64,000 bases of DNA from Podarcis pityusensis (GCA_964106645.2 OZ067038.1), one strand, 5' to 3'; positions 1 through 64,000 are shown, counted from the stretch's first letter. Made by a program: numbers and translations. The notes: a model not told the origin generated them from the sequence alone.

Positions 1-545
1 AAGATGGCGATTGCCACGGCCTCACAGAGCTGCTAGGGACCACCAACAACAATTACATGGTTTGGCTGGTCCCCACGCCACCGACACCACCACCACCGTT
101 GCAAATGGGGGAGAGCCAGGGGAGCCCAATGTGAGAGCCAAAGAGGCCACTTGGAGCCCCCTGTTCCCCAGCAACCTCTGCCCCGGATTGCCCTGACAGC
201 AGCCAAACAGAGCCCGGAGGCCTGGGGAGCTGAGCAAAGAAACTCACCCCTCTCCGGAGCTGAGGAAAGAATGCAGCGGTGCCCCCCATCTGAGCATCCC
301 TCCACGGCCACCACTGCCATTGCCGCCACCACAGGAGGAAGGCAGGAAGGGACTGGGAGACCCAAGGAGGCCATTCGCAGCCTCATGGGTGGCTGGAAAC
401 GGGAGCAGGCCAGGGAGCCGCATGCCGGGGTCATCCTGGGAGGAAGTGCACACTGCGCGAGCCTTTTCCCTTCCAGCGGAGGGGTGCCGGCAGCAGCCAG
501 TGACGGGTACATCAAGCGGCGGTGGTGATGATCTCAGGGAGTGGG

Positions 546-1020
546 CTTGGGCTACCCAATTCAGCTCTTCCCTTGTTATCATTAGACTTAAATTTAAACA
601 ATAACTTTAAATGCAGGGACTTAGTATTTTTTCTATTATCAGCAGCCCAATTAACAGTAGTCGGATACTGGAAACAACCTATAGAAATTCCTATTGCAAT
701 CTGGGTAAATAATATTTGGAATGTGGCTCTATCATGACGCCTTACTCGCCACAGAGGGGTAATTAAAGGCACTTCAAGAATAGACACTTTTGGCGAGACT
801 TGGCTTCCATTCCTTTCGTTTATAAATGAGACAAAAGGTACTTTTATTCCACCCACAATACGAGAATCTCTGTGGAGAGGATGCTTGAATTGATAATGCA
901 TAAATAAACATATTGCTTGCGTACTGTGTTCTACATATGAAACTTAATAAGAATGTACCACTGGACAAGTTACTGTAGTTATATGTTGTTCTTGTATTTA
1001 CATGAAAACCAATAAAAATT
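546..1020 (+). mobile_element. L1 LINE 3' fragment (ORF2 C-terminus and 3' UTR)
   Basis: Translation ...LLSAAQLTVVGYWKQP...W...IWNVALS*...FGETWLPFLSFI resembles the L1 ORF2 C-terminus; ends near AATAAA. Confidence 0.6.
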
Positions 1021-1089
1021 ATTTGGACCCCCCAAAAAGTGGCATTTGTTTTGATTCGCCCCAAACAACACTAAAATCAAGGGTGGGAG

Positions 1090-1495
1090 TCAAGAGGGTG
1101 ATCAAGATGTTCAAGGGTGTGGAAATCAAGCCTTATGAGGAACAGTTGAAGGAGCTGGATATGTTTAGCCTGGAAAAGAGGAAAGAGCCTTGAGAGGAAA
1201 TATAATAGCCATCTTCAGATATCTCAAGAGCTGTCACATGGAAAGTGGAGAAAGCTTGCTTCCTCCTGCTCCAGAGGGTAGGACCCGAACCAATGGCATC
1301 TAGTTACAAGAAGGAGAGTCTGACTAAACATCAGGAAGAGATGTTTGACAGTGAAACAGACTCCCCGGAGAGGTCCTGGACATTCCTTCCTTAGAGGTTT
1401 TTAAACAGAGGGTGGATTGTTAGAGCTAGTTTAGATTCCTGCATTGCAGGGGGTTAGGCTAGATGACCATCAGGGTCCCTTATGACTCTGATTCC
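1090..1495 (+). mobile_element. CR1 LINE 3' fragment, degraded
   Basis: KMFKGVEIKPYEEQLKELDMFSLEKR is a typical CR1 ORF2 end; CR1 3' tail GGGGGTTaGgCTAGATGACC...GGTCCCTT follows. Confidence 0.8.
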
Positions 1496-2100
1496 ACTAT
1501 AACTAGTAAGTCCCATCAGTGAAATTGTGCAAGAGCTTGTGCAAGGTATCTTCCCTTATCCCCCCCCATATGCCCCCAAAATTGCCTTGGAAAGAGGTTC
1601 AGGAGAACCCTTGTAGCAGCGTGCAGCTGGGGGATTGCTTGCCCCAGTAGAATGGTTGCCTTGGAGTGGTGTTCAATGCATCCTCTAGAGCACACATGAA
1701 TGACACGGGCTGATGTTAAGTGGGGCCAAAATGGATCAGGCATATTAGTCTAGACAGGGAAGTTGTAAACTGTGTTCCAGAAAAATGACTTCTGATTCTG
1801 TTAGCTTGTTGTAAGCTCCTTTATCTTACAAGAGGCTTGTAACTTATTGTATTAATATTTTAAAATACAACAGTGTTTGAGTGTATTATTGTCTTGATTG
1901 AAGTCCCCAACCATGCCCAAGAGAAGAGTGACGGAAAACATGGATCAAATATCGAGTCTCCTAAGCTATTCAGAAGAAATGTATTGACTGGAGTGTTGGA
2001 AAATGTTAATTTGCATGTACAAGCATGTCATACTGCTAGACACTGGCAAGATCTCCAGAAATAGATTTCTGGATTTAGATGATGGCTTATAAAAATGCCT

Positions 2101-2232
2101 AGTACTACTTTTCTATAAAAAGAGGGGCCGGAACTCACCATGAAGATCTCCCTTGTTCTCTTATAATGGCAATGGCACCCGCCTGAGAGGGGACTGGCGA
2201 GTTCTGGTGAGCTCCGAATGAAAAAAGCCCTG
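2101..2232. mobile_element. Short non-autonomous hAT-like DNA element; a second copy in opposite orientation lies at ~41658-41789
   Basis: Ends in AAAAAGCCCTG; internal sequence is the reverse complement of the 41.7-kb copy. Confidence 0.55.
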
Positions 2233-2267
2233 CATATGCCGAACACACTTCTGCTTTTCTTGACTCA

Positions 2268-2382
2268 TTTCCCCAGGGAAAACCCACACTTTACCACTGA
2301 ATCGGAGCAAACATCAGTTGGGTTTTCCATGGACTGATGTTTGCTCAGATTTAGCAGTAAAGAGCGAGTTTTCCTGGGGAAA
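2268..2382. repeat. Long imperfect inverted repeat (hairpin), probably a palindromic MITE
   Basis: TTTCCCCAGG-GAAAAC..TTTAC..GAGCAAACATCAGT pairs with ACTGATGTTTGCTC..GTAAA..GTTTT-CCTGGGGAAA. Confidence 0.7.
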
Positions 2383-2703
2383 GCAGCAGGGAAAACAGCT
2401 CAGACCCCTGCTTTCTAGGCACGGGACCAGCAGAGGTGTGGATGAGCCTGAAAGGCAGTGCTGTTGAGCTTGCTCAGATAAAAGAATGAAAGCAAGGAAC
2501 TGAATCAGCAAAGATGTTTACAAAGGATTTCCTGGAATAGAAGTCACGAAACCTCCTTTCCTGTTTCCAGAAATGGCTCCATAATCCCCCCCTGTCATTA
2601 TAGTGTCAACATGGTCAAATAAATCCCTCTTTACGTAGAAGAAATAAGACTAAGATACTTCCAGATTAGCGAGTGATCTTGGAAAGTAAAAGTCCAGTAA
2701 GTA

Positions 2704-2728
2704 AGTGTGTGTGTGTGTGTGTGTGTGT
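2704..2728. repeat. (GT)n microsatellite
   Basis: Seen directly. Confidence 0.95.
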
Positions 2729-3215
2729 CGCTTGAAGGCGCTCAGAGGAGGTGGAAGGAGTAGACTAGGAGAGCAGCAAGCTCTTATATGCAATGACTTT
2801 CATCTTCAGTAAAGAGCAAAATCACTTTTCTCACTTCTTTAAAGAGGACTTGGTCCTCTGTGACAAGCAGTGGTTTTAGATGGGAACTATAACGGCATGT
2901 GACTGGACATAATCCTCTTAGTGTTGTTACATTCCAGCTCTCCACATGGGTTTAGTATAAGCTGGTAGCCTTTCAGATTCAGAGGATAGGTTTGAGATGT
3001 TAGCAAGTGATGGTGTCAGTTTTGCTGGTTAAGGGTAATGCTTGACTGTTAATCCTGCAGCTCAGTGGATCCTGGATCTTCCATTTATGTGGGACTGAGG
3101 CTTAGAATTTCAGTGATATAAATTTTTATTTCCTGCAAGTATACCCTAATAACAGAGTAACTGAAAATGTGTGTGGTGGGTGTTATTCAAGTCTATCTTT
3201 CTCACATATACTCTA

Positions 3216-3365
3216 CCGTATTATTCTGTGTATAAGACTAGGTTTTCCCCCTAAAAAATAATGTCAAAAATTAGGGGGCGTCTTATACACGGGGCCATCT
3301 CCCCCCCATTTTCTTAAATCTGAGTCCCCAAAAACAGGGGGCATCTTATACATGGAAAAATACAG
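3216..3365. mobile_element. Tc1/mariner (pogo/Tc2-like) MITE
   Basis: TA-CCGTATT...TATAAGAC at the left end; TCTTATA...AAAAATACAG at the right end. Confidence 0.65.
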
Positions 3366-3562
3366 CAGTACTCTGTGTAGGAAACTTTATGTACCTTTAT
3401 GAGAACTAAGCCCTGAGTTAACTATTTTGGGGGTTCCTTTTGTCTGTATGTGAATGAAAGGGGTTCAGCAGCTAGAATAAGCAGCCACAAAGTTTTGGGA
3501 ACCTTGCCTTATATACAAAAGTGCTTCCATTTCATAGTGTGTGGATTTTTCTCTCTCTAGAG

Positions 3563-3746
3563 CAGGGGTAGTCAACCTTTTTATACCTAACGCCTACTAA
3601 GGCATCTTTCTTGATGGTAGTTTCCTTACCGCCCCCCAGTGCTCGATGGAAGGAGGATTCAGCTTGTGCCGTAGAACCCCCTACCACCCACCTAGAATCC
3701 TGAAACGCCCACCAGTGGGCGGGAGGAACCAGGTGGACAACCCCTG
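3563..3746. mobile_element. hAT MITE
   Basis: TIRs CAGGGGTAGTCAACC / GGTGGACAACCCCTG; 8-bp TSD CTCTAGAG / GTCTAAAG. Confidence 0.8.
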
Positions 3747-4195
3747 GTCTAAAGAATAGAAGACAGAAGTTTGTGCAAAATTGTAGACATACTGACCGAA
3801 GGTAACCTTCAATATACTTTCATGTTCCAAGCCACAAGACTGAAAAACTGAAAGAGAAATCTGTCCCCATGTTGCTTTCACTTCTAGGTTTGCATCTCAG
3901 TTTGATTCCTGTAATGACTTGGGGAAAGTACCACTGTGCTGCTATGTAATTGATTTCCACTGAAACAACAACCTGTTCCTCATTTAACATTTATTCTTTT
4001 CATAACAAAATGAATGCATATAATTTTCTTTTTCTGATTTCTGACTGTTGGAATCTTGCAACGAACAGCTGCAACTTGATTTAAGTACATTTAATAAACA
4101 TTTTGAAAATCCAGTTTCACGGCAGTTTTCAGTGTGCAAAGTACTTTATTTCTTGTTGATCCCCACAACAATCCCCACAAACGAAAAAACCTGTT

Positions 4196-4325
4196 GGATC
4201 TCTTGGTTGGTTAGAACGTGGTCCTGATAACACCAAAATCTCAGATTTGATCCCCATATTCCTGCATTGCAGCGGGTTGGACTAGATGATTCTCAGGGTC
4301 CCTTTCAATCCTGTGATTTATGGTT
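4196..4325 (+). mobile_element. tRNA-derived SINE with CR1-type 3' tail, degraded
   Basis: tRNA-like head (TTGGTTAGAaCGTGGT..GATAAC..TTtGATCCCC) plus CR1 tail CCTGCATTGCAG.GGGTTGGACTAGATGA. Confidence 0.6.
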
Positions 4326-5970
4326 TTGAACTTCAGTGGTTAATACACTGTATGTCTGTGACTCAGATAATTATATTTGTTGAACTTCACAAGGCCAGTG
4401 AAGTGAGAGGCAGCCAAAAGCAGGATTGCAGGCAGAAATTTCAACAATATTAATTTTAAAATGCTCTCAATAAAACATATATTGCACATATCTAAGTAAG
4501 AAGGTGGGTTACTACATTTTTCAAAATGGCTCCTGACTGCTTTCTTTTATTCTACAACATCACAGTCTTTCCCTTTCCCTATTGAGAAGATGGTTTCAGG
4601 GAGATAATGACATTGGAAAATAAAGTAACCCAAGGACTTGTTAGAGAACTGTGAAAGGCTTTGACACTTGGGTAAATCAGTCACATCTTAAGCGAACATG
4701 AACTTTTTCTTTGAGCCACAGCACAGTACACCAACACAAGGGAAAGAGAACCTAGACCCCAATTATTTAGCCTACGTTCTTTGAAAGAAATCCAAATTTG
4801 GTGTCCCAATTATTGAAGGAACTGTATTCAGTGCTGATGGTGACCTTGCGAGGAGAATGCTACAAAAACTAAGCTTCACGGCACAATGAAGCTGCTCTGC
4901 TGGACTGTCACATCCCACAGTACAAAAGAAGCCAATCTCTTAGTGAGAGAGGAACAGAACATTTGGAGAACAATTATGTACGGTCTGTTGGCATGATGTG
5001 TATTTAAGCCTTTGGTTTTGTGTTTAATTTGGCTTCCGTTTTACATGTAGTACTCTCCTTTATGCATGCATTTGAAATCTTAAGCTCACGGAACAAAAGT
5101 TCTAGAAATTTTGCAGGATAGATATTGGGGATGACTGAGAACTTGGTGTTGTCCATTTCTCCTGGGCAGAAAGGCTGGAGACACAGGGCCATCCCACCCA
5201 TCAGGTGGGGTGAAGCAGCTGCCTCAGGTGGCAGAAACGCAAGAGGCAGTGCCCCCACAGGCATCCTGCCCCAGTGCCACCACCGAAGCAAACCAGGCGA
5301 GGGAGGCTTTGGCAGCCGTGTAGAGTTCTGCCACCCAGAAATGCGGCGGGCGGTGATTTGAGGTTTGCAAAGCTAATCTGTTAAGCTCTTGGATTTTGTA
5401 ATGCTTTTGCCACAATACCTGTAGCCTTAAAGTCTAGAAATGACTGCATAGGTTGTGATAGGATTAAGGCAGTTGATAACATACATAAATATTTTTCTCA
5501 CACTCATTTGAGAGCTTTCTGTGTTGTATATTGATGCTCAGCTGAGCCTGTTGTAAAGCAGAGGTGGGGAACTGCCTGGCCAGCGGGCCAGATCCCTGAG
5601 TCCCCTCTCCTCCATAAGCCAGCTTGGATGGGGGGGGGGGGGCTGGTGTCATGGGATGGACGCCTGTGAAAGTTCAGTAAAGGCGTTGGAGTCCAGCCCT
5701 TTATCTTATTCTGATTCCAGACTGCTCCACAACTGCAGTTTTCTTAAAGTTGTATATTTTCCCCAGTGCTACTCCTGTTGAGCTGTATTATTATATCCAA
5801 AATAGTGTCATTCAGCTAAGATTACAGACTGAAGAAGGGAATTCAAATGCACCCAATTGGTATATGACACAAGAAAGTCATTCAGTTTTTGTTTTATTTC
5901 TTACAGTGTTCTTACAACATTTCTTTTTATGTTGTGAACCACCCTGTGATCTTTGAAGGGCAGTATACAA

Positions 5971-6003
5971 ATTTAATTAATTAATTAATTAATTAATTAA
6001 TAA
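5971..6003. repeat. (TTAA)n microsatellite
   Basis: Seen directly. Confidence 0.9.
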
Positions 6004-7649
6004 TACAATCTGATGTGTTGCCAATTTGGTTTTCCTTTTTTTTTTTTTAAGAATATTTATTCCAATTTTTAAGTTACAAAAAATGAAGAAAAAACAAACC
6101 ATACACATGTTACAAAAAACAGACAATAAAAAAGAAAAAAGAAAAAACAAAGAATCACAATAAAGAATAACAAAAATCAAATTAGACCTTTACAACCTTC
6201 TTCCCTTTTACTTATTTCCATGACTTCCTCTCACCTCCCTGCTTTGTATTCTAGTTTAAATCGTATCTCCAGCAAATCCTTCTAACCTTATTTTCTTTTA
6301 CTTATTTTAACATTCGAAAGTATTTAATTCTCCTCTATCCTCATTTTACACTTCATTTTTACTTATTCCATTATACCATGTCTGCCAGCCAATTTGGTTT
6401 TCCTAATAACTGCTACTTGTGAAATTGTGAGGGGAGTGGTCCTACGGCTGTGGATCTCAAGCATTTTTCAGAGGCCTTATTTTATTTTATTTTATATACC
6501 ATCCTATACCTGCAGGCCTCAGGGTGGTTTACAAGATAAAATTACAATAGAAAAACACAAAGCGCATAATCAAAATAAAAACAAAATAAAAATATAAACA
6601 AAATATAATCAGGAACAGCCTCCCCCGCAACACACATAGTTAAAAACAATTTTAAACAATTTTAAAAACACAATTAAAAAGCAGGTCTTCCTTCCTTGCT
6701 GGGCAAGGAAGTCCGTAGTCTGTCAGGCCCTAGGACTTAAAATTTTCTTATCTCTCTTCTGGACCCAGTAGTCAGGGAAATTAGACTCCTTTTATTCCTA
6801 GCAACATTTTTGTCCCCAACAAAGACAATTTGGGACTGGAAGACACTGTTCAAGATTTTTTGTCTTTCAGTCTTCCTGCCTCACCCCATCAGCCTTAAAC
6901 AGTGGAGACTTATTAGAAGTCTTACTTCTTGCTTCTGTCCTCTTGACATTTTGTTAATGCTGCCGTGCTTTGTCAGTATCCCAAAAAAAGGTTTTGAACG
7001 ATATTTTAGAAACTTGTCCTTCCATAAGAATGGTTTGCATATGTACTTAACAGGAATAATTTTGTATATCACTCTCAAAAGTATGAGCATGCTGAAACTT
7101 GTTATCTAATATGGGCCAGTATTTTTGCTTCCAGTGGAGACCCCCACTTAGTAGTTTCTTTTGTGATTTTTTGGTGCCTCCTAGTGGAGAAATTACACAG
7201 ATCAATGCTATTTGAAGTTAAAAGGAGTAATTGCACAAGTGCCTGCGAAGGAAACTACTTCTATGTGGGACTGCTGTTTGCCAACACAAAGTTCTTGTTT
7301 CTGTGCCAGGCAACGGCACCTTTCTATGTTCTGTCGCCATCTTCTTTCCTCAAATGATTGAGCTCCAATTACAGCTTCTATGTTTCAGTTTCCTTTAGGG
7401 TTGCCATACGTCTGGGAATTCCCGGATGTGTCCTCTTTTGTGGGTCCTACATGCCTGTTGTGGGGGGGATTTTACATTTGGAAGCAATTGTCCTGGATTT
7501 GGGGGTTTTTTATGTGGGTGGGTGGCTCTGGTTGGTTCAGGCTCTGGCTCTGGCACAGGCAGCTTGGGCTTGGACTCTGGCTTGGGCTCGGCAGTGGGGC
7601 TATTGGGTCGACTGCCCTAAAAAAGCTTGCCGCTTCCACTTCCTGGGTA

Positions 7650-9870
7650 TAATAATTCATGCAGCTTTCAATAAATTTGTGAGCAAGTCCTTCATAGCCT
7701 GCGAACCTTCCTATAAATTGATAATAATGCTACTTCTGGATCTTCAGTCAGCTTTAACCCAGTGATTTCTGTTACTTCCTTAAACACCCTTTGCCCCCCA
7801 AATTGTAATTATTTACACCCCCACCACATGTGAACATAATTCCCTGTTTCCTGGCATCAGACCATCTCCAAATTAATTTATAATAATTTTCTTTTATCGA
7901 CTGGACCTAATGGTCAGGGGTCCCTTTACCTTTTTATTCTTATAGACGTTTTCAACGTACGTTTCTCCCATATTTCCCCCCCAGCTTTGACTATCTATTT
8001 GCCATGATGTCTCCTTTTCCCACACCTCTTTTAAGTGATCTTCTTGATCCTCCATTTCTAGCAATATTTTATAAATTTCACTGGTTTCCCCTTTTATAGC
8101 TGTATTTTCTTTTTTAATCTCCCCTTTTAATAATAATTTTTTTACAAATTTTGTATATTCTTTGCAGTTCTTGTTTTCCCTTAACCATTTCTTTGCCCAT
8201 TGCTCCAGTTGTATACAGTTATACCATGTTATTTTACTTCCTATTAGAGCATCTCTTATTTGTTCTTTGCTTCTCATTTTCTCTACCCAATCATTTATTT
8301 TAAGTATTTTCTTCTCTTTCGCTTCTTTCTCAATTTCCTTTTTAAAATTTATCGGGAAGTCTTCTATCATCACCACCAGGGTTAGTGGGGAATTTGCTGG
8401 TATCAATTTTCCTTTATATTTCGCCCATATCTCAATAATATTTTTTAATAAAGGATTTTCAATATTCTGCCACTATTTTCTATTTGGTTTGATAAAAATA
8501 TATATTCACTAACTTCTCCTTCATTTCCTGTGTACCACTCTCTAACCATTCTAACTCTCCCTTGTTCTGTTATCCCATGTATGACATATCTTAACTGATT
8601 TGCTATATAATATAACTTTATGTTAGGGAGCCCCAGTCCACCTAATACTAATACTAATACTAATTCCCCTCATCACTGCTTTTATCCTATATTATTGCTT
8701 GAGTACTTTGGCTCTTCTTATTGATCTCCCATATATCTAATAATTCTTTCCCTATCTTATTTACTGTTATTGAAGATCCTCCTGTCTAACCTCCATCTTC
8801 TGGCTTGCTTGTAATCGTTCTTTATTTTCAATACCATATTAACCAATGTGTGGTCGGTTACCTTTATTATTCCAATTTCCGTATTTGTTATTTTAGAACA
8901 CTACGATTTTTGAAACAAAGATATAATTGATCCTTGAGTAGGTCTTATGCACTGGCGAGAAGAACGAAAATTTATTCTCTCCTCCCCTCATCACTCTCCA
9001 AACATCTTTCATATCTTGCCTTTTCATAATTTTAGCTAATCTTGTAATTGTTATTACATCTTTCCTCTGGAGTAGGATTTGACTTATCCAGTCATTTATC
9101 TAATACCATATTGAAATCTCCTGCCATAACCATATAACCCTTTTGAATACCCTCCATTTCCTTAAACACTTCATCAAAAAATTCCCTCTGATTTTCATTG
9201 GGAGCATAAATATTAATTATAGTGTATTCTTCCCCCGCCATTGTTCCCTGAATTATAATGTATCTTTCCTCAGGATCTTTCTTCATCTTTAATATACTAA
9301 ACCTGCATCTCTTTGAAATTATAGTTGCTATCCCTCTTGATTTTGAAGTACCATATGCTTTTTCATAATTATTTATACCTCTCAGTCTGAGTTCATTAAC
9401 AGCCTCTTTCATCTGATGCGTTTCCTGTAAAAATATTATAACTTCTTTATCTTTATTCAGTAATGTTTTTATCCTCCTTTTCATAATCGACCCCAGCCCT
9501 CTAATGTTTCAGGTTGAAATCCTTATTTCATTATCAATGAGTTAAATGTACTTCTTAATTTCTGGTCTCGTGTCTTATGATACTTATAGAACCCATTACC
9601 CATCCCATTCAATCCCCTCCCCATCCCTCCCACCCCTCCCATACCCATACATTCCATTTTGTCTTCCCCCCTATTTTCCTGAGCTATTTCACCTCTCCCA
9701 TTGTCCTAATTGTTGTTGTGGGGGGGGCGGGGGGGGGGGGCTCCTCTGATCACGGAGCCACAGCAGAACTTCTTCTCCCATTATGTTTGTTATGTCTTCA
9801 CTCTGATATAATTTCGTTCAGCCTTTACTTTCAGTCCTCAATAGTCATTTTTTGTCTCCTGCCACCCCCA
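7650..9870 (-). mobile_element. L1 LINE with endonuclease and ORF2 C-terminal region; RT domain deleted
   Basis: ORF 9092-9484 has APE motifs FLQETH, INIYAPN and GDFN; EN end WRL..IF (~8790) runs directly into post-RT GLGLPNIKLYY (~8640); ORF 7894-8406 is ORF2 C-terminal region. Confidence 0.85.
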
Positions 9871-10011
9871 GTTCCATGAAAACAGGATGCTGGATTAAAT
9901 GGACCACTGGCCTTATGTTTCTGTGTACAGGATGTTTCTGAAAAGGGCCCCTTATAGACAGCCAAACCAGCAGTATTAGTATGGTGCTCACAAGGATGTT
10001 CACTGTCTTCT

Positions 10012-10324
10012 TAGAGGAGGGAGAAAGGTTGTTTTCTGCTGCTCCAGAGAAGCGGACACGGAGCAATGGATCCAAACTACAAGAAAGAAGATTCCACCTA
10101 AACATTAGGAAGAACTTCCTGACAGTAAGAGCTGTTTGACAGTGGAATTTGCTGCCAAGGAGTGTGGTGGAGTCTCCTTCTTTGGAGGTCTTTAAGCAGA
10201 GACTTGACAACCATATGTCAGGAGTGCTCTGATGGTGTTTCCTGCTTGGCAGGGGGTTGGACTCGATGGCCCTTGTGGTCTCTTCCAACTCTATGATTCT
10301 ATGATTCTATGATTCTATGATTCT
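10012..10324 (+). mobile_element. CR1 LINE 3' end, young
   Basis: RTRSNGSKLQERRFHLNIRKNFLTVRAV region, CR1 3' UTR and (ATTCTATG)n tail. Confidence 0.9.
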
Positions 10325-10528
10325 TAATATTACAGGAGATGTTTTCACAACAACATTTCTGAAGTAGGAGGGGAAACAGGAGTTTGTTCTAACGTTCTAA
10401 TTAACACTTGCAGCCAACAAACACGGCTGTGCTGCCATTCCAAAGGAGAGGGTCATCTGTGAAGGCATTTATGTTTTGAAAGTGCTTGGACTTGGATTGA
10501 CTTTAGACACCAGTAACCCACTCAACAA

Positions 10529-10885
10529 GGGATGCAGGTGGCGCTGTGGGTTAAACCACAGAGCCTAGGACTTGCCGATCAGAAGGTTGGCGGTTCGAAT
10601 CCCTGTGACGGGGTGAGCTCCTGTTGCTTGGTCCCTGCTCCTGCCCACCTAGCAGTTCGAAAGCACCTCAGAGTGCAAGAAGATAAGTAGGTATCGCTCC
10701 GGTGGGAAGGTAAATGGCGTTTCCGTGCGCTGCTCTGGTTCGCCAGAAGTGGCTTAGTCATGCTGGCCACATGACCCGGAAGCTGTATGCCGGCTCCCTC
10801 AGCCAGTAAAGCGAGATGAGTGCCGCAACCCCAGAGTCGGTCACGACGGGACCTAATGGTCAGGGGTCTCTTTACCTTTACCTTC
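10529..10885 (+). mobile_element. Sauria SINE, full length
   Basis: tRNA head GGTGGCGCTGTGG..GGTTCGAATCCC; (ACCTTT)n tail; TSD AACCCACTCAAC on both sides. Confidence 0.92.
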
Positions 10886-11483
10886 AACCCACTCAACTAA
10901 CACGGGAACGGCTCATGTATGCCATTAATAGCCAACCTTCTCAGGTCCACCAGCAAAGCAGGTTCCACTTTAAATATATTGCATATGCCTGTCCTTCTCC
11001 TTATATTTATTGGCATTATAAGGCCATACCTTGTTCTTCTCTTTCCAGGATGAGGGGGCAGGGGGTTCCTATGGAAGGCGGCATTCCCATAAGCAGCTTT
11101 TATCAACCCTGTGCAATGTGCTCCACTTCTCAGAGTCCACTCTCTCACTCAATTGTTAAAGGTAGCCCAGCTTCCTTTCTCTGCTATCTGAACATTGTGT
11201 TTTCCATCTCTCTCTTCCTGTTAAAATATACCTCCCTCAAAAACACTGGTGGCACCACTGACCCCATGTGTGGGTCTCACCCATCAGTTCAATTGTTATG
11301 CAAACAATTGATTCCCCAACAGATCAGTTGACTACAGAACTGGGAGATCTGTATGGAAGTTCACAAGTCCCTTGGCTATCAGATTGCTTGTTCATTGACT
11401 AAATGTGACTTGCAAATCATCATGTATGTGTTTTTAAGAGCTCCTGTAAATTGGGAATGAGACTGAGGAAGGATGCTTTAAGA

Positions 11484-11613
11484 CAGGGGTAGACAACATA
11501 GTGCCCACCAGATATTTTGTACCACAGCTCCTGTCATCTCTGACCACGCTAGCTAGGTCTGATGGGAGTTGTAATCCAAAACCTCTGGAGGACTTCATGT
11601 TGGCTACCTCTGC
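11484..11613. mobile_element. Short hAT MITE
   Basis: Termini CAGGGGTAGACAAC / GTTGGCTACCTCTG. Confidence 0.6.
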
Positions 11614-11785
11614 CTTCTGAACCCCAAGAGCAGTACCCAATTTCTTCTGTTCCTCTTCATCTTACATGCCCCACCCCATTTCAGTGTGATTTTGATTTGC
11701 TTTTCTTGCTCATCCTTCCACTTTTACAGCAACACTTTCTGCAGCAAAACAGGCAGCACTTCAGTCAGATAAATAGGGCAAGGAG

Positions 11786-12223
11786 TGTCGGTTGCAAGCC
11801 CCCTGCACAGAGGCTGGCTCCTCTCACTGTCCTCAGAGCTTGCTTACCGGTAACCTCCTCTGGCTGACATCCAGACAGACCAGGGAGATTTTGATAGGCG
11901 ACATTTTCCCAAGAGTGGGTAAAATGCACAACCCCTCTCTCCTGCCTTCGCAGGGGAAAGAAAATAAGTCAGAAATCTATTTACATGATGTTTATTTCTG
12001 ACATTACAGCACTAGAGAAAAACACGTCCTTTCAGTTCAGTTCTTCCAGCACGTCAGGCAAACTTCCTGAACATGCGCACACAGAAGGTTTCAAGTTACA
12101 CTCTTCACAAAGACTTATCCAGCCTGTGAACGTCCTGGGAAATTCTTCTTTCCCACAGATAGGCACATCATGTGATGTCAACAATCTGGCTGTCTGCAGC
12201 GGTGATGTTTCCATATACTGACA
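11786..12223 (-). repeat. 3' LTR (438 bp)
   Basis: Direct repeat of 15189-15627; I count 6 transitions and one 1-bp indel; AATAAA on the - strand at 11991-11996. Confidence 0.96.
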
Positions 12224-12232
12224 TCCTCCCCC
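12224..12232 (-). promoter_or_regulatory. Polypurine tract
   Basis: GGGGGAGGA immediately upstream of the 3' LTR. Confidence 0.9.
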
Positions 12233-12382
12233 ATATGAATCATTGTTAGCTGCGGACAAAGCTTGATCCAGAGAAGAAAACAAACAGTTGTTATACATAT
12301 AACAATCCCCTGTTGTTTCAGTTCCACCCTTGGAACTACCCGCCACTGGTTTCACCAATGTAACTCTCTGGTTGTCTGTTTT

Positions 12383-13483
12383 TCAAGGAACTAGTGCATC
12401 TGCATTACCTTGGCTAGGAAATATAGTGTTACGCTTAGCAACTACCTGTTGTGTCTTTGTCTCTGACTTAGACATACCCTTAACCTGGCTTGAGTTGTCA
12501 GCAATAGTAATACATGCAACAGCTGAACTAGCAAACTCTTGAGAATACCTCTTTGGTGGTACGCCCTTTGTGATTCTCTCAGACCTGCGTATGAGGTGCT
12601 GATCCTCTTTGCTGACTGGTTCAGTCTCAGGACTTTTCGAAGAACCAGTTCCAATAGTAAACAGTGGTTCATCCTTAACCTGTGAAGATCTAGCTTTTGT
12701 GTGTGAACCTTTCTCAATAACTGTGTCAACAGAACTCTCTGAGCTTTCTGTGTCACTTTCAGTATCACTATAATCAGAATAATCAAATTCATCATCTGAA
12801 TCATCAGCAGTGGGAAATGTGTGAAAAATTACTCTCTCCTGTCCAGGAGCACTCTCTAGAAATTTTGTGAGAATCACCTGACCAGATTCAGACAAAATTA
12901 CTCTGTAGAGACTCTTTTCATAACCCTCAAAAATGCCTCTGGCATTCTTCACCCCATCTGGAGTTTCCGTCCTGATTTGAGATCCAAAAACCTTAAAATG
13001 TGAGACAGAAGGTTTTCTGCGGAATAGCCTCTCAAAAGGAGAACATTCCATACCCTTTGAAACCTTTCTCACCCAAGTGTAACAAAAACATGATAAAGAT
13101 TCAGCGCAATACTCATGTGGCAAGTGTGAACTCAGCAATTGTGCCTTCATGCCATTCTGCAACACTCTGTTCACTTTTACACACACAGTTTTCTTCCATG
13201 CAGCCTCTGAAACAGCAACCTTGTGCTCTATCCCTTGCTTCTCCAGGAAATCCTGAAAATCCTGTGAAAGAAAAATTGGTTTCTCATCTGTGAAAAGAAA
13301 ATCAATTTTAGCATCATGAATATTCTTAACCTTATCACAAAACTCCTTAAGCCTTTCTAAGGTTTCTCTGGGATTCTGCAACATGTAAATCCATACATAT
13401 TGAGAAAAATGATCAACAAATACAAGATAGTATTTTGCATTGCCTCTAGATGGTGCTAAAGGACCAATTACATCAGCATACAC
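12383..13483 (-). CDS. Copia integrase core, SH3-like region and acidic linker; catalytically degenerate; continues the upstream frame after one TGA
   Basis: VYADVIGP, YYLVFVDHFSQYVWIY, FTDE, SPFERLFRRKPSVSHFKVFG, ARGIFEGY..YRV, IRRSERITKGVPPKRY; no YVDD RT motif follows. Confidence 0.85.
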   Translation of the reverse strand: MYADVIGPLAPSRGNAKYYLVFVDHFSQYVWIYMLQNPRETLERLKEFCDKVKNIHDAKIDFLFTDEKPIFLSQDFQDFLEKQGIEHKVAVSEAAWKKTVCVKVNRVLQNGMKAQLLSSHLPHEYCAESLSCFCYTWVRKVSKGMECSPFERLFRRKPSVSHFKVFGSQIRTETPDGVKNARGIFEGYEKSLYRVILSESGQVILTKFLESAPGQERVIFHTFPTADDSDDEFDYSDYSDTESDTESSESSVDTVIEKGSHTKARSSQVKDEPLFTIGTGSSKSPETEPVSKEDQHLIRRSERITKGVPPKRYSQEFASSAVACITIADNSSQVKGMSKSETKTQQVVAKRNTIFPSQGNADALVP

Positions 13484-14620
13484 TCACTGAAAAAGACTGT
13501 TAATCTTTGTTGCCTTTCCTCTTGTGTCTTCTTTCAAGATACCTGCAAGAGAAAGCATTTTAGATTCACATGCTGTGCACATTTTATAGTCCGATTCCTC
13601 AAATGTCAACAGATACAGTCCATCTTTCTCTCTGGCAGAAAGATACAGCTCTCCATCTTTGTAGATTTTGCAGCTTTCCTCATCATAGGATAACACCAGT
13701 TTCTTCTTAGTTATTTGAGAAACACTCAGCAAATTGTACTTGAAATCTGGAACAAAATAAACATTGTTTATAGTCAAGTTCAGGCTTTCTAGATACACAG
13801 TTCCGATCCCGGTCGCTTCCATTTCCTGACCATTGGCCAGTTTCACAGTGAAGCGTTGCTTCTCAAACGTAGAAAACAGTTCCCGGCGTGATGCCATGGG
13901 TTGCGTCGCTCCTGTGTCTACAATAAATGAGTTCTCCACGGATGATGTGGCTTTTAGTGACATCAAAGCCATATCTGGTTTTGCCTGGGACTGGATACGA
14001 CCTTTGCTTGAAGCCTCAGGCTTTACAGAGCTCCCTCTAGCTCCTTTCTCTCCTTTCTCCTGACGTGGTGTCTCCTGACGAACAGCGTTCTGAGCTACAG
14101 CTTTCTCCTCTGTAGCAATTGTAGTGGGGGTGCTAGATTTCCAAACTTCACTCCCCCCCTCAGCAACAGCCATTGCAGCAGTGCTAGGATCATCAACAGC
14201 AACAGCAGCAACCGTCCCTTCACTTCCTTGTTGTGGCTCAAAGCTCCTCCCAGCTTTCGATGAGCTCTCAAGAATTTGGCTAGCTTCATCTTGGCTTTCC
14301 CCCTTTGGCGCAACCAATTCTCGGTCCTTGCTTCCCACCCCAGCTTCACAAGCTTTGCGGAGTGACTCCCAAGTGACCCTTGGTTCTGCTGCACCCTTTA
14401 GGACTGGCTCAAGATAAGCGTCCACATTTTCCGCCAAAATTCTCAGGACACGCTGCTTCAATTCACTTTGAACTGCAGCCTTCTTCCCCTGTGCTTGTAC
14501 AGCACCAGGCTGTGGGGTTTGTACTAAGTCCCATAATTGCTCTCCCACCAGCAAGAATTCCATTGCAAATGACCATTCTAGCCAGTTTTGGCTATTCAGT
14601 TTCTGAGAGAACAGAGCTAT
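13484..14620 (-). CDS. Copia Gag-like N-terminus and aspartic protease
   Basis: Frame is open upstream of the tracked Met: QKLNSQNWLEWSFAMEFLLVGEQLWDLV (copia Gag start); protease IVDTGAT..VKLANG..GIG..VYFVPDFKYNLLSVSQI; start codon uncertain (ATA at 14620 or ATG at 14563). Confidence 0.85.
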   Translation of the reverse strand: MALFSQKLNSQNWLEWSFAMEFLLVGEQLWDLVQTPQPGAVQAQGKKAAVQSELKQRVLRILAENVDAYLEPVLKGAAEPRVTWESLRKACEAGVGSKDRELVAPKGESQDEASQILESSSKAGRSFEPQQGSEGTVAAVAVDDPSTAAMAVAEGGSEVWKSSTPTTIATEEKAVAQNAVRQETPRQEKGEKGARGSSVKPEASSKGRIQSQAKPDMALMSLKATSSVENSFIVDTGATQPMASRRELFSTFEKQRFTVKLANGQEMEATGIGTVYLESLNLTINNVYFVPDFKYNLLSVSQITKKKLVLSYDEESCKIYKDGELYLSAREKDGLYLLTFEESDYKMCTACESKMLSLAGILKEDTRGKATKINSLFQ

Positions 14621-15168
14621 CTTTATCCCAAGCTGCAGCTTCAGCTACAAGCTGGAAAATCCAATAGTCTATTGGGCTGTTTACAAGCTGCTTGCACATG
14701 GCAGTCAGCCCAGCTGCCTGGAATTTTCCCCTTCCACAGAATCTGTAAACAACAAGCCTTCGCTGCAATCCAACAGCAATCAGCAAGGTGCACTCTGCTT
14801 TGGAAAGTCCCCTTTCCAACTGTTTGTTTACAACAAGCGTCGCTGAAAAACACCCAGCCTTGCTTTCGCTTTTGAAGCTTTTTTCTCTCTCTATGCTCTT
14901 TAAGCTAACCAGCTCATAAATTTTAGCTCAAAAAGTACTCACGACTTGTCGCATAGCAACGGAACTTCTTATCAGCTCTGGAATGCGAAGTATGTGGCCT
15001 CTCTCCGCTCTGTTTTATCCAAAACAGGAGCTTTTTTCTCAGTGAACCGAAGACTTTTCAATTCGTGTTCACCATCCAGCCATAAATCAGCATCGCAGAG
15101 GTCCGTGGATCGCGGCTTATCAGCAAAAAAAATGTCTCCCACCTGGTGCTCATCCGTCTTGTTGTTGC

Positions 15169-15186
15169 AACCATCCTCTGCTACCA
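15169..15186 (-). promoter_or_regulatory. Primer binding site for initiator tRNA-Met
   Basis: TGGTAGCAGAGGATGGTT is complementary to the 3' 18 nt of vertebrate tRNA-iMet (AACCAUCCUCUGCUACCA) and lies 2 nt from the 5' LTR. Confidence 0.92.
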
Positions 15187-15188
15187 CT

Positions 15189-15627
15189 TGTCGGTTTGCA
15201 AGCCCCCTGCACAGAGGCTGGCCCCTCTCACTGTCCTCAGAGCTTGCTTACCGGTAACCTCCTCTGGCTGACATCCAGACAGACCAGGGAGATTTTGATA
15301 GGTGACATTTTCCCAAGAGTGGGTAAAATGCACAACTCCTCTCTCCTGCTTTCGCAGGGGAAAGAAAATAAGTCAGAAATCTATTTACATGATGTTTATT
15401 TCTGACATTACAGCACTAGAGAAAAACACGTCCTTTCAGTTCAGTTCTTCCAGCACGTCAGGCAAACTTCCTGAACATGCGCACGCAGAAGGTTTCAAGT
15501 TACACTCTTCACAAAGACTTATCCAGCCTGTGAACGTCCTGGGAAATTCTTCTTTCCCACAGATAGGCGCATCATGTGATGTCAACAATCTGGCTGTCTG
15601 CAGCGGTGATGTTTCCATATACTGACA
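15189..15627 (-). repeat. 5' LTR (439 bp)
   Basis: TG..CA termini; direct repeat of 11786-12223; adjacent to the PBS. Confidence 0.96.
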
Positions 15628-16721
15628 AGGAGTACAACAGCCAGGAGGAAGGCAATGACGTCAATAGAGTGATACTGGATCCAGTAGAGGTCATGTGCTG
15701 CCGGCCTCAAGTGGGGAGCCCCCTTGTGCTTCATCACAAACTCCACCCAATGCACCGCAAGGTCAAGAGGTTCAATGGGCCTGTCCAGGTGGAGAGCTGA
15801 GAGATGCTGGATGTTCTCTTTATACCTAAAAGAAAGGAACCTCTTTAGGAAATAAATATTACAGGGAAATAAAACACACAGCATATAGGAGCAGATTTCC
15901 AAAGCATTTGAAATCCAAGTGGAGTTGATACTGTTCTGAGAGACTGGGGACATGGGATGCAAACCCCTCCCCTGTTCCTGTGTGTGCAGATACTTCGGGA
16001 TACTCTGTATACAGCTTATACAGGGTGACTGAGGCCAGAGTTCCAATGCTTTTAGTAGCTGAACCCTAAGTTTTCTCTGGTGGATCTTTCACATAGCTGA
16101 TCTGTCTCCTACGTGACAGCTGCTGCTAATCACAGGTCCTTGGAGATAAAAATGGAGAATGATGCAGTGTCCAGGAACTTCTGTGGGGCAACTGATGATA
16201 CTGGTGACCACCAGCAGGTGGCAGTTGGAGGAGGGATGATCTCAGTCAGTGTCTCTTAAAGACAGAATGTGGCCTGCTGAGGGAAGCAGGAGCTGGTAGG
16301 TAGTCAAGAACAGGGCCACTTCCCAATGTGGAAGGAGATGCCCCCTGCCTTCACTGCTGCTTCCTGACATTTCCTCCAAGGCTGTCCTTTTCCATTCCCT
16401 TCAGTTGCCCCACAGTGACTGTGTAAACTGGAAATAGGATGGTATGAATCAGCACAGGGTATAATAACAAACAGCAGATTTGCTGGCAACCCTTGGCAGA
16501 AACAGCGTTGCCAAGGAGCAAAGATGGAATATTGTGCAGGACAGTGGTTTGCGATTGTTATGGAATGCTTTCCAGATTAACCTGTCTGTGAAGGAACCCC
16601 TGGAAACTCCTGTGCATTATGGAGGATTTTGGAGAATACTCCAGGGCACTTGGCTCACCTGGAGCACTGGCGCGGCTTCTTGGCCCTCCCCCCTGCCCCC
16701 ACTTATTGTTAGAAGATACTC

Positions 16722-17878
16722 ATAGAATCATAGAGTTGGAAGAGACCACAAGGGCCATCGAGTCCAACCCCCTGCCAAGCAGGAAACACCATCAGAGCAC
16801 TCCTGACATAGAAATCCATGCTGACTATTGGTGATCACAGCATTCCTTTCTAGGTGCTCACAGACTGTTTGCTTAATGATCTGCTCCAGAATCTTCCCTG
16901 GTATTGATGTCAGACTGACTGGGCGGTAATTATTTGGGTCCTCTCTTTTCCTCTTTTTGAAAATAGGGACAACATTTGCCCTCCTCCAGTCTGCCGGGAC
17001 TTCGCCTGTTCTCCAGGAATTCTCAAAGATGACTGCCAGTGGTTCTAAGATCACATCTGCCAGTTCTTTTAATACTCTTGGATGCAGTTCATCTGGCCCT
17101 GGAGACCTGAATACATCTAAACTAGCCAAGTATTCTTGTACTATCTCCTTAGTTATTCTGGGCTGTGTTTCCTTTGCTGAATCATTTGCTCCAAATTCTT
17201 CAGGTCAGGCATTGTTTTCTTTATCGGAGAAGACTGAGGCAAAGAAGGCATTGAGGAGTTCAGCCCTTTCTGTGTCCGCTGTTTGCATTTCACCATCTTC
17301 TCCTCTGAGTGACCCCACTGTTTCTTTGTTCTTCCTTTTGCTACGAACATACCCATAAAAGCCTTTTTTGTTGCTTTTAACCTCTCTAGCAAGCCTGAGT
17401 TCATTCTGTGCTTTAGCTTTTCTGATTTTGTGTCTACACGTGCTGGCTATTTGTTTGAATTTCTCTTTGGTGGTTTCCCCCCTTTTCAATTTTTTGTACA
17501 CATCCTTTTTTAATCTTAACTCAGTTAAAAGTTCTTTAGATAGCCACCCTGGCTTCTTTAGGCACCTTCCATGCTTCCATCTCATTGGTATTGCCTGAAG
17601 TTGTGCTTTTACTATCTCCCTCTTAATAAACTCCCAGCCATCATGAACTCCCTTTCCTTTTAGTATTACTGTCCATGAGATCTCACCCAGCACTTCCCTA
17701 AGTTTTATGAAGTCGGCTTTCTTAAAGTCAAGAAATTGAGTCCTAGTATGCTTGGCTGCTCCTTTCCACTGTATAGTAAACTTCAGAAGAGCATGATCAC
17801 TCGCGCCTAATGATCCTTCCACTTCTACCCCACTAACCAGGTCATCAACATTGGTTAGGACCAGATCTAAAATGGCTA
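16722..17878 (-). mobile_element. CR1 LINE, 5' truncated and internally deleted
   Basis: [15 protein letters not shown] (EN end), SPGPDELHPRVLKEL, NYRPVSLTSIPGK, QHGF, then a jump at ~16810 to the CR1 3' UTR and ATTCTATG tail. Confidence 0.92.
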
Positions 17879-18041
17879 TATCCAAATATATCATTTCGTT
17901 GTTTATGTTCTATCTGTCTTATAGTAGTTTCTATGTTAGTTATTTCCAAAGTGTGTCTCTACTTGAGACTGTAATATGAAGCTTTGTTTCTGTATCAATA
18001 TGATATACTGTATGTATCTTCCTGATCTTACACAGTGACAA

Positions 18042-18420
18042 GGGCTGTGGGTGGCGCTGTGGTCTAAACCACTGAGCCTCTTGAGCTTGCCGATCAGAAG
18101 GTCGGCGGTTCGAATCCTTGCGATGGGGTGAGCTCCCGTTAATCTGTCCCAGCTTCTGCCAACATAGCAGGTCGGAAGCACACCAGTGCAAGTAGATAAA
18201 TAGGTACCACTGTGGTGAGAAGGTAAACGGTGTTTCTGTGTGTTCTGGTTTCCGTCATGGTGTCCCGTTGCACCAGAAGTGGTTTAGTCCTGCTGGCCAC
18301 ATGATCCGGAAAAGCTGTCTGTGGACAAACACTGGTTCCCTTGGCCTGAAAGCGAGATGAGCGCCGCAACCCCATAGTTGTCTTTGACTGGACTTAACCA
18401 TCTGGGGTCCTTTACCTTTT
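18042..18420 (+). mobile_element. Sauria SINE, full length
   Basis: Same head and tail as the 10529 copy; TSD TTACACA/GGTGACA. Confidence 0.92.
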
Positions 18421-20123
18421 TACACGGTGACAGTACAGGCTCCTAAACAGCACCACAGCACCACCTGCAGGGTCTACAAAGACAACACTCCAATTCACAA
18501 GTTTACTGCTTTGAATGAATAGATCATTCATAAACTGATAGAGGACACATAAAACATTCAAGCTCCTTACATACATATGTCAAACACATTGTCACAAGCA
18601 GAGAAAAATGCCCAATTTCCCGGTAACCATTATTCCGCAAATCAATAGTTGGAACATGTCCAGACAAATAAAGGGCTTCTCCACATGTCCGTTTACTATG
18701 CATTTGCTCTTTGTTATGTGAGCAAGGTTTTTCAACGTGTACACATCATCCTTAACAAAATGGCAGCCCCAAATTCCTACACATTTAATCCAGATTTTCC
18801 CAATCCATGGATAATCCACTGAGGAAAAATGGCCCAGTACAAAAATGTAGTCACTGCTGACAGGGAAGCTTCTTTGGTGGAATCTGCACACATATAAAAA
18901 CCGTTCTGAAAATGCTTTTTGAAAAGTGTTTTTAAAAATACGTTGAATTTTCCATAAGGACCACTATTGCCATCTAGTGTGACATTGTATATTACACTTA
19001 AAACACACTTAAACATTTTATTTGCAGCTGTATAGCTGAGTCTTTGGTGCACTTTATTTTTGGGGGAAGGTAGTTTGTCATGTACCCCTCTGGGTAGGAG
19101 GGGCTTTTATTTTCATACCCCTTACCTGTATATGCTGCTCAGCTGAATACAATCTAGCCATTTCATTTCCAGTGACCAAAATGCTGCTGCACACTGAAGG
19201 CACAACAAAAACACATCTAAAGGCTATAACTACTGTAACAATATTCAACAACAACAACAAGAGCACGGAGGTCTTGTGCAGGCCTGCTCTGGCACAGGAA
19301 GCCAGTGATAATTCTGTTTAAAAATATATACCATGTCTCTGCAAAAAGAAAAGAAAAACACCCCACAAGCCTCTATTTTGCCCACCATCAATTGGCTTGA
19401 ACTGGTATTTATCTGCCCCCCCCCCCCCAGTTTAGCCATCTGTCCCCACCCCCTTTTGCAGCCACCACAAATCAAGAGCTCTGTGACTTTGCTGCTGCCA
19501 CTCTCTGTTCCACCTCTATTCCGCTGAGCAGCAGCACTGCCACTGCTGGGAGGGCACTTCTTTCCCAAACACACAACACACACTGCAAAATAAAAAATTC
19601 CTTCCAGTAGCACCTCAGAGACCAACTAAGTTTGTTATTCGCATTCTGAACCAGGTAACTACATTATCACTAATTTCAAAAGTTATAGCAACCAGTTTAG
19701 TAGGCATGTTTGTTGAAAAAAGTTGGATTTTCAGATTGTCAATTTGATGTAATTGTTTAAGCTGGTCCTCTCTGTGATTCTTTTTTGATTTAAACCAGTC
19801 CCCTCTGCATTCAGGTCGGTAGTTCAAGTTTGTGAATAGCTATGTGAGAAGGAAGCAATCCTCCCCATCAAAATTATCCACCTATAAGCAATTGTCCTGA
19901 AGCAAAATATTTGGTTGATGAGTTCAAACTCCCTGACCCCACCCCACCCAGTGAGCATAATTAGAGTGCAGTATGGAAAAAAAACTGGCTTTTGGACATG
20001 TAGTGCTCCTGAATAAAATTGTGTTTAAAAGGCAAATGTACCTGTGAATGTGAAGACCCCTGGAGATCAGAGAGAGCTGAATTAAGGCATTCAGGAGTAA
20101 AGTTGGCTGATCTTCCTTTGCAG

Positions 20124-20214
20124 GAATGGCAAAAGCTGAACTATGACATCTATACCCTACGGCAAATGCGAAGGGAAGTGAGAAACAGGTGGAAATGCAT
20201 TTTGGAAGATTTGG
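20124..20214 (+). CDS. MREG: Melanoregulin internal coding exon (exon 3 equivalent)
   Basis: tttgcag|[31 protein letters not shown]|gtaagc; 91 nt, phase 0 to 1; near-identical to mammalian MREG. Confidence 0.95.
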
Positions 20215-20310
20215 GTAAGCTCAGGCTATTTTCTTATAGTTAACATACAAACAGTATGTATATGTGAGGGAGGGAAATCTAATAAACACACAAAAAGAAA
20301 AACAAAGATA

Positions 20311-20805
20311 CTGTGTTTTTTGCTCTATAGGACGCACTTTTTTCCCTTCAAAAATGAAGGGGAAATGTGTGTGCGTCCTATGGAGCGAAGACGCCATAGC
20401 CCCGCGACCCTCTCCCGGCTGGAGAGGTGACGCGCGGCTAAGGCAGGAGCCTCTCCGCTGCGCCTTTCCACTGCTCCCTGACCTGCTCTTTGGGGCTGGT
20501 GGTGGGCTTCCCCCCGCCAGCCCCAAAGAGCAGGTCGAAAGGAACCTGAAGCCTGGAGAGCGAGAGGGGTCAGTGCACACCGACCCCTCTCGCTCTCCAG
20601 GCTTCCAAGGTAGCCGCCTTGGCACCTTGTTTTAGAGCGGGAAAACAAGAGGGGGAAAATTCTCCCCCTCTCTGCGCAGCGCCTCCTGCCGCTTCGCTGA
20701 AGGGGCGCTGGGCAGAGAGGGGGAGAATTTTTTTTTCTTGTTCTCCCCCCTCTAAAACAAGGTGCATCCTATTGTCCGGTGTGTCCTATGGTGCAAAAAA
20801 TACGG
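20311..20805. mobile_element. Tc1/mariner (pogo/Tc2-like) MITE in an MREG intron
   Basis: TA TSD; TIRs CTGTGTTTTTTGCTCTATAGGAC / GTCCTATGGTGCAAAAAATACGG; GC-rich core with a central hairpin. Confidence 0.8.
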
Positions 20806-20998
20806 TATATGCACTCAATTTTGTGTAATAGTGAGATATTAAAAAAACCAAAAACCCTATTACTTAATACTGTGCCCCATTTCATTTTACCACTGGGTTT
20901 CCCATGTGTCTGCAAGATGAAGGCTACCTTTTTATCCTTTGCAAAGATATTTGCAGTAACCTGCATTTGCTAACATGGGACTTAAAATCCTGTCCTAG

Positions 20999-21162
20999 GT
21001 TTTCTGAAGGAAGCAGATACCCTGTTATCAGTGACCAAACGAAGCATTGTCAGTGACTCTCAGAACATGAGCAAAGCCCGAGAGATCCTCTTGAGGCTGT
21101 CTGAGGAGACAGCTATTTTCCCAACAAGCTGGGAGCTTTCAGAGAGATACCTCTTTGTGGTG
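20999..21162 (+). CDS. MREG: Melanoregulin coding exon (exon 4 equivalent)
   Basis: cctag|(G)FLKEADTLLSVTKRSIVSDSQNMSKAREILLRLSEETAIFPTSWELSERYLFVV|gtaagt; 164 nt; phase compatible with both neighbours. Confidence 0.95.
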
Positions 21163-21479
21163 GTAAGTCTTGACTTCTCTCTCTCCTGTGATTACTTTTT
21201 CATACGCTTTTATGGAACTGCTCAGTGTGATTTGGAAAGTATATTGGATTATGACCTAGTAGTGCCTGTCTAGCTGCATACAGTCCTGTTCAGGATTGGA
21301 CTAGGAATGACCTATTCAGCACAAGATTCTACATCACTGCAAGCTTGCATTAATATAGAAATATAGCAACTTTTGTGCCAAGAGCCACAGATGGCATATT
21401 GACAGTTGTCTCTGGCACTGAATCAAGAGTTGGTTTCATCTGGTTGCTTTATAGACACTTCCTTCCAAAGAAATCTGCC

Positions 21480-22355
21480 CTAGAGTGTGAGCCGAGAAGA
21501 CAGTTGCTAGTACCCCAGACATACAGATAGACTGTTTTACATCTGGCTCACGAAGCTGCCTTTTCAGGACACTTGGGGCTTAAGCACACACTGGGAAAGG
21601 TTGCTAGAGAATTTTATGGCCTGATGTGTTTCAAGATGTTATATATCATGTCTTGTGATGTATACCAATGAGTGGGACATGACGGAGATCATAAGCGTTT
21701 CCCGTTACAGCCCAGTGAGATTATTGGGGAACCATTCACTAAAACTGGAATAGAAATTATTGGCCCAATGCCACAAGCCACAAAATTGGCAAGAAGTATA
21801 ACTTAACTGTTATTGATTATTGTACTTGTTTTTGTGAAATGATTCCATTATCACAAATTAGTGCCCCTTTTGTGGCAAGAGCTTTATTAAGTGTTTTTTC
21901 TCGCTGGGGCTTACCACAAACTGTCGCCAGTGACTTAGGTGGAGCTTTCATGTCCCGGTTAATGCAGCATATTTTTGAAATTACTAAAATTGAACATAGG
22001 ACAAGCCCGGCTTATTGTCATTGGATCAATGGCTTAGTTGAAAGGCTGAATAAATCTATAGGGTGCATGTTGCTGAAATAGCTCATGGAAAAGAATGGGA
22101 CCAACACCTTATGTTTTTGATGTGCACGTATCCTGATTCAGTGCTCCTCAAACTAGTATATGGGAAGTCTCTGCGCAATCCATTAAGCTTGTTAAAACAA
22201 CAGTGGGAGGGAGTGTTGTAAACAAGCCCTTTGTCTGTTTAAGATTATATGCAGAAGCTATGAACAACCTTGAGTGATGTTTGGAAAACTTCCCAAGAGA
22301 GTCTTAAAGTTGCCCAGCAGGGCCAAAAACGTCACTATGATAGAAATTCTACCTG
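21480..22355 (+). mobile_element. Degenerate Ty3/gypsy integrase fragment
   Basis: LAHE..SGHLG zinc-finger remnant, PF..TGIEIIGP, VIDYCT, RWGLPQTVASDLG, NGLVERLNKSI; multiple stops and frameshifts; no LTRs seen. Confidence 0.85.
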
Positions 22356-22407
22356 GAGATAAAGGGTTGAGTTTGCATGGAGTTCAGACGCTTTTTCTCT
22401 CATGCAG

Positions 22408-22542
22408 GATCGTCTCATTGCCCTTGATGCTGCTGATGAATTCTTTCGAATTGCCAGTGCAACATACCCAAAGAGGGAAAGATGTACAGTGAAAGAGGAA
22501 GTCAATCTGATTGCGGTCCAGTTCAGTTCTTCTCTGTCATAA
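22408..22542 (+). CDS. MREG: Melanoregulin last coding exon
   Basis: catgcag|DRLIALDAADEFFRIASATYPKRERCTVKEEVNLIAVQFSSSLS*; matches mammalian DRLIALDAAEEFFKLA..TYPK. Confidence 0.93.
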   Translation, partial: DRLIALDAADEFFRIASATYPKRERCTVKEEVNLIAVQFSSSLS

Positions 22543-23860
22543 CACTGATCACCTTTGGATGGACTTTTGATTTTGAAGGGATTGGCCAGAGTAATGTGAC
22601 TTCTTCCTTCAGGAAACTAGTATATCTCAGAAGTGCAGGATAAATCTAGAATGATGTACCTGTTGTATAGCGTGATGCAATAGAGACTCACCTTGACTCA
22701 GGAGAAAGTCTGTGATTGGAGTCTGCTATAAGCTTTGGTGCTAGATTAGATACCGGCGGTAGTCTTACAGCTGCAGTGAATATTAAAAGTGCAGTGACAG
22801 AAACCTCCTGTACTGCTTCCGATGTAATGTTTTTCTCTTTGACAGCTTGGTACAATTGGTACAGTTATTTCCCATAACTGACTATTTTCCTGTGTTCCTG
22901 TTTAAGTGGGATTTTAACAGGGTGGAAAGTTAACTCCTTTTAAAACTGCCATTTCATCAAGTTCCTTCTCTCTTGAGAATACACCATGTATCGTGCCAGG
23001 AAAACTCCTCATATCCATCTATGCAATTAGAGATTCTCTGTGTGGTAGATGTGGGTGACGTATTCATCAACAATGGCAGAATGTTGTGAGAACCATCAAA
23101 AACCATACTGCAAATTACTTCCTAGCAGCAAAAGAGTCTTAATTAGCATTTTTAGACGTGAAGAAATCAAATCCTGCTATTCTGAGCTGGTTTTGCCTCA
23201 AGATTCAAAAATCTACAATGGCAGTTACTGAGCTTTCCTCATCATAGCACGAATCCATTGTTCCACTGAGAAAGATTATTGTGTAAGCATCTTTTTAAAG
23301 ATGTTGTATTGAAAACATCTGCAAGCCTTCCTTTTGTCCTAGATCCTTATGCAGTAGCTATTGATTCCAGTTGCCTCCTTTGTTCCAGCTGGTATTTTTA
23401 TCACACACTGAACTTGGACATTACGGTGTCCTGCGGTTTTGCTCGAAATGGAACGTTTAGTAATTGAGGGGCACTTTTCTTTTTGCACTTGCATCTATTT
23501 TTCACCAACCTGTTGGAACAAATGTGTTTATTGAAATCTATATTGTGTTACAAAAGCTAATGATACAAAATGTTTTAATATAGCCCAAATAGTATCTTGC
23601 TGTTTTAGTCTGGTAATGAGCAATGGTTTTAAACTACGGATGTGGTGATGGTTCATTGTCACTACTACTTTTTTAAAGCAAAAAGCTGGTGCTCTCACCA
23701 GATGGTATTTGGTTTTTGTGGTTGCAACATACCTAACAAAATGGCAAGAGGTATTTTAAGTGTTTGTACCAGTGATGTTAAAACAGTTATATAAAATGTG
23801 TGCTTTGTCACTTCCTAGGGAGGAAAACTGTATTGATTCTATACTTTCATACCTTAATTT

Positions 23861-23870
23861 AATAAATAAA
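23861..23870 (+). terminator. Candidate MREG polyadenylation signal
   Basis: Overlapping AATAAATAAA ~1.3 kb after the stop, followed by T/GT-rich sequence. Confidence 0.5.
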
Positions 23871-24849
23871 AAGTCCCTATGTGATTCTTCCCTATTTTGA
23901 AGTATGTTTTGTCTTTGTAAAGCAGATTAATGAATGCTAGACATATTGAGGTTCCAACCATTTTTCTAAGGCAATTTAGAAATTGTAGAATACAAAAAAA
24001 CTATCTGGTCCTTGCAGATTACTTTGTGAAATTTACAATGTAGTTCTATGCATACTTACTTGAGAACAAAGTCCCATTGTGATCTATTGGTTACTCTCTA
24101 GAAAGTATGTTTGGGACTGCAGCCTAAGCATCATGCAGAAGTAGAGCTGCACTGCATGTTGTTCAGTTTCAGTATTTGGGTGAGAAATCACACACTTTCT
24201 CCCCCCCCCCACACTATTCATGGCTCCTTTGCCTCAAAATATTTTGTTGGGAGTTGCTACCTGATAGGATGATTCCAAGGATGCTGCCCAGGTAATCCTG
24301 ATTCATTGTGGAGTGCCATTTAATTTCTGTTCCTGTACTATATTTAAGGATATTTTGTAAGCCACTGAGATCCTCTTGGGTCTATATAGCAGGATATACA
24401 TATTCTACCTAATACAAAAAGTCTTGTGGCCTGTCTCAGTAACATTTTTATTACAGCAAGTGTTCTAATATCAAACATGTGTTCAACAGGTTACCACAGA
24501 GGTGGTGAACTTGTTTCTCTCCAAATGTCGCTGGACTCCAGCTCCCATCATCCCTGGCTATCAGCCGGCCGACTGAAGTTGTTGAACTTCAACTCACAAC
24601 GGCATCTGGGAGAAGCACAAATTCCCCATCCCTTGGTTGCAGTGATTAGGGCTGGAACCAAAGGTTTCCCTTTGCTGACCGAAGGGACTTATTCTGCCAG
24701 GAAGACTTACTGTGTCCACAGAAGGGGACCTTTTGAATCTGAATGCAAGTCTTCCCATGAGTAGCTGTTGTTGTGCATCTAATATCAACATTTATGCTCC
24801 AGTTCTTTTCTGAATCATTTCTAACAATAACACTGGTAGGTTCTGGGCT

Positions 24850-25365
24850 GTGGGATCTGATAATGGCAGCTAGCAGATTGAGGTTGAATCCTGACAAGAC
24901 AGAAGTACTGTTTTGGGTGACAGGGGGCAGGCAGGTGTGGGGGAATCCCTGGTCCTGAACGGGGTAAGTGTGCCCCTGAAGTCTTGGGTAGGGTTGCCCT
25001 ACATCAGGAATTTCCTGGACATATCCAGAATACTGCAGTCAGAAGCAGTGTCTGGGCAGAAATGGGCAAATCCGGATCTTGGCAGTGTTGGTTTTGTCGA
25101 TTTTCCTTTTAAAAAAGCTCAAAAACGACAATTTTCTTTTGCTCAACAACTTTGGGCAAAACTAAAAACTCAACAACTTTTGTGGCAACCCTAACCTTGG
25201 GGTCATTTTGGACTCACAGTTGTCCATGGAGGTGAAGGTTAATTCTACTAGCTCCACCTGTTATGCCGGCTGAGACCCTTCCTGCCCGCAGACCGTCTCC
25301 CCAGAGTGGTCCATGCTCTGGTTATCTCCTGCTTGGACTACTGCAATGTGCTGTACGTGGGGTGT
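24850..25365 (+). mobile_element. L2 LINE fragment interrupted by a hAT MITE (~24988-25193)
   Basis: RLRLNPDKTEVL and HALVISCLDYCNVLYVG are L2 motifs; the insert has TAGGGTTGCC / GGCAACCCTA termini. Confidence 0.75.
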
Positions 25366-27165
25366 GATCACTTTGGTATGATGGTTGCAGATTCAATCCC
25401 TGGCCTTTCCAGTTAGAGCTGGGAGGGTCCTGGTCTGAAATCCTGCACAGCTGCTGCCAGTCCGTGTAGACAATACTGAGATAGATGGACCAATGGCATG
25501 TCTCAGCATCAGGCAGCCTCCTGTGTTCTCCACTCAAATGTACTCTCCCAGGCTGCCGCGCCTCCACTATTGGAAACAGTGCTTAGGAAATCAGAAAAAG
25601 TTATTTGCCACTATAGCCAGAGAATTGGGGCAAAATTTAGGGGTAGCAGATTTTGGACAGATTTATTCAAAATATGCCCGTCTTGAGGCTCAACCTTGCT
25701 GTTTCCTTAGATTATTGTTGTAGCAACAGCAGGCAAGTAGCATCAAGAAGGAGCTGGGTGTTTGCATTGGGAACGGTTCAAGATGATGCCACCATATTGT
25801 AGTCTAGTAAGCTTCTTGGATGCCCATTATCCCCCACTGCCAAGAGGAGATGGCTAGTCAAGGAGGGCAGGGCCTAGTCAGGGCCACTGACTGGTAGTCC
25901 TGTTCCTGCTGTAGTTCTCTGGCGTTGTCGACAAGGTTCTCCTCGGCATCTTTTTCCCTCTGAATTCCACAGGGTGGCAACATAGACTTTAGAATGCCAG
26001 AATGTGGAGGTTGCTGTTAGCTGTGAGTTCTTTCACCTCCATTCACTCACCTTTGCCATGTGTTCTTTAAACCTGCTCTCTGTTTTCAGGAAGTATGTAG
26101 CAGAGAGAGAAAGAGGCACTTTACATTTGAAGGTGCTGGTAACTGAATTCCCACCTTAATTCTCAACTAGGATTTTTTTTATATATATAAGGCAAACACC
26201 ACAATTCTATGATTCTATGGAATGTGAGGTTAGGGAGAGAATTGGTGGGGAAGTAATAGGTCTTTACTCAGTCAAATAAATAGTCCCTGCAAATTCTCCC
26301 TCCCTGCTGCTAGTTTTGAAATATCTTGCCCCCATATGAACCTGCCTGGAGCCTAAGATCATCACCCTTGAGAGTGGCAACAAGACTTCACACTCTGTTG
26401 TGTGGTGAGCCAACCTTGTCATCTGTTTGATGGCAGACAAAGGCATTTTTTGTTTCCTCAGCATTTGGGGATAGCGCCCATGATATTGTATTGTTTAGCC
26501 TGTTTTAAATAGGTTCAAACGGTTTTATTATTGCAATTTTTACTTGGTTGTAAGTCACTTGTGGCTCAGACTTATCCCCTGACACTTTGCTGGTCCTGAG
26601 CTTCACTTGTCAAAGGAGCAACCTCTCTCTGGCGATTCCTTCTCATGTTTGCCTTCTGCAAATAGAGCTGGGCGATATATTGATAGAGTTTGGTGCCCCC
26701 CCCCCAACCTGGCAAGCAGAGACCCAGATCTGCTTTCTTTTATTTTCTTTTTTGCGGACAAGAGAATAATGCTTTTAGCTAATTGTGATGGTGTGACAAA
26801 AAGTTTTGTCTGCCCATGCCATATTTACACAGCCACATTATGTTTGTACCATATTAGTATAAGAAGCATCTGGCAGCACAGCATTTAAAGGAAAAGAGAC
26901 ACATGGGTTAATTTAGTGAATCTCATCCTAGGGCCATCTTGTGGCTGATTATAGCTGAACTGTGCTGAGCTTGGAGAGTGAAAAGAGCCAAGAGTGCAAG
27001 AGAACTGTTGGCAGCATTCTGGGGTTTATTTGTGGGGGGCTGGAGAGTTGAGCAGCTGAGCTCTGATCCCTTCTAGTTTAGAACGCCAGCCCTGCAGCTT
27101 GCTGAGCGCTTTGTAAACTCCAGGAAGTCTCACAGAACTTAGCAGCATTTACTGAGTAAAGCTGC

Positions 27166-27546
27166 TGTTATAAGAATTGCAGGTAAAGGTAAAGAATTGC
27201 AGGTAAAGCAGATTGCAGGTAAAGCAATCAAAACAGGATTTCTGCTGTAGACCGCCTCCTTCTGTGATGTATGTATGATGTTTTGGGGGGTGGTCTTGGA
27301 CTACAGGGTGGGCAATTTCAGAAATCTATATAAGGGCTTGCACACCATTGTTCTGGGTTCCTCCTCCCGCCTGCGTGTGGTGAGTGAGGATCCTGTTGCA
27401 GCAGTTTAATAAAGATCAGGCTTACTAGCTGTTTTGCTTCTCAGTTTTCTCTGGTTGGCCTCTGTTATTTTCTCCTACTGATAGAGTAGTCTATATGGGC
27501 CCTTGGAAAACCCATAAGGGAAAAGGAGCAGTTTTTTCTTATAACA
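27166..27546 (+). mobile_element. Solo LTR (381 bp)
   Basis: Perfect 11-bp inverted termini TGTTATAAGAA..TTCTTATAACA; TATA box (CTATATAAGGG); AATAAA; 5-bp flanks GCTGC / CCTGC. Confidence 0.8.
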
Positions 27547-27789
27547 CCTGCATACTATAGGTTAGACTGACAAGGGCACTCATCTACACAGACTACATTC
27601 TTTCACAATTCTTTAGGTCCTGTTACTTAGCCAATTCCCCACCTCCCATAGAATGTGAGTTTCAAACTTTTAAGGGCTACTTTTCACACTATATTGATAT
27701 AGTTTTTTTTGGGGGGGGAGGGAGCCTCAAACCCTAGAAATTAATAAATCCCAAGATTTTGATTGGGGTATGGATTAAAGTTCTTGAAG

Positions 27790-27907
27790 TTACCATCATG
27801 AGTTTGACCAAACTGCAGGAGGCAGCGGAAGACAGGAGTGCCTGGCGTGCTCTGGTCCAGGGGGTCACGAAGAGTCGGACACGACTAAATGACTAAACAA
27901 CAACAAA
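27790..27907 (+). mobile_element. BovB (RTE) 3' end
   Basis: GCCTGGCGTGCT..GGGGTCACGAAGAGTCGGACACGACT followed by a (CAA)n tail. Confidence 0.85.
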
Positions 27908-29300
27908 TGGATTAAAGTACAAGCTGCAGAGCTGTGCCAGACAGGGAATTCCTGGGCTGACTTACTAAGGTGATGGGATGTGAGTTTGCGGGGATAGGAA
28001 AGGGGAGTTTTGGGGCAAGCATTGCTGGGAAGGAGAAACAGAAGGAAGAGCTGAGATCCATCTTGGGTAGGCTGGCTGCAAGCAGCTTGTTTTGTTGCCT
28101 CTTGAAATAACCATGCAGTGAGATCTGGACTCCCTCCATCAGACAGCCCATGGGCTCTTGCCACCACTTGGCAGAGATTCGAGCACCTGACTTTTGTAAC
28201 AATATTAATAAGACCTCAGATGATTCTCCTCATTCTTAGCTGAATACATTTGTTTTATTTCCAAACCACTTTTCTACAAGCATGATGGATAGAAGTGATG
28301 CTGCCAGATACAAATGTTCGTAATACGTATAGCTGGCTCAGTGCAACTAGATTTCCAAACACTGCAGTCCATGCATTTAGACAAGATAAGGACCTAGGAG
28401 ACCCCAGTTGAAATCCCCATTCAGCCAGGGAGGTCACTGGATGACCTTGGGCCAATCATTATTTCTCAGCCTAGCCTACCTATAAGGTTCTTGAGATGAT
28501 AAAAATGAGAGAGGATAATGTAAAATTTAAATATGTTATAGTTTTGATATTAATTTCTATAAACTGCAAAATAAACATGTTATAGAAATGTAAGCACAAC
28601 ACAAAGCTTATATTTATTACATTTCGAAATGTTTCCAAAAGTTAAAACGTAAATGTAAAATGTTATGAATAGTTTACTCTCAAGTAGCATTCATTCCTTA
28701 AATTATATAGCATAGTACTACTGACCATATTTCAAAATTTCCACATTTAAGGAGAAATGTGAATTCTCACTGATAGCTCAAGTAACTGAAATGTAAATGG
28801 TTGCTTACCCTTTCAGAGTGGGTGATGGTTGCGGCCCAGCCTGGCTTCTGGGGACGGGGAGTGAGCGATGCCTCCCTTCTTTGCCGCTGACCATTGGCTT
28901 TGGCCCTGGCCAGCTGTGGGTAACATTGGGATGGCTCACCAAAACCACAGTTTACGTAAATTGGCCAGTTGTGGTCTTCAAGGTGGGCAGAGCTTTGACA
29001 GTGGAGCAGGGGGAGCAAGGCTTCACTCTGGTTTGCTGTGGCAGTTTAAAAGGTTGGCTACACTCTGACCAAGTGGCACAGTTGGTGGCAGATCAACCTG
29101 CCGACCCACTAGGTACCATGGGCTGTGGGTATTGCATTATTAAGATGTGGGTATAATTGGTTGCCATATTCAGGGCCCGCTGGGAAGAAATTTGCCTGCA
29201 AATTGGGCCTGTCGGTGGGCGGGTTTTGCCTGCCTCGTAGCAGTTCTCACAAATTTGGGTGGAATTGAGTTGAGTCCTGTACATCAACATTGGGTACAAC

Positions 29301-29725
29301 CAGCGGCGTAGCGTGGGTTGTCAGCACCCAGGGCAAGGCAAGTAATTTGCGCCCCCTAACCCGGGGCAAGGCAAGTAATTTGCGCCCCCTAACCCCTAAC
29401 CTGCCGCCGCTGCCAGCTTCTTCTTGCTGCTGCCTGGTCTGGTCTGGTCTGGTTCTCTCCCGCACTCAGCGCTGCGCTGGGCGGCCGCTGCACTGTCCCT
29501 CCCCCAGATAGTCCCTCGCTCTCTCTCCGCACCGCACGCCTGGCACCCACCCCCTCCACAGTGGGCGGCGACCCAGCGGCTCGGATCGGATTCGCACAGC
29601 CAGCACTGCAGTGAGAGAGAGTGAGTGAGCCAGGTAGGGGCAGAGAGCTGCGAGTGCGAGTGCGCCCCCCAGATGTTGCGCCCGGTGCGGCCGGCCCCCC
29701 CTGCACCCCCCACGCTACGCCGCTG
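29301..29725. mobile_element. Young CpG-rich hAT MITE
   Basis: Perfect 17-bp TIR CAGCGGCGTAGCGTGGG; perfect 8-bp TSD GGTACAAC. Confidence 0.92.
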
Positions 29726-32700
29726 GGTACAACCTACCCAGGGGTCCGTGGCACCATTCAAAAACTACCATAGAGATTTCAACTCGTAACTTGAGGTGGC
29801 CCTTAACCCAGGCATGACCCTGAAATTCACCAGTCAGCAGGCAAGAAAATTAATGAGGGTGCACACAAAGGCCTAAGCTTAAGCCTAGTTACATCTGCAA
29901 TCCGTGGACTGGGTGTAACACTAGATGGAGACAGATGCCTCTTCTGCATTAACCACTAGATGGCAACGGAAACCTGCACCTTTGGTTTCTATGATCAGTG
30001 GCTGCTCCACAAGTCTACTCCAATCCCTATTTCTGTGCATAAAATGCACATCTTTTTAAAGGACTGCTGTTGCTCTTTTGTAGCTCTCTAATATCAATTC
30101 GGTGGACGCTAAAAACAACCACCCTATTATGATAAGAATCCCTCAGTTGTGCCCTTTGTTCCTTGCATTTTTCAAATGTTTTACAATATCACACTCTTTG
30201 CATTGCAGATTAATTCATCTCAAATCACTGCTCTGCTGCCTTTTGAGCATTCTTTAAGAGTTACTAACATTATACTTCCTGGTCCACTTTAGGCAAAGCC
30301 TATACATGACAAGCCTGGGCTCTTGACCAACAGATTTCTTCTTTCAAATATCCAGACACAACAGCCGGAACGATTTTGCCCCATCCCTGGTTCGTATTAG
30401 CCACTGTCAGAGCAGATGTAGTTTCTGAAACCTGAAAGAATTTGCACCAGCCTGAGCCATGTTTTTTGGCTGGAATCTACTACGGCAGGGGAACAGTTAA
30501 AGAACTTGTCTGGACTTCAAAGTTCTGACTCAGGAGACCTAAAGCTCCCTGAAAGTTATTGTTTTATCAAATTCTGGCCCAGTGACAGCAAACCATGAAT
30601 CAAGGGAAGGCTGCTCTATTGGAGAGTTGACTTTTTAAGGAAAACGCGTCTGAGGCTCATGTCAGAGGACTGTACACTCTGGAAGCTCTTATATTGCTCT
30701 GCACTCTTGCTGAGGATGTAATGAATACCAGGCCTATTTTCCTTCAGTATTCGCATGTCTAACTCTTCCCTCTTTCAACTCCCTCTCATGGGTTCTGAAC
30801 TCCAGGGAGATTTCACTTTTCCATGGGTAACAATACCATAGGACAAACTGTGCAAGCAAGTCTATGATCTCATCATTGTCATCAGGGGAAACCAGCCCCT
30901 GACAGAACTTTTCCATTGTGTTTTTCCATTTCTGCATGCAGGGGGTTTCCTGTAAATGGCTCGTGTGAACTCTACCAAAAGCAGCAAGGAAGCTTGATTA
31001 TATAGATTCTCCCCAGGGGAAACCCAGCCTTCTGAAACTGTTGTGCCCAGACTCTCTCTCTCCCCCATATAAGGAATTGTGATTTATTAATCATAGCTTT
31101 TCCAGGAATGTGTGTCTTTTATACTGGGTTTTCACATTTGGATGTATTGTTTATATTTGCGTATTTTTTTTGGCAGAATTTGCTGGCTGCATTTTATTGA
31201 GAGTACCAAAACCTGCTACAGGTCCCTGTCCCTTAATGGATTTCAGAGACTTTCTGGAACCCAGTATGTAGTATACAGGAGTTGGGGGAGGTGGATTTCG
31301 ATGGCTACCTGTCCTGATGATATATGGCATACCCTCTAACACTTCTCTGATAAAAATAGGGACATCCTAAGGAAAAGTGAGACAACTTTGAGAACCTTGA
31401 GGAGGGAGTCGCAATGAGTCAGAGAGGTGGGTGTTCTGAGGGGAGTTCCAGGACTTTGGGGAAGCAAGAGAGAACCACAGAGAGGAGCAGAAGATACTCA
31501 GGCAACTGAGGGGAAATCCTGTGGAAGGAGATACTGGGGTGTGCGGTCAAAGGGGGTCACAATTCCTCCTATTTATTTTAGTCTCACTATTTTGCTGAAG
31601 TATCATTTTCTCCTGTCTGGTCTGTGAATGACACAGACTAGAATGGGTGTGGGGTTAGGGTTATAAGGCTTACTCACCAGTTAGTCATCAGCCACTCGCT
31701 CTTGGGGATGATGGGTTCAAAGGAAGTTCTGAAATGTGACCCAATAAAACTGCTGTAAAATGTCCCAGGTGAACGAAAACCTGGCTTGAAGTCTGGATCC
31801 TCCATCATATGTGGTTTGAAATGAAAAAGCAGCATCCATTTCCCCCAACTAAGCTAAAAGCCATATGGACAGGCTGAGCCACAACATTAGTTAATCTGTA
31901 GACTGAAACCTTATTTTTCACAAGTGTGACAGCGATACCTTCAGGAGGCTGTTTCTCAAAAGGGAAGCCTGAATCCCATGAGCACTTGGTGCCTGAATAC
32001 AATTGTAAATGTCTTGTTGGATTATTCCAGACAGAAGTGGCTCCACAGCTCACAGTCTGAAGGATCAAGTGAATGTATTCATGCCCACTGCTCATTCTGG
32101 TAAAACATGTTCAAATTGATCCAGGCAGACTATGATGTGTGGGAGTCCATATCAGAAAACAGGCATGGCTTTTTAAAAATAAAAATAAATTCTGGGACTT
32201 AAAATTTCTTCCATACAAACTGATTCCCTCAGGAGCAATCAAGTTTCATAACCAAGTTGAAATAAGCTCTTGAGATCCAGGGGCCTCAGTGCACTAGTTG
32301 GGAGGGGATAAAATTCACATTGAGTCAGAACATTTGCTTTTGATAAACACATAAATAAAAATATCTGCACATTAGTTTTCCATTGGTTTCTAGGCTTGGG
32401 ATTACCCACTGTGTGCAGGGGAAGGGGTGGAGGAAGATGGGACGAGGAAGACTCATCCATTCTTGGATAGCTTTCAGGAAGCTTGGCTGAAAGCTGGTTG
32501 GTTTCCAGCAAGAAGTCAGAATTATGTATTTATCAGATTCCTCTTGCTTTCTCCTCGCCTTTAAAGCCAGAGATGCAAAACTTAAAATATCACATTTCTA
32601 GTTCTGAAACCTGGCATTGATTTGATTATTTGATTATTTAATTTTTCTTTATCAGAGTTAAGTGTGTCCTACATCCTTATTTCAACTGCACTTCTTATTC

Positions 32701-33264
32701 TGTAAGTACTACAGAGTGCAATATAATATGACCAGGAAACCTTTCTTTGTGGGGTGCTGGATAATGTACTACAGAAGTTTTGGTTAATGTATGACTCTGT
32801 GTTTCATTGATAGTTTTTTCGCTTGCTTGAAATAGTACTTCTATAAAAACCTGCTCAAATAGTTAAGGTGTTCTAGATACACTCTGATGAATATTCAAGT
32901 AGATATGAAAGCCATGGGAACTGATTCCAGACATCTAAGGTACCCTGGCGAGGCTGTAAGACAAACAAGTACCTGCTAATCTTTTCCCCAGAAAATGAAG
33001 AACTAGAGAGAAAAATGTGAGTTTAGCATTCTTAAGATCTGAGACATTTTAAAGAGAATTTAAGGTACAGTATGATCACATCTTATGCACATTTAACTTG
33101 CACAATTTCAAGTCTGCATGGTTGAAGTTAGGCTAGTTAAATGTAAGCAAGGCAAAAAGCTTAAAACCTATTTTTGTGCTCTCTGCCTTGGTGTCCTAGT
33201 GTCTCCTGATATTTTCCAAAGAAATAGGGACAGCCCATTTCAAGGTGTGTCACATTTTGGTGTA

Positions 33265-33499
33265 CAGTGAAACCTTGGTTGTTGAACGTAATCTGTTCCG
33301 GAAGAGAGTTCGACTTCTGAAACATTCAACAACCAAGGTGCCGGCCTGCAAAATCCATTGAAAAAATGGAGAAACGCACCTCGGAAGCTGTTCCACTTTC
33401 AAGGCATGTTCAGAATCGGAAGCATTCACTTCCGGGTTGTTGGCGTTCAGGTTCTGAATTGTTTGGCTTCCAAAGTGTTCAACAACTGAGGTTCCACTG
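33265..33499. mobile_element. Tigger-like MITE
   Basis: TA-CAGTGAAACCT...GAGGTTCCACTG-TA. Confidence 0.75.
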
Positions 33500-33999
33500 T
33501 ACCTTGATAAAATCCTGATTATGAAAGAACTGAAGTAGAAAGCTTATGAGAGCAACCAGGATGTATATTCCTTGGAGCAGGTCCCTAAGGATGCTAATAA
33601 TGAAACTTACATAAATGCATTTTCTTGCAGCTAGTTATGTACTTGGGAGGTACTGTAGGTGGCTGACACCCAGTAGGAAGAGAAGGTATTTAGCATTTCC
33701 AAGGCATCCCCATCAGTGTTGCAAGCTACTACTACTACTAATTTATGATTTATATGACGCTCATCTGACTGGGTTGCCCCAGCCACTCTGGGGAGCTCTG
33801 AACAAAAAATAGTAAAAGCACAATACAACACCACAGACTGAAAACTTCCCTGAACAGGACTGCAGCAGCAGATCCACCGCTTACCCCTGATTAATAGTGT
33901 GGTGGGCTCACCCACTAACTGCCCCCAGTTATATGTATATGGCACATACGCCTCACTGTATGCCATTTACGCCAAGTTTTACAATTTACCATGGGCTAT

Positions 34000-34900
34000 C
34001 ATGTGGGGAACTTGTGTGAGGGAAAACTTTGTGATTAGAGTCTCAGGCAGGAATTGATCAAATGAACGGGAAAAGTTTTATTAAACAAAAGAAGTTTGTG
34101 AAACAAAGTGGGTCAGGGAATGCATTCTTTCAAGTAGAATTTAACTTATTACTAAAACTATATATAAAGGTGTCACAGGCTTAAACACAGTGTTACAGTC
34201 ACAGCTTCTCTTAACCTCTCTTTACTCAAATTCAGTTTCTGTTACTTAGTTATGACAGTTAAATACTTTTAACACCATACAGCTTCCTTCACAGATTAAT
34301 ACCTTGGTTCATGAGCAAGGGGCACTCAGTTACCCACTCTTCACAATCCTACTCCTGAGGGTTTCCAAATAGTATAACAGACGTAGGGGATCCCCTCACC
34401 CTTTGTGACTGGTTTGGGAGTCTTCTCTACCTAGAAGAGCCCTCCCCTCCTGGCTAGAATGAGACCCAGGTGTCGTCTGCATTCTGATTCTCCCGGCTCA
34501 GACTCGGCCCTCCAGGTAACTCCTGTCTGTGCACCTTCCCCAGACCCTCGACGTGGTCTCCCTGTCTAAGCTGCAAGGCTCTGTCCTCTTGCCATAGGTA
34601 GTCTCCTCACTCAGTGTGGATGTTTAACTCAAATCTGAACCAGTTCTCCCTATCTCACAACTCAAATCAAACCCTATCCATCTTCTCAAATCCAGCCCTA
34701 TCTAACTCTCTCCTTTTATTCTCCTTTTTATGCTCCTCTGCCCTCTGTGGCTAGCTGACTTTGTAGCCAATCAGCAACAGGCTCCAGCACTCTGGTGGAA
34801 TTTCAGGGGGACTGAAATGAATCACAGCTGCCTTCAGGTGTCTTAAAAATCTCATAGCTGACTACCGAAAAGGCCCTCTGCCTGGTTACCTGTAAATGAG
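34000..34900 (-). mobile_element. Probable solo LTR; boundaries uncertain
   Basis: CCAAT (~34787), TATA-like CATAAAAAG on the - strand (~34730) and AATAAA on the - strand (~34080) in LTR order; no TSD resolved. Confidence 0.4.
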
Positions 34901-35981
34901 CAGAAACTACACAAGCACACTGAGGCACGCTCTAGCTGTATTTCATGTCCAGATATATTTTCCTTCTGAATGCTCCCCCCCATGTTCACTTTCAAATGCG
35001 TTTGTTCAGGACTGCTGCCCTGTATACAAGCTCATACCTTTAGCTCTTATTAATTAACACAGAACTACAAATTATTTCTTGGTTCTATATTCACAGTCAC
35101 TAAAATGAATTAGATGTTCCAGTTCACTTATCAGCATTGACTGAAGTGGAATATCCATTCTTTTAGCACCCTGTAAATATAAAAAGATGGTTAAAGGGTG
35201 CTAAGGGAGATTTACTTCTGTTTATCCAAACAGCTGCAGCAGCATAATACATTCATAAGGACCAAGTGAAAGCTGAAATTAATGATGATACAGCTTGGAT
35301 TCTGCCCCCCCACCCCCACCCAATGAATCGCCATGGCTGCCTGAACTTTTGGGACCTTGACTATGAGTCCTTCTTTATGAAGATGTATATATGGGAGGGC
35401 CCCACCTTACTTTCATAAGACTTGCTACACAGAGTACATCTGTTTCCTGTTTCATAAACCACAATTTAATGCTTGCCATTTTTGAGCAAGCTATAGTAAC
35501 AAAAAATTGTTCCCACTTCCATCTGCTGCATGAATGTGCAAATCTGGCAGATAAAACTCTGAACACTTTGTGTCAAAATCACAGTTTGTCTTCCTGTATT
35601 TCAGATTCTCCCTCATCACAACCTCTGGGACTTTTAGAGTGTTATGCTGCTCTATAGAAGCGCAAAAGTAAACTGTTATTTACGTACCAACAGTTTTAAT
35701 TGATTTCCCCCTCATAATAAATACATGACTAAAATGCAGTTTGCAGCATACTAATTTTGACATTATTGTTGAAGTTATTAGTATTTTATTTTTATTAAAT
35801 CACACAGCAGCATCAATACATATGCCTTTTTAGTTTATGGGAACTCTTCAAAATGCTATGTCTAGCTAAACCACACATTACAGAGAATTAGGTAGCGGAC
35901 TGATGTGGTACATTTCTAGACCATGTTGGCTTCTGTCCTCTTGCTAAAATTGTTGCTTGTTAGTTTGCTTGAGCGGAGGAG

Positions 35982-35982
<1 letters not shown>

Positions 35983-36032
<50 letters not shown>

Positions 36033-36034
36033 TC
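35983..36034. repeat. (TTTC)n microsatellite
   Basis: Seen directly. Confidence 0.95.
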
Positions 36035-36958
36035 AGGGTGTCTATAGATGTTTTGCATGTTGTTTGGAGGGAGTTGTTTATGGTGCCCAAAAAAGTCTCT
36101 TTGTGGCAAACTGTGTTCCTAGGTCCCCAAAGGCTCCTTTTCCAGACCACACCAGTTCTGACTGCAGGTGGAAGCAAGGCTGAGTGAGTCATACTTGCAT
36201 GCATGCTTATTGTTTTAAAAAGTAAATAAAAAGTAAATTGCCTGTATTAAAGCTACCGCTTTAAAGTTTCGGCATATCATTCTCTCATATATGCTACACA
36301 GGAAGGGAGGTGTTTTGTCAGAGCATTCAAAAAATATGATGTCCTGCCTACTCATGGAAGTGACACAGTCCAGAATCAAGCCACCTTCACCGTCCACCTC
36401 ACTCTGTCTGTCTGGGGTGGGGAACCTGGGGCCCTCCCAAAGTTGCTGGACTTCCAACTCCCATCAGCTTCAGCCAGCATGGGCAGCGGCCAGGTATGAT
36501 AGGAGATGCAGCACCCGGAATTGTAGCTCTGCTAACTACTTTCAGTCAAGTATTGCCATTTTCATTTCCGCCAAGGCTCCAGTGTGTTTAGCAGTCACCA
36601 GGCATGTAAAAAGTAATTTCCTATTATCATTTATCTTTGTATCTGCATCTTTGGCTCTCCTGTCCATTGCCCCATCCCCACCCTCCTGCATGTCCTCTTA
36701 CCACATAAGGTGGGCTGTAGGTGTGTTGCACACCACAGAAACATGCAGAATGCCATAGCAGAAACTGCAGGTGACACTTATGCAAAAAGAGCCAGCTGCA
36801 CAAATGTGAGATGGGGGACACCTGGCTTTCTAATAGTACATGTGAAAAGGATCTAGGGGTTGTAGACCAAAAGCTGAACATGAGTCAATAGTGTGATGCA
36901 GCAGCAAAAGAAGCTAATGCTATTCTAGGCTACATCAACAGTAGTAGTAGTTGTTATT

Positions 36959-37335
36959 GGGATGCGAATGGTCTAAACCACTGAGCCTCTTGGGCTTGCC
37001 AGTCAGAAGGTTGGCGGTTTGAATCCCCATGATGGGATGAGCTCTCGTTGCCCTGTCCCAGCTTCTGCCAACCTAACAGTTTGAAAGCACACCAGTGCAG
37101 GTAGATAAATAGGTACCGCTATGGCACGATGGTAAAAGGCGTTTCCATGTGCTCTGGTTTCTGTCACAGTGTTCCATTGTGCCAGAAGTGGCTTAATCAT
37201 GCTAGCCACATGACCCGGAAAGCTGTCTGTGGACAAACACCGGCTCCCTCGACCTGAAGCAAGACGAGCGCCGCAACCCCATAGTTGTCTTTGACTGGAC
37301 TTAACCGTCCAGGAGTCCTTTACCTTTACCTTTTT
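36959..37335 (+). mobile_element. Sauria SINE inserted into an old CR1 fragment (~36760-37395)
   Basis: SINE body and (ACCTTT)n tail; flanks read as CR1 ..KLNMSQ*CDAAAKEANAILGYIN.. Confidence 0.85.
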
Positions 37336-40300
37336 AGTATAGTGCCCAGATTAAGGTAAGTAATGTTACTTCTCTATGATCCTATTATTCTATGATTTGA
37401 GGAACAGTATTGAAATCCTGTGTGTTAGTGATGATGGCCCTGAGTTTAATCTTTTCTTTGTATGCTGACACTGGAGATTGTTATCTGGTGGTGAAAGAGT
37501 TAAATGAAAATGTTGCAGTATTTTGTACTGTACAGTATTTGTTTTCATTCTGGATGCCACAGGGAAATGTGGTTGAACCCTCTGGAACTGTGCAGGCCTT
37601 TAAAATGTTTAAACTGCAGAAGAGGGCATTGGTTAAGTTAAGCTGTGATCATGGGAACAAGAGATAAAGATAGTCCCTCTGGGGCTGGAGTGAACTTTGT
37701 GATGGTGAGTCTTGAAATGCAATTGCTATGGAATTTCAGTTACAACTGCTATGAACCACCTGTGGATCCTTCTGTTTATGACAAAAACCTTTATTTCTGT
37801 GCTGAAGAACTGATCTGGAAAAGGAAGCGGTGGTGGCGTGGTATAGGAATGCGAGGGAACCTGGCTCCAGGACCTGTTTTTGGAGGGGATCCAAAATTTC
37901 AGGGTTGCACATTTATCATAGCATTGCCATATTTCAAAAAGTGGAAATCTCCAAAAAAGAGAGCAGTTTTAAAGTTATTTTTAAGGGAAAAATAAACACT
38001 TCCAACACCGTTTTCAACGGACGAATCCTGGCTGTGTCCAGGAAATTCCAGAGGCATGGCATCCCTACCAGAGCACCAAGGCAATCAACAGACCCCACCT
38101 CACTAACTTAATCCTTATCTTTCTGTGTGTTGTGTTTCAAAGTAAACGAAGCAGCTAAAGAATTTCCATCTATTCTGTTACTGCTGAGCTCCTACTTCCA
38201 TTTCCCATCAACTCATCAGTGTATTAGTATGCTGGTTACGTACAGTTAAAAGCACTGTGGAAAAGCCCTCTCCCACTCTTTTGATTTTATTTAATCTATG
38301 AAAATGGCAAAAAGCTTATTTCAGGTGTCCTCGACCTTTGGATGACTGAAAAGCTAGTAGGGTAATGATGTCACTGCACTTCATGCCGCTGTAGCCTCAG
38401 TAACTGAGATCTCATGCAAGGTTTACTTTCCCTCAGGAGATGAATTCATTCAGGTGTTTAACTTTCAGTAAACATATGCATATCGCTTCCCAAAGTGAAT
38501 TGAGGGCTTTTTCTTTAGGCTGCCTAAAACATTTTTTCCTCCTTCTTTGGTCAGACAGAGTTCTTTTTATTTTCATACACTCCCTTCAATTAAATGTTCT
38601 GACATTTCTGAGTCACCCTACGTTCTCCCTAGGAAAAGAAGGAAATTTCTGATAGCTCCATGCTGGAGGGAGGGTGGGAAAGCAAGCAGAAAATTATTTT
38701 GCAGTTGAGAGCAGAGGAGGAAGACTTGGAGGTTTGTTAGCCTTCCTTCACATTTCACTCATTTTACCACTCATTGCTAAACAGAATGGAATGATACCCA
38801 TGCCTGATTCTGATGTATTTTTTCTCCTTCCATCTTTCATTCTTCAGTTCATAGAGGACCTCTTGCATTACCATCATGAAGATCATGATTATTTATTTGA
38901 TTATTAATGGTCTATTTGCAGCACTTGTTCTGAAACAAAGGTTTGAGGACTGGGCAAGAAACTGGGGGGATATGATATTCCATTTTAATCCCACATTATC
39001 TTCTTCAGTTGACGGCTTTGGCCAATGAGTTATGTCCACAAGTATAATTCTGATTATCAGGTCACTAAGACAATGGTCACCACTGAGGGATTATCTGTGC
39101 TTCCTCTTGTCCATTTGCTTTCCCTCGGGGGGGGGGGGACGGGGACGGGGACTGCTCTTTAGCATTCACTTGGAGCGAATGGTAATTTGGGTTTTCTAAG
39201 AAAAACCATTCAGACCTATGCTTTCTAGGCGTGGGACAAGTGGAAGTGTGGATGAGCCCTGACTTGCTGCTTCCTCAGTCTTTTGACTGCACTGAGTGGC
39301 AAAATGTTAGTGTAGTTTGTCAAACATTTGGGGTTCCTTTTTTCAGTTAGCAGAGTCACTTAGAAAGTCTTCCAGAATCTCCTTTTTTAATTCAGCTGCT
39401 CATCTGTTGGTGAACTCCCATGTGAGAATAAACACCTCACCTATTTCAGTTCTTCATAAAGTATTTATTGTAGAATTAACACTACAGTGTATATAACTTA
39501 TATAACGAAGGAAAATAAAATGGAACTATATTTTATTGGAACCTCGGGTTATGTACTCCTTGTGAATGCTTCGAGTAATGAGCTCTGCTAACCCAGAAGT
39601 AGATGCCCCTAGTTGCGATCTTTGCACAGGGATGCGAGCGGAAGTCGTATGCCAGCGGTGCGGCAGCAGTGGGAGTGCGCCTCGTGTTAAGAACAGTTTC
39701 GGTTTAAGAACGAATTAAGTTTGTAACCGGAGGTACGACTGTACAGAGAATCATTCTATCTCACTGCTCTTCAGCCAACAGGCCAGAGTAACAGTCTCCA
39801 CACCACACACTCTCTCCTGCAGAGCATGCCTTATAAAGAAGTCTGTTGTCAAGGGCAACCCTGTTACTGGGGGAGTCTGCTCACCTTCTGGGATGGGCAG
39901 TGTTGCGGTATGGCCCCAGCCATGCCAAGTGATCAGACAAATGACAGGCCAGATTGACCAGCAAATTGGCCAATGCTGGCAGACATTAGCTGGGAGTTCC
40001 TTTGGTGGCAGGCCCAACCAACCAACCAACCAACCAACCAATGGTGATGCTTGGGGCCACTTCCAGGGGAGGTTAAATTGTGGCATGCCTGGCACCCTTC
40101 TCAGCCCTTTCGTTATTAGATACACTTCCAGCAAATGGGCTGGAGTGGAATAGCAATGGCTTTACCCAATGCCTATGCCAAACCGTTCACTACTGTAATC
40201 AATAAAGTTGTGGCCTTATTCAAACCCAAAACCCAATATGCTGTTGTCCAGTGTGGTTATTTATCTCCCCAGGGAACTGCGGAGTCAAGGGGCCTTGGCA

Positions 40301-42004
40301 CACAAGGCCTGTTGCTAGGGGCAAACTTGTTGCTAGGGGCAAAACTTTTCAAGGATCATTTCAAGTCTCTTCTGTGGAAATTATGTTTCTCCTTTTGTTA
40401 AAGTCATGGTATATACATCATTCTAAACTTTTCCATTACTGCTATACAGGGATGACACTTTGACTTCCAAGAGCACTTGTTTATAGCATGGAGGGGATAG
40501 AGGATGATTCAAGTCTTTAGGGCATAGTTTATTCCAAGTTTTAAATGGTTCCTCAAAGTGCTCAGCAAAAATGTTATGATTCAGATTTGTACTTAAGGCT
40601 TACCTTAAGTAACAACAGCCCACTGTTTCCAGAAATCCTCAACCAGTGCAGAGAAAATATTTATTTATTTAAAGCATTTTTACTCCATTCTTCAGCCAAA
40701 AAAGGCTCCCAGAGTAACTTACAAAGAAGTACTTGTATGTGTGTGTGTTTGGGGTGGGGTGGGAATTGGAAAAATATTCCTCTAGCTGCTTGGATAATAT
40801 CCTTCTAGTTACTGCTAGGCAGATTTCCTCCTGAGGTCTACATGCATGCCTATATGCATAGACCGTGCAAACATCTGTAGCAGGGAGGTCTTTACAAATA
40901 CAGCTGTGTGCAGGAAGGTTACCATGCAGTTAGGAACCCAATGCAATTAGGGTTCCCAGTCATGCAACCTTTGTGCAAAAAGCTGTACATGCAAGGGCTT
41001 CTCAGATGACTGTGTTGTTTCAAAGTTATAACAGCTGTTTTGCCTCAGTTAACTGAATGATGAATACATACAGATGTCCTCAAGGCAAACCAAACGTTGA
41101 AAAGCAGTGGTGCTAATGAGCTTCCCATGGAAGAACTGTCTTTTACTCCTTGCAGCCATGTTCTGGGATCATTTTCCCAATTCTGTGATGAAGCAGTAGT
41201 AAAATAACTTGGATGATTTTCATGAAACATGAGCAGTTCCTCTTCCATTTTTATTTTATCAGAAACAAGTCCATAAGGACTTGCTAGAACTGAGAAGGTA
41301 AGAGAGCAGTAGAGGTGACCAAATCCATCAGCAAGTTCCATTCCCACCTCACCATAAAGCATAACCATTCATATGACAGTCATTCACCTCTTTCATGATA
41401 GTAGAACATAGAGGTCACCCTACAAAATTGGTTTTCAAGTCAGTTTAGGCCAGACAAAAGAAAATGCTGGTTATACAACATATAATTATGGAATTCACAA
41501 CCACAATATCTGATGATGATCACTAAACTAGATGGTTTATTTAAAAGAATAGACATATTCATAGATGGTAGACCTCTCAACGGCCTTGTTAGCAAAATGA
41601 GGTCTCCAGATGCTGTAGTCAAATCATAGGGGATGATTTTCATGCCTGTCTTATAAGCAGGGCTTTTTTCAGGGAGAACTCACAGGAACTCACTTCGAGC
41701 ACCAGGTGGATGCCATTGCCATTCTAAGAGAACAAGGGGAGGTGTTCATGGTGAGTTCTGGCACCTCTTTTTCTAGAAAAAGAGCACTGCATAAGGTTTC
41801 AGAGGCCACAGTCTCTGAAAGGCAACAACCATTCAAAAATAATGCTAGACTATAAGGATGTTTACCTAATTCTTTCTGGCAAGGAATATTTGTATGGGGA
41901 GCAATTAAATCTTTGGCCCTACCAATGTGGTTCCTTCATCTAAATGCTAACCAGAAATAGATGGAAAGAAGCCACGAGGAAGTGATTTCTGCAGTAATGT
42001 ATGC

Positions 42005-42488
42005 ATACACAGAGCAGGCTTTGCTATCAAAAATGATCTTGTGAAGCTCTTGTCAGACGTCCCTGCTGGCATTAATGAACAACTTTCAACCCTTCGAATA
42101 CAACTTGCCAAAAGCCAGCAGGCAACTATTTTAAGTGCTTATGCACCAACCCTGGATGCTGATGAAGACATTAAAGAAAAAAAATATTCTCAGCTGGATG
42201 CCATCCTATCAGAGACACCTCAGGAGGATAAAATTAGAGTTGGGTGATACTTCAATATGTGGTCAGGGACTATTGGGAAAGAAGGAATTGGCAACAGCAA
42301 CCAGAACGGAATCTTACTTTTGACAATATGTGCAGTGCACAACTTATTACCACCAACGCACTCTTTTGACAAAAAAGTAAATTGAAAGTATAATGGAAGC
42401 ACCCTCAGTCGAAGCACTGGCACCTCTTAGACTATGTAATTCCCCGAGCTAAAGATCACTGTGATGTGCTCCTTACCAGAGCTATGAC
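42005..42488 (+). mobile_element. RTE-clade LINE endonuclease fragment
   Basis: GFAIKN..GINEQLSTLRIQL..ATILSAYAPTL..WKHPQSKHWHLLDYVI. Confidence 0.85.
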
Positions 42489-43264
42489 CAGGGCTGTAGC
42501 TAGGGGGTGGCGAGGAAGGCCCTTGCCAGGGGTGCAGGCGAGGGGGGGGGCAGCAGCAGGAGGAGGAGGAGGGAAGGGGCTCCCACTGGTGTTCGCACCA
42601 TGGTGTTCACAGCATGTCCCTGCCTCCTCTATTTTCCCTGCTGCCGCTCCCAGCTCCAGCTCCAGTATCCGCAGCAGCAGGTCTTTGCCAACCATGGGGG
42701 CTCCCAAAAAGTTGGTGGCGCCCCCCTTGCCCAAGCCAAGCCCCCTCGGAAAGGTCACGGCTGCGTCCCCACAGAGTGCCCCGGTGCCTTCTCGAGCTCT
42801 TGGCCCAACACTTCTCTCCCAAGGCAGCTGCTGTGCAACAGAGGTGCCCCAGCCACCAGGAACCCCCCCACAACAGAGAGGGCCATGGTGGCGCCTCTGG
42901 TGGTGTGAGGCCACTCGGTCGTGGGGCTGCCATGCTCAGGCGTGTGCTCCAGGGAGAGCCTTTGTGCGGCGTTGCAAGTGGGGTGTGGGGAGGCCTCACT
43001 GTGCTTCTTGCTCAGCCTGCCTCCCGAGGCGATCTGGGTGCTGAAGCACTGGAGCCTGGAGAAGCAGCAGCTGCAGCAGTGAACACATGGGAGGATGCCC
43101 TGCTCTCTCTGCCTCCCAGGATGCCACAAAGCGCCCCCTGGCTGGGTACTCGGCCACCGCCGGCAGGGACTTGTGCGCCCTGCTGCAGGTGTCGCTGCTC
43201 AACGAGCGCCACCGCTATGATGATGTGGAGTACAACGATGACATAGGGGTGGCCAGCGCCCCTG
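42489..43264. mobile_element. GC-rich hAT-like non-autonomous element
   Basis: Imperfect termini CAGGGCTGTAGCT / GGCCAGCGCCCCTG; no matching TSD. Confidence 0.55.
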
Positions 43265-43396
43265 GAGTGTGGGCGGCCAATGAAGTTTTTAACGGAATTA
43301 TGTCTGAAATGAAAAAAAGACTTATTGCTTTTTTTTTTTCCATTTCAGACATAATTCCGTTTTTCATTTCAGACATAATTCCGTTAAAAAACTTCA

Positions 43397-44983
43397 TTTC
43401 AAGAAGTGGCAGAGAGATATTTCTAGATTTGTCTGGCAGGGCAAGAAGCCCAGAATAAAATTTAAGATATTAACTGATGCCAAGGAAAGAGGTGGATTTG
43501 CCCTGCCAGACCTTGAACTTTATTATGAATCAGCAGCTTTTTGCTGGCTGAAAGAATGGCTACTTCTTGAAAACACAGACATTTTGGATCTAGAAGGTTT
43601 TAACAATGTATTTGGATGGCATGCATATTTATGGTATGATAAGGTCAAAGCACACAAAGCATTCAAAAACCATATTGTTAGGAAAGCATTGTTTAATGTT
43701 TGGATAAGATACAAAGACTTATTGGAAAATAAAACCCCAAGGTGGCTGTCACCAATGGAAGCAAAAGCTCTGAAAAGGCTCAATATGGAGGCCAAATGGC
43801 CGACATATTGGGAAATTTTGGAGCAAGAAGGAGATAAATTGAGATTGCAGAGTTTTGAAAAATTAAAAAATAAAGTGAGAGATTGGCTCCACTACTATCA
43901 GATAATGGAGGCATATAATTTGGATAAGAAAATAGGCTTCCAAGTGGAAAAGTCAAAATTAGAAACAGAATTGTTAGAACCCAAAACTAAAAATTTGTCA
44001 AGAATGTATAACTTGCTGTTGAAATGGAATACTCAGGATGAAACGGTGAAATCTGCTATGATTAAATGGGCACAAGATGTTGGACATAATATTATGTTCG
44101 CTGACTGGGAACAGTTATGGACCACAGGCATGAAGTTTACGGCATGTAATGCCTTAAGAGAGAATATTATGAAAATGATATACAGGTGGTACATGACCCC
44201 AGTCAAGCTTGCAAAAATTTATCATTTGCCCGATAATAAATGTTGGAAATGTAAAGAAACTGAAGGTACATTCTTTCACCTTTGGTGGACGTGCCCAAAG
44301 ATTAAGGCTTTCTGGGAAATGATATATAATGAACTGAAAAAGGTATTTAAATATACCTTTCTGAAGAAACCAGAGGCCTTTCTCTTGGGCATTGTCGGCC
44401 AACTGGTGCCAAAGAAGGACAGAACCTTTTTCATGTATGCTACAACAGCAGCAAGAATACTTATCGCAAAGTATTGGAAGACACAAGATCTACCCACTTT
44501 GGAAGAATGGCAGATGAAGGTGATTGACTACATGGAATTGGCGGAAATGACTGGCAGAATCCGAGACCAGGGAGAAGAGTCGGTGAAAGAAGACTGGAAG
44601 AAATTTAAGGACTATTTACAGAAATATTGCAAAATTAAGGAACTTTAGGAAGATGTTGGATAGAAACTAAGAGGTTTTTAGCTGTAATGCTTTAAGAGAC
44701 ATGGAAAAAAAGGTTAACAATTGGGTAAAAGATTAATGGTAAGGATTTGCTGAACCAACAAATTGATTTGGAATACAAAGAAGGGAGGTATGAGGAGGTC
44801 CGGGGAAATAAGAGTAAGGAAGATAGGTTATGGAACATTATTGTGTTTTTAACTGTTTTATTTTGTATGTTTTTTCTTATTTTCTACTTTTTTGCTGTAT
44901 TTTAAAACTTTATACTTTTTTCTTTGTTTTGTATTTTCATGTATTTTTGTGAAACTTTAATAAATATCATTATAAAAAAAAAA
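43397..44983 (+). mobile_element. Young 5'-truncated L1 with intact ORF2 C-terminus, 3' UTR and poly(A)
   Basis: Uninterrupted FKKWQRDISRFVWQGKKPRIK..GGFALPDL..CWKC..HLWWTC to the stop at 44648; AATAAA; A10 tail; TSD TGAAATGAAAAAA(A)GA. Confidence 0.93.
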
Positions 44984-45804
44984 TGAAATGAAAAAAGATC
45001 TCAGGTATATGATACTGTTACATCAGATTTCAGTTTTCTAGCAGGCAAAGTTTAAAATGAAAATTCATCTTGAAAAATGTGCCGCAGATTTTGGTACCAA
45101 GTACAGCCAAAGAAGGGTTTGAATTTGATATCCTGCTTTATCACTATACATCCCTTAACCCATACTTGGTTATACATTTCAACATATCTAAATAGGAAGC
45201 TGTGCCAATGTTTTCAAGTAGTTTTGCTGCTTGAAATTTGAAAGAAGCTACTTCATTTACCAGTTCCACTGTATCAATGTCTCGTAAATGTGTGATGATA
45301 AAATGGGCAAAAGATCTGAGATATAATATTCAAATGAATGATGAAAAAACTTTGGAAGGTGGATTTGAAATTCACTGCATGTACGACACTGAAAGAGACC
45401 TATATGAAAATGATGTACCGTTGGTACATAACACTGGTAAAACTTGCCAAAATTTATAGAACAAGTTCTAATAAGTGTTGGAAATGTAAAGAAAAAGAGG
45501 GTGCCTTTTGTCCTCTACAATTTCTCTTTGAAATCTGGATATTGTATAACTAAATCCTGTGTTTTTATCCTCCTTAAAAATCTCATTTAATTGAAAATAT
45601 TGTAACCCATCTGTTATCTTATTTCTTCAAATTTTCTTAATTTTAATTGATTTTCCACTTCAATTAGGAGCTCTCTATATTTTGGCCAATTTGTCCTCAT
45701 ATTTATCTTTTTGAGAGATATTGCTTTCGTGGGTGACAACCACCATGGTATCTTTTTCTATTAATTTTTTTGTCTCTCTCCCTTAGCAAACCCTCTCCTA
45801 ACTA

Positions 45805-46379
45805 TATCTGAGGATACCCTTCCTGAATCTCCTGAATCTCAAAATGGTTTCCGACAGTGGATATGATTCTCACTGCCTGACAGCTTCAAGAAAAATGCAG
45901 AGTGCAAAACCAACCCCTGTATATGGTGTTTATGGAGCTGACTAAGGCCTTTGGTACTGTAAATTGTCCTGCCCTGTGGACTGTCCTTCTGAAAATTGGC
46001 TGCCCAGATAAATTTGTGAAAATCCTTTGCCTCCCCCATGATAATATAACGGCAACAATCACTGATAAACACCAGGTAGAAATTATATCTCAAACAGATG
46101 GAAAGCTCTTTAACTTGAGTAGGCTGAAAGCAAAGAATAAGGTTACCATAACTTCCATCATGGAGCTTCAATATGCTGATGACAACGTAGTGTGTGCACA
46201 CTCAGAAGGTGACCTCCAAACCATCCTAAATATCTTCGCAGGAGCTTTTAGAAGACACATGAAGGCAGCCCTGTTTAGGGAAGCTTTTAATGTTTGATGG
46301 ACTACTGTATTTTAATATTTTGTTGGAAGCCACCCAGAGTGGCTGGGGAAACCCAGTCAGATGGACGGGGTATAAATAA

Positions 46380-46420
<41 letters not shown>

Positions 46421-47389
46421 GAAAAGCTTGGCCTATCACTCAATAGCCAAAAAATGAAAGTGCTGCACCAACAAACACAAAACAACCCCTCCGCAGCACC
46501 ACAGATCCAACTTAATGCTGTAACGGTGGAAAGTGTTGATCACTTTTCCTACCTGGGCAGTTATCTTTCCACAGGGGCTGACATCAGTGCTGAAATCCAG
46601 CATTGCCTGAGCTCTACGAGTGCAGCTTTCTCCCAATTGAAGCACAGAGTGTTTCAGGACCGGAACATTCACAGGGAGACCAAAATACTTGTTTACAAAG
46701 CTATTGCACTGCCAACTTTACGGTACGCTTGTGAAACATGGACCACTTATAAACGCCATCTGATGGATAGATTCCATCAACGGTGTCTCTGAAAATTTTT
46801 ACATATCACTGGGGAAGACAGGCGAACTAATGTCAGTGTACAAGAAGAAGCAAAGATCACCAGTGTCAAAGCGATGATTCTTCAACATCAACTTTGTTGG
46901 ACTGGTCATGTTATTCGGATGCCTGATTATTGTTTTCCAAAGCAACTACTTTATTCTCAACTTAAGAATGGAAATTGAAATGCTGGTGGACAACAAAAGA
47001 AGTTTAAAGACACTCTCAAGGCAAATATAAAAAAATACAGTATAAGCACGTATAATTGGGAAACACTGGCCTGCAAGTGCTCCAATTGGAGAATAGCCTC
47101 TACCAAAAGCATCATGGACTTTGAAGAAGCTCAAACTCAGGAATAAAAGGGAGAAATGTGCTAAGAGGAAGGCATGTTTGGCAAATCCTCACCGTGACCA
47201 ACTCCTGCCCAGAAACCTATGTCCTCAATGTGGAAGGACATTTGGATCCAGAATTGGCCTCCATTGTCACCTATGGACTCACTGTTAAGACCATATTCAT
47301 GGAAGACAATCTTAGTCGGCTATGAGTGATTGCCAAAGAAGAAGAAGAAGAAGAAGAAGAAGAAGAAGAAGAAGAAGAAGAAGAAGAAG
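45805..47389 (+). mobile_element. RTE-clade LINE RT and 3' end with (AAG)n tail; an L2 3' end is nested at ~46240-46420
   Basis: LQEKC..PLYMVF.ELTKAF, LQYADD, FSYLGS, YACETW, C-terminal CPQCGR..IGL..H; (AAG)n at 47336-47389. Confidence 0.88.
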
Positions 47390-48486
47390 ACAGTCTTGCT
47401 GTATGGTGAAGATAGTTAATCTGTCCTCCCAACTACCATGGCCATACAGCCAATCTTCTGGATATTTCTGTCTTTAAACTGCTCTGCCACTGTAGCCATG
47501 ACACTTTGGATATGGATGGAACTATGGTGGCAGCCATTTACTTATACCTAGAATAGTCCTCAGCTAGTGAAAATAAGTCTCTCACTGAAGCCTCTGCTGT
47601 GTGGTATGTTGTCTTCCTCCTTTCCCAATTGAGTCACAGAAAGTGGCCTCAGTATACTTCTTGGTCTGAGGTGGTGATGTCTTGCTTAAATGGAAAAGTC
47701 CCAATAAAATCCTGGGGCAAGGTCAATTCTCTGAGATAGCATTGCTGTCAAAATTTAATTTGCCATCATATTGAGGCCTTGGTGTAGTGTTGATTCAAGG
47801 GGCAGAGGAGGTACACCACCTGAACTGCCAAACACCACGGAACTGTGGTCTTTCCTGGCTATAGATCTAGGGAGAATATACTTCTGTTTCTCTTTTGCTT
47901 TTTATTTATCCTAGGTTATTTTCCATCATGCTAGACTTCCTTGAGTTCTTTCACTGCTGTGAGATGTTTGACTACTTGTCTAAGATTTTGTTCAAGACAT
48001 AACAACTGGTGTTTAATCAGTGGCTGAAACTAACCACACAAAGAGAGAAGTGAATAATTCCTTTTGATGTGAAGCTGCCATCCAACCCACATGACATCTC
48101 TTGTAAATACTATTAGAGATGGAGTCTTTTGGTTATTTGATGTCAATTCTATAACTGGCCATTTCGCAGTTGTCTCATTTAAAAACAGAAAGTTCTTGTC
48201 ATATTAGCTCCTGAGAATGATATCGTTTCAGTCAAGTTTAATCAAACTGTCGATGGGGGAGGCTTTCCATGTACATTTCAACCTACAGTGAGATGCACCC
48301 AGGTTTTCTCCTTATCCTTTCCCTGTATGTGTGAGTTGTGCAGTGCAAAAAGAAAGCATGCAATACACTTGTCCTGTGTGTGCTCAACCCTATATTTGGC
48401 ATTCATGTGTCAGTGATTCTTCATTGCCAGACCCTTCATGGCCCCAATCAACTGCAACCACTGATTAGTTTTCCCCATGAAAAGTA

Positions 48487-48935
48487 CAGTGGTGCCCCGC
48501 AAGACGAATGCCTCGCAAGACGGAAAACCCGCTAGACGAAAGGGTTTTCCGTTTTGGAGGTGCTTCGCAAAACGAATTTCCTATGTGCTTGCTTCGCAAG
48601 ACGAAAATGTCTTGCGAGTTCCTGCGGGGTTTTTTTCCTTTCCCCCCCCCTTTTTCCCAAGCCGCTAAGCCGCTTATCAGCTGATCTTTAAGCCGCTTAA
48701 CAGCTGATGGCTAAGCCGCTTATCAGCTGATCTTTAAGCCGCTTAACAGCTGATGCTAAGCCGCTTATCAGCTGATCGTTAAGCCGCTTATCAGCTGATC
48801 TTTAAGCCGGCTAAGCCGCTAATACTGTAGCGCTAAGCCGCTAAACCTCTAATGGGCTTGCTTCGCAAGATGAAAAAACCCGCAAGACGAAGAGACTCCC
48901 GGAACGGATTCTTTTCGTCTTGCGAGGCACCACTG
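48487..48935. mobile_element. Tigger-like MITE with internal 23-bp tandem array
   Basis: TA TSD; TIRs CAGTGGTGCCcCGCAAGACGAA / TTCGTCTTGCGAGGCACCACTG. Confidence 0.88.
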
Positions 48936-49716
48936 TAGTCCCATTCCTTCTAGTAATACTGATGTTGCCATGCTGTCAATCATGTATGATGATGTCACTG
49001 AGGGTAAATGAAGTTCAGAGTGAGGGTACTGTCTATGCAAAAGTTGGCGTCATTTGCTCTTGGTGAAATAGTCATATTACCAAATCTGAGTGGCTGTATG
49101 ACAAAACTAATAGGGAGAAAGAAGACATACTTTTAAACAAAAATGGTACTGAAGTTAACTGCTAATTGGGACTGTGAGCCTATGAGCAACAGCAAATAGT
49201 TTTGGGAAAGGTAAATTTTGGGGGACATTTCAGAAATCTCCCACTGCAGAAAGCTCTTATTTGTATCCAACATGTTCACTGGAGAAATTCTGCTCACTAT
49301 CCCTATTGATGGAAGCTTCAAAAAAGAAAACCAGACATCCTTCTGATGGTGTGATAGTATGCAAGAATTTGAAGAAATTGTGGTAGGCTTTTTCGTTACT
49401 TCTAATTTAAGGACTGATTTAAAATAGTTTATATAAAAAGCACCATTGATAAGATTAAAAAGCAGAGCTAAAATAACTCTATGTTTATCCAAAGATGACT
49501 AAATGTTCCCAAATTAAAATAGTCTTACACTGAACATTTCTTCCAGATCTGCTGAAAACTCTCAAACTAGGGTTGCAATGAGCCAAGAAGAGGACATCTT
49601 CACTGACTTCTAACTATGGGTCATGGTGATGACTCTCTTTTAAAATGCTTCTCCTATATGTAGGCTATAGAAGCTGCAATATATTGCTAATAGCCATGTT
49701 CTTGACTTTCCATGGC

Positions 49717-49773
49717 AGAAGAAGAAGAAGAAGAAGAAGAAGAAGAAGAAGAAGAAGAAGAAGAAGAAGAAGA
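49717..49773. repeat. (AAG)n microsatellite
   Basis: Seen directly. Confidence 0.95.
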
Positions 49774-50149
49774 CAGATATTTGTATTTATGTGATGGTGT
49801 CAACATGGGAAAGTAATGAGAGATCAGGAATTTGTAGTGCAAGTGATCATATTGGTTGATGTGTAATCATCTTACAAGGGTACCTTTGACCTTGAAGCCT
49901 ATGTGAAAATATCCATATGCTGTTCATGTGATTTTTTAAAATGAGAGGTTGAATCACCTGTCTTGAATGCTTGAGCTGAGATTCCTGCAAAGCAGGGGGC
50001 TGCATTAGATGAGGCTTGAAGTCCCATCCAACTCTACCATTCTATGATTCTATGAATGCTGGGGGGGGGGGAGGTTTAAGAATCATATGGATGAAATTGA
50101 ATTTGAACTGAACATGAACCAAACTACCAAACACACCAGACAACAATAA

Positions 50150-50964
50150 TAAATTTAATAATAATAAATTTTATTTATATCCCGCCCTCCCCAGCCGAAG
50201 CTGGGCTCAGGGCGGCTAACAACAATCAAATAATCAAAAAATAAAATAATCACACAATCTAAAAATATTTCATTATAAAAATTAATTAAATCAAATTGAT
50301 GGCAACCAATTAAGCAAAGTTCTGTGCAGGTTGCCAGAGGAGGGAGTCAGGCTGCGCCCTGATCAAAGGCCTGGCGGAACAACTCTGTCTTGCAGGCCCT
50401 GCGGAAAGATGTCAAATCCCGCAGGGCCCTAGTCTCTTGTGACAGAGCATTCCACCAGATTGGAGCCGCAGCCGAGAAGGCCCTGGCTCTAGTTGAGGCC
50501 AGCCTAACCTCTCTGAGGCCTGGGACCTTGAGGATGTTATTATTTGCAGACCGTAGGTTTCTCTGTGGGGCATACCAGGAGAGGCGGTCCCGTAGGTACG
50601 AGGGTCCTAGGCCGTATAGGGCTTTAAAGGTTAAAACCAGCACCTTAAACCTGATCCTGTACTCCACCGGGAGCCAGTGCAGCTGGTATAGTACCGGATG
50701 AATGTGATCTCGCAGCGAAGACCCCATAAGGAGTCTCGCCGCGGCATTCTGCACCCGCTGGAGTTTCTGGGTCAGTCTCAAGGGCAGCCCCACGTAGAGC
50801 GAGTTACAATAATCCAGTCTGGAGGTGACCGTCGCATGGATCACAGTGGCTAGGTCAGGGCGAGAGAGATAAGGGGCCAACTGCTTAGCTTGGCGGAGAT
50901 GAAAAAATGCCGCCTTTGTTATAGCTGTAATCTGCGCCTCCATAGAAAGGGAGGTATCGAACCA
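50150..50964 (-). mobile_element. Young L2 LINE 3' fragment
   Basis: Open frame HATVTSRLDYCNSLYVGLP..LQRVQNAAARLL..LHWLPV..RAFSAAAP.WWN; L2 3' UTR. Confidence 0.92.
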
Positions 50965-52230
50965 CAATGAAACAACAGTGAACAAATGGATGACATTAAA
51001 GAGGAAAAAGAATAAGCAGAAACGAAAGGACAGCGCAAACCAACACAGCCAAGCACTGCTCACAGAACAGTCCTGTCAAATATATGACACAAAACTATGA
51101 ACCAACCTCAGCTAAGCCCATACACCATAGATTGACAACCCTGCAATAACTACCATTGCGTACGAAGCAGCTGGAAACCACCTTGATCTGACAAACTCTA
51201 CCCCCTGCTATTATTATCACTATTACTGTTACTATCTCCCCCACCCCTTCATAGAGACCCCACAACTCCCACCCTCACCCGAATACTAACCCAGTTGACA
51301 CTCTTCCTTTCTCTCCAATCCCACCAACACCTTCCCCACCCCCACCACACTGCCCCACTGAAAAAATAAGCACACAAATAAAAAGAAAACTCACCTCTGC
51401 CCCTTCCTTCAACACACAAATGCAACAAACAAAACACACAGGTAAAAAAAAGAAGACAGAAAAAAGGAAACTCATACTAACGAAAACGATACCCCCAATC
51501 TCAATAAAACAACCAATAAACAGGCTACAATCTGACACACAACAAACATAGTGATAGCACCAGAGCATGCCAATACCTGTATCCCCATCCTAACATCCCA
51601 AAAAACCAACAATGTTGGTAGCTATACTGCCAACATTGTTTATAAACCTTGTACCCAACACAAGCACCACAACGGCACTTGACACCACCTCACTGACCCT
51701 CCCCTATCTCAAGTGAAAGAGAGAAGTCCTGTTCCTAAACAAGGCCCTCCACACTGGCTGAGACCTAGCACCAACTGGTTGGAAGCCAAACGGTCTAAAA
51801 TACCCCTATATAACTACATATAGGCTACTTTGTGTAATCTACCCCCCCCACTCCCCAGCCCAACTCTAACTCTAATTTCCCTCTTCCCCTACCCATCACA
51901 CTTTAGGTCAGTGCAACACAGTTGGTTCGATAGACAATATAAGGTGAGAGATACAGGACAACCCAGACGGGTTTGCAGGGAATCATCTTATACAGTAGAT
52001 ATGCAGAATGGCTACCTTAAAAGCAATCACACTAAATGTGAGGGGGTTGGAAAACCCTATCAAAAGAAAATGCATCACCTCATACATAAACACCATGAAA
52101 CCACACATAGCCTTCCTACAGGAAATACATAATCCACCCAAAGGAAGCAAATACCTAAGTGAACACCCCTTCAGTCAACAATGGGTTGCATCTGGCTCAG
52201 GAAAGGCTAATGTAGTAGCCATAATACGCA

Positions 52231-52522
52231 GTAAAGGTAAAGGGACCCCTGACCGTTAGGTCCAGTCATGGATGACTCTGGGGTTGCGGTGCTCATCTCG
52301 CTTTATTGGCCGAGAGAGCCAGCATACAGCTTCCGGGTCATGTGGCCAGCATGACTAAGCCGCTTCTTAGTCATGAGAACCAGAACAGCACATGGAAATG
52401 CCGTTTACCTTCCTGCTGGAGCGGTACCTATTTATCTACTTGCACTTTGACATACTTTCGAACTGCTAGGTTGGCAGGAGCAGGGACCAAACAATGGGAG
52501 CTCACCCCATCATGGGGATTCA
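52231..52522 (-). mobile_element. Sauria SINE, 5' truncated
   Basis: Reverse complement of the 10529 copy; TSD approximately AATACg/tCAGTA. Confidence 0.88.
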
Positions 52523-52602
52523 AAATACTCAGTAGAGACCTGAATTTTAAAGCCACAACAGTGCTAAAAGACAAAAGAGGCAGATTCATTTTTGCCAAAG
52601 GG

Positions 52603-53077
52603 TTTTTTTTTGTTTGTTTAGTCGTTTAGTCATGTCCGACTCTTCGTGACCCCATGGACCAGAACATGCCAGGCCCTCTTGTCTTCCACTGCCCCCCGCA
52701 GTTTAGTCAAACTCATGCTGGTAGCTTCGAGAACACTATCCAACCATCTTGTCCTCTGTCGTCCCCTTCTCCTTGTGCCCTCCATCTTTCCCAACATCAG
52801 GGTCTTTTCTTCTCATGAGGTGGCCAAAGTATTGGAGCCTCAGCTTCACGATCTGTACTTCCAGTGAGCACTCAGGGCTGATGTCCTTAAGAATTGATAG
52901 GTTTGATCTTCTTGCAGTCCATGGGACTCTCAAGAGTCTCCTCCAGCACCAGAATTCAAAAGCATCAATTATTTGGCGATCAGCCTTCTTTATGGTCCAC
53001 TCTCACTTCCATACATCACTACTGGGAAAACCATAGCTTTAACTATACGGACCTTTGTTGGCAAGGTGTTGTCTCTG
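52603..53077 (-). mobile_element. BovB 3' fragment
   Basis: RVPWTARRSNLSILKDISPECSLE..LRLQYFGHLMRR; BovB 3' end. Confidence 0.9.
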
Positions 53078-53506
53078 GAGGGACCTGTCAGGAATAAACA
53101 TGGAACACTGGTATCAGGCAGTATGGGAAACAACCTTACTAAAAAAGCTAGTCAATAGACTGAAACTGACACAAGGACAAATAGAAGAGGACACCTTCAT
53201 TCCAGTATGGCTCCCCTTTATCACATACACAGTCCAACAGGACAACAACATGAATCCACTGACATAATATCATTCAAAATAGCTAACTTAACAAACAAAT
53301 CCCACTGCAGCCAACCAGAGACAATCAACCACACCCTAGGCCACCCCAGCCTCTCCCACCATAGGAAACATAACAAGTGACTAGAAAGAGAACCTACCCA
53401 AGTGATGCTGACACAACCCCCCCCCCACATATACTAAGCAAAAGAACATAAGCTTTACCACCCCACCCCACTGGCCCGTCCCCTCTCTTTTCTTCCCAAC
53501 CCTATA

Positions 53507-53747
53507 CAGTGGTACCTCGAGTTACAAACACCTCAGGTTACAAACGCTTCAGGTTACAAACTCTGCTAACCTGGAAGAGTTACCTCGAGCTGAGAACTTT
53601 GTCCCAGGATGAGAACGGAAATCGTGCGCCGGCAGCGCAGCAGCAGCAAGAGGCCCCATTAGCGAAAGCACGCCTCTAGTTAAGAAGAGTTTCAGGTTGA
53701 GAACGCACCTTCGGAACGAATTAAGTTCGTAACTAGAGGTACCACTG
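53507..53747. mobile_element. Tigger-like MITE; same family at 60322-60536 and ~39535-39741
   Basis: TA-CAGTGGTACCTC..GAGGTACCACTG-TA. Confidence 0.85.
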
Positions 53748-53856
53748 TACTACATATAACACCAATGTCTCACAACAAATGTAACTGATCTGTAGAAAAC
53801 ACGACCTGAAGAAAGAGACAATGCATGTGCTTTTGTAAACAAGGAATGTCTTTAAT

Positions 53857-53860
<4 letters not shown>

Positions 53861-53904
<44 letters not shown>
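53861..53904. repeat. (TC)n microsatellite
   Basis: Seen directly. Confidence 0.95.
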
Positions 53905-53907
<3 letters not shown>

Positions 53908-55099
53908 AGCATGAACCAAACTAATTGTTTTTGTAAATGGATGAACATGAATTTGAATTAATTCCATTTTGGACATGTTGAACTAGCTCCTTTTTAAGAA
54001 TAGAGCTTTCCAAGAACCTGCTATTTGGCTTTTTGGTTCATTTCCTCACCGCCCCGCACCCACCAGCTGTCCCCGCTTCCCGGTCCCCTCATGCCCTCCT
54101 GGGCTGGACGACAACCGTGGTCCTGAGCCTGCATGACTTTGGCCCACTGCAACTGAGACAGCGCAGGCTCCTGGCTGCATCATCGTCAAGGCAGGGAAAT
54201 GAACTGCCAGCTGTCTGCACGCACATAAGTGTGCCTGCGCATGCCTGCTCTCTCTACTTGCCACCCAGCCCCATGCACTCTGCAGACCCGCTGCCTTGCT
54301 CAGCCTCTCTCACTCTCTCGCACCCGCGCCTGCCCACTCGCTCCGACACCATGGGCACCAAGTGTGCCATCGGCCTGGATGCACATCCGGAAAATAAGAT
54401 TACACAGGGCTGGACGTGTCCTGCAAAATGAAAAAAATGTGCCTGGATGGCTGGGTTGGATCTAAAAAAGAGGACAGGTCTGGGAAAACCTGGACTCAAG
54501 CTGTCTAACTAAGGAGCTTTGTTGGGCTGAATGGTGGGATATATATATTTAAAAAGAATGAAATATTGAATAAAGTTAACAGTAAAGGAAATCTTGCAGG
54601 TGACTGGATCAAATACATTCAGAAGGAGTGGGAGATTTTCTTTGTTTTGCAAATCTGGACCTCCCAAGGAGAATTCTTTTGCTGACGTAGAAAAGAGGAC
54701 CTTGTGTAATTAAATGTTTTGTTTAGAAAGGATTCTTTAAAATTTGGGCCTAATTAACTCAAAATATGCAAACTGGTTCTTTTTTATAAAAGAAAATGGC
54801 TAAAATACACTAAGGAACTGTTATGGTTTGCATTAAAAAGATTATTGTGCTAACTTTCATGCCAACATCTGGTAAGGCATGGAGTAGAAGTCCTCTCTCT
54901 CTCTGCCAAAGAGAGCATGGAAAGTATTCAGTATCAATGCGTATCATCATTTTCCGTTTAGATGGTTCTCCTGGTGCTGCTGCTTAGCTCTTTTTCTTGC
55001 TAGTAGAAAGGAAGAAGGGTTCATATCTCAAAGATTCAGGGCTACTGGCAGGATCCTTTAAACCTGGTAGAGCTTTTAGCTCTGTGTGTGATTCTGCAT

Positions 55100-56430
55100 A
55101 ATTCTCCATTTACCTGGTATCTCTTCTGGTTCCATTTTCACATTTTACAGTTAAATCACAAATCTAAATTTACACATCAAAACACCAATCATCGGCCCCC
55201 CTCCCCCTTTCTGCGGTTACGTATGTTATATCTTTCCCCATTGCATATCCAGTTCATATATATTTACTAGTCGTCCTTTATGTTCTGTTTAAGTTTTTCT
55301 CACTGCACATTTTTATTTCAGTCCTGCTAGTGATTTAAGTTGTTTACAATAATTATTCAGATAATCAATAATCTCCCCCCATTCTATATTAAAGCATCTC
55401 TCTTACTGATTTCTTAATCTCCCGGTAAGTTTCACCATTTCTGCACACTCCATCAGTTTATGTTGCCAATCTTACTTAGTTGGAATTGTTTCTTCTTTTC
55501 ATCTCTGGCCATATAACGTTCGAGCAGCCATGGAAGCATACATAGCGTAAATAATTTCCTTTGTTCTTTGGGTATCTCTGAACCTATTATTTCTAAAAGA
55601 AAATCTTCTGGATTTTTACAAACATTATTTTCAGCATTTTTTTTCAACTGTATATATCATTTTCCAGTATGCTTTTGCTACCTTGCAAGACCACCATATA
55701 TTTGAAAAGTACCCTCTTTCTCCTTATACTTCCAACAGGTATCAGATTCTGACTTATACATTTTTGCTAGTTGGTATCTGACTCCTAGTAAACTATCTAT
55801 ACATCATTTTCATATAATTTTCTTTTCTCCTGTAACATGCAGTAAATTTCATGTCAACCTTCCACAATCGCTCCCACTCAGTTATTTCAAGATTATGACC
55901 AATATCTATTGCCCACTGTATGCCCATTGATGATCTATTGCCCAGTGTGTCATTGAAGATTTCACCTGTTCATCTTTTGTTTGCCATTCTAGTAGCATCT
56001 TAAACATTTTAGACAGTGGTTTATTATTATCTAGCAGGTCTCTTTCCAAGGACTCTTTTGAGTCACAAAACCATTCCTCTTATCCAATATGAATACCTCA
56101 TTAAGCTGATGATACTGCAACCAACTTGTTACTATTTCTGCAGCCTCATCAAATCTCTTTAGTTTAATCTCACCATCCACTTCTGTTATTACATTTCTAT
56201 ATGTTACTCAGCCTTTTCTCATGTTCCCTTTTTAACCTCTATGGCTTCTAAAGGTGAGAGCCAAAAAGGTGCTTTCCTTTCCAGAAAGTTTTTATATTTA
56301 TCCCATACACTATATAGATTTTTCCTAATTACGCGATTCATGAAACTTTTCTACATTTTATTCTTTCCCTACCACACATATGCATGCCTGCCATATATAT
56401 TATAATGACCTTCTAAATCCAAAACCTATG
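55100..56430 (-). mobile_element. Old L1 3' fragment
   Basis: Degraded ORF2 C-terminus (LDLEG..WLSP.EA..KFTAC..CWK..WWSC..KNPEDFLL), homologous to the 43397 L1. Confidence 0.8.
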
Positions 56431-56468
56431 TGTACACATTGTTGCCTGCTACCCCAATCTCCAAGTGG

Positions 56469-57145
56469 TGTGAGGTTCCAGGGCTTCCAGGGTTCATTTT
56501 CCATGGAATGAGGGACAGCAGAGACTGTGATGTCTTTTTGATATATGGTTTATTTACACATCTATAGAACCTGGGCCTACAATGGAGTTGCTCCCAGCAT
56601 CAATACCCCAAGAAGGTCTTGCCTCTCCCTTAGTTAAATCCTTGGATTCGAGCAGAAGTCAAGGATGACGCTTGTTCTCTGGTTTCTGCCCAGCTCACAC
56701 AACTCAACTCTGGCCTTTGTCCTTCCCACTACTAGCCAGGTGAGAGAAGGGGCCCACCCATTTGCCATCTGGCACAAAGCCATTTCCTTTGTTACGGTAA
56801 GGAGCGGACTTAGGCCCCTAAACTCACCAAGAAGCTGGCCGGGCTACTTGCACAACTGAATCCTCCATTAGATTTTAACCCTTGCGGGATTCCAAGAATT
56901 ACAAGGGACTCGGGCATCATGCAGACTAACCCTTCAAACTCACAACAATATACAAATTGGTTCCTTGGCATCTGTCTGTCTCGAGAGACACTGGAAGAAT
57001 GTGTGGTGAAGTCAAACTGTACAAGAAGCAACTGCTCCCCCAACCCCCTTAGATCTACTTATCGTCCACATCCACCCTTACATTCACGTAGAGAAACTGC
57101 AGCAATGCAGCTCTGGGATTTTAATGATTTCTTGGGACTATAACA
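56469..57145 (-). mobile_element. Possible solo LTR
   Basis: TG..CA ends; AATAAA on the - strand near 56550; no TSD resolved. Confidence 0.4.
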
Positions 57146-57881
57146 ATTTCATTTAGAAATACAATAAAAGAGCTTTAGCATAGCAGAGTGGCTAATAGAC
57201 TGAGCTGCATATTAGGACATCCCCAGTTCAGATCTCAGCTCCACTTTAAAAGTAATGTGATGCACTTAAAAGAAGTGTATCCATGTGAGGTTACATCATA
57301 CCCTCTAACATTTCACAGATGAAAACTTTGACATTCTCACAATGTCCCTATTATCACAAAAAGGGTCACTTTGCAAGCCCCACATTTCCCACTATGACTC
57401 AGTGCTGAAGGTGCTAATTGTCTGCTGTAAGTCATGTGTTCGCCTGCTCTGCAACAGCCTGTCTTCCACTGATCTAAAATATTTTGGTTAAAGATACACT
57501 TCAAAAAAGCAATTTGTCCCATGAAATGGTATCAATAGTTCAAATATACTCTGGCAGCTGCAGTATGTGAAATACCAGGCTGCACATGCATTGTGTTGCA
57601 CGGTGCCGTAGTGTTCATGTGCATATATTTACTTGCACATCCACCTACCTCCTCAGAGATTTAATTTATAGAGATCCTGAAAAATGACAAGGCTGGCAAC
57701 TCACACTAACAACAACAAAAAAATAGCAAGGAATTCCCCAAAGGCAAAACAAAAAGCGCAGGTACTGGAAAATAGGGATTGTAGCTGGTGAAGAGAGGCT
57801 GCTGAAGCAAGTGCAGTAGTTTCATTTTAATATCAAGTAAAATTATCACATGCCAGGAACCCCCACCTTGAAGCTTGTGGT

Positions 57882-58273
57882 CAGGGCCGGATTTAGGTTT
57901 GATGAGGCCCTAAGTGACTGAAAGTAATGGGGCCCTTTATATGTCCAGCTGTCCTGTGTCAACAACAAATTGTCGCTGTTTTTTGTGTTGTGCTATATGG
58001 TAATTTATGGAACTAATAGGTATCTAAAGCCATTTGCACATAACAAAATATGTGATATTTTAGGGAGCAGACTAGCAGGTGGGGCCCATTACTTACATCA
58101 TAGGAGCCTACACAACACAAAACACTGTTGCTGTATCTAGGTTTTATTTTATTTGTTTTTTATCTTATATTCTGGAAATGTACATCCAGGTTTTTTCCTT
58201 TAAATTTTTTTGGGGCCAAGAGAGTGGGGCCCTAAGCTATAGCTTGTTTAGCTTATACGTAAATCTGGCACGG
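57882..58273. mobile_element. hAT MITE
   Basis: Termini CAGGGCCGGATTT / AAATCTGGCACGG; degenerate 8-bp TSD CTTGTGGT / CATGTGGC. Confidence 0.65.
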
Positions 58274-59453
58274 CATGTGGCGCATGCAAGTGGAACACCC
58301 CAGGGCACTTCCACATGAAGCCGCCTGCCAATTTATTCCCCCTTTTTATTCCACTTTTATCAGACCATGTGATGACACTTTCCACACCCTTCTGGATCTT
58401 ATATTTTCCACATCCATGGTATCGCATCCACACCAGAGGGTGGTGCATGTCGGAAAATGACTATCTAGTACAAAACCAATACAAAACTGGAAACCTTTAG
58501 CCAAAGAACTGGCTGATTAGTCCAAACCCATGAAAATTCAGCCCTACCACCACTGCCTTTTGGCCCTCATCGTCTCCTGTGAGCAGCGGGGCCACAATGC
58601 TGCTTTGACTGCAACTTGGAGAAGAAGAAGGAAGGAGGTAAAAGTCTCAAAGTAATAAGTCATCTACCAACAAGTAGTTATTCATTGCAAGCCTTGTTGG
58701 TTTACTCCCAGCAAAGCTGGCGGCTTCCCCCCCATAATCTGGTCTGCACCTTCTTTATTTCCCTGAGAAACTAAATGCTCTGAGCCATCCCACCGGCTCT
58801 GCCATGGCAGAAGGCTTCACTGGCGGAAGAGCAGAACAGCAGGTGTGTGGTGAAAACTAATGCATAACATACCCGAATACAAATTAACTATTTCTCTTTA
58901 ATATGCTCCAGTGAAAACATATTTAAATCTGATTTATTGTGCCTCAGAAACCAGAGTTTTAGAGCTAGATTAATGGCCGTTTTCAAAGTTACATCATGCA
59001 CACAAATTGTCAAGACAGAACAGTACTAAAATTGCAAAGGACAGTTTAGTCATAGTCTCTTGTTAAAGGAATGAAATGACTGCTGTTTCTAAGTAACTCA
59101 GCACGATAACCTAGCAGATAGGTTGCACAAGGAATAAATCTGGAAATTTTTACCATCTTACGTAGTACCGTAGCAGTAGAGATGGGAGTGAATGCATCGT
59201 ATTACATGAGCAGGCTGTATATTTTAAACAACTGAGATGTGACTCCGGCTCATGTCTCTGCTCTGAGTTAATGAGAGTGGTTTTCGCCGTAGATCATACT
59301 TTCACACATTGCAGGAAAATTTAGTTTTACTTGCACTAGACATAGTGGGAGTTGGGACTAGTTCCAGTGGACTATTTTTTCCACACAGAGGAATGGCCTG
59401 TAGGGTAAGATGCTTCCCTGCAGTCTCTTGCAATTCAATTTCCCATAGTTGAA

Positions 59454-59494
<41 letters not shown>
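59454..59494. repeat. (TAA)n microsatellite
   Basis: Seen directly. Confidence 0.95.
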
Positions 59495-60321
59495 TCCCCT
59501 GTCATTGTTTGCATGCAAATTCAATATATGAGGTTTACAAAGGCACAGCAGGATAACATATTGCATTTCATATGGATAATTACCGTATGTAGTTATTAGA
59601 CTACAGTACTCTTTTAAAACCAACATGTTGATGTCAATAATTCTGAAAGTCCAAATAATCTCAAGGACTGAATTTGAGCCCCAGACATCAGATTCTATAA
59701 GAGCCAGCTACTAGGGGCAGAGGTCCCTTTGCCCCCCCCCCCCCCATAAAATATTTAATGGGCATTGTTAATGGGCATTGCTATTCAAATGGTTTGCATG
59801 CGCTGCGTTATGTGATCAATTATACCGAGTGGGGCTTACCTGCCCCCCCCCTATTTTATTCAAGTTGCATCCCTGTCAGATTCCCTACCCCTGATCTAGA
59901 CTTTGGAAAACTTTCCAAAATGTGTATTGAAAGTGCACAGTCGTTTGCAGTTTTGTATGGGGGCACTTGCCAGAATCTGGCAGATGCACCCACAAGAAAA
60001 ATATGTTGGGACGTGCCATTAGACTAAAAATTACCATTCTTATGGGTGTTGGAAAATGTTATTTTTAAAAAATATTTCTGTAAGATCTGTACGTAACTAT
60101 AGGATCTATCTTCCTTTCCTAGAGTAACTAGGGAATCAACCCATGCTGCGGGTTCAACATTATCTATCACAATTCAATCTGTCTTTCTAATTCCTCTTTT
60201 TCCTTATTTCTAAGAAGCAGAGGGATATTTATGGGCGTATGTATGACAAGGCGGAGGGAGAAAATGTCAATCAGTTCTTTTCTTTGCATTCTGCTGATAG
60301 ATTTCCTATCCTTTCCAGATA

Positions 60322-60536
60322 CAGTGGTACCTCGGGTTACAGAGGCTTCCGGTTACAGACTCCGCTAACCCAGAAATAATACCTCGGGTTAAGAACTTTG
60401 CTTCAGGATGAGAACAGAAATCGCGCAGCAGCAGCGGGAGGCCCCATTAGCTAAAGTGGTGCTTCAGGTTAAGAACAGTTGAAGGTCAAGAATGGACCTC
60501 TGGAACGAATTAAGTACGTAACCAGAGGTACCACTG
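60322..60536. mobile_element. Tigger-like MITE
   Basis: TA TSD; CAGTGGTACCTC TIRs. Confidence 0.85.
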
Positions 60537-62859
60537 TAAATTGAAACTGGCTGTCAGAGTTCCCATCCTTCCACACAATTTCATAATAAGACCTAGGGTC
60601 CAGACAGATATTCCAATCCCTGAAACAATGATAACGTCACCACACTATTGTTTGCCTGGACATGCAGTCACAAATGCTCAAAGCCTGAATGTGTTCTATG
60701 CTGGAAATTTTAAGTTAGGTCTGTTTGTACTCAAATGTGGCTTGGCTTTGTCTTGAAGCTATCTCTCAAAGACTTGTATCAAAAAGTGGCAGGTGGGGGG
60801 AGCATTTCCTCCTGTGCCAGCGCTGTCATTTTTCACTGTGTGGATATTGCTGATCCTTGGTTTCTTGCTGGGTCCAGTTTCTGCTTGCTTGCAAACTTCT
60901 GCAAAATGATTCTGCATTTTTGCAATTGTGACAGGTCTGTAGAAAAGCAGGGCACCGCCTGGATCTGTGTCTACTTCCACAGCATGAACAATAATTTGTG
61001 TTGTCATTTGCAGGTTCATTCTGGGGTTTTCTTGTACAGTTCAAATTGCAAAATTCTGCCCTTTTGAGCCTGCATGCCCCATCAGCACTGAGACTGGGCT
61101 GACCCACTCCACTCTTGCATGGTTGTCTTACTTTCCCTCCAAAACCTGCATTCTGGTCTGGTTTAGTTTTCCAGCTTGGGAAAAAATCTGATTGATTTTT
61201 CTGTTTAAATCTAGGTTCTCAAAGTACCCTGTGCAAAACCAAAGTTGGGGCCCGCTGCCCCTCACCTTCCATTCTACTCTCTTCACTATGTCATAGTTGT
61301 GATGCCCTGCTGTCCCCCCCCCCCCCAGGCTTGGCACCCAGTGTGGTGGAACTGGGCATGCCGTCCTAAATCCACACCATCCTGAATACTGGACACCAAT
61401 TACAACTTGAGAATATCCCAGGTTTCCAAAATTGCGCAGATCTGTAATGGAAGATTCAAATTTCCCCCACTTTGCATGCACTTTCATATAAAGCTGACAG
61501 ATCCCAAAGAATATGTTTAGTTTAGTTTAGTTTAGGGGGTGAATTATACCTAAAATTCCTGCAACTCTGTCTCATAACCATTTGACAGATTCTTAACTAA
61601 CAAGAACAAAACCTCATTTCACTGTCAACTGTGGTACGTTTGTATCTTTCTGTCTCTTGGCAACTGAAGGTCCCATTATTTCTCATCTGCACTTTCATAA
61701 TTCTCACCCAAATGGCATTATAAACAAAGAGTGTCTTGTCAAGGCTTCACTCTGATGACTTCAAACTGTTCAAGATAAGCTTTTGGCAGTTCTGTATCCG
61801 GCTCGCTTGTGGCAAGCTGAAACATGCTGCTTTTGTGTACGAATGCATTTGTTTTTCAGTGCTTCAGGGCCACAGTAAATGAAGCAGTTCAGCTGACTGC
61901 CCAAGAAAACAAAATTTAAAGTCTGCAAGTGTATTTTTTTCTGGCACTTTTATGTTTACTCCAAACCATGGGATCTTGAAAGCAGCCAGATGTGCCATGA
62001 GCAGGCCTGGCCCTGCCTTTACTCAAAGGGAGCATCAGGTGCTAGGTGGGCAGGGACAGCAGCTGCCTCTGGCTGTTCCTCCTAAGCCCCAGGGCCGCCA
62101 CCCCCCCCCCACTGTAAGAAGAGTTGCAGGGCTTTCTCTGCTACATGGCCAAACAGCCCTGGATAACCCCTGTATGAGCCTGCTGCCTCAGGTACAAGGG
62201 GGACACCTGCCCATCTGCAGAGCTGAAGTAAGATCCAGCTGCCAGCCCTGGAGCCTCCGTAGGTGGAGAGAGGGAAGGGGCTCCGTGTTGTCTTTTGCCT
62301 CAGGCAGAAGCATGTCTTGGGTTGGTCCTGACCAGGAGAAGCCATCTATACCCAATCTCTAATTCTGTCTAACAGCATTTGTACCTGGCTTAAAACACCA
62401 TTAGTGGTACCACACTAGCGCTGGAGTAAACGATATTGTGTACACAGCCTTAGTCTTTCACAGACAATACTTATTTTCTCTCTGGACTCTTTCCTTCCCT
62501 CTGTTGTGTTTCCTTTCTTGTTGCTGGCATTAACATAAAATCATAGCATTGTAGCATTGGAAAGGACCCAAGGGGCATCTAGTCCAACCCCCAAATGAGA
62601 AGAGAGGCCAAAGATTCAAATGATGCAGAGATCCACTGAAGGAAGCTAGAGATTTCCAAAGAGAAGGAGCCCTGGGAGAGAGCAAGACGCTCATTTTCTG
62701 CTCCTAAAGAGAAAGTTCTGCTTCCATCCACTTTCTGACTAGCAGGAGGAGGCCCAATTATAGTGGTTCTGGGTATGGCGTGGGTGGTGGGGCACATGGC
62801 ACAGGCAGTGAGTGACTGTGCTGTGTGCCAGCCCCTCCCCCTCCAGGGGAATTGTGGTT

Positions 62860-63707
62860 GTCATCAGCCGCCCTTGGGTCTGCAGCTGCTGTTGAATGCC
62901 AGGTCAGCACAGAATAAAACCGCTCTCATCCATGATCTGATTATGGATGAGGAGGCTGATTTGGCTCACTATCACTGAAACCTGGGTTGGTGAACAGTGT
63001 GGAGTTGATCTCACCCAGCTGTGCCCACCTGGGTACTCAGTGCTGCATCAGGCCAAACGTGAGGGTCAGGAAAGGGGAGCTGCTGTGGTCTGTAGAGATT
63101 CACTCACTATCTCCAGGCTCTCTGTCCAGCTGTGGGGGAATCTAGAGTGTGTGTTCCTGGCATCTGGCAATCAGGACAGATTAGGGATTCTTCTGGTTTA
63201 CCGTCCACCTTGCTGCCCAGCAGTCTCCCTGCCTGAGCTGACAAAGCTGGTCTCGGAGGCAGTGTTGAGGACTCCCAGACTGCTGGTTCTGGGAGACTTC
63301 AACATCCATGCTGGCTCTGGGGTGGCTTAGGACTTCCTGGCCACCATGACAAACATGGGGCTGTCCCAACATGTCACTGGCCCAATGCACATGGCAGGCC
63401 ACACTCTGGACCTTGTTTTCTCAACTGGGCAGGAAGAGGGTGATCTGAAGGTGGAGGACATTGACATCAGTCCCTTGTTATGGTCAGATCACTTCCTGCT
63501 GAGATAGAGGCTGTCAGTACCTTTCCCCCTCCGTAGAGGGGGGGAGACCTATTAGGAAGGTCCGCCCTTGGAGGCTGATGGATCCAGTGGGATTCCAAAC
63601 GGCTCGGGGGGGGGGGTTTCTGGCTGATATGACTGGCGCTCCTGTCGAAGCCCTGGCCAACCTCTGGAACCCCCGAATGGCTCGAGCCATTGACATGATC
63701 ACACCTG
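62860..63707 (+). mobile_element. L2 LINE endonuclease region
   Basis: LLNARS.QNK, ITETW, LLVYRPP, LGDFNIH, GHTLDLVF, WSDHFL. Confidence 0.88.
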
Positions 63708-64000
63708 GGACGTGCCCAAGGATTAAGGCTTTCTGGGAGATGATCTATAATGAATTGAAAAAGGTATTTAAATATACCTTCATGAAGAAACCAGAGGCCT
63801 TTCTCCTGGGCATAGTCGGCCAATTGGTGTTAAAGAAGGATAGAACTTTCTTTATGTATGCCACAACAGCAGCAAGAATACTTATTGCAAAGTATTGGAA
63901 GACACAAGACCTACCCACTCTGGAAGAATGGCAGATGAAGGTGATGGACTATATGGAATTGGCGGAAATGACTGGCAGAATCCGAGACCAGGGAGAAGAG
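63708..64000 (+). mobile_element. 5'-truncated L1 of the same young family as 43397, inserted into L2; runs off the window
   Basis: Nearly identical to 44287-44579. Confidence 0.9.

Follow-up and report, generated by a model that had tools for sequence, protein, structure and literature searches.

The element at 11786-15627 on the minus strand of the window (the 64,000-nucleotide stretch of Podarcis pityusensis DNA that we analysed) is best read, with a probability of roughly 0.8, as a no longer active copy from an old lacertid lineage of Ty1/copia retrotransposons that was itself active until recently. That lineage lacks reverse transcriptase (RT), carries a catalytically dead integrase and would be mobilised by complete copias. 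The stretch itself is a complete Ty1/copia-type LTR element with the following features (coordinates, strand, description).

11781-11785, no strand: target site duplication (TSD) AGGAG, left copy, read directly; identical pentamer at 15628-15632
11786-12223, minus: 3' LTR, 438 nt, TG..CA, aligned to 15189-15627
12224-12232, minus: polypurine tract (PPT) GGGGGAGGA, abutting the 3' LTR
12236-12406, minus: tail with a remnant of the RT N-terminus (12341-12406) and RNase H remnants (12236-12340), from alignment to P0166 and PmA
12407-12817, minus: acidic disordered region (pLDDT < 50) with the conserved linker RRSERITKGVPPKRY (12545-12589)
12818-13021, minus: SH3-like C-terminal integrase domain (Pfam SH3_retrovirus, 2.1e-5)
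13064-13483, minus: pseudo-integrase catalytic core (Pfam rve, 26.5 bits, below the cut-off of 32.6)
13484-13486, minus: internal stop codon, private to the window copy by comparison with related contigs and relatives
13487-13699, minus: pre-integrase region, C-x2-C retained at 13556-13618, from alignment
13700-13927, minus: aspartic protease / Pol beta-barrel (Pfam Pol_BBD, 1.8e-20), VDTGAT at 13904-13927
13928-14338, minus: Gag C-terminal tract, Ala/Ser/Glu-rich, without a CCHC knuckle (knuckle site 14060-14089)
14339-14644, minus: Gag N-terminal part, KLNSQNWLEW...WESLRKACEAG, from alignment and a weak DUF4219 match
14645-15169, minus: 5' untranslated leader, with stops in all frames
15170-15186, minus: primer binding site (PBS) TGGTAGCAGAGGATGGT, 2 nt past the 5' LTR
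15189-15627, minus: 5' LTR, 439 nt, TG..CA, from the LTR-LTR alignment
15628-15632, no strand: TSD AGGAG, right copy, read directly

An earlier note, made from the sequence alone, had listed the TSD, PBS and PPT, and all of them are present. It had also counted about 7 events in 438 bp between the TG..CA LTRs; the alignment gives 6 substitutions, all transitions (3 at CpG), and one 1-nt indel, a divergence of 1.4%. The PBS pairs with the 3' end of initiator tRNA-Met. The TG..CA LTRs, the 5-bp TSD, the PBS beside the 5' LTR and the PPT beside the 3' LTR are features of the superfamily, as is the domain order of Pol_BBD, rve and SH3_retrovirus followed by RT and RNase H remnants. In the tree, the window element groups with copia polyproteins.

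The main frame runs on the minus strand from 14563 to 12386, a total of 727 codons with a single internal stop at 13484-13486, much as the frame of about 2.2 kb with one stop had been described. Its terminal stop (12383-12385) lies 53 codons past the linker, close to the 50 or so estimated before. In the relatives the frame runs into the LTR, and in the window copy it reaches almost to the PPT. The Pfam search gave a clear Pol_BBD match, and the VDTGAT motif bears out the retention of the protease DTG; the rve and SH3_retrovirus matches were both sub-threshold, and no RVT_2, zf-CCHC or Retrotran_gag_2 match was found in the window element with these profiles.

The true Gag start precedes the ATG at 14563 by 19 codons. 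The homologous position is 14618-14620, where the window-subfamily copy of P. muralis has a Met; the window copy has no start codon there, and its next ATG is the one at 14563. Almost all related contigs in three runs carry a different letter at 13486, and where the window copy has its internal stop a sense codon is found in the P. muralis and P. lilfordi copies. With a private stop and no Gag start codon, the window copy is now dead. The description of the element as recently mobile therefore holds in a relative sense: the LTRs have diverged by only 1.4%, but the start codon has since been lost and a stop gained.

On Gag, the earlier note needs one correction. The CCHC knuckle is indeed absent: in P0163, a P. 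muralis relative, the knuckle CYNCGQTGHL coincides exactly with a gap of 10 residues in the window protein. The Ala/Ser/Glu-rich tract, which had been seen as its replacement, is instead the diverged C-terminal linker of Gag rather than an insert, and it is common to the P. muralis subfamily copy and the X10 and X15 contigs.

The integrase has lost its catalytic apparatus in the ways first proposed. Of the HHCC zinc finger, the HH half (WHxRLGH) is deleted over about 60 alignment columns and the C-x2-C half is kept; the P. lilfordi and Zootoca copies have the same deletion, and L003, L004 and PmA do not. The first catalytic Asp is retained (VYADVIGP, 13460-13483), as is the second, but there the GGEF has gone: the window element reads FTDEKPIF at 13271-13294, against FTDRGGEF in autonomous relatives. 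The catalytic Glu has become Val, with WKKTVCVKVN at 13169-13198 in place of the QNGLCERVN of those relatives. Despite these losses, the pseudo-integrase is still predicted to adopt the two-domain fold of retroviral integrases. The modelled core had pLDDT values of 80-96 and matched the RSV and PFV integrases in Foldseek at 1e-11 to 1e-12, and the SH3-like domain was modelled as a beta-strand domain (pLDDT 70-80). The linker that follows stands before RT in complete elements; in the window copy, only about 40 RT-derived and about 35 RNase H-derived codons are left after it. With no RVT_2 match, the HH half deleted, the catalytic Glu replaced and rve below the cut-off, the window element is not autonomous.

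The same structure recurs elsewhere. Copies in P. lilfordi (L001) and Zootoca vivipara (L002) have the same HH-finger and RT/RNase H deletions and the same Glu-to-Val replacement, and in Zootoca the ORF of 869 aa is intact. A P. muralis locus (L005) holds a copy of the window subfamily, 93-94% identical, with the same Gag tract, HH-finger deletion and pseudo-integrase motifs, Val in place of Glu among them. RT is absent from these three further copies in three species; the P. muralis copy breaks off at element position 2979, before the RT/RNase H deletion is reached, and so lacks both the RT region itself and the deletion junction. Different flanks and 25-60% divergence excluded the other copies as assembly duplicates of the window locus. 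The LTR pairs of L001 and L002 have 1-2 mismatches each, a mark of recent activity in these relatives, and across these and the window copy the pairs are 98.6-99.7% identical. In the tree all these copies fall into a single clade (100/100 support), whose sister group is the RT-bearing Auto_L004, PmA and PmB. These comparisons show the RT-less, dead-integrase state to be ancestral to the copies of all three lizards. The earlier note had proposed, from the LTR divergence, that the element moved in this form with its Gag already altered, and the shared deletions and Glu loss in independent copies now say the same. Among lizard copias as a whole, RT has been lost at least three times independently.

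The family is multi-copy in read data as well. In two DNA runs, related contigs had summed depths of 100-9000, compared with 9-25 for the flank, and summed LTR depth was at least 100 times the flank value in two runs. Where indels among copies are well supported, they either lie in the 5' UTR (most of the 1-2-nt ones) or preserve the frame. In X2 and X10, the match of the flank contigs breaks off precisely at the LTR boundary, and 800-900 nt of other sequence follow; the window insertion is absent from these two related genomes. RNA reads matched at 88-95% only, and mostly in part.

The protein has been conserved unevenly. Between the window and P. lilfordi copies, dN/dS was 0.31 overall (CI 0.24-0.39), 0.17 in the protease (CI 0.08-0.30), 0.29 in the pseudo-integrase core (CI 0.18-0.43) and 0.18 in the SH3 domain, these being pairwise NG86 estimates from few copies with high dS (0.85-1.1) in some domains. 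The acidic and linker region (12407-12817) gave 0.45 (CI 0.27-0.75), and within the window subfamily, against the P. muralis copy, dN/dS was 0.52 (CI 0.34-0.79). The RT/RNase H remnant tail serves as an internal neutral control at about 0.94, with a dS of only 0.16. These ratios show purifying selection on the protease, on the integrase-fold core and on the SH3 domain at a time when the lineage had already lost RT. A dN/dS near 1 with frequent frameshifts, which the earlier note had said would point to ordinary decay, is not what the copies present. Its picture of a non-autonomous family whose frame stays open is instead strengthened by the single clade, by dN/dS well below 1, by the open Zootoca ORF alongside shared deletions and by the private nature of the window stop.

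Could the frame be kept open only for the sake of the RNA, for example because translation shields it from nonsense-mediated decay, with a functionless protein? Some features fit. The frame extends nearly to the PPT, or in relatives to the LTR, and the tail is constrained in its DNA rather than its protein: it is 95% identical at the nucleotide level to the P. lilfordi copy at 12278-12377, the bin that also has the highest read depth. In addition, L001 moved despite Gag frameshifts. However, selection against stops alone would give a dN/dS of about 1 throughout, whereas values of 0.17-0.29 in the protease, core and SH3 domain contrast with that of the tail, and the integrase fold is kept with high model confidence. 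We consider this explanation unlikely.

Somewhat less probable again is that the conserved protein interferes with its helper, the second role suggested by the earlier note, as a dominant-negative Gag-protease-pseudo-integrase, or benefits the host. A dead integrase without its N-terminal domain could poison multimeric complexes, and the pseudo-integrase is under purifying selection. Against this, selection among transposing copies favours transposition and not host defence. The comparison involved mobile copies whose LTRs and TSDs sit at non-orthologous places, not a fixed single-copy gene, and the window insertion is missing from related genomes. A domesticated host gene was ruled out by the LTRs and TSD, the multi-copy family and the absence of the insertion from two related genomes.

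An ordinary decayed copy, in which a complete copia lost RT, zinc finger and catalytic Glu after insertion, would account for the private stop and missing start codon, damage that did follow insertion, but it is very improbable: the P. lilfordi and Zootoca copies carry the very same deletions and substitutions, the P. muralis copy has the Gag tract and pseudo-integrase motifs too, all of these belong to one clade, contigs from independent runs have the same structure, and an LTR divergence of 1.4% is too small for a difference of about 66-69% in amino acids from the nearest RT-bearing relatives. Those relatives are only about 31-34% identical, far from the more than 95% that had been named as the sign of decay.

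Under the preferred reading, of an RT-less lineage mobilised in trans, internal deletions would have removed RT and most of RNase H, and integrase catalysis would have been lost through deletion of the HH half and replacement of the catalytic Glu. An element of the window type would then be incapable of its own copying or insertion. Its RNA, with intact LTRs, the tRNAiMet PBS and the PPT, would be reverse-transcribed by the RT/RNase H of complete copias and inserted by their integrase. Its own polyprotein (the N-terminal part of Gag, the protease and the inactive integrase scaffold) may help the RNA to enter or use helper particles, the inactive integrase perhaps serving, without catalysis, as a structural or adaptor subunit. 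The window copy inserted in the last exon of a UGT gene, then lost its Gag start codon and gained the internal stop. Gag-based packaging in cis is doubtful for the window subfamily because its Gag is truncated and has no knuckle. The near-identical LTRs of L001, together with frameshifts in its Gag/CCHC region, show that it was mobile in spite of them; an intact ORF in cis is therefore not required for every mobilisation.

No helper element was found in the 64-kb window, and candidates come from other assemblies. L004 (P0166) is autonomous, with 1338 aa, and PmA and PmB lie at the P. muralis locus L005, so that intact autonomous copies share a locus with a window-subfamily copy; PmB is inserted inside a window-subfamily copy. 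PmA has an intact 1366-aa ORF, an RVT_2 match of 231 bits and LTRs identical over 388 aligned bases. L004 and PmA/PmB are 27-34% identical to the window protein. Like it, they belong to the same superfamily, in the sister clade, with LTR ends TGTTAG..CAACA and the linker RRSER.TKG.PPKR; unlike it, they have the HHCC finger, an intact DDE triad, RVT_2 and RNase H. Before the LTR, L003, L004 and the autonomous copies of P. muralis also have this PPT or a nearly identical one, GGGGGAGGA in PmA/PmB and GGGGGAGTA, one base off, in L004. The PBS of the window element recurs in L001, L002 and L004, the last of these being the PBS-matched autonomous element, from a metagenome assembly. PmA/PmB share the PPT and LTR ends in P. 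muralis and have a different PBS, GGTTTCGGGCCCAG. With the same PBS, a PPT one base off and similar LTR ends, a lineage like Auto_L004 is the putative helper.

A bolder version of this reading is possible, although we think it rather more likely to be wrong than right: that the dead, finger-less integrase is a selected non-catalytic adaptor or scaffold subunit needed for mobilisation, and that lacertid copias form a community with divided labour. If so, RT-less members mostly with a full knuckle Gag (the Zootoca copy, P. lilfordi copies other than the frameshifted L001, namely P0162, PmC and L003) would coexist with RT-encoding members whose Gag is truncated and knuckle-less (PmA), and the window subfamily would be a doubly dependent form. 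Such a community would be a natural system for separating the structural from the catalytic roles of a retroelement integrase.

By the definitions of non- and semi-autonomous elements taken from PMC9744471, the lineage has two features of a semi-autonomous element: its population is RT-less, yet multi-copy with young insertions, and its partial ORF is constrained (omega 0.31) and intact in Zootoca. The closest parallels are in the Triticeae, where RLG_Sabrina_SA and RLG_WHAM code for no more than GAG-protease, and RLG_Quinta for GAG together with an unknown domain; these are cross-mobilised by RLG_Wilma or RLG_Cereba, partners recognised by conserved PBS, PPT and LTR termini (PMC9744471, PMC11302176). 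Like the lizard element, they are without RT or integrase function, have an intact partial ORF, are old, high-copy and split into subfamilies, and are thought to use partner enzymes while adding structural proteins of their own. They are, however, plant Ty3/gypsy elements that have wholly lost the integrase coding sequence, whereas the lizard element is a vertebrate Ty1/copia with a full-length dead integrase fold (core and SH3) under purifying selection, and its partner is only a candidate. The barley copia BARE2, as summarised in PMC9744471, has a defective gag start and uses the Gag of BARE1. It too belongs to the copia superfamily and relies on a close relative for a single function, the rest of its ORF being kept, but the roles are reversed: BARE2 lacks Gag expression and keeps RT and integrase, and the lizard element has lost RT and integrase activity and keeps partial Gag, protease and an integrase scaffold. 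LARD and TRIM elements are non-autonomous, with LTRs, PBS and PPT, are mobilised in trans and have no coding capacity. They share those signals with the lizard element, but only the latter has a constrained 727-codon frame, and its recognisable domains ruled out assignment to either class.

Partly coding non-autonomous LTR retrotransposons have been described mainly in plants, and those keep Gag or Gag-protease only. The present case is a vertebrate copia lineage in which RT is entirely lost and the whole integrase fold is kept after catalysis has gone, with protein-level constraint spanning subfamilies in Podarcis and Zootoca. This points to a non-catalytic role of integrase in retrotransposition, a matter debated for retroviruses and Ty1. 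Because RT loss with Gag, protease and integrase kept arose at least three times, the data suggest that this configuration is favoured and not accidental. Such elements are also annotated as host genes, as a 'FAM168A isoform' in Zootoca and in fusions to 'vomeronasal receptor' models in Podarcis. They are a source of recent exon insertions as well, and the site of the window copy is one such case, in the last exon of a UGT gene.

Between 11786 and 15627, on the minus strand, the window carries a structurally complete LTR element of the Ty1/copia type. It interrupts the final coding exon of a UDP-glucuronosyltransferase (UGT) gene, within the C-terminal transmembrane helix (Pfam UDPGT, 1.8e-35).

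Element boundaries and the interrupted exon
11650-11785, minus strand: UGT exon, part left of the insertion
11786-12223, minus strand: 3' LTR, 438 nt, TG..CA
15189-15627, minus strand: 5' LTR, 439 nt, TG..CA
15628-16046, minus strand: UGT exon, other part

The two LTRs differ by six substitutions (all six transitions, three of them at CpG) and one 1-nt indel, and the 5-bp duplication AGGAG lies on both sides of the pair. A primer-binding site (PBS), TGGTAGCAGAGGATGGT, which we take to be complementary to the vertebrate initiator tRNA-Met 3' end, begins 2 bases past the 5' LTR, and the polypurine tract (PPT) GGGGGAGGA adjoins the 3' LTR. The internal region of 2.96 kb holds a single long frame of 727 codons (14563 to 12386), which has its sole stop at 13484-13486 and ends 53 codons beyond the RRSERITKGVPPKRY linker. 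Pfam recognized the copia protease barrel Pol_BBD in the protein (2e-20); the integrase core scored 26.5 bits, below its cut-off of 32.6, the SH3-like integrase domain was likewise sub-threshold, and no RVT_2, zf-CCHC or copia Gag domain was found in the element. The earlier note had described the LTRs, AGGAG, PBS, PPT and one-stop frame, and the missing RVT_2 and zf-CCHC, accurately. Neither a second copy of the element nor an autonomous copia was found within the 64-kb window, and an exact-sequence look-up of two window ORFs gave no match.

Protein searches returned few lizard matches. The relatives recovered were the following.

Relatives of the window element found by protein search
L001, Podarcis lilfordi: 3.6-kb element; LTRs differ at 2 of ~460 positions; copia Gag ORF plus a 593-aa protease-to-tail ORF
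L002, Zootoca vivipara: 3.2-kb element; 1 LTR mismatch; uninterrupted 869-aa ORF
L005, P. muralis, copy of the window subfamily: 93-94% identical over element positions 1-2979; interrupted by nested insertions
L005, P. muralis, PmA (4001-8101) and PmB: both RT-bearing copias; in PmA the 1366-aa ORF is intact and the LTRs match at all 388 aligned bases
L005, P. muralis, PmC (21950-24730, minus strand): RT-less copia with an intact 926-aa ORF
L003, Logan contig ERR14657248: RT-less element with intact integrase
L004, metagenome assembly contig (ENA ERZ27260045): RT-bearing relative of L003, 67% identity

A six-way alignment, in which stops were entered as gaps or X, as in our other alignments, showed that the window, P. 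lilfordi and Zootoca copies have the same losses. All three lack ~60 alignment columns with the HH half of the HHCC finger, have the catalytic Glu replaced by Val (..CVKVN), and have lost GGEF behind the second Asp. Their deletion breakpoints are identical: RT ends right before the RLVARGF motif, and the cut is followed by a short RNase H piece (..TSG.CYMYN.C.F), an SS.(D/E)..L.A piece and the PPT. The breakpoints of L003 are unlike these, its cut lying ~40 codons earlier, and its pol C-terminus (PADMLTK..LQLC) survives out of frame behind a stop. A maximum-likelihood tree of 768 shared columns placed the three copies in a single clade with 100/100 support; its sister was the group of (L003 + L004) and (PmA + PmB), with PmC outside. 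The RT-less, dead-integrase state is therefore ancestral to the three copies, and the RT-less state as a whole needs three independent losses. Since identical losses are found in one clade, every change that the earlier note had listed is older than the split of the subfamilies, and its claim that the element moved in RT-less, dead-integrase form is borne out.

Two other ideas were set aside. PmC, whose 926-aa ORF encodes Gag, CCHC, protease, HHCC and an integrase with the DDE triad, was rejected as kin of the window clade, from which it differs in LTR ends, PBS and tree position. Its LTR pair has 4 differing positions, and its host site is a non-LTR retrotransposon. Drosophila copia is known to produce a spliced subgenomic RNA, and reverse transcription of such an RNA was considered as the origin of the RT deletion. 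We dropped this route because three deletions, each separate, occur in the window clade; in L004/L003, the only close autonomous/RT-less pair, the junction is too diverged for splice sites to be read.

The protease, pseudo-integrase core and SH3 domain of the RT-less clade have been under purifying selection. We calculated omega as pairwise dN/dS (Nei-Gojobori, 95% bootstrap CI) from the few copies available; the path between the window and P. lilfordi copies lies entirely within the RT-less clade, and the remnant tail was taken as the internal neutral control at the protein level.

dN/dS between the window and P. lilfordi copies
Overall, 569 codons: 0.31 (CI 0.24-0.39)
Protease: 0.17 (CI 0.08-0.30)
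Pseudo-integrase core: 0.29 (CI 0.18-0.43)
SH3: 0.18 (CI 0.08-0.35)
Acidic region and linker: 0.45 (CI 0.27-0.75)
RT/RNase H remnant tail: 0.94 (CI 0.41-2.71)

Within its own subfamily, the window copy gave an omega of 0.52 against the P. muralis copy (643 codons, CI 0.34-0.79), a value that includes the post-insertion decay of both. The L003/L004 pair, with intact integrase, gave 0.12 overall. Constraint in the RT-less clade is thus weaker than in L003/L004 but clearly present. Among related contigs from three runs, the best-supported small indels were concentrated in the 5' UTR; one among those listed lies in the coding region, a 9-nt in-frame change, and 18 further indels fall outside that list.

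A structural model of the pseudo-integrase, built from a 13-row alignment, had pLDDT values of 80-96 over residues 1-140, with strands and helices ordered as in an RNase H-like core. A beta-domain (pLDDT 70-80) comes next, and the remainder is disordered. The best Foldseek matches in the PDB were the two-domain RSV integrase and PFV integrase (1e-11 to 1e-12). The pseudo-integrase is thus predicted by the model to keep the integrase fold.

The N-terminal copia Gag motif, KLNSQNWLEW.., begins upstream of the ATG at 14563, and the homologous Gag site has a start codon in the P. muralis copy but not in the window copy. After ~95 residues the copia Gag domain of the window copy ends abruptly and is followed by an Ala/Ser/Glu-rich tract, which aligns at 60% identity with the Gag C-terminal linker of the P. 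muralis database protein P0163; the CCHC knuckle of P0163 coincides exactly with a 10-residue gap in the window protein. The knuckle-less tract also occurs in the P. muralis copy and in contigs of sequencing runs X10 and X15 (X15 and X16 are only presumed to be RNA), which makes it a trait of the subfamily. A full Gag, knuckle included, is retained in the Zootoca copy and in other P. lilfordi copies. In PmA, Gag retains just the first half of the copia domain, contains a 99-nt tandem repeat and lacks a CCHC knuckle; an RT-encoding element with reduced Gag thus sits beside RT-less elements with full Gag.

The window element has all cis signals and no polymerase, and its lineage continued transposing. 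Complete relatives exist and are young, as PmA illustrates, and PmB is located inside the window-subfamily copy of L005, so RT-bearing and RT-less kinds share one genome.

Cis signals of the RT-less clade and RT-bearing relatives
LTR 5' end: RT-less clade TGT(T/C)A(G/C); PmA/PmB TGTTAG; L004 TGTTAG
LTR 3' end: RT-less clade ..CCAACA or ..CCGACA; PmA/PmB ..CCAACA; L004 ..TCAACA
PPT: window GGGGGAGGA; L001 GGGGAGTA; L002 GGGGAGA; PmA/PmB GGGGGAGGA; L004 GGGGGAGTA
PBS: RT-less clade tRNAiMet 3' end; PmA/PmB GGTTTCGGGCCCAG; L004 tRNAiMet 3' end

As candidate helpers, PmA and PmB agree with the window element in LTR ends and PPT but not in PBS; theirs resembles the internal tRNAiMet site of Drosophila copia. 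Under published partner criteria for semi-autonomous LTR elements (PMC9744471), an L004-like lineage would be the better candidate. In Zootoca, a second PBS-like stretch and leader follow the 3' LTR (L002:5865-5900), an arrangement that suggests two copies, tandem or recombinant, with one common LTR.

A complete copia could supply RT/RNase H and active integrase. The protease and inactive integrase scaffold that the element encodes itself (plus Gag in most subfamilies) may raise the element's chance of being copied, either by co-assembly with helper particles or by recruitment of helper enzymes. The P. lilfordi copy transposed although its Gag carries frameshifts, which argues that the proteins can act in trans and that selection operates on the lineage, not on every copy. 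The 100 nt located 5' of the PPT (12278-12377) are 95% identical between the window and P. lilfordi subfamilies, against 60-85% elsewhere; LTRs, leader and Gag are unalignable. This bin also had the highest read depth (9092 in X10). The conservation suggests a cis-acting sequence or a recent recombination tract.

The nearest described systems are BARE2 and the wheat semi-autonomous gypsy elements Sabrina_SA, WHAM and Quinta; the wheat elements have retained Gag or Gag-protease and rely on Wilma or Cereba (PMC9744471, PMC11302176). Unlike the wheat elements, the window lineage is copia, not gypsy, and has a vertebrate host; the main difference is that purifying selection has preserved a full but inactive integrase fold. 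RT was also lost repeatedly, in three lineages. Complete, active copia was already known in squamates (PMC4657000); in the searchable literature we found plant precedents and no description of an RT-less Gag-protease-integrase copia in squamates. In public annotation, RT-less copia ORFs (P0009, P0162, P0163, P0167) are called host proteins or fused to host gene models, for example 'FAM168A isoform X1' (Zootoca, including the L002 element), 'vomeronasal type-2 receptor 26-like' (Podarcis) and 'uncharacterized protein LOC144324910'.

The window copy itself is dead today, given its missing start codon and its internal stop. The stop is private: position 13486 has another letter in nearly all related contigs and the codon is a sense codon in both Podarcis relatives. 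RNA reads of run X24 match the element at only 88-95%, and 92% of the placed reads continue into different sequence, showing that relatives are their source. From the 1.4% divergence of the LTRs, and under a rough rate assumption, the insertion would date back roughly a few million years at most. Flank contigs from runs X2 and X10 (1-2 mismatches in 147 nt) cease to match precisely at the LTR boundary and then continue for ~800-900 nt into other sequence. An empty site would give this pattern, which makes the insertion lineage-specific or polymorphic. Left of the insertion the UGT exon reads LLALFI*LKCCLFCCRKCC..KSKSH*; the stop at 11765-11767, which is in frame, owes nothing to the insertion, so even without the element this UGT copy may be a pseudogene or truncated.

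The window also holds several dispersed repeat families (D3-D8, I1-I4), among them an inverted 91-nt pair, 100% identical, on either side of the UGT exon and element (10214-10304 and 16720-16810). Elsewhere in the window are two long (GAA)n microsatellites with similar flanks, 2.3 kb apart (47311-47411 and 49694-49803).
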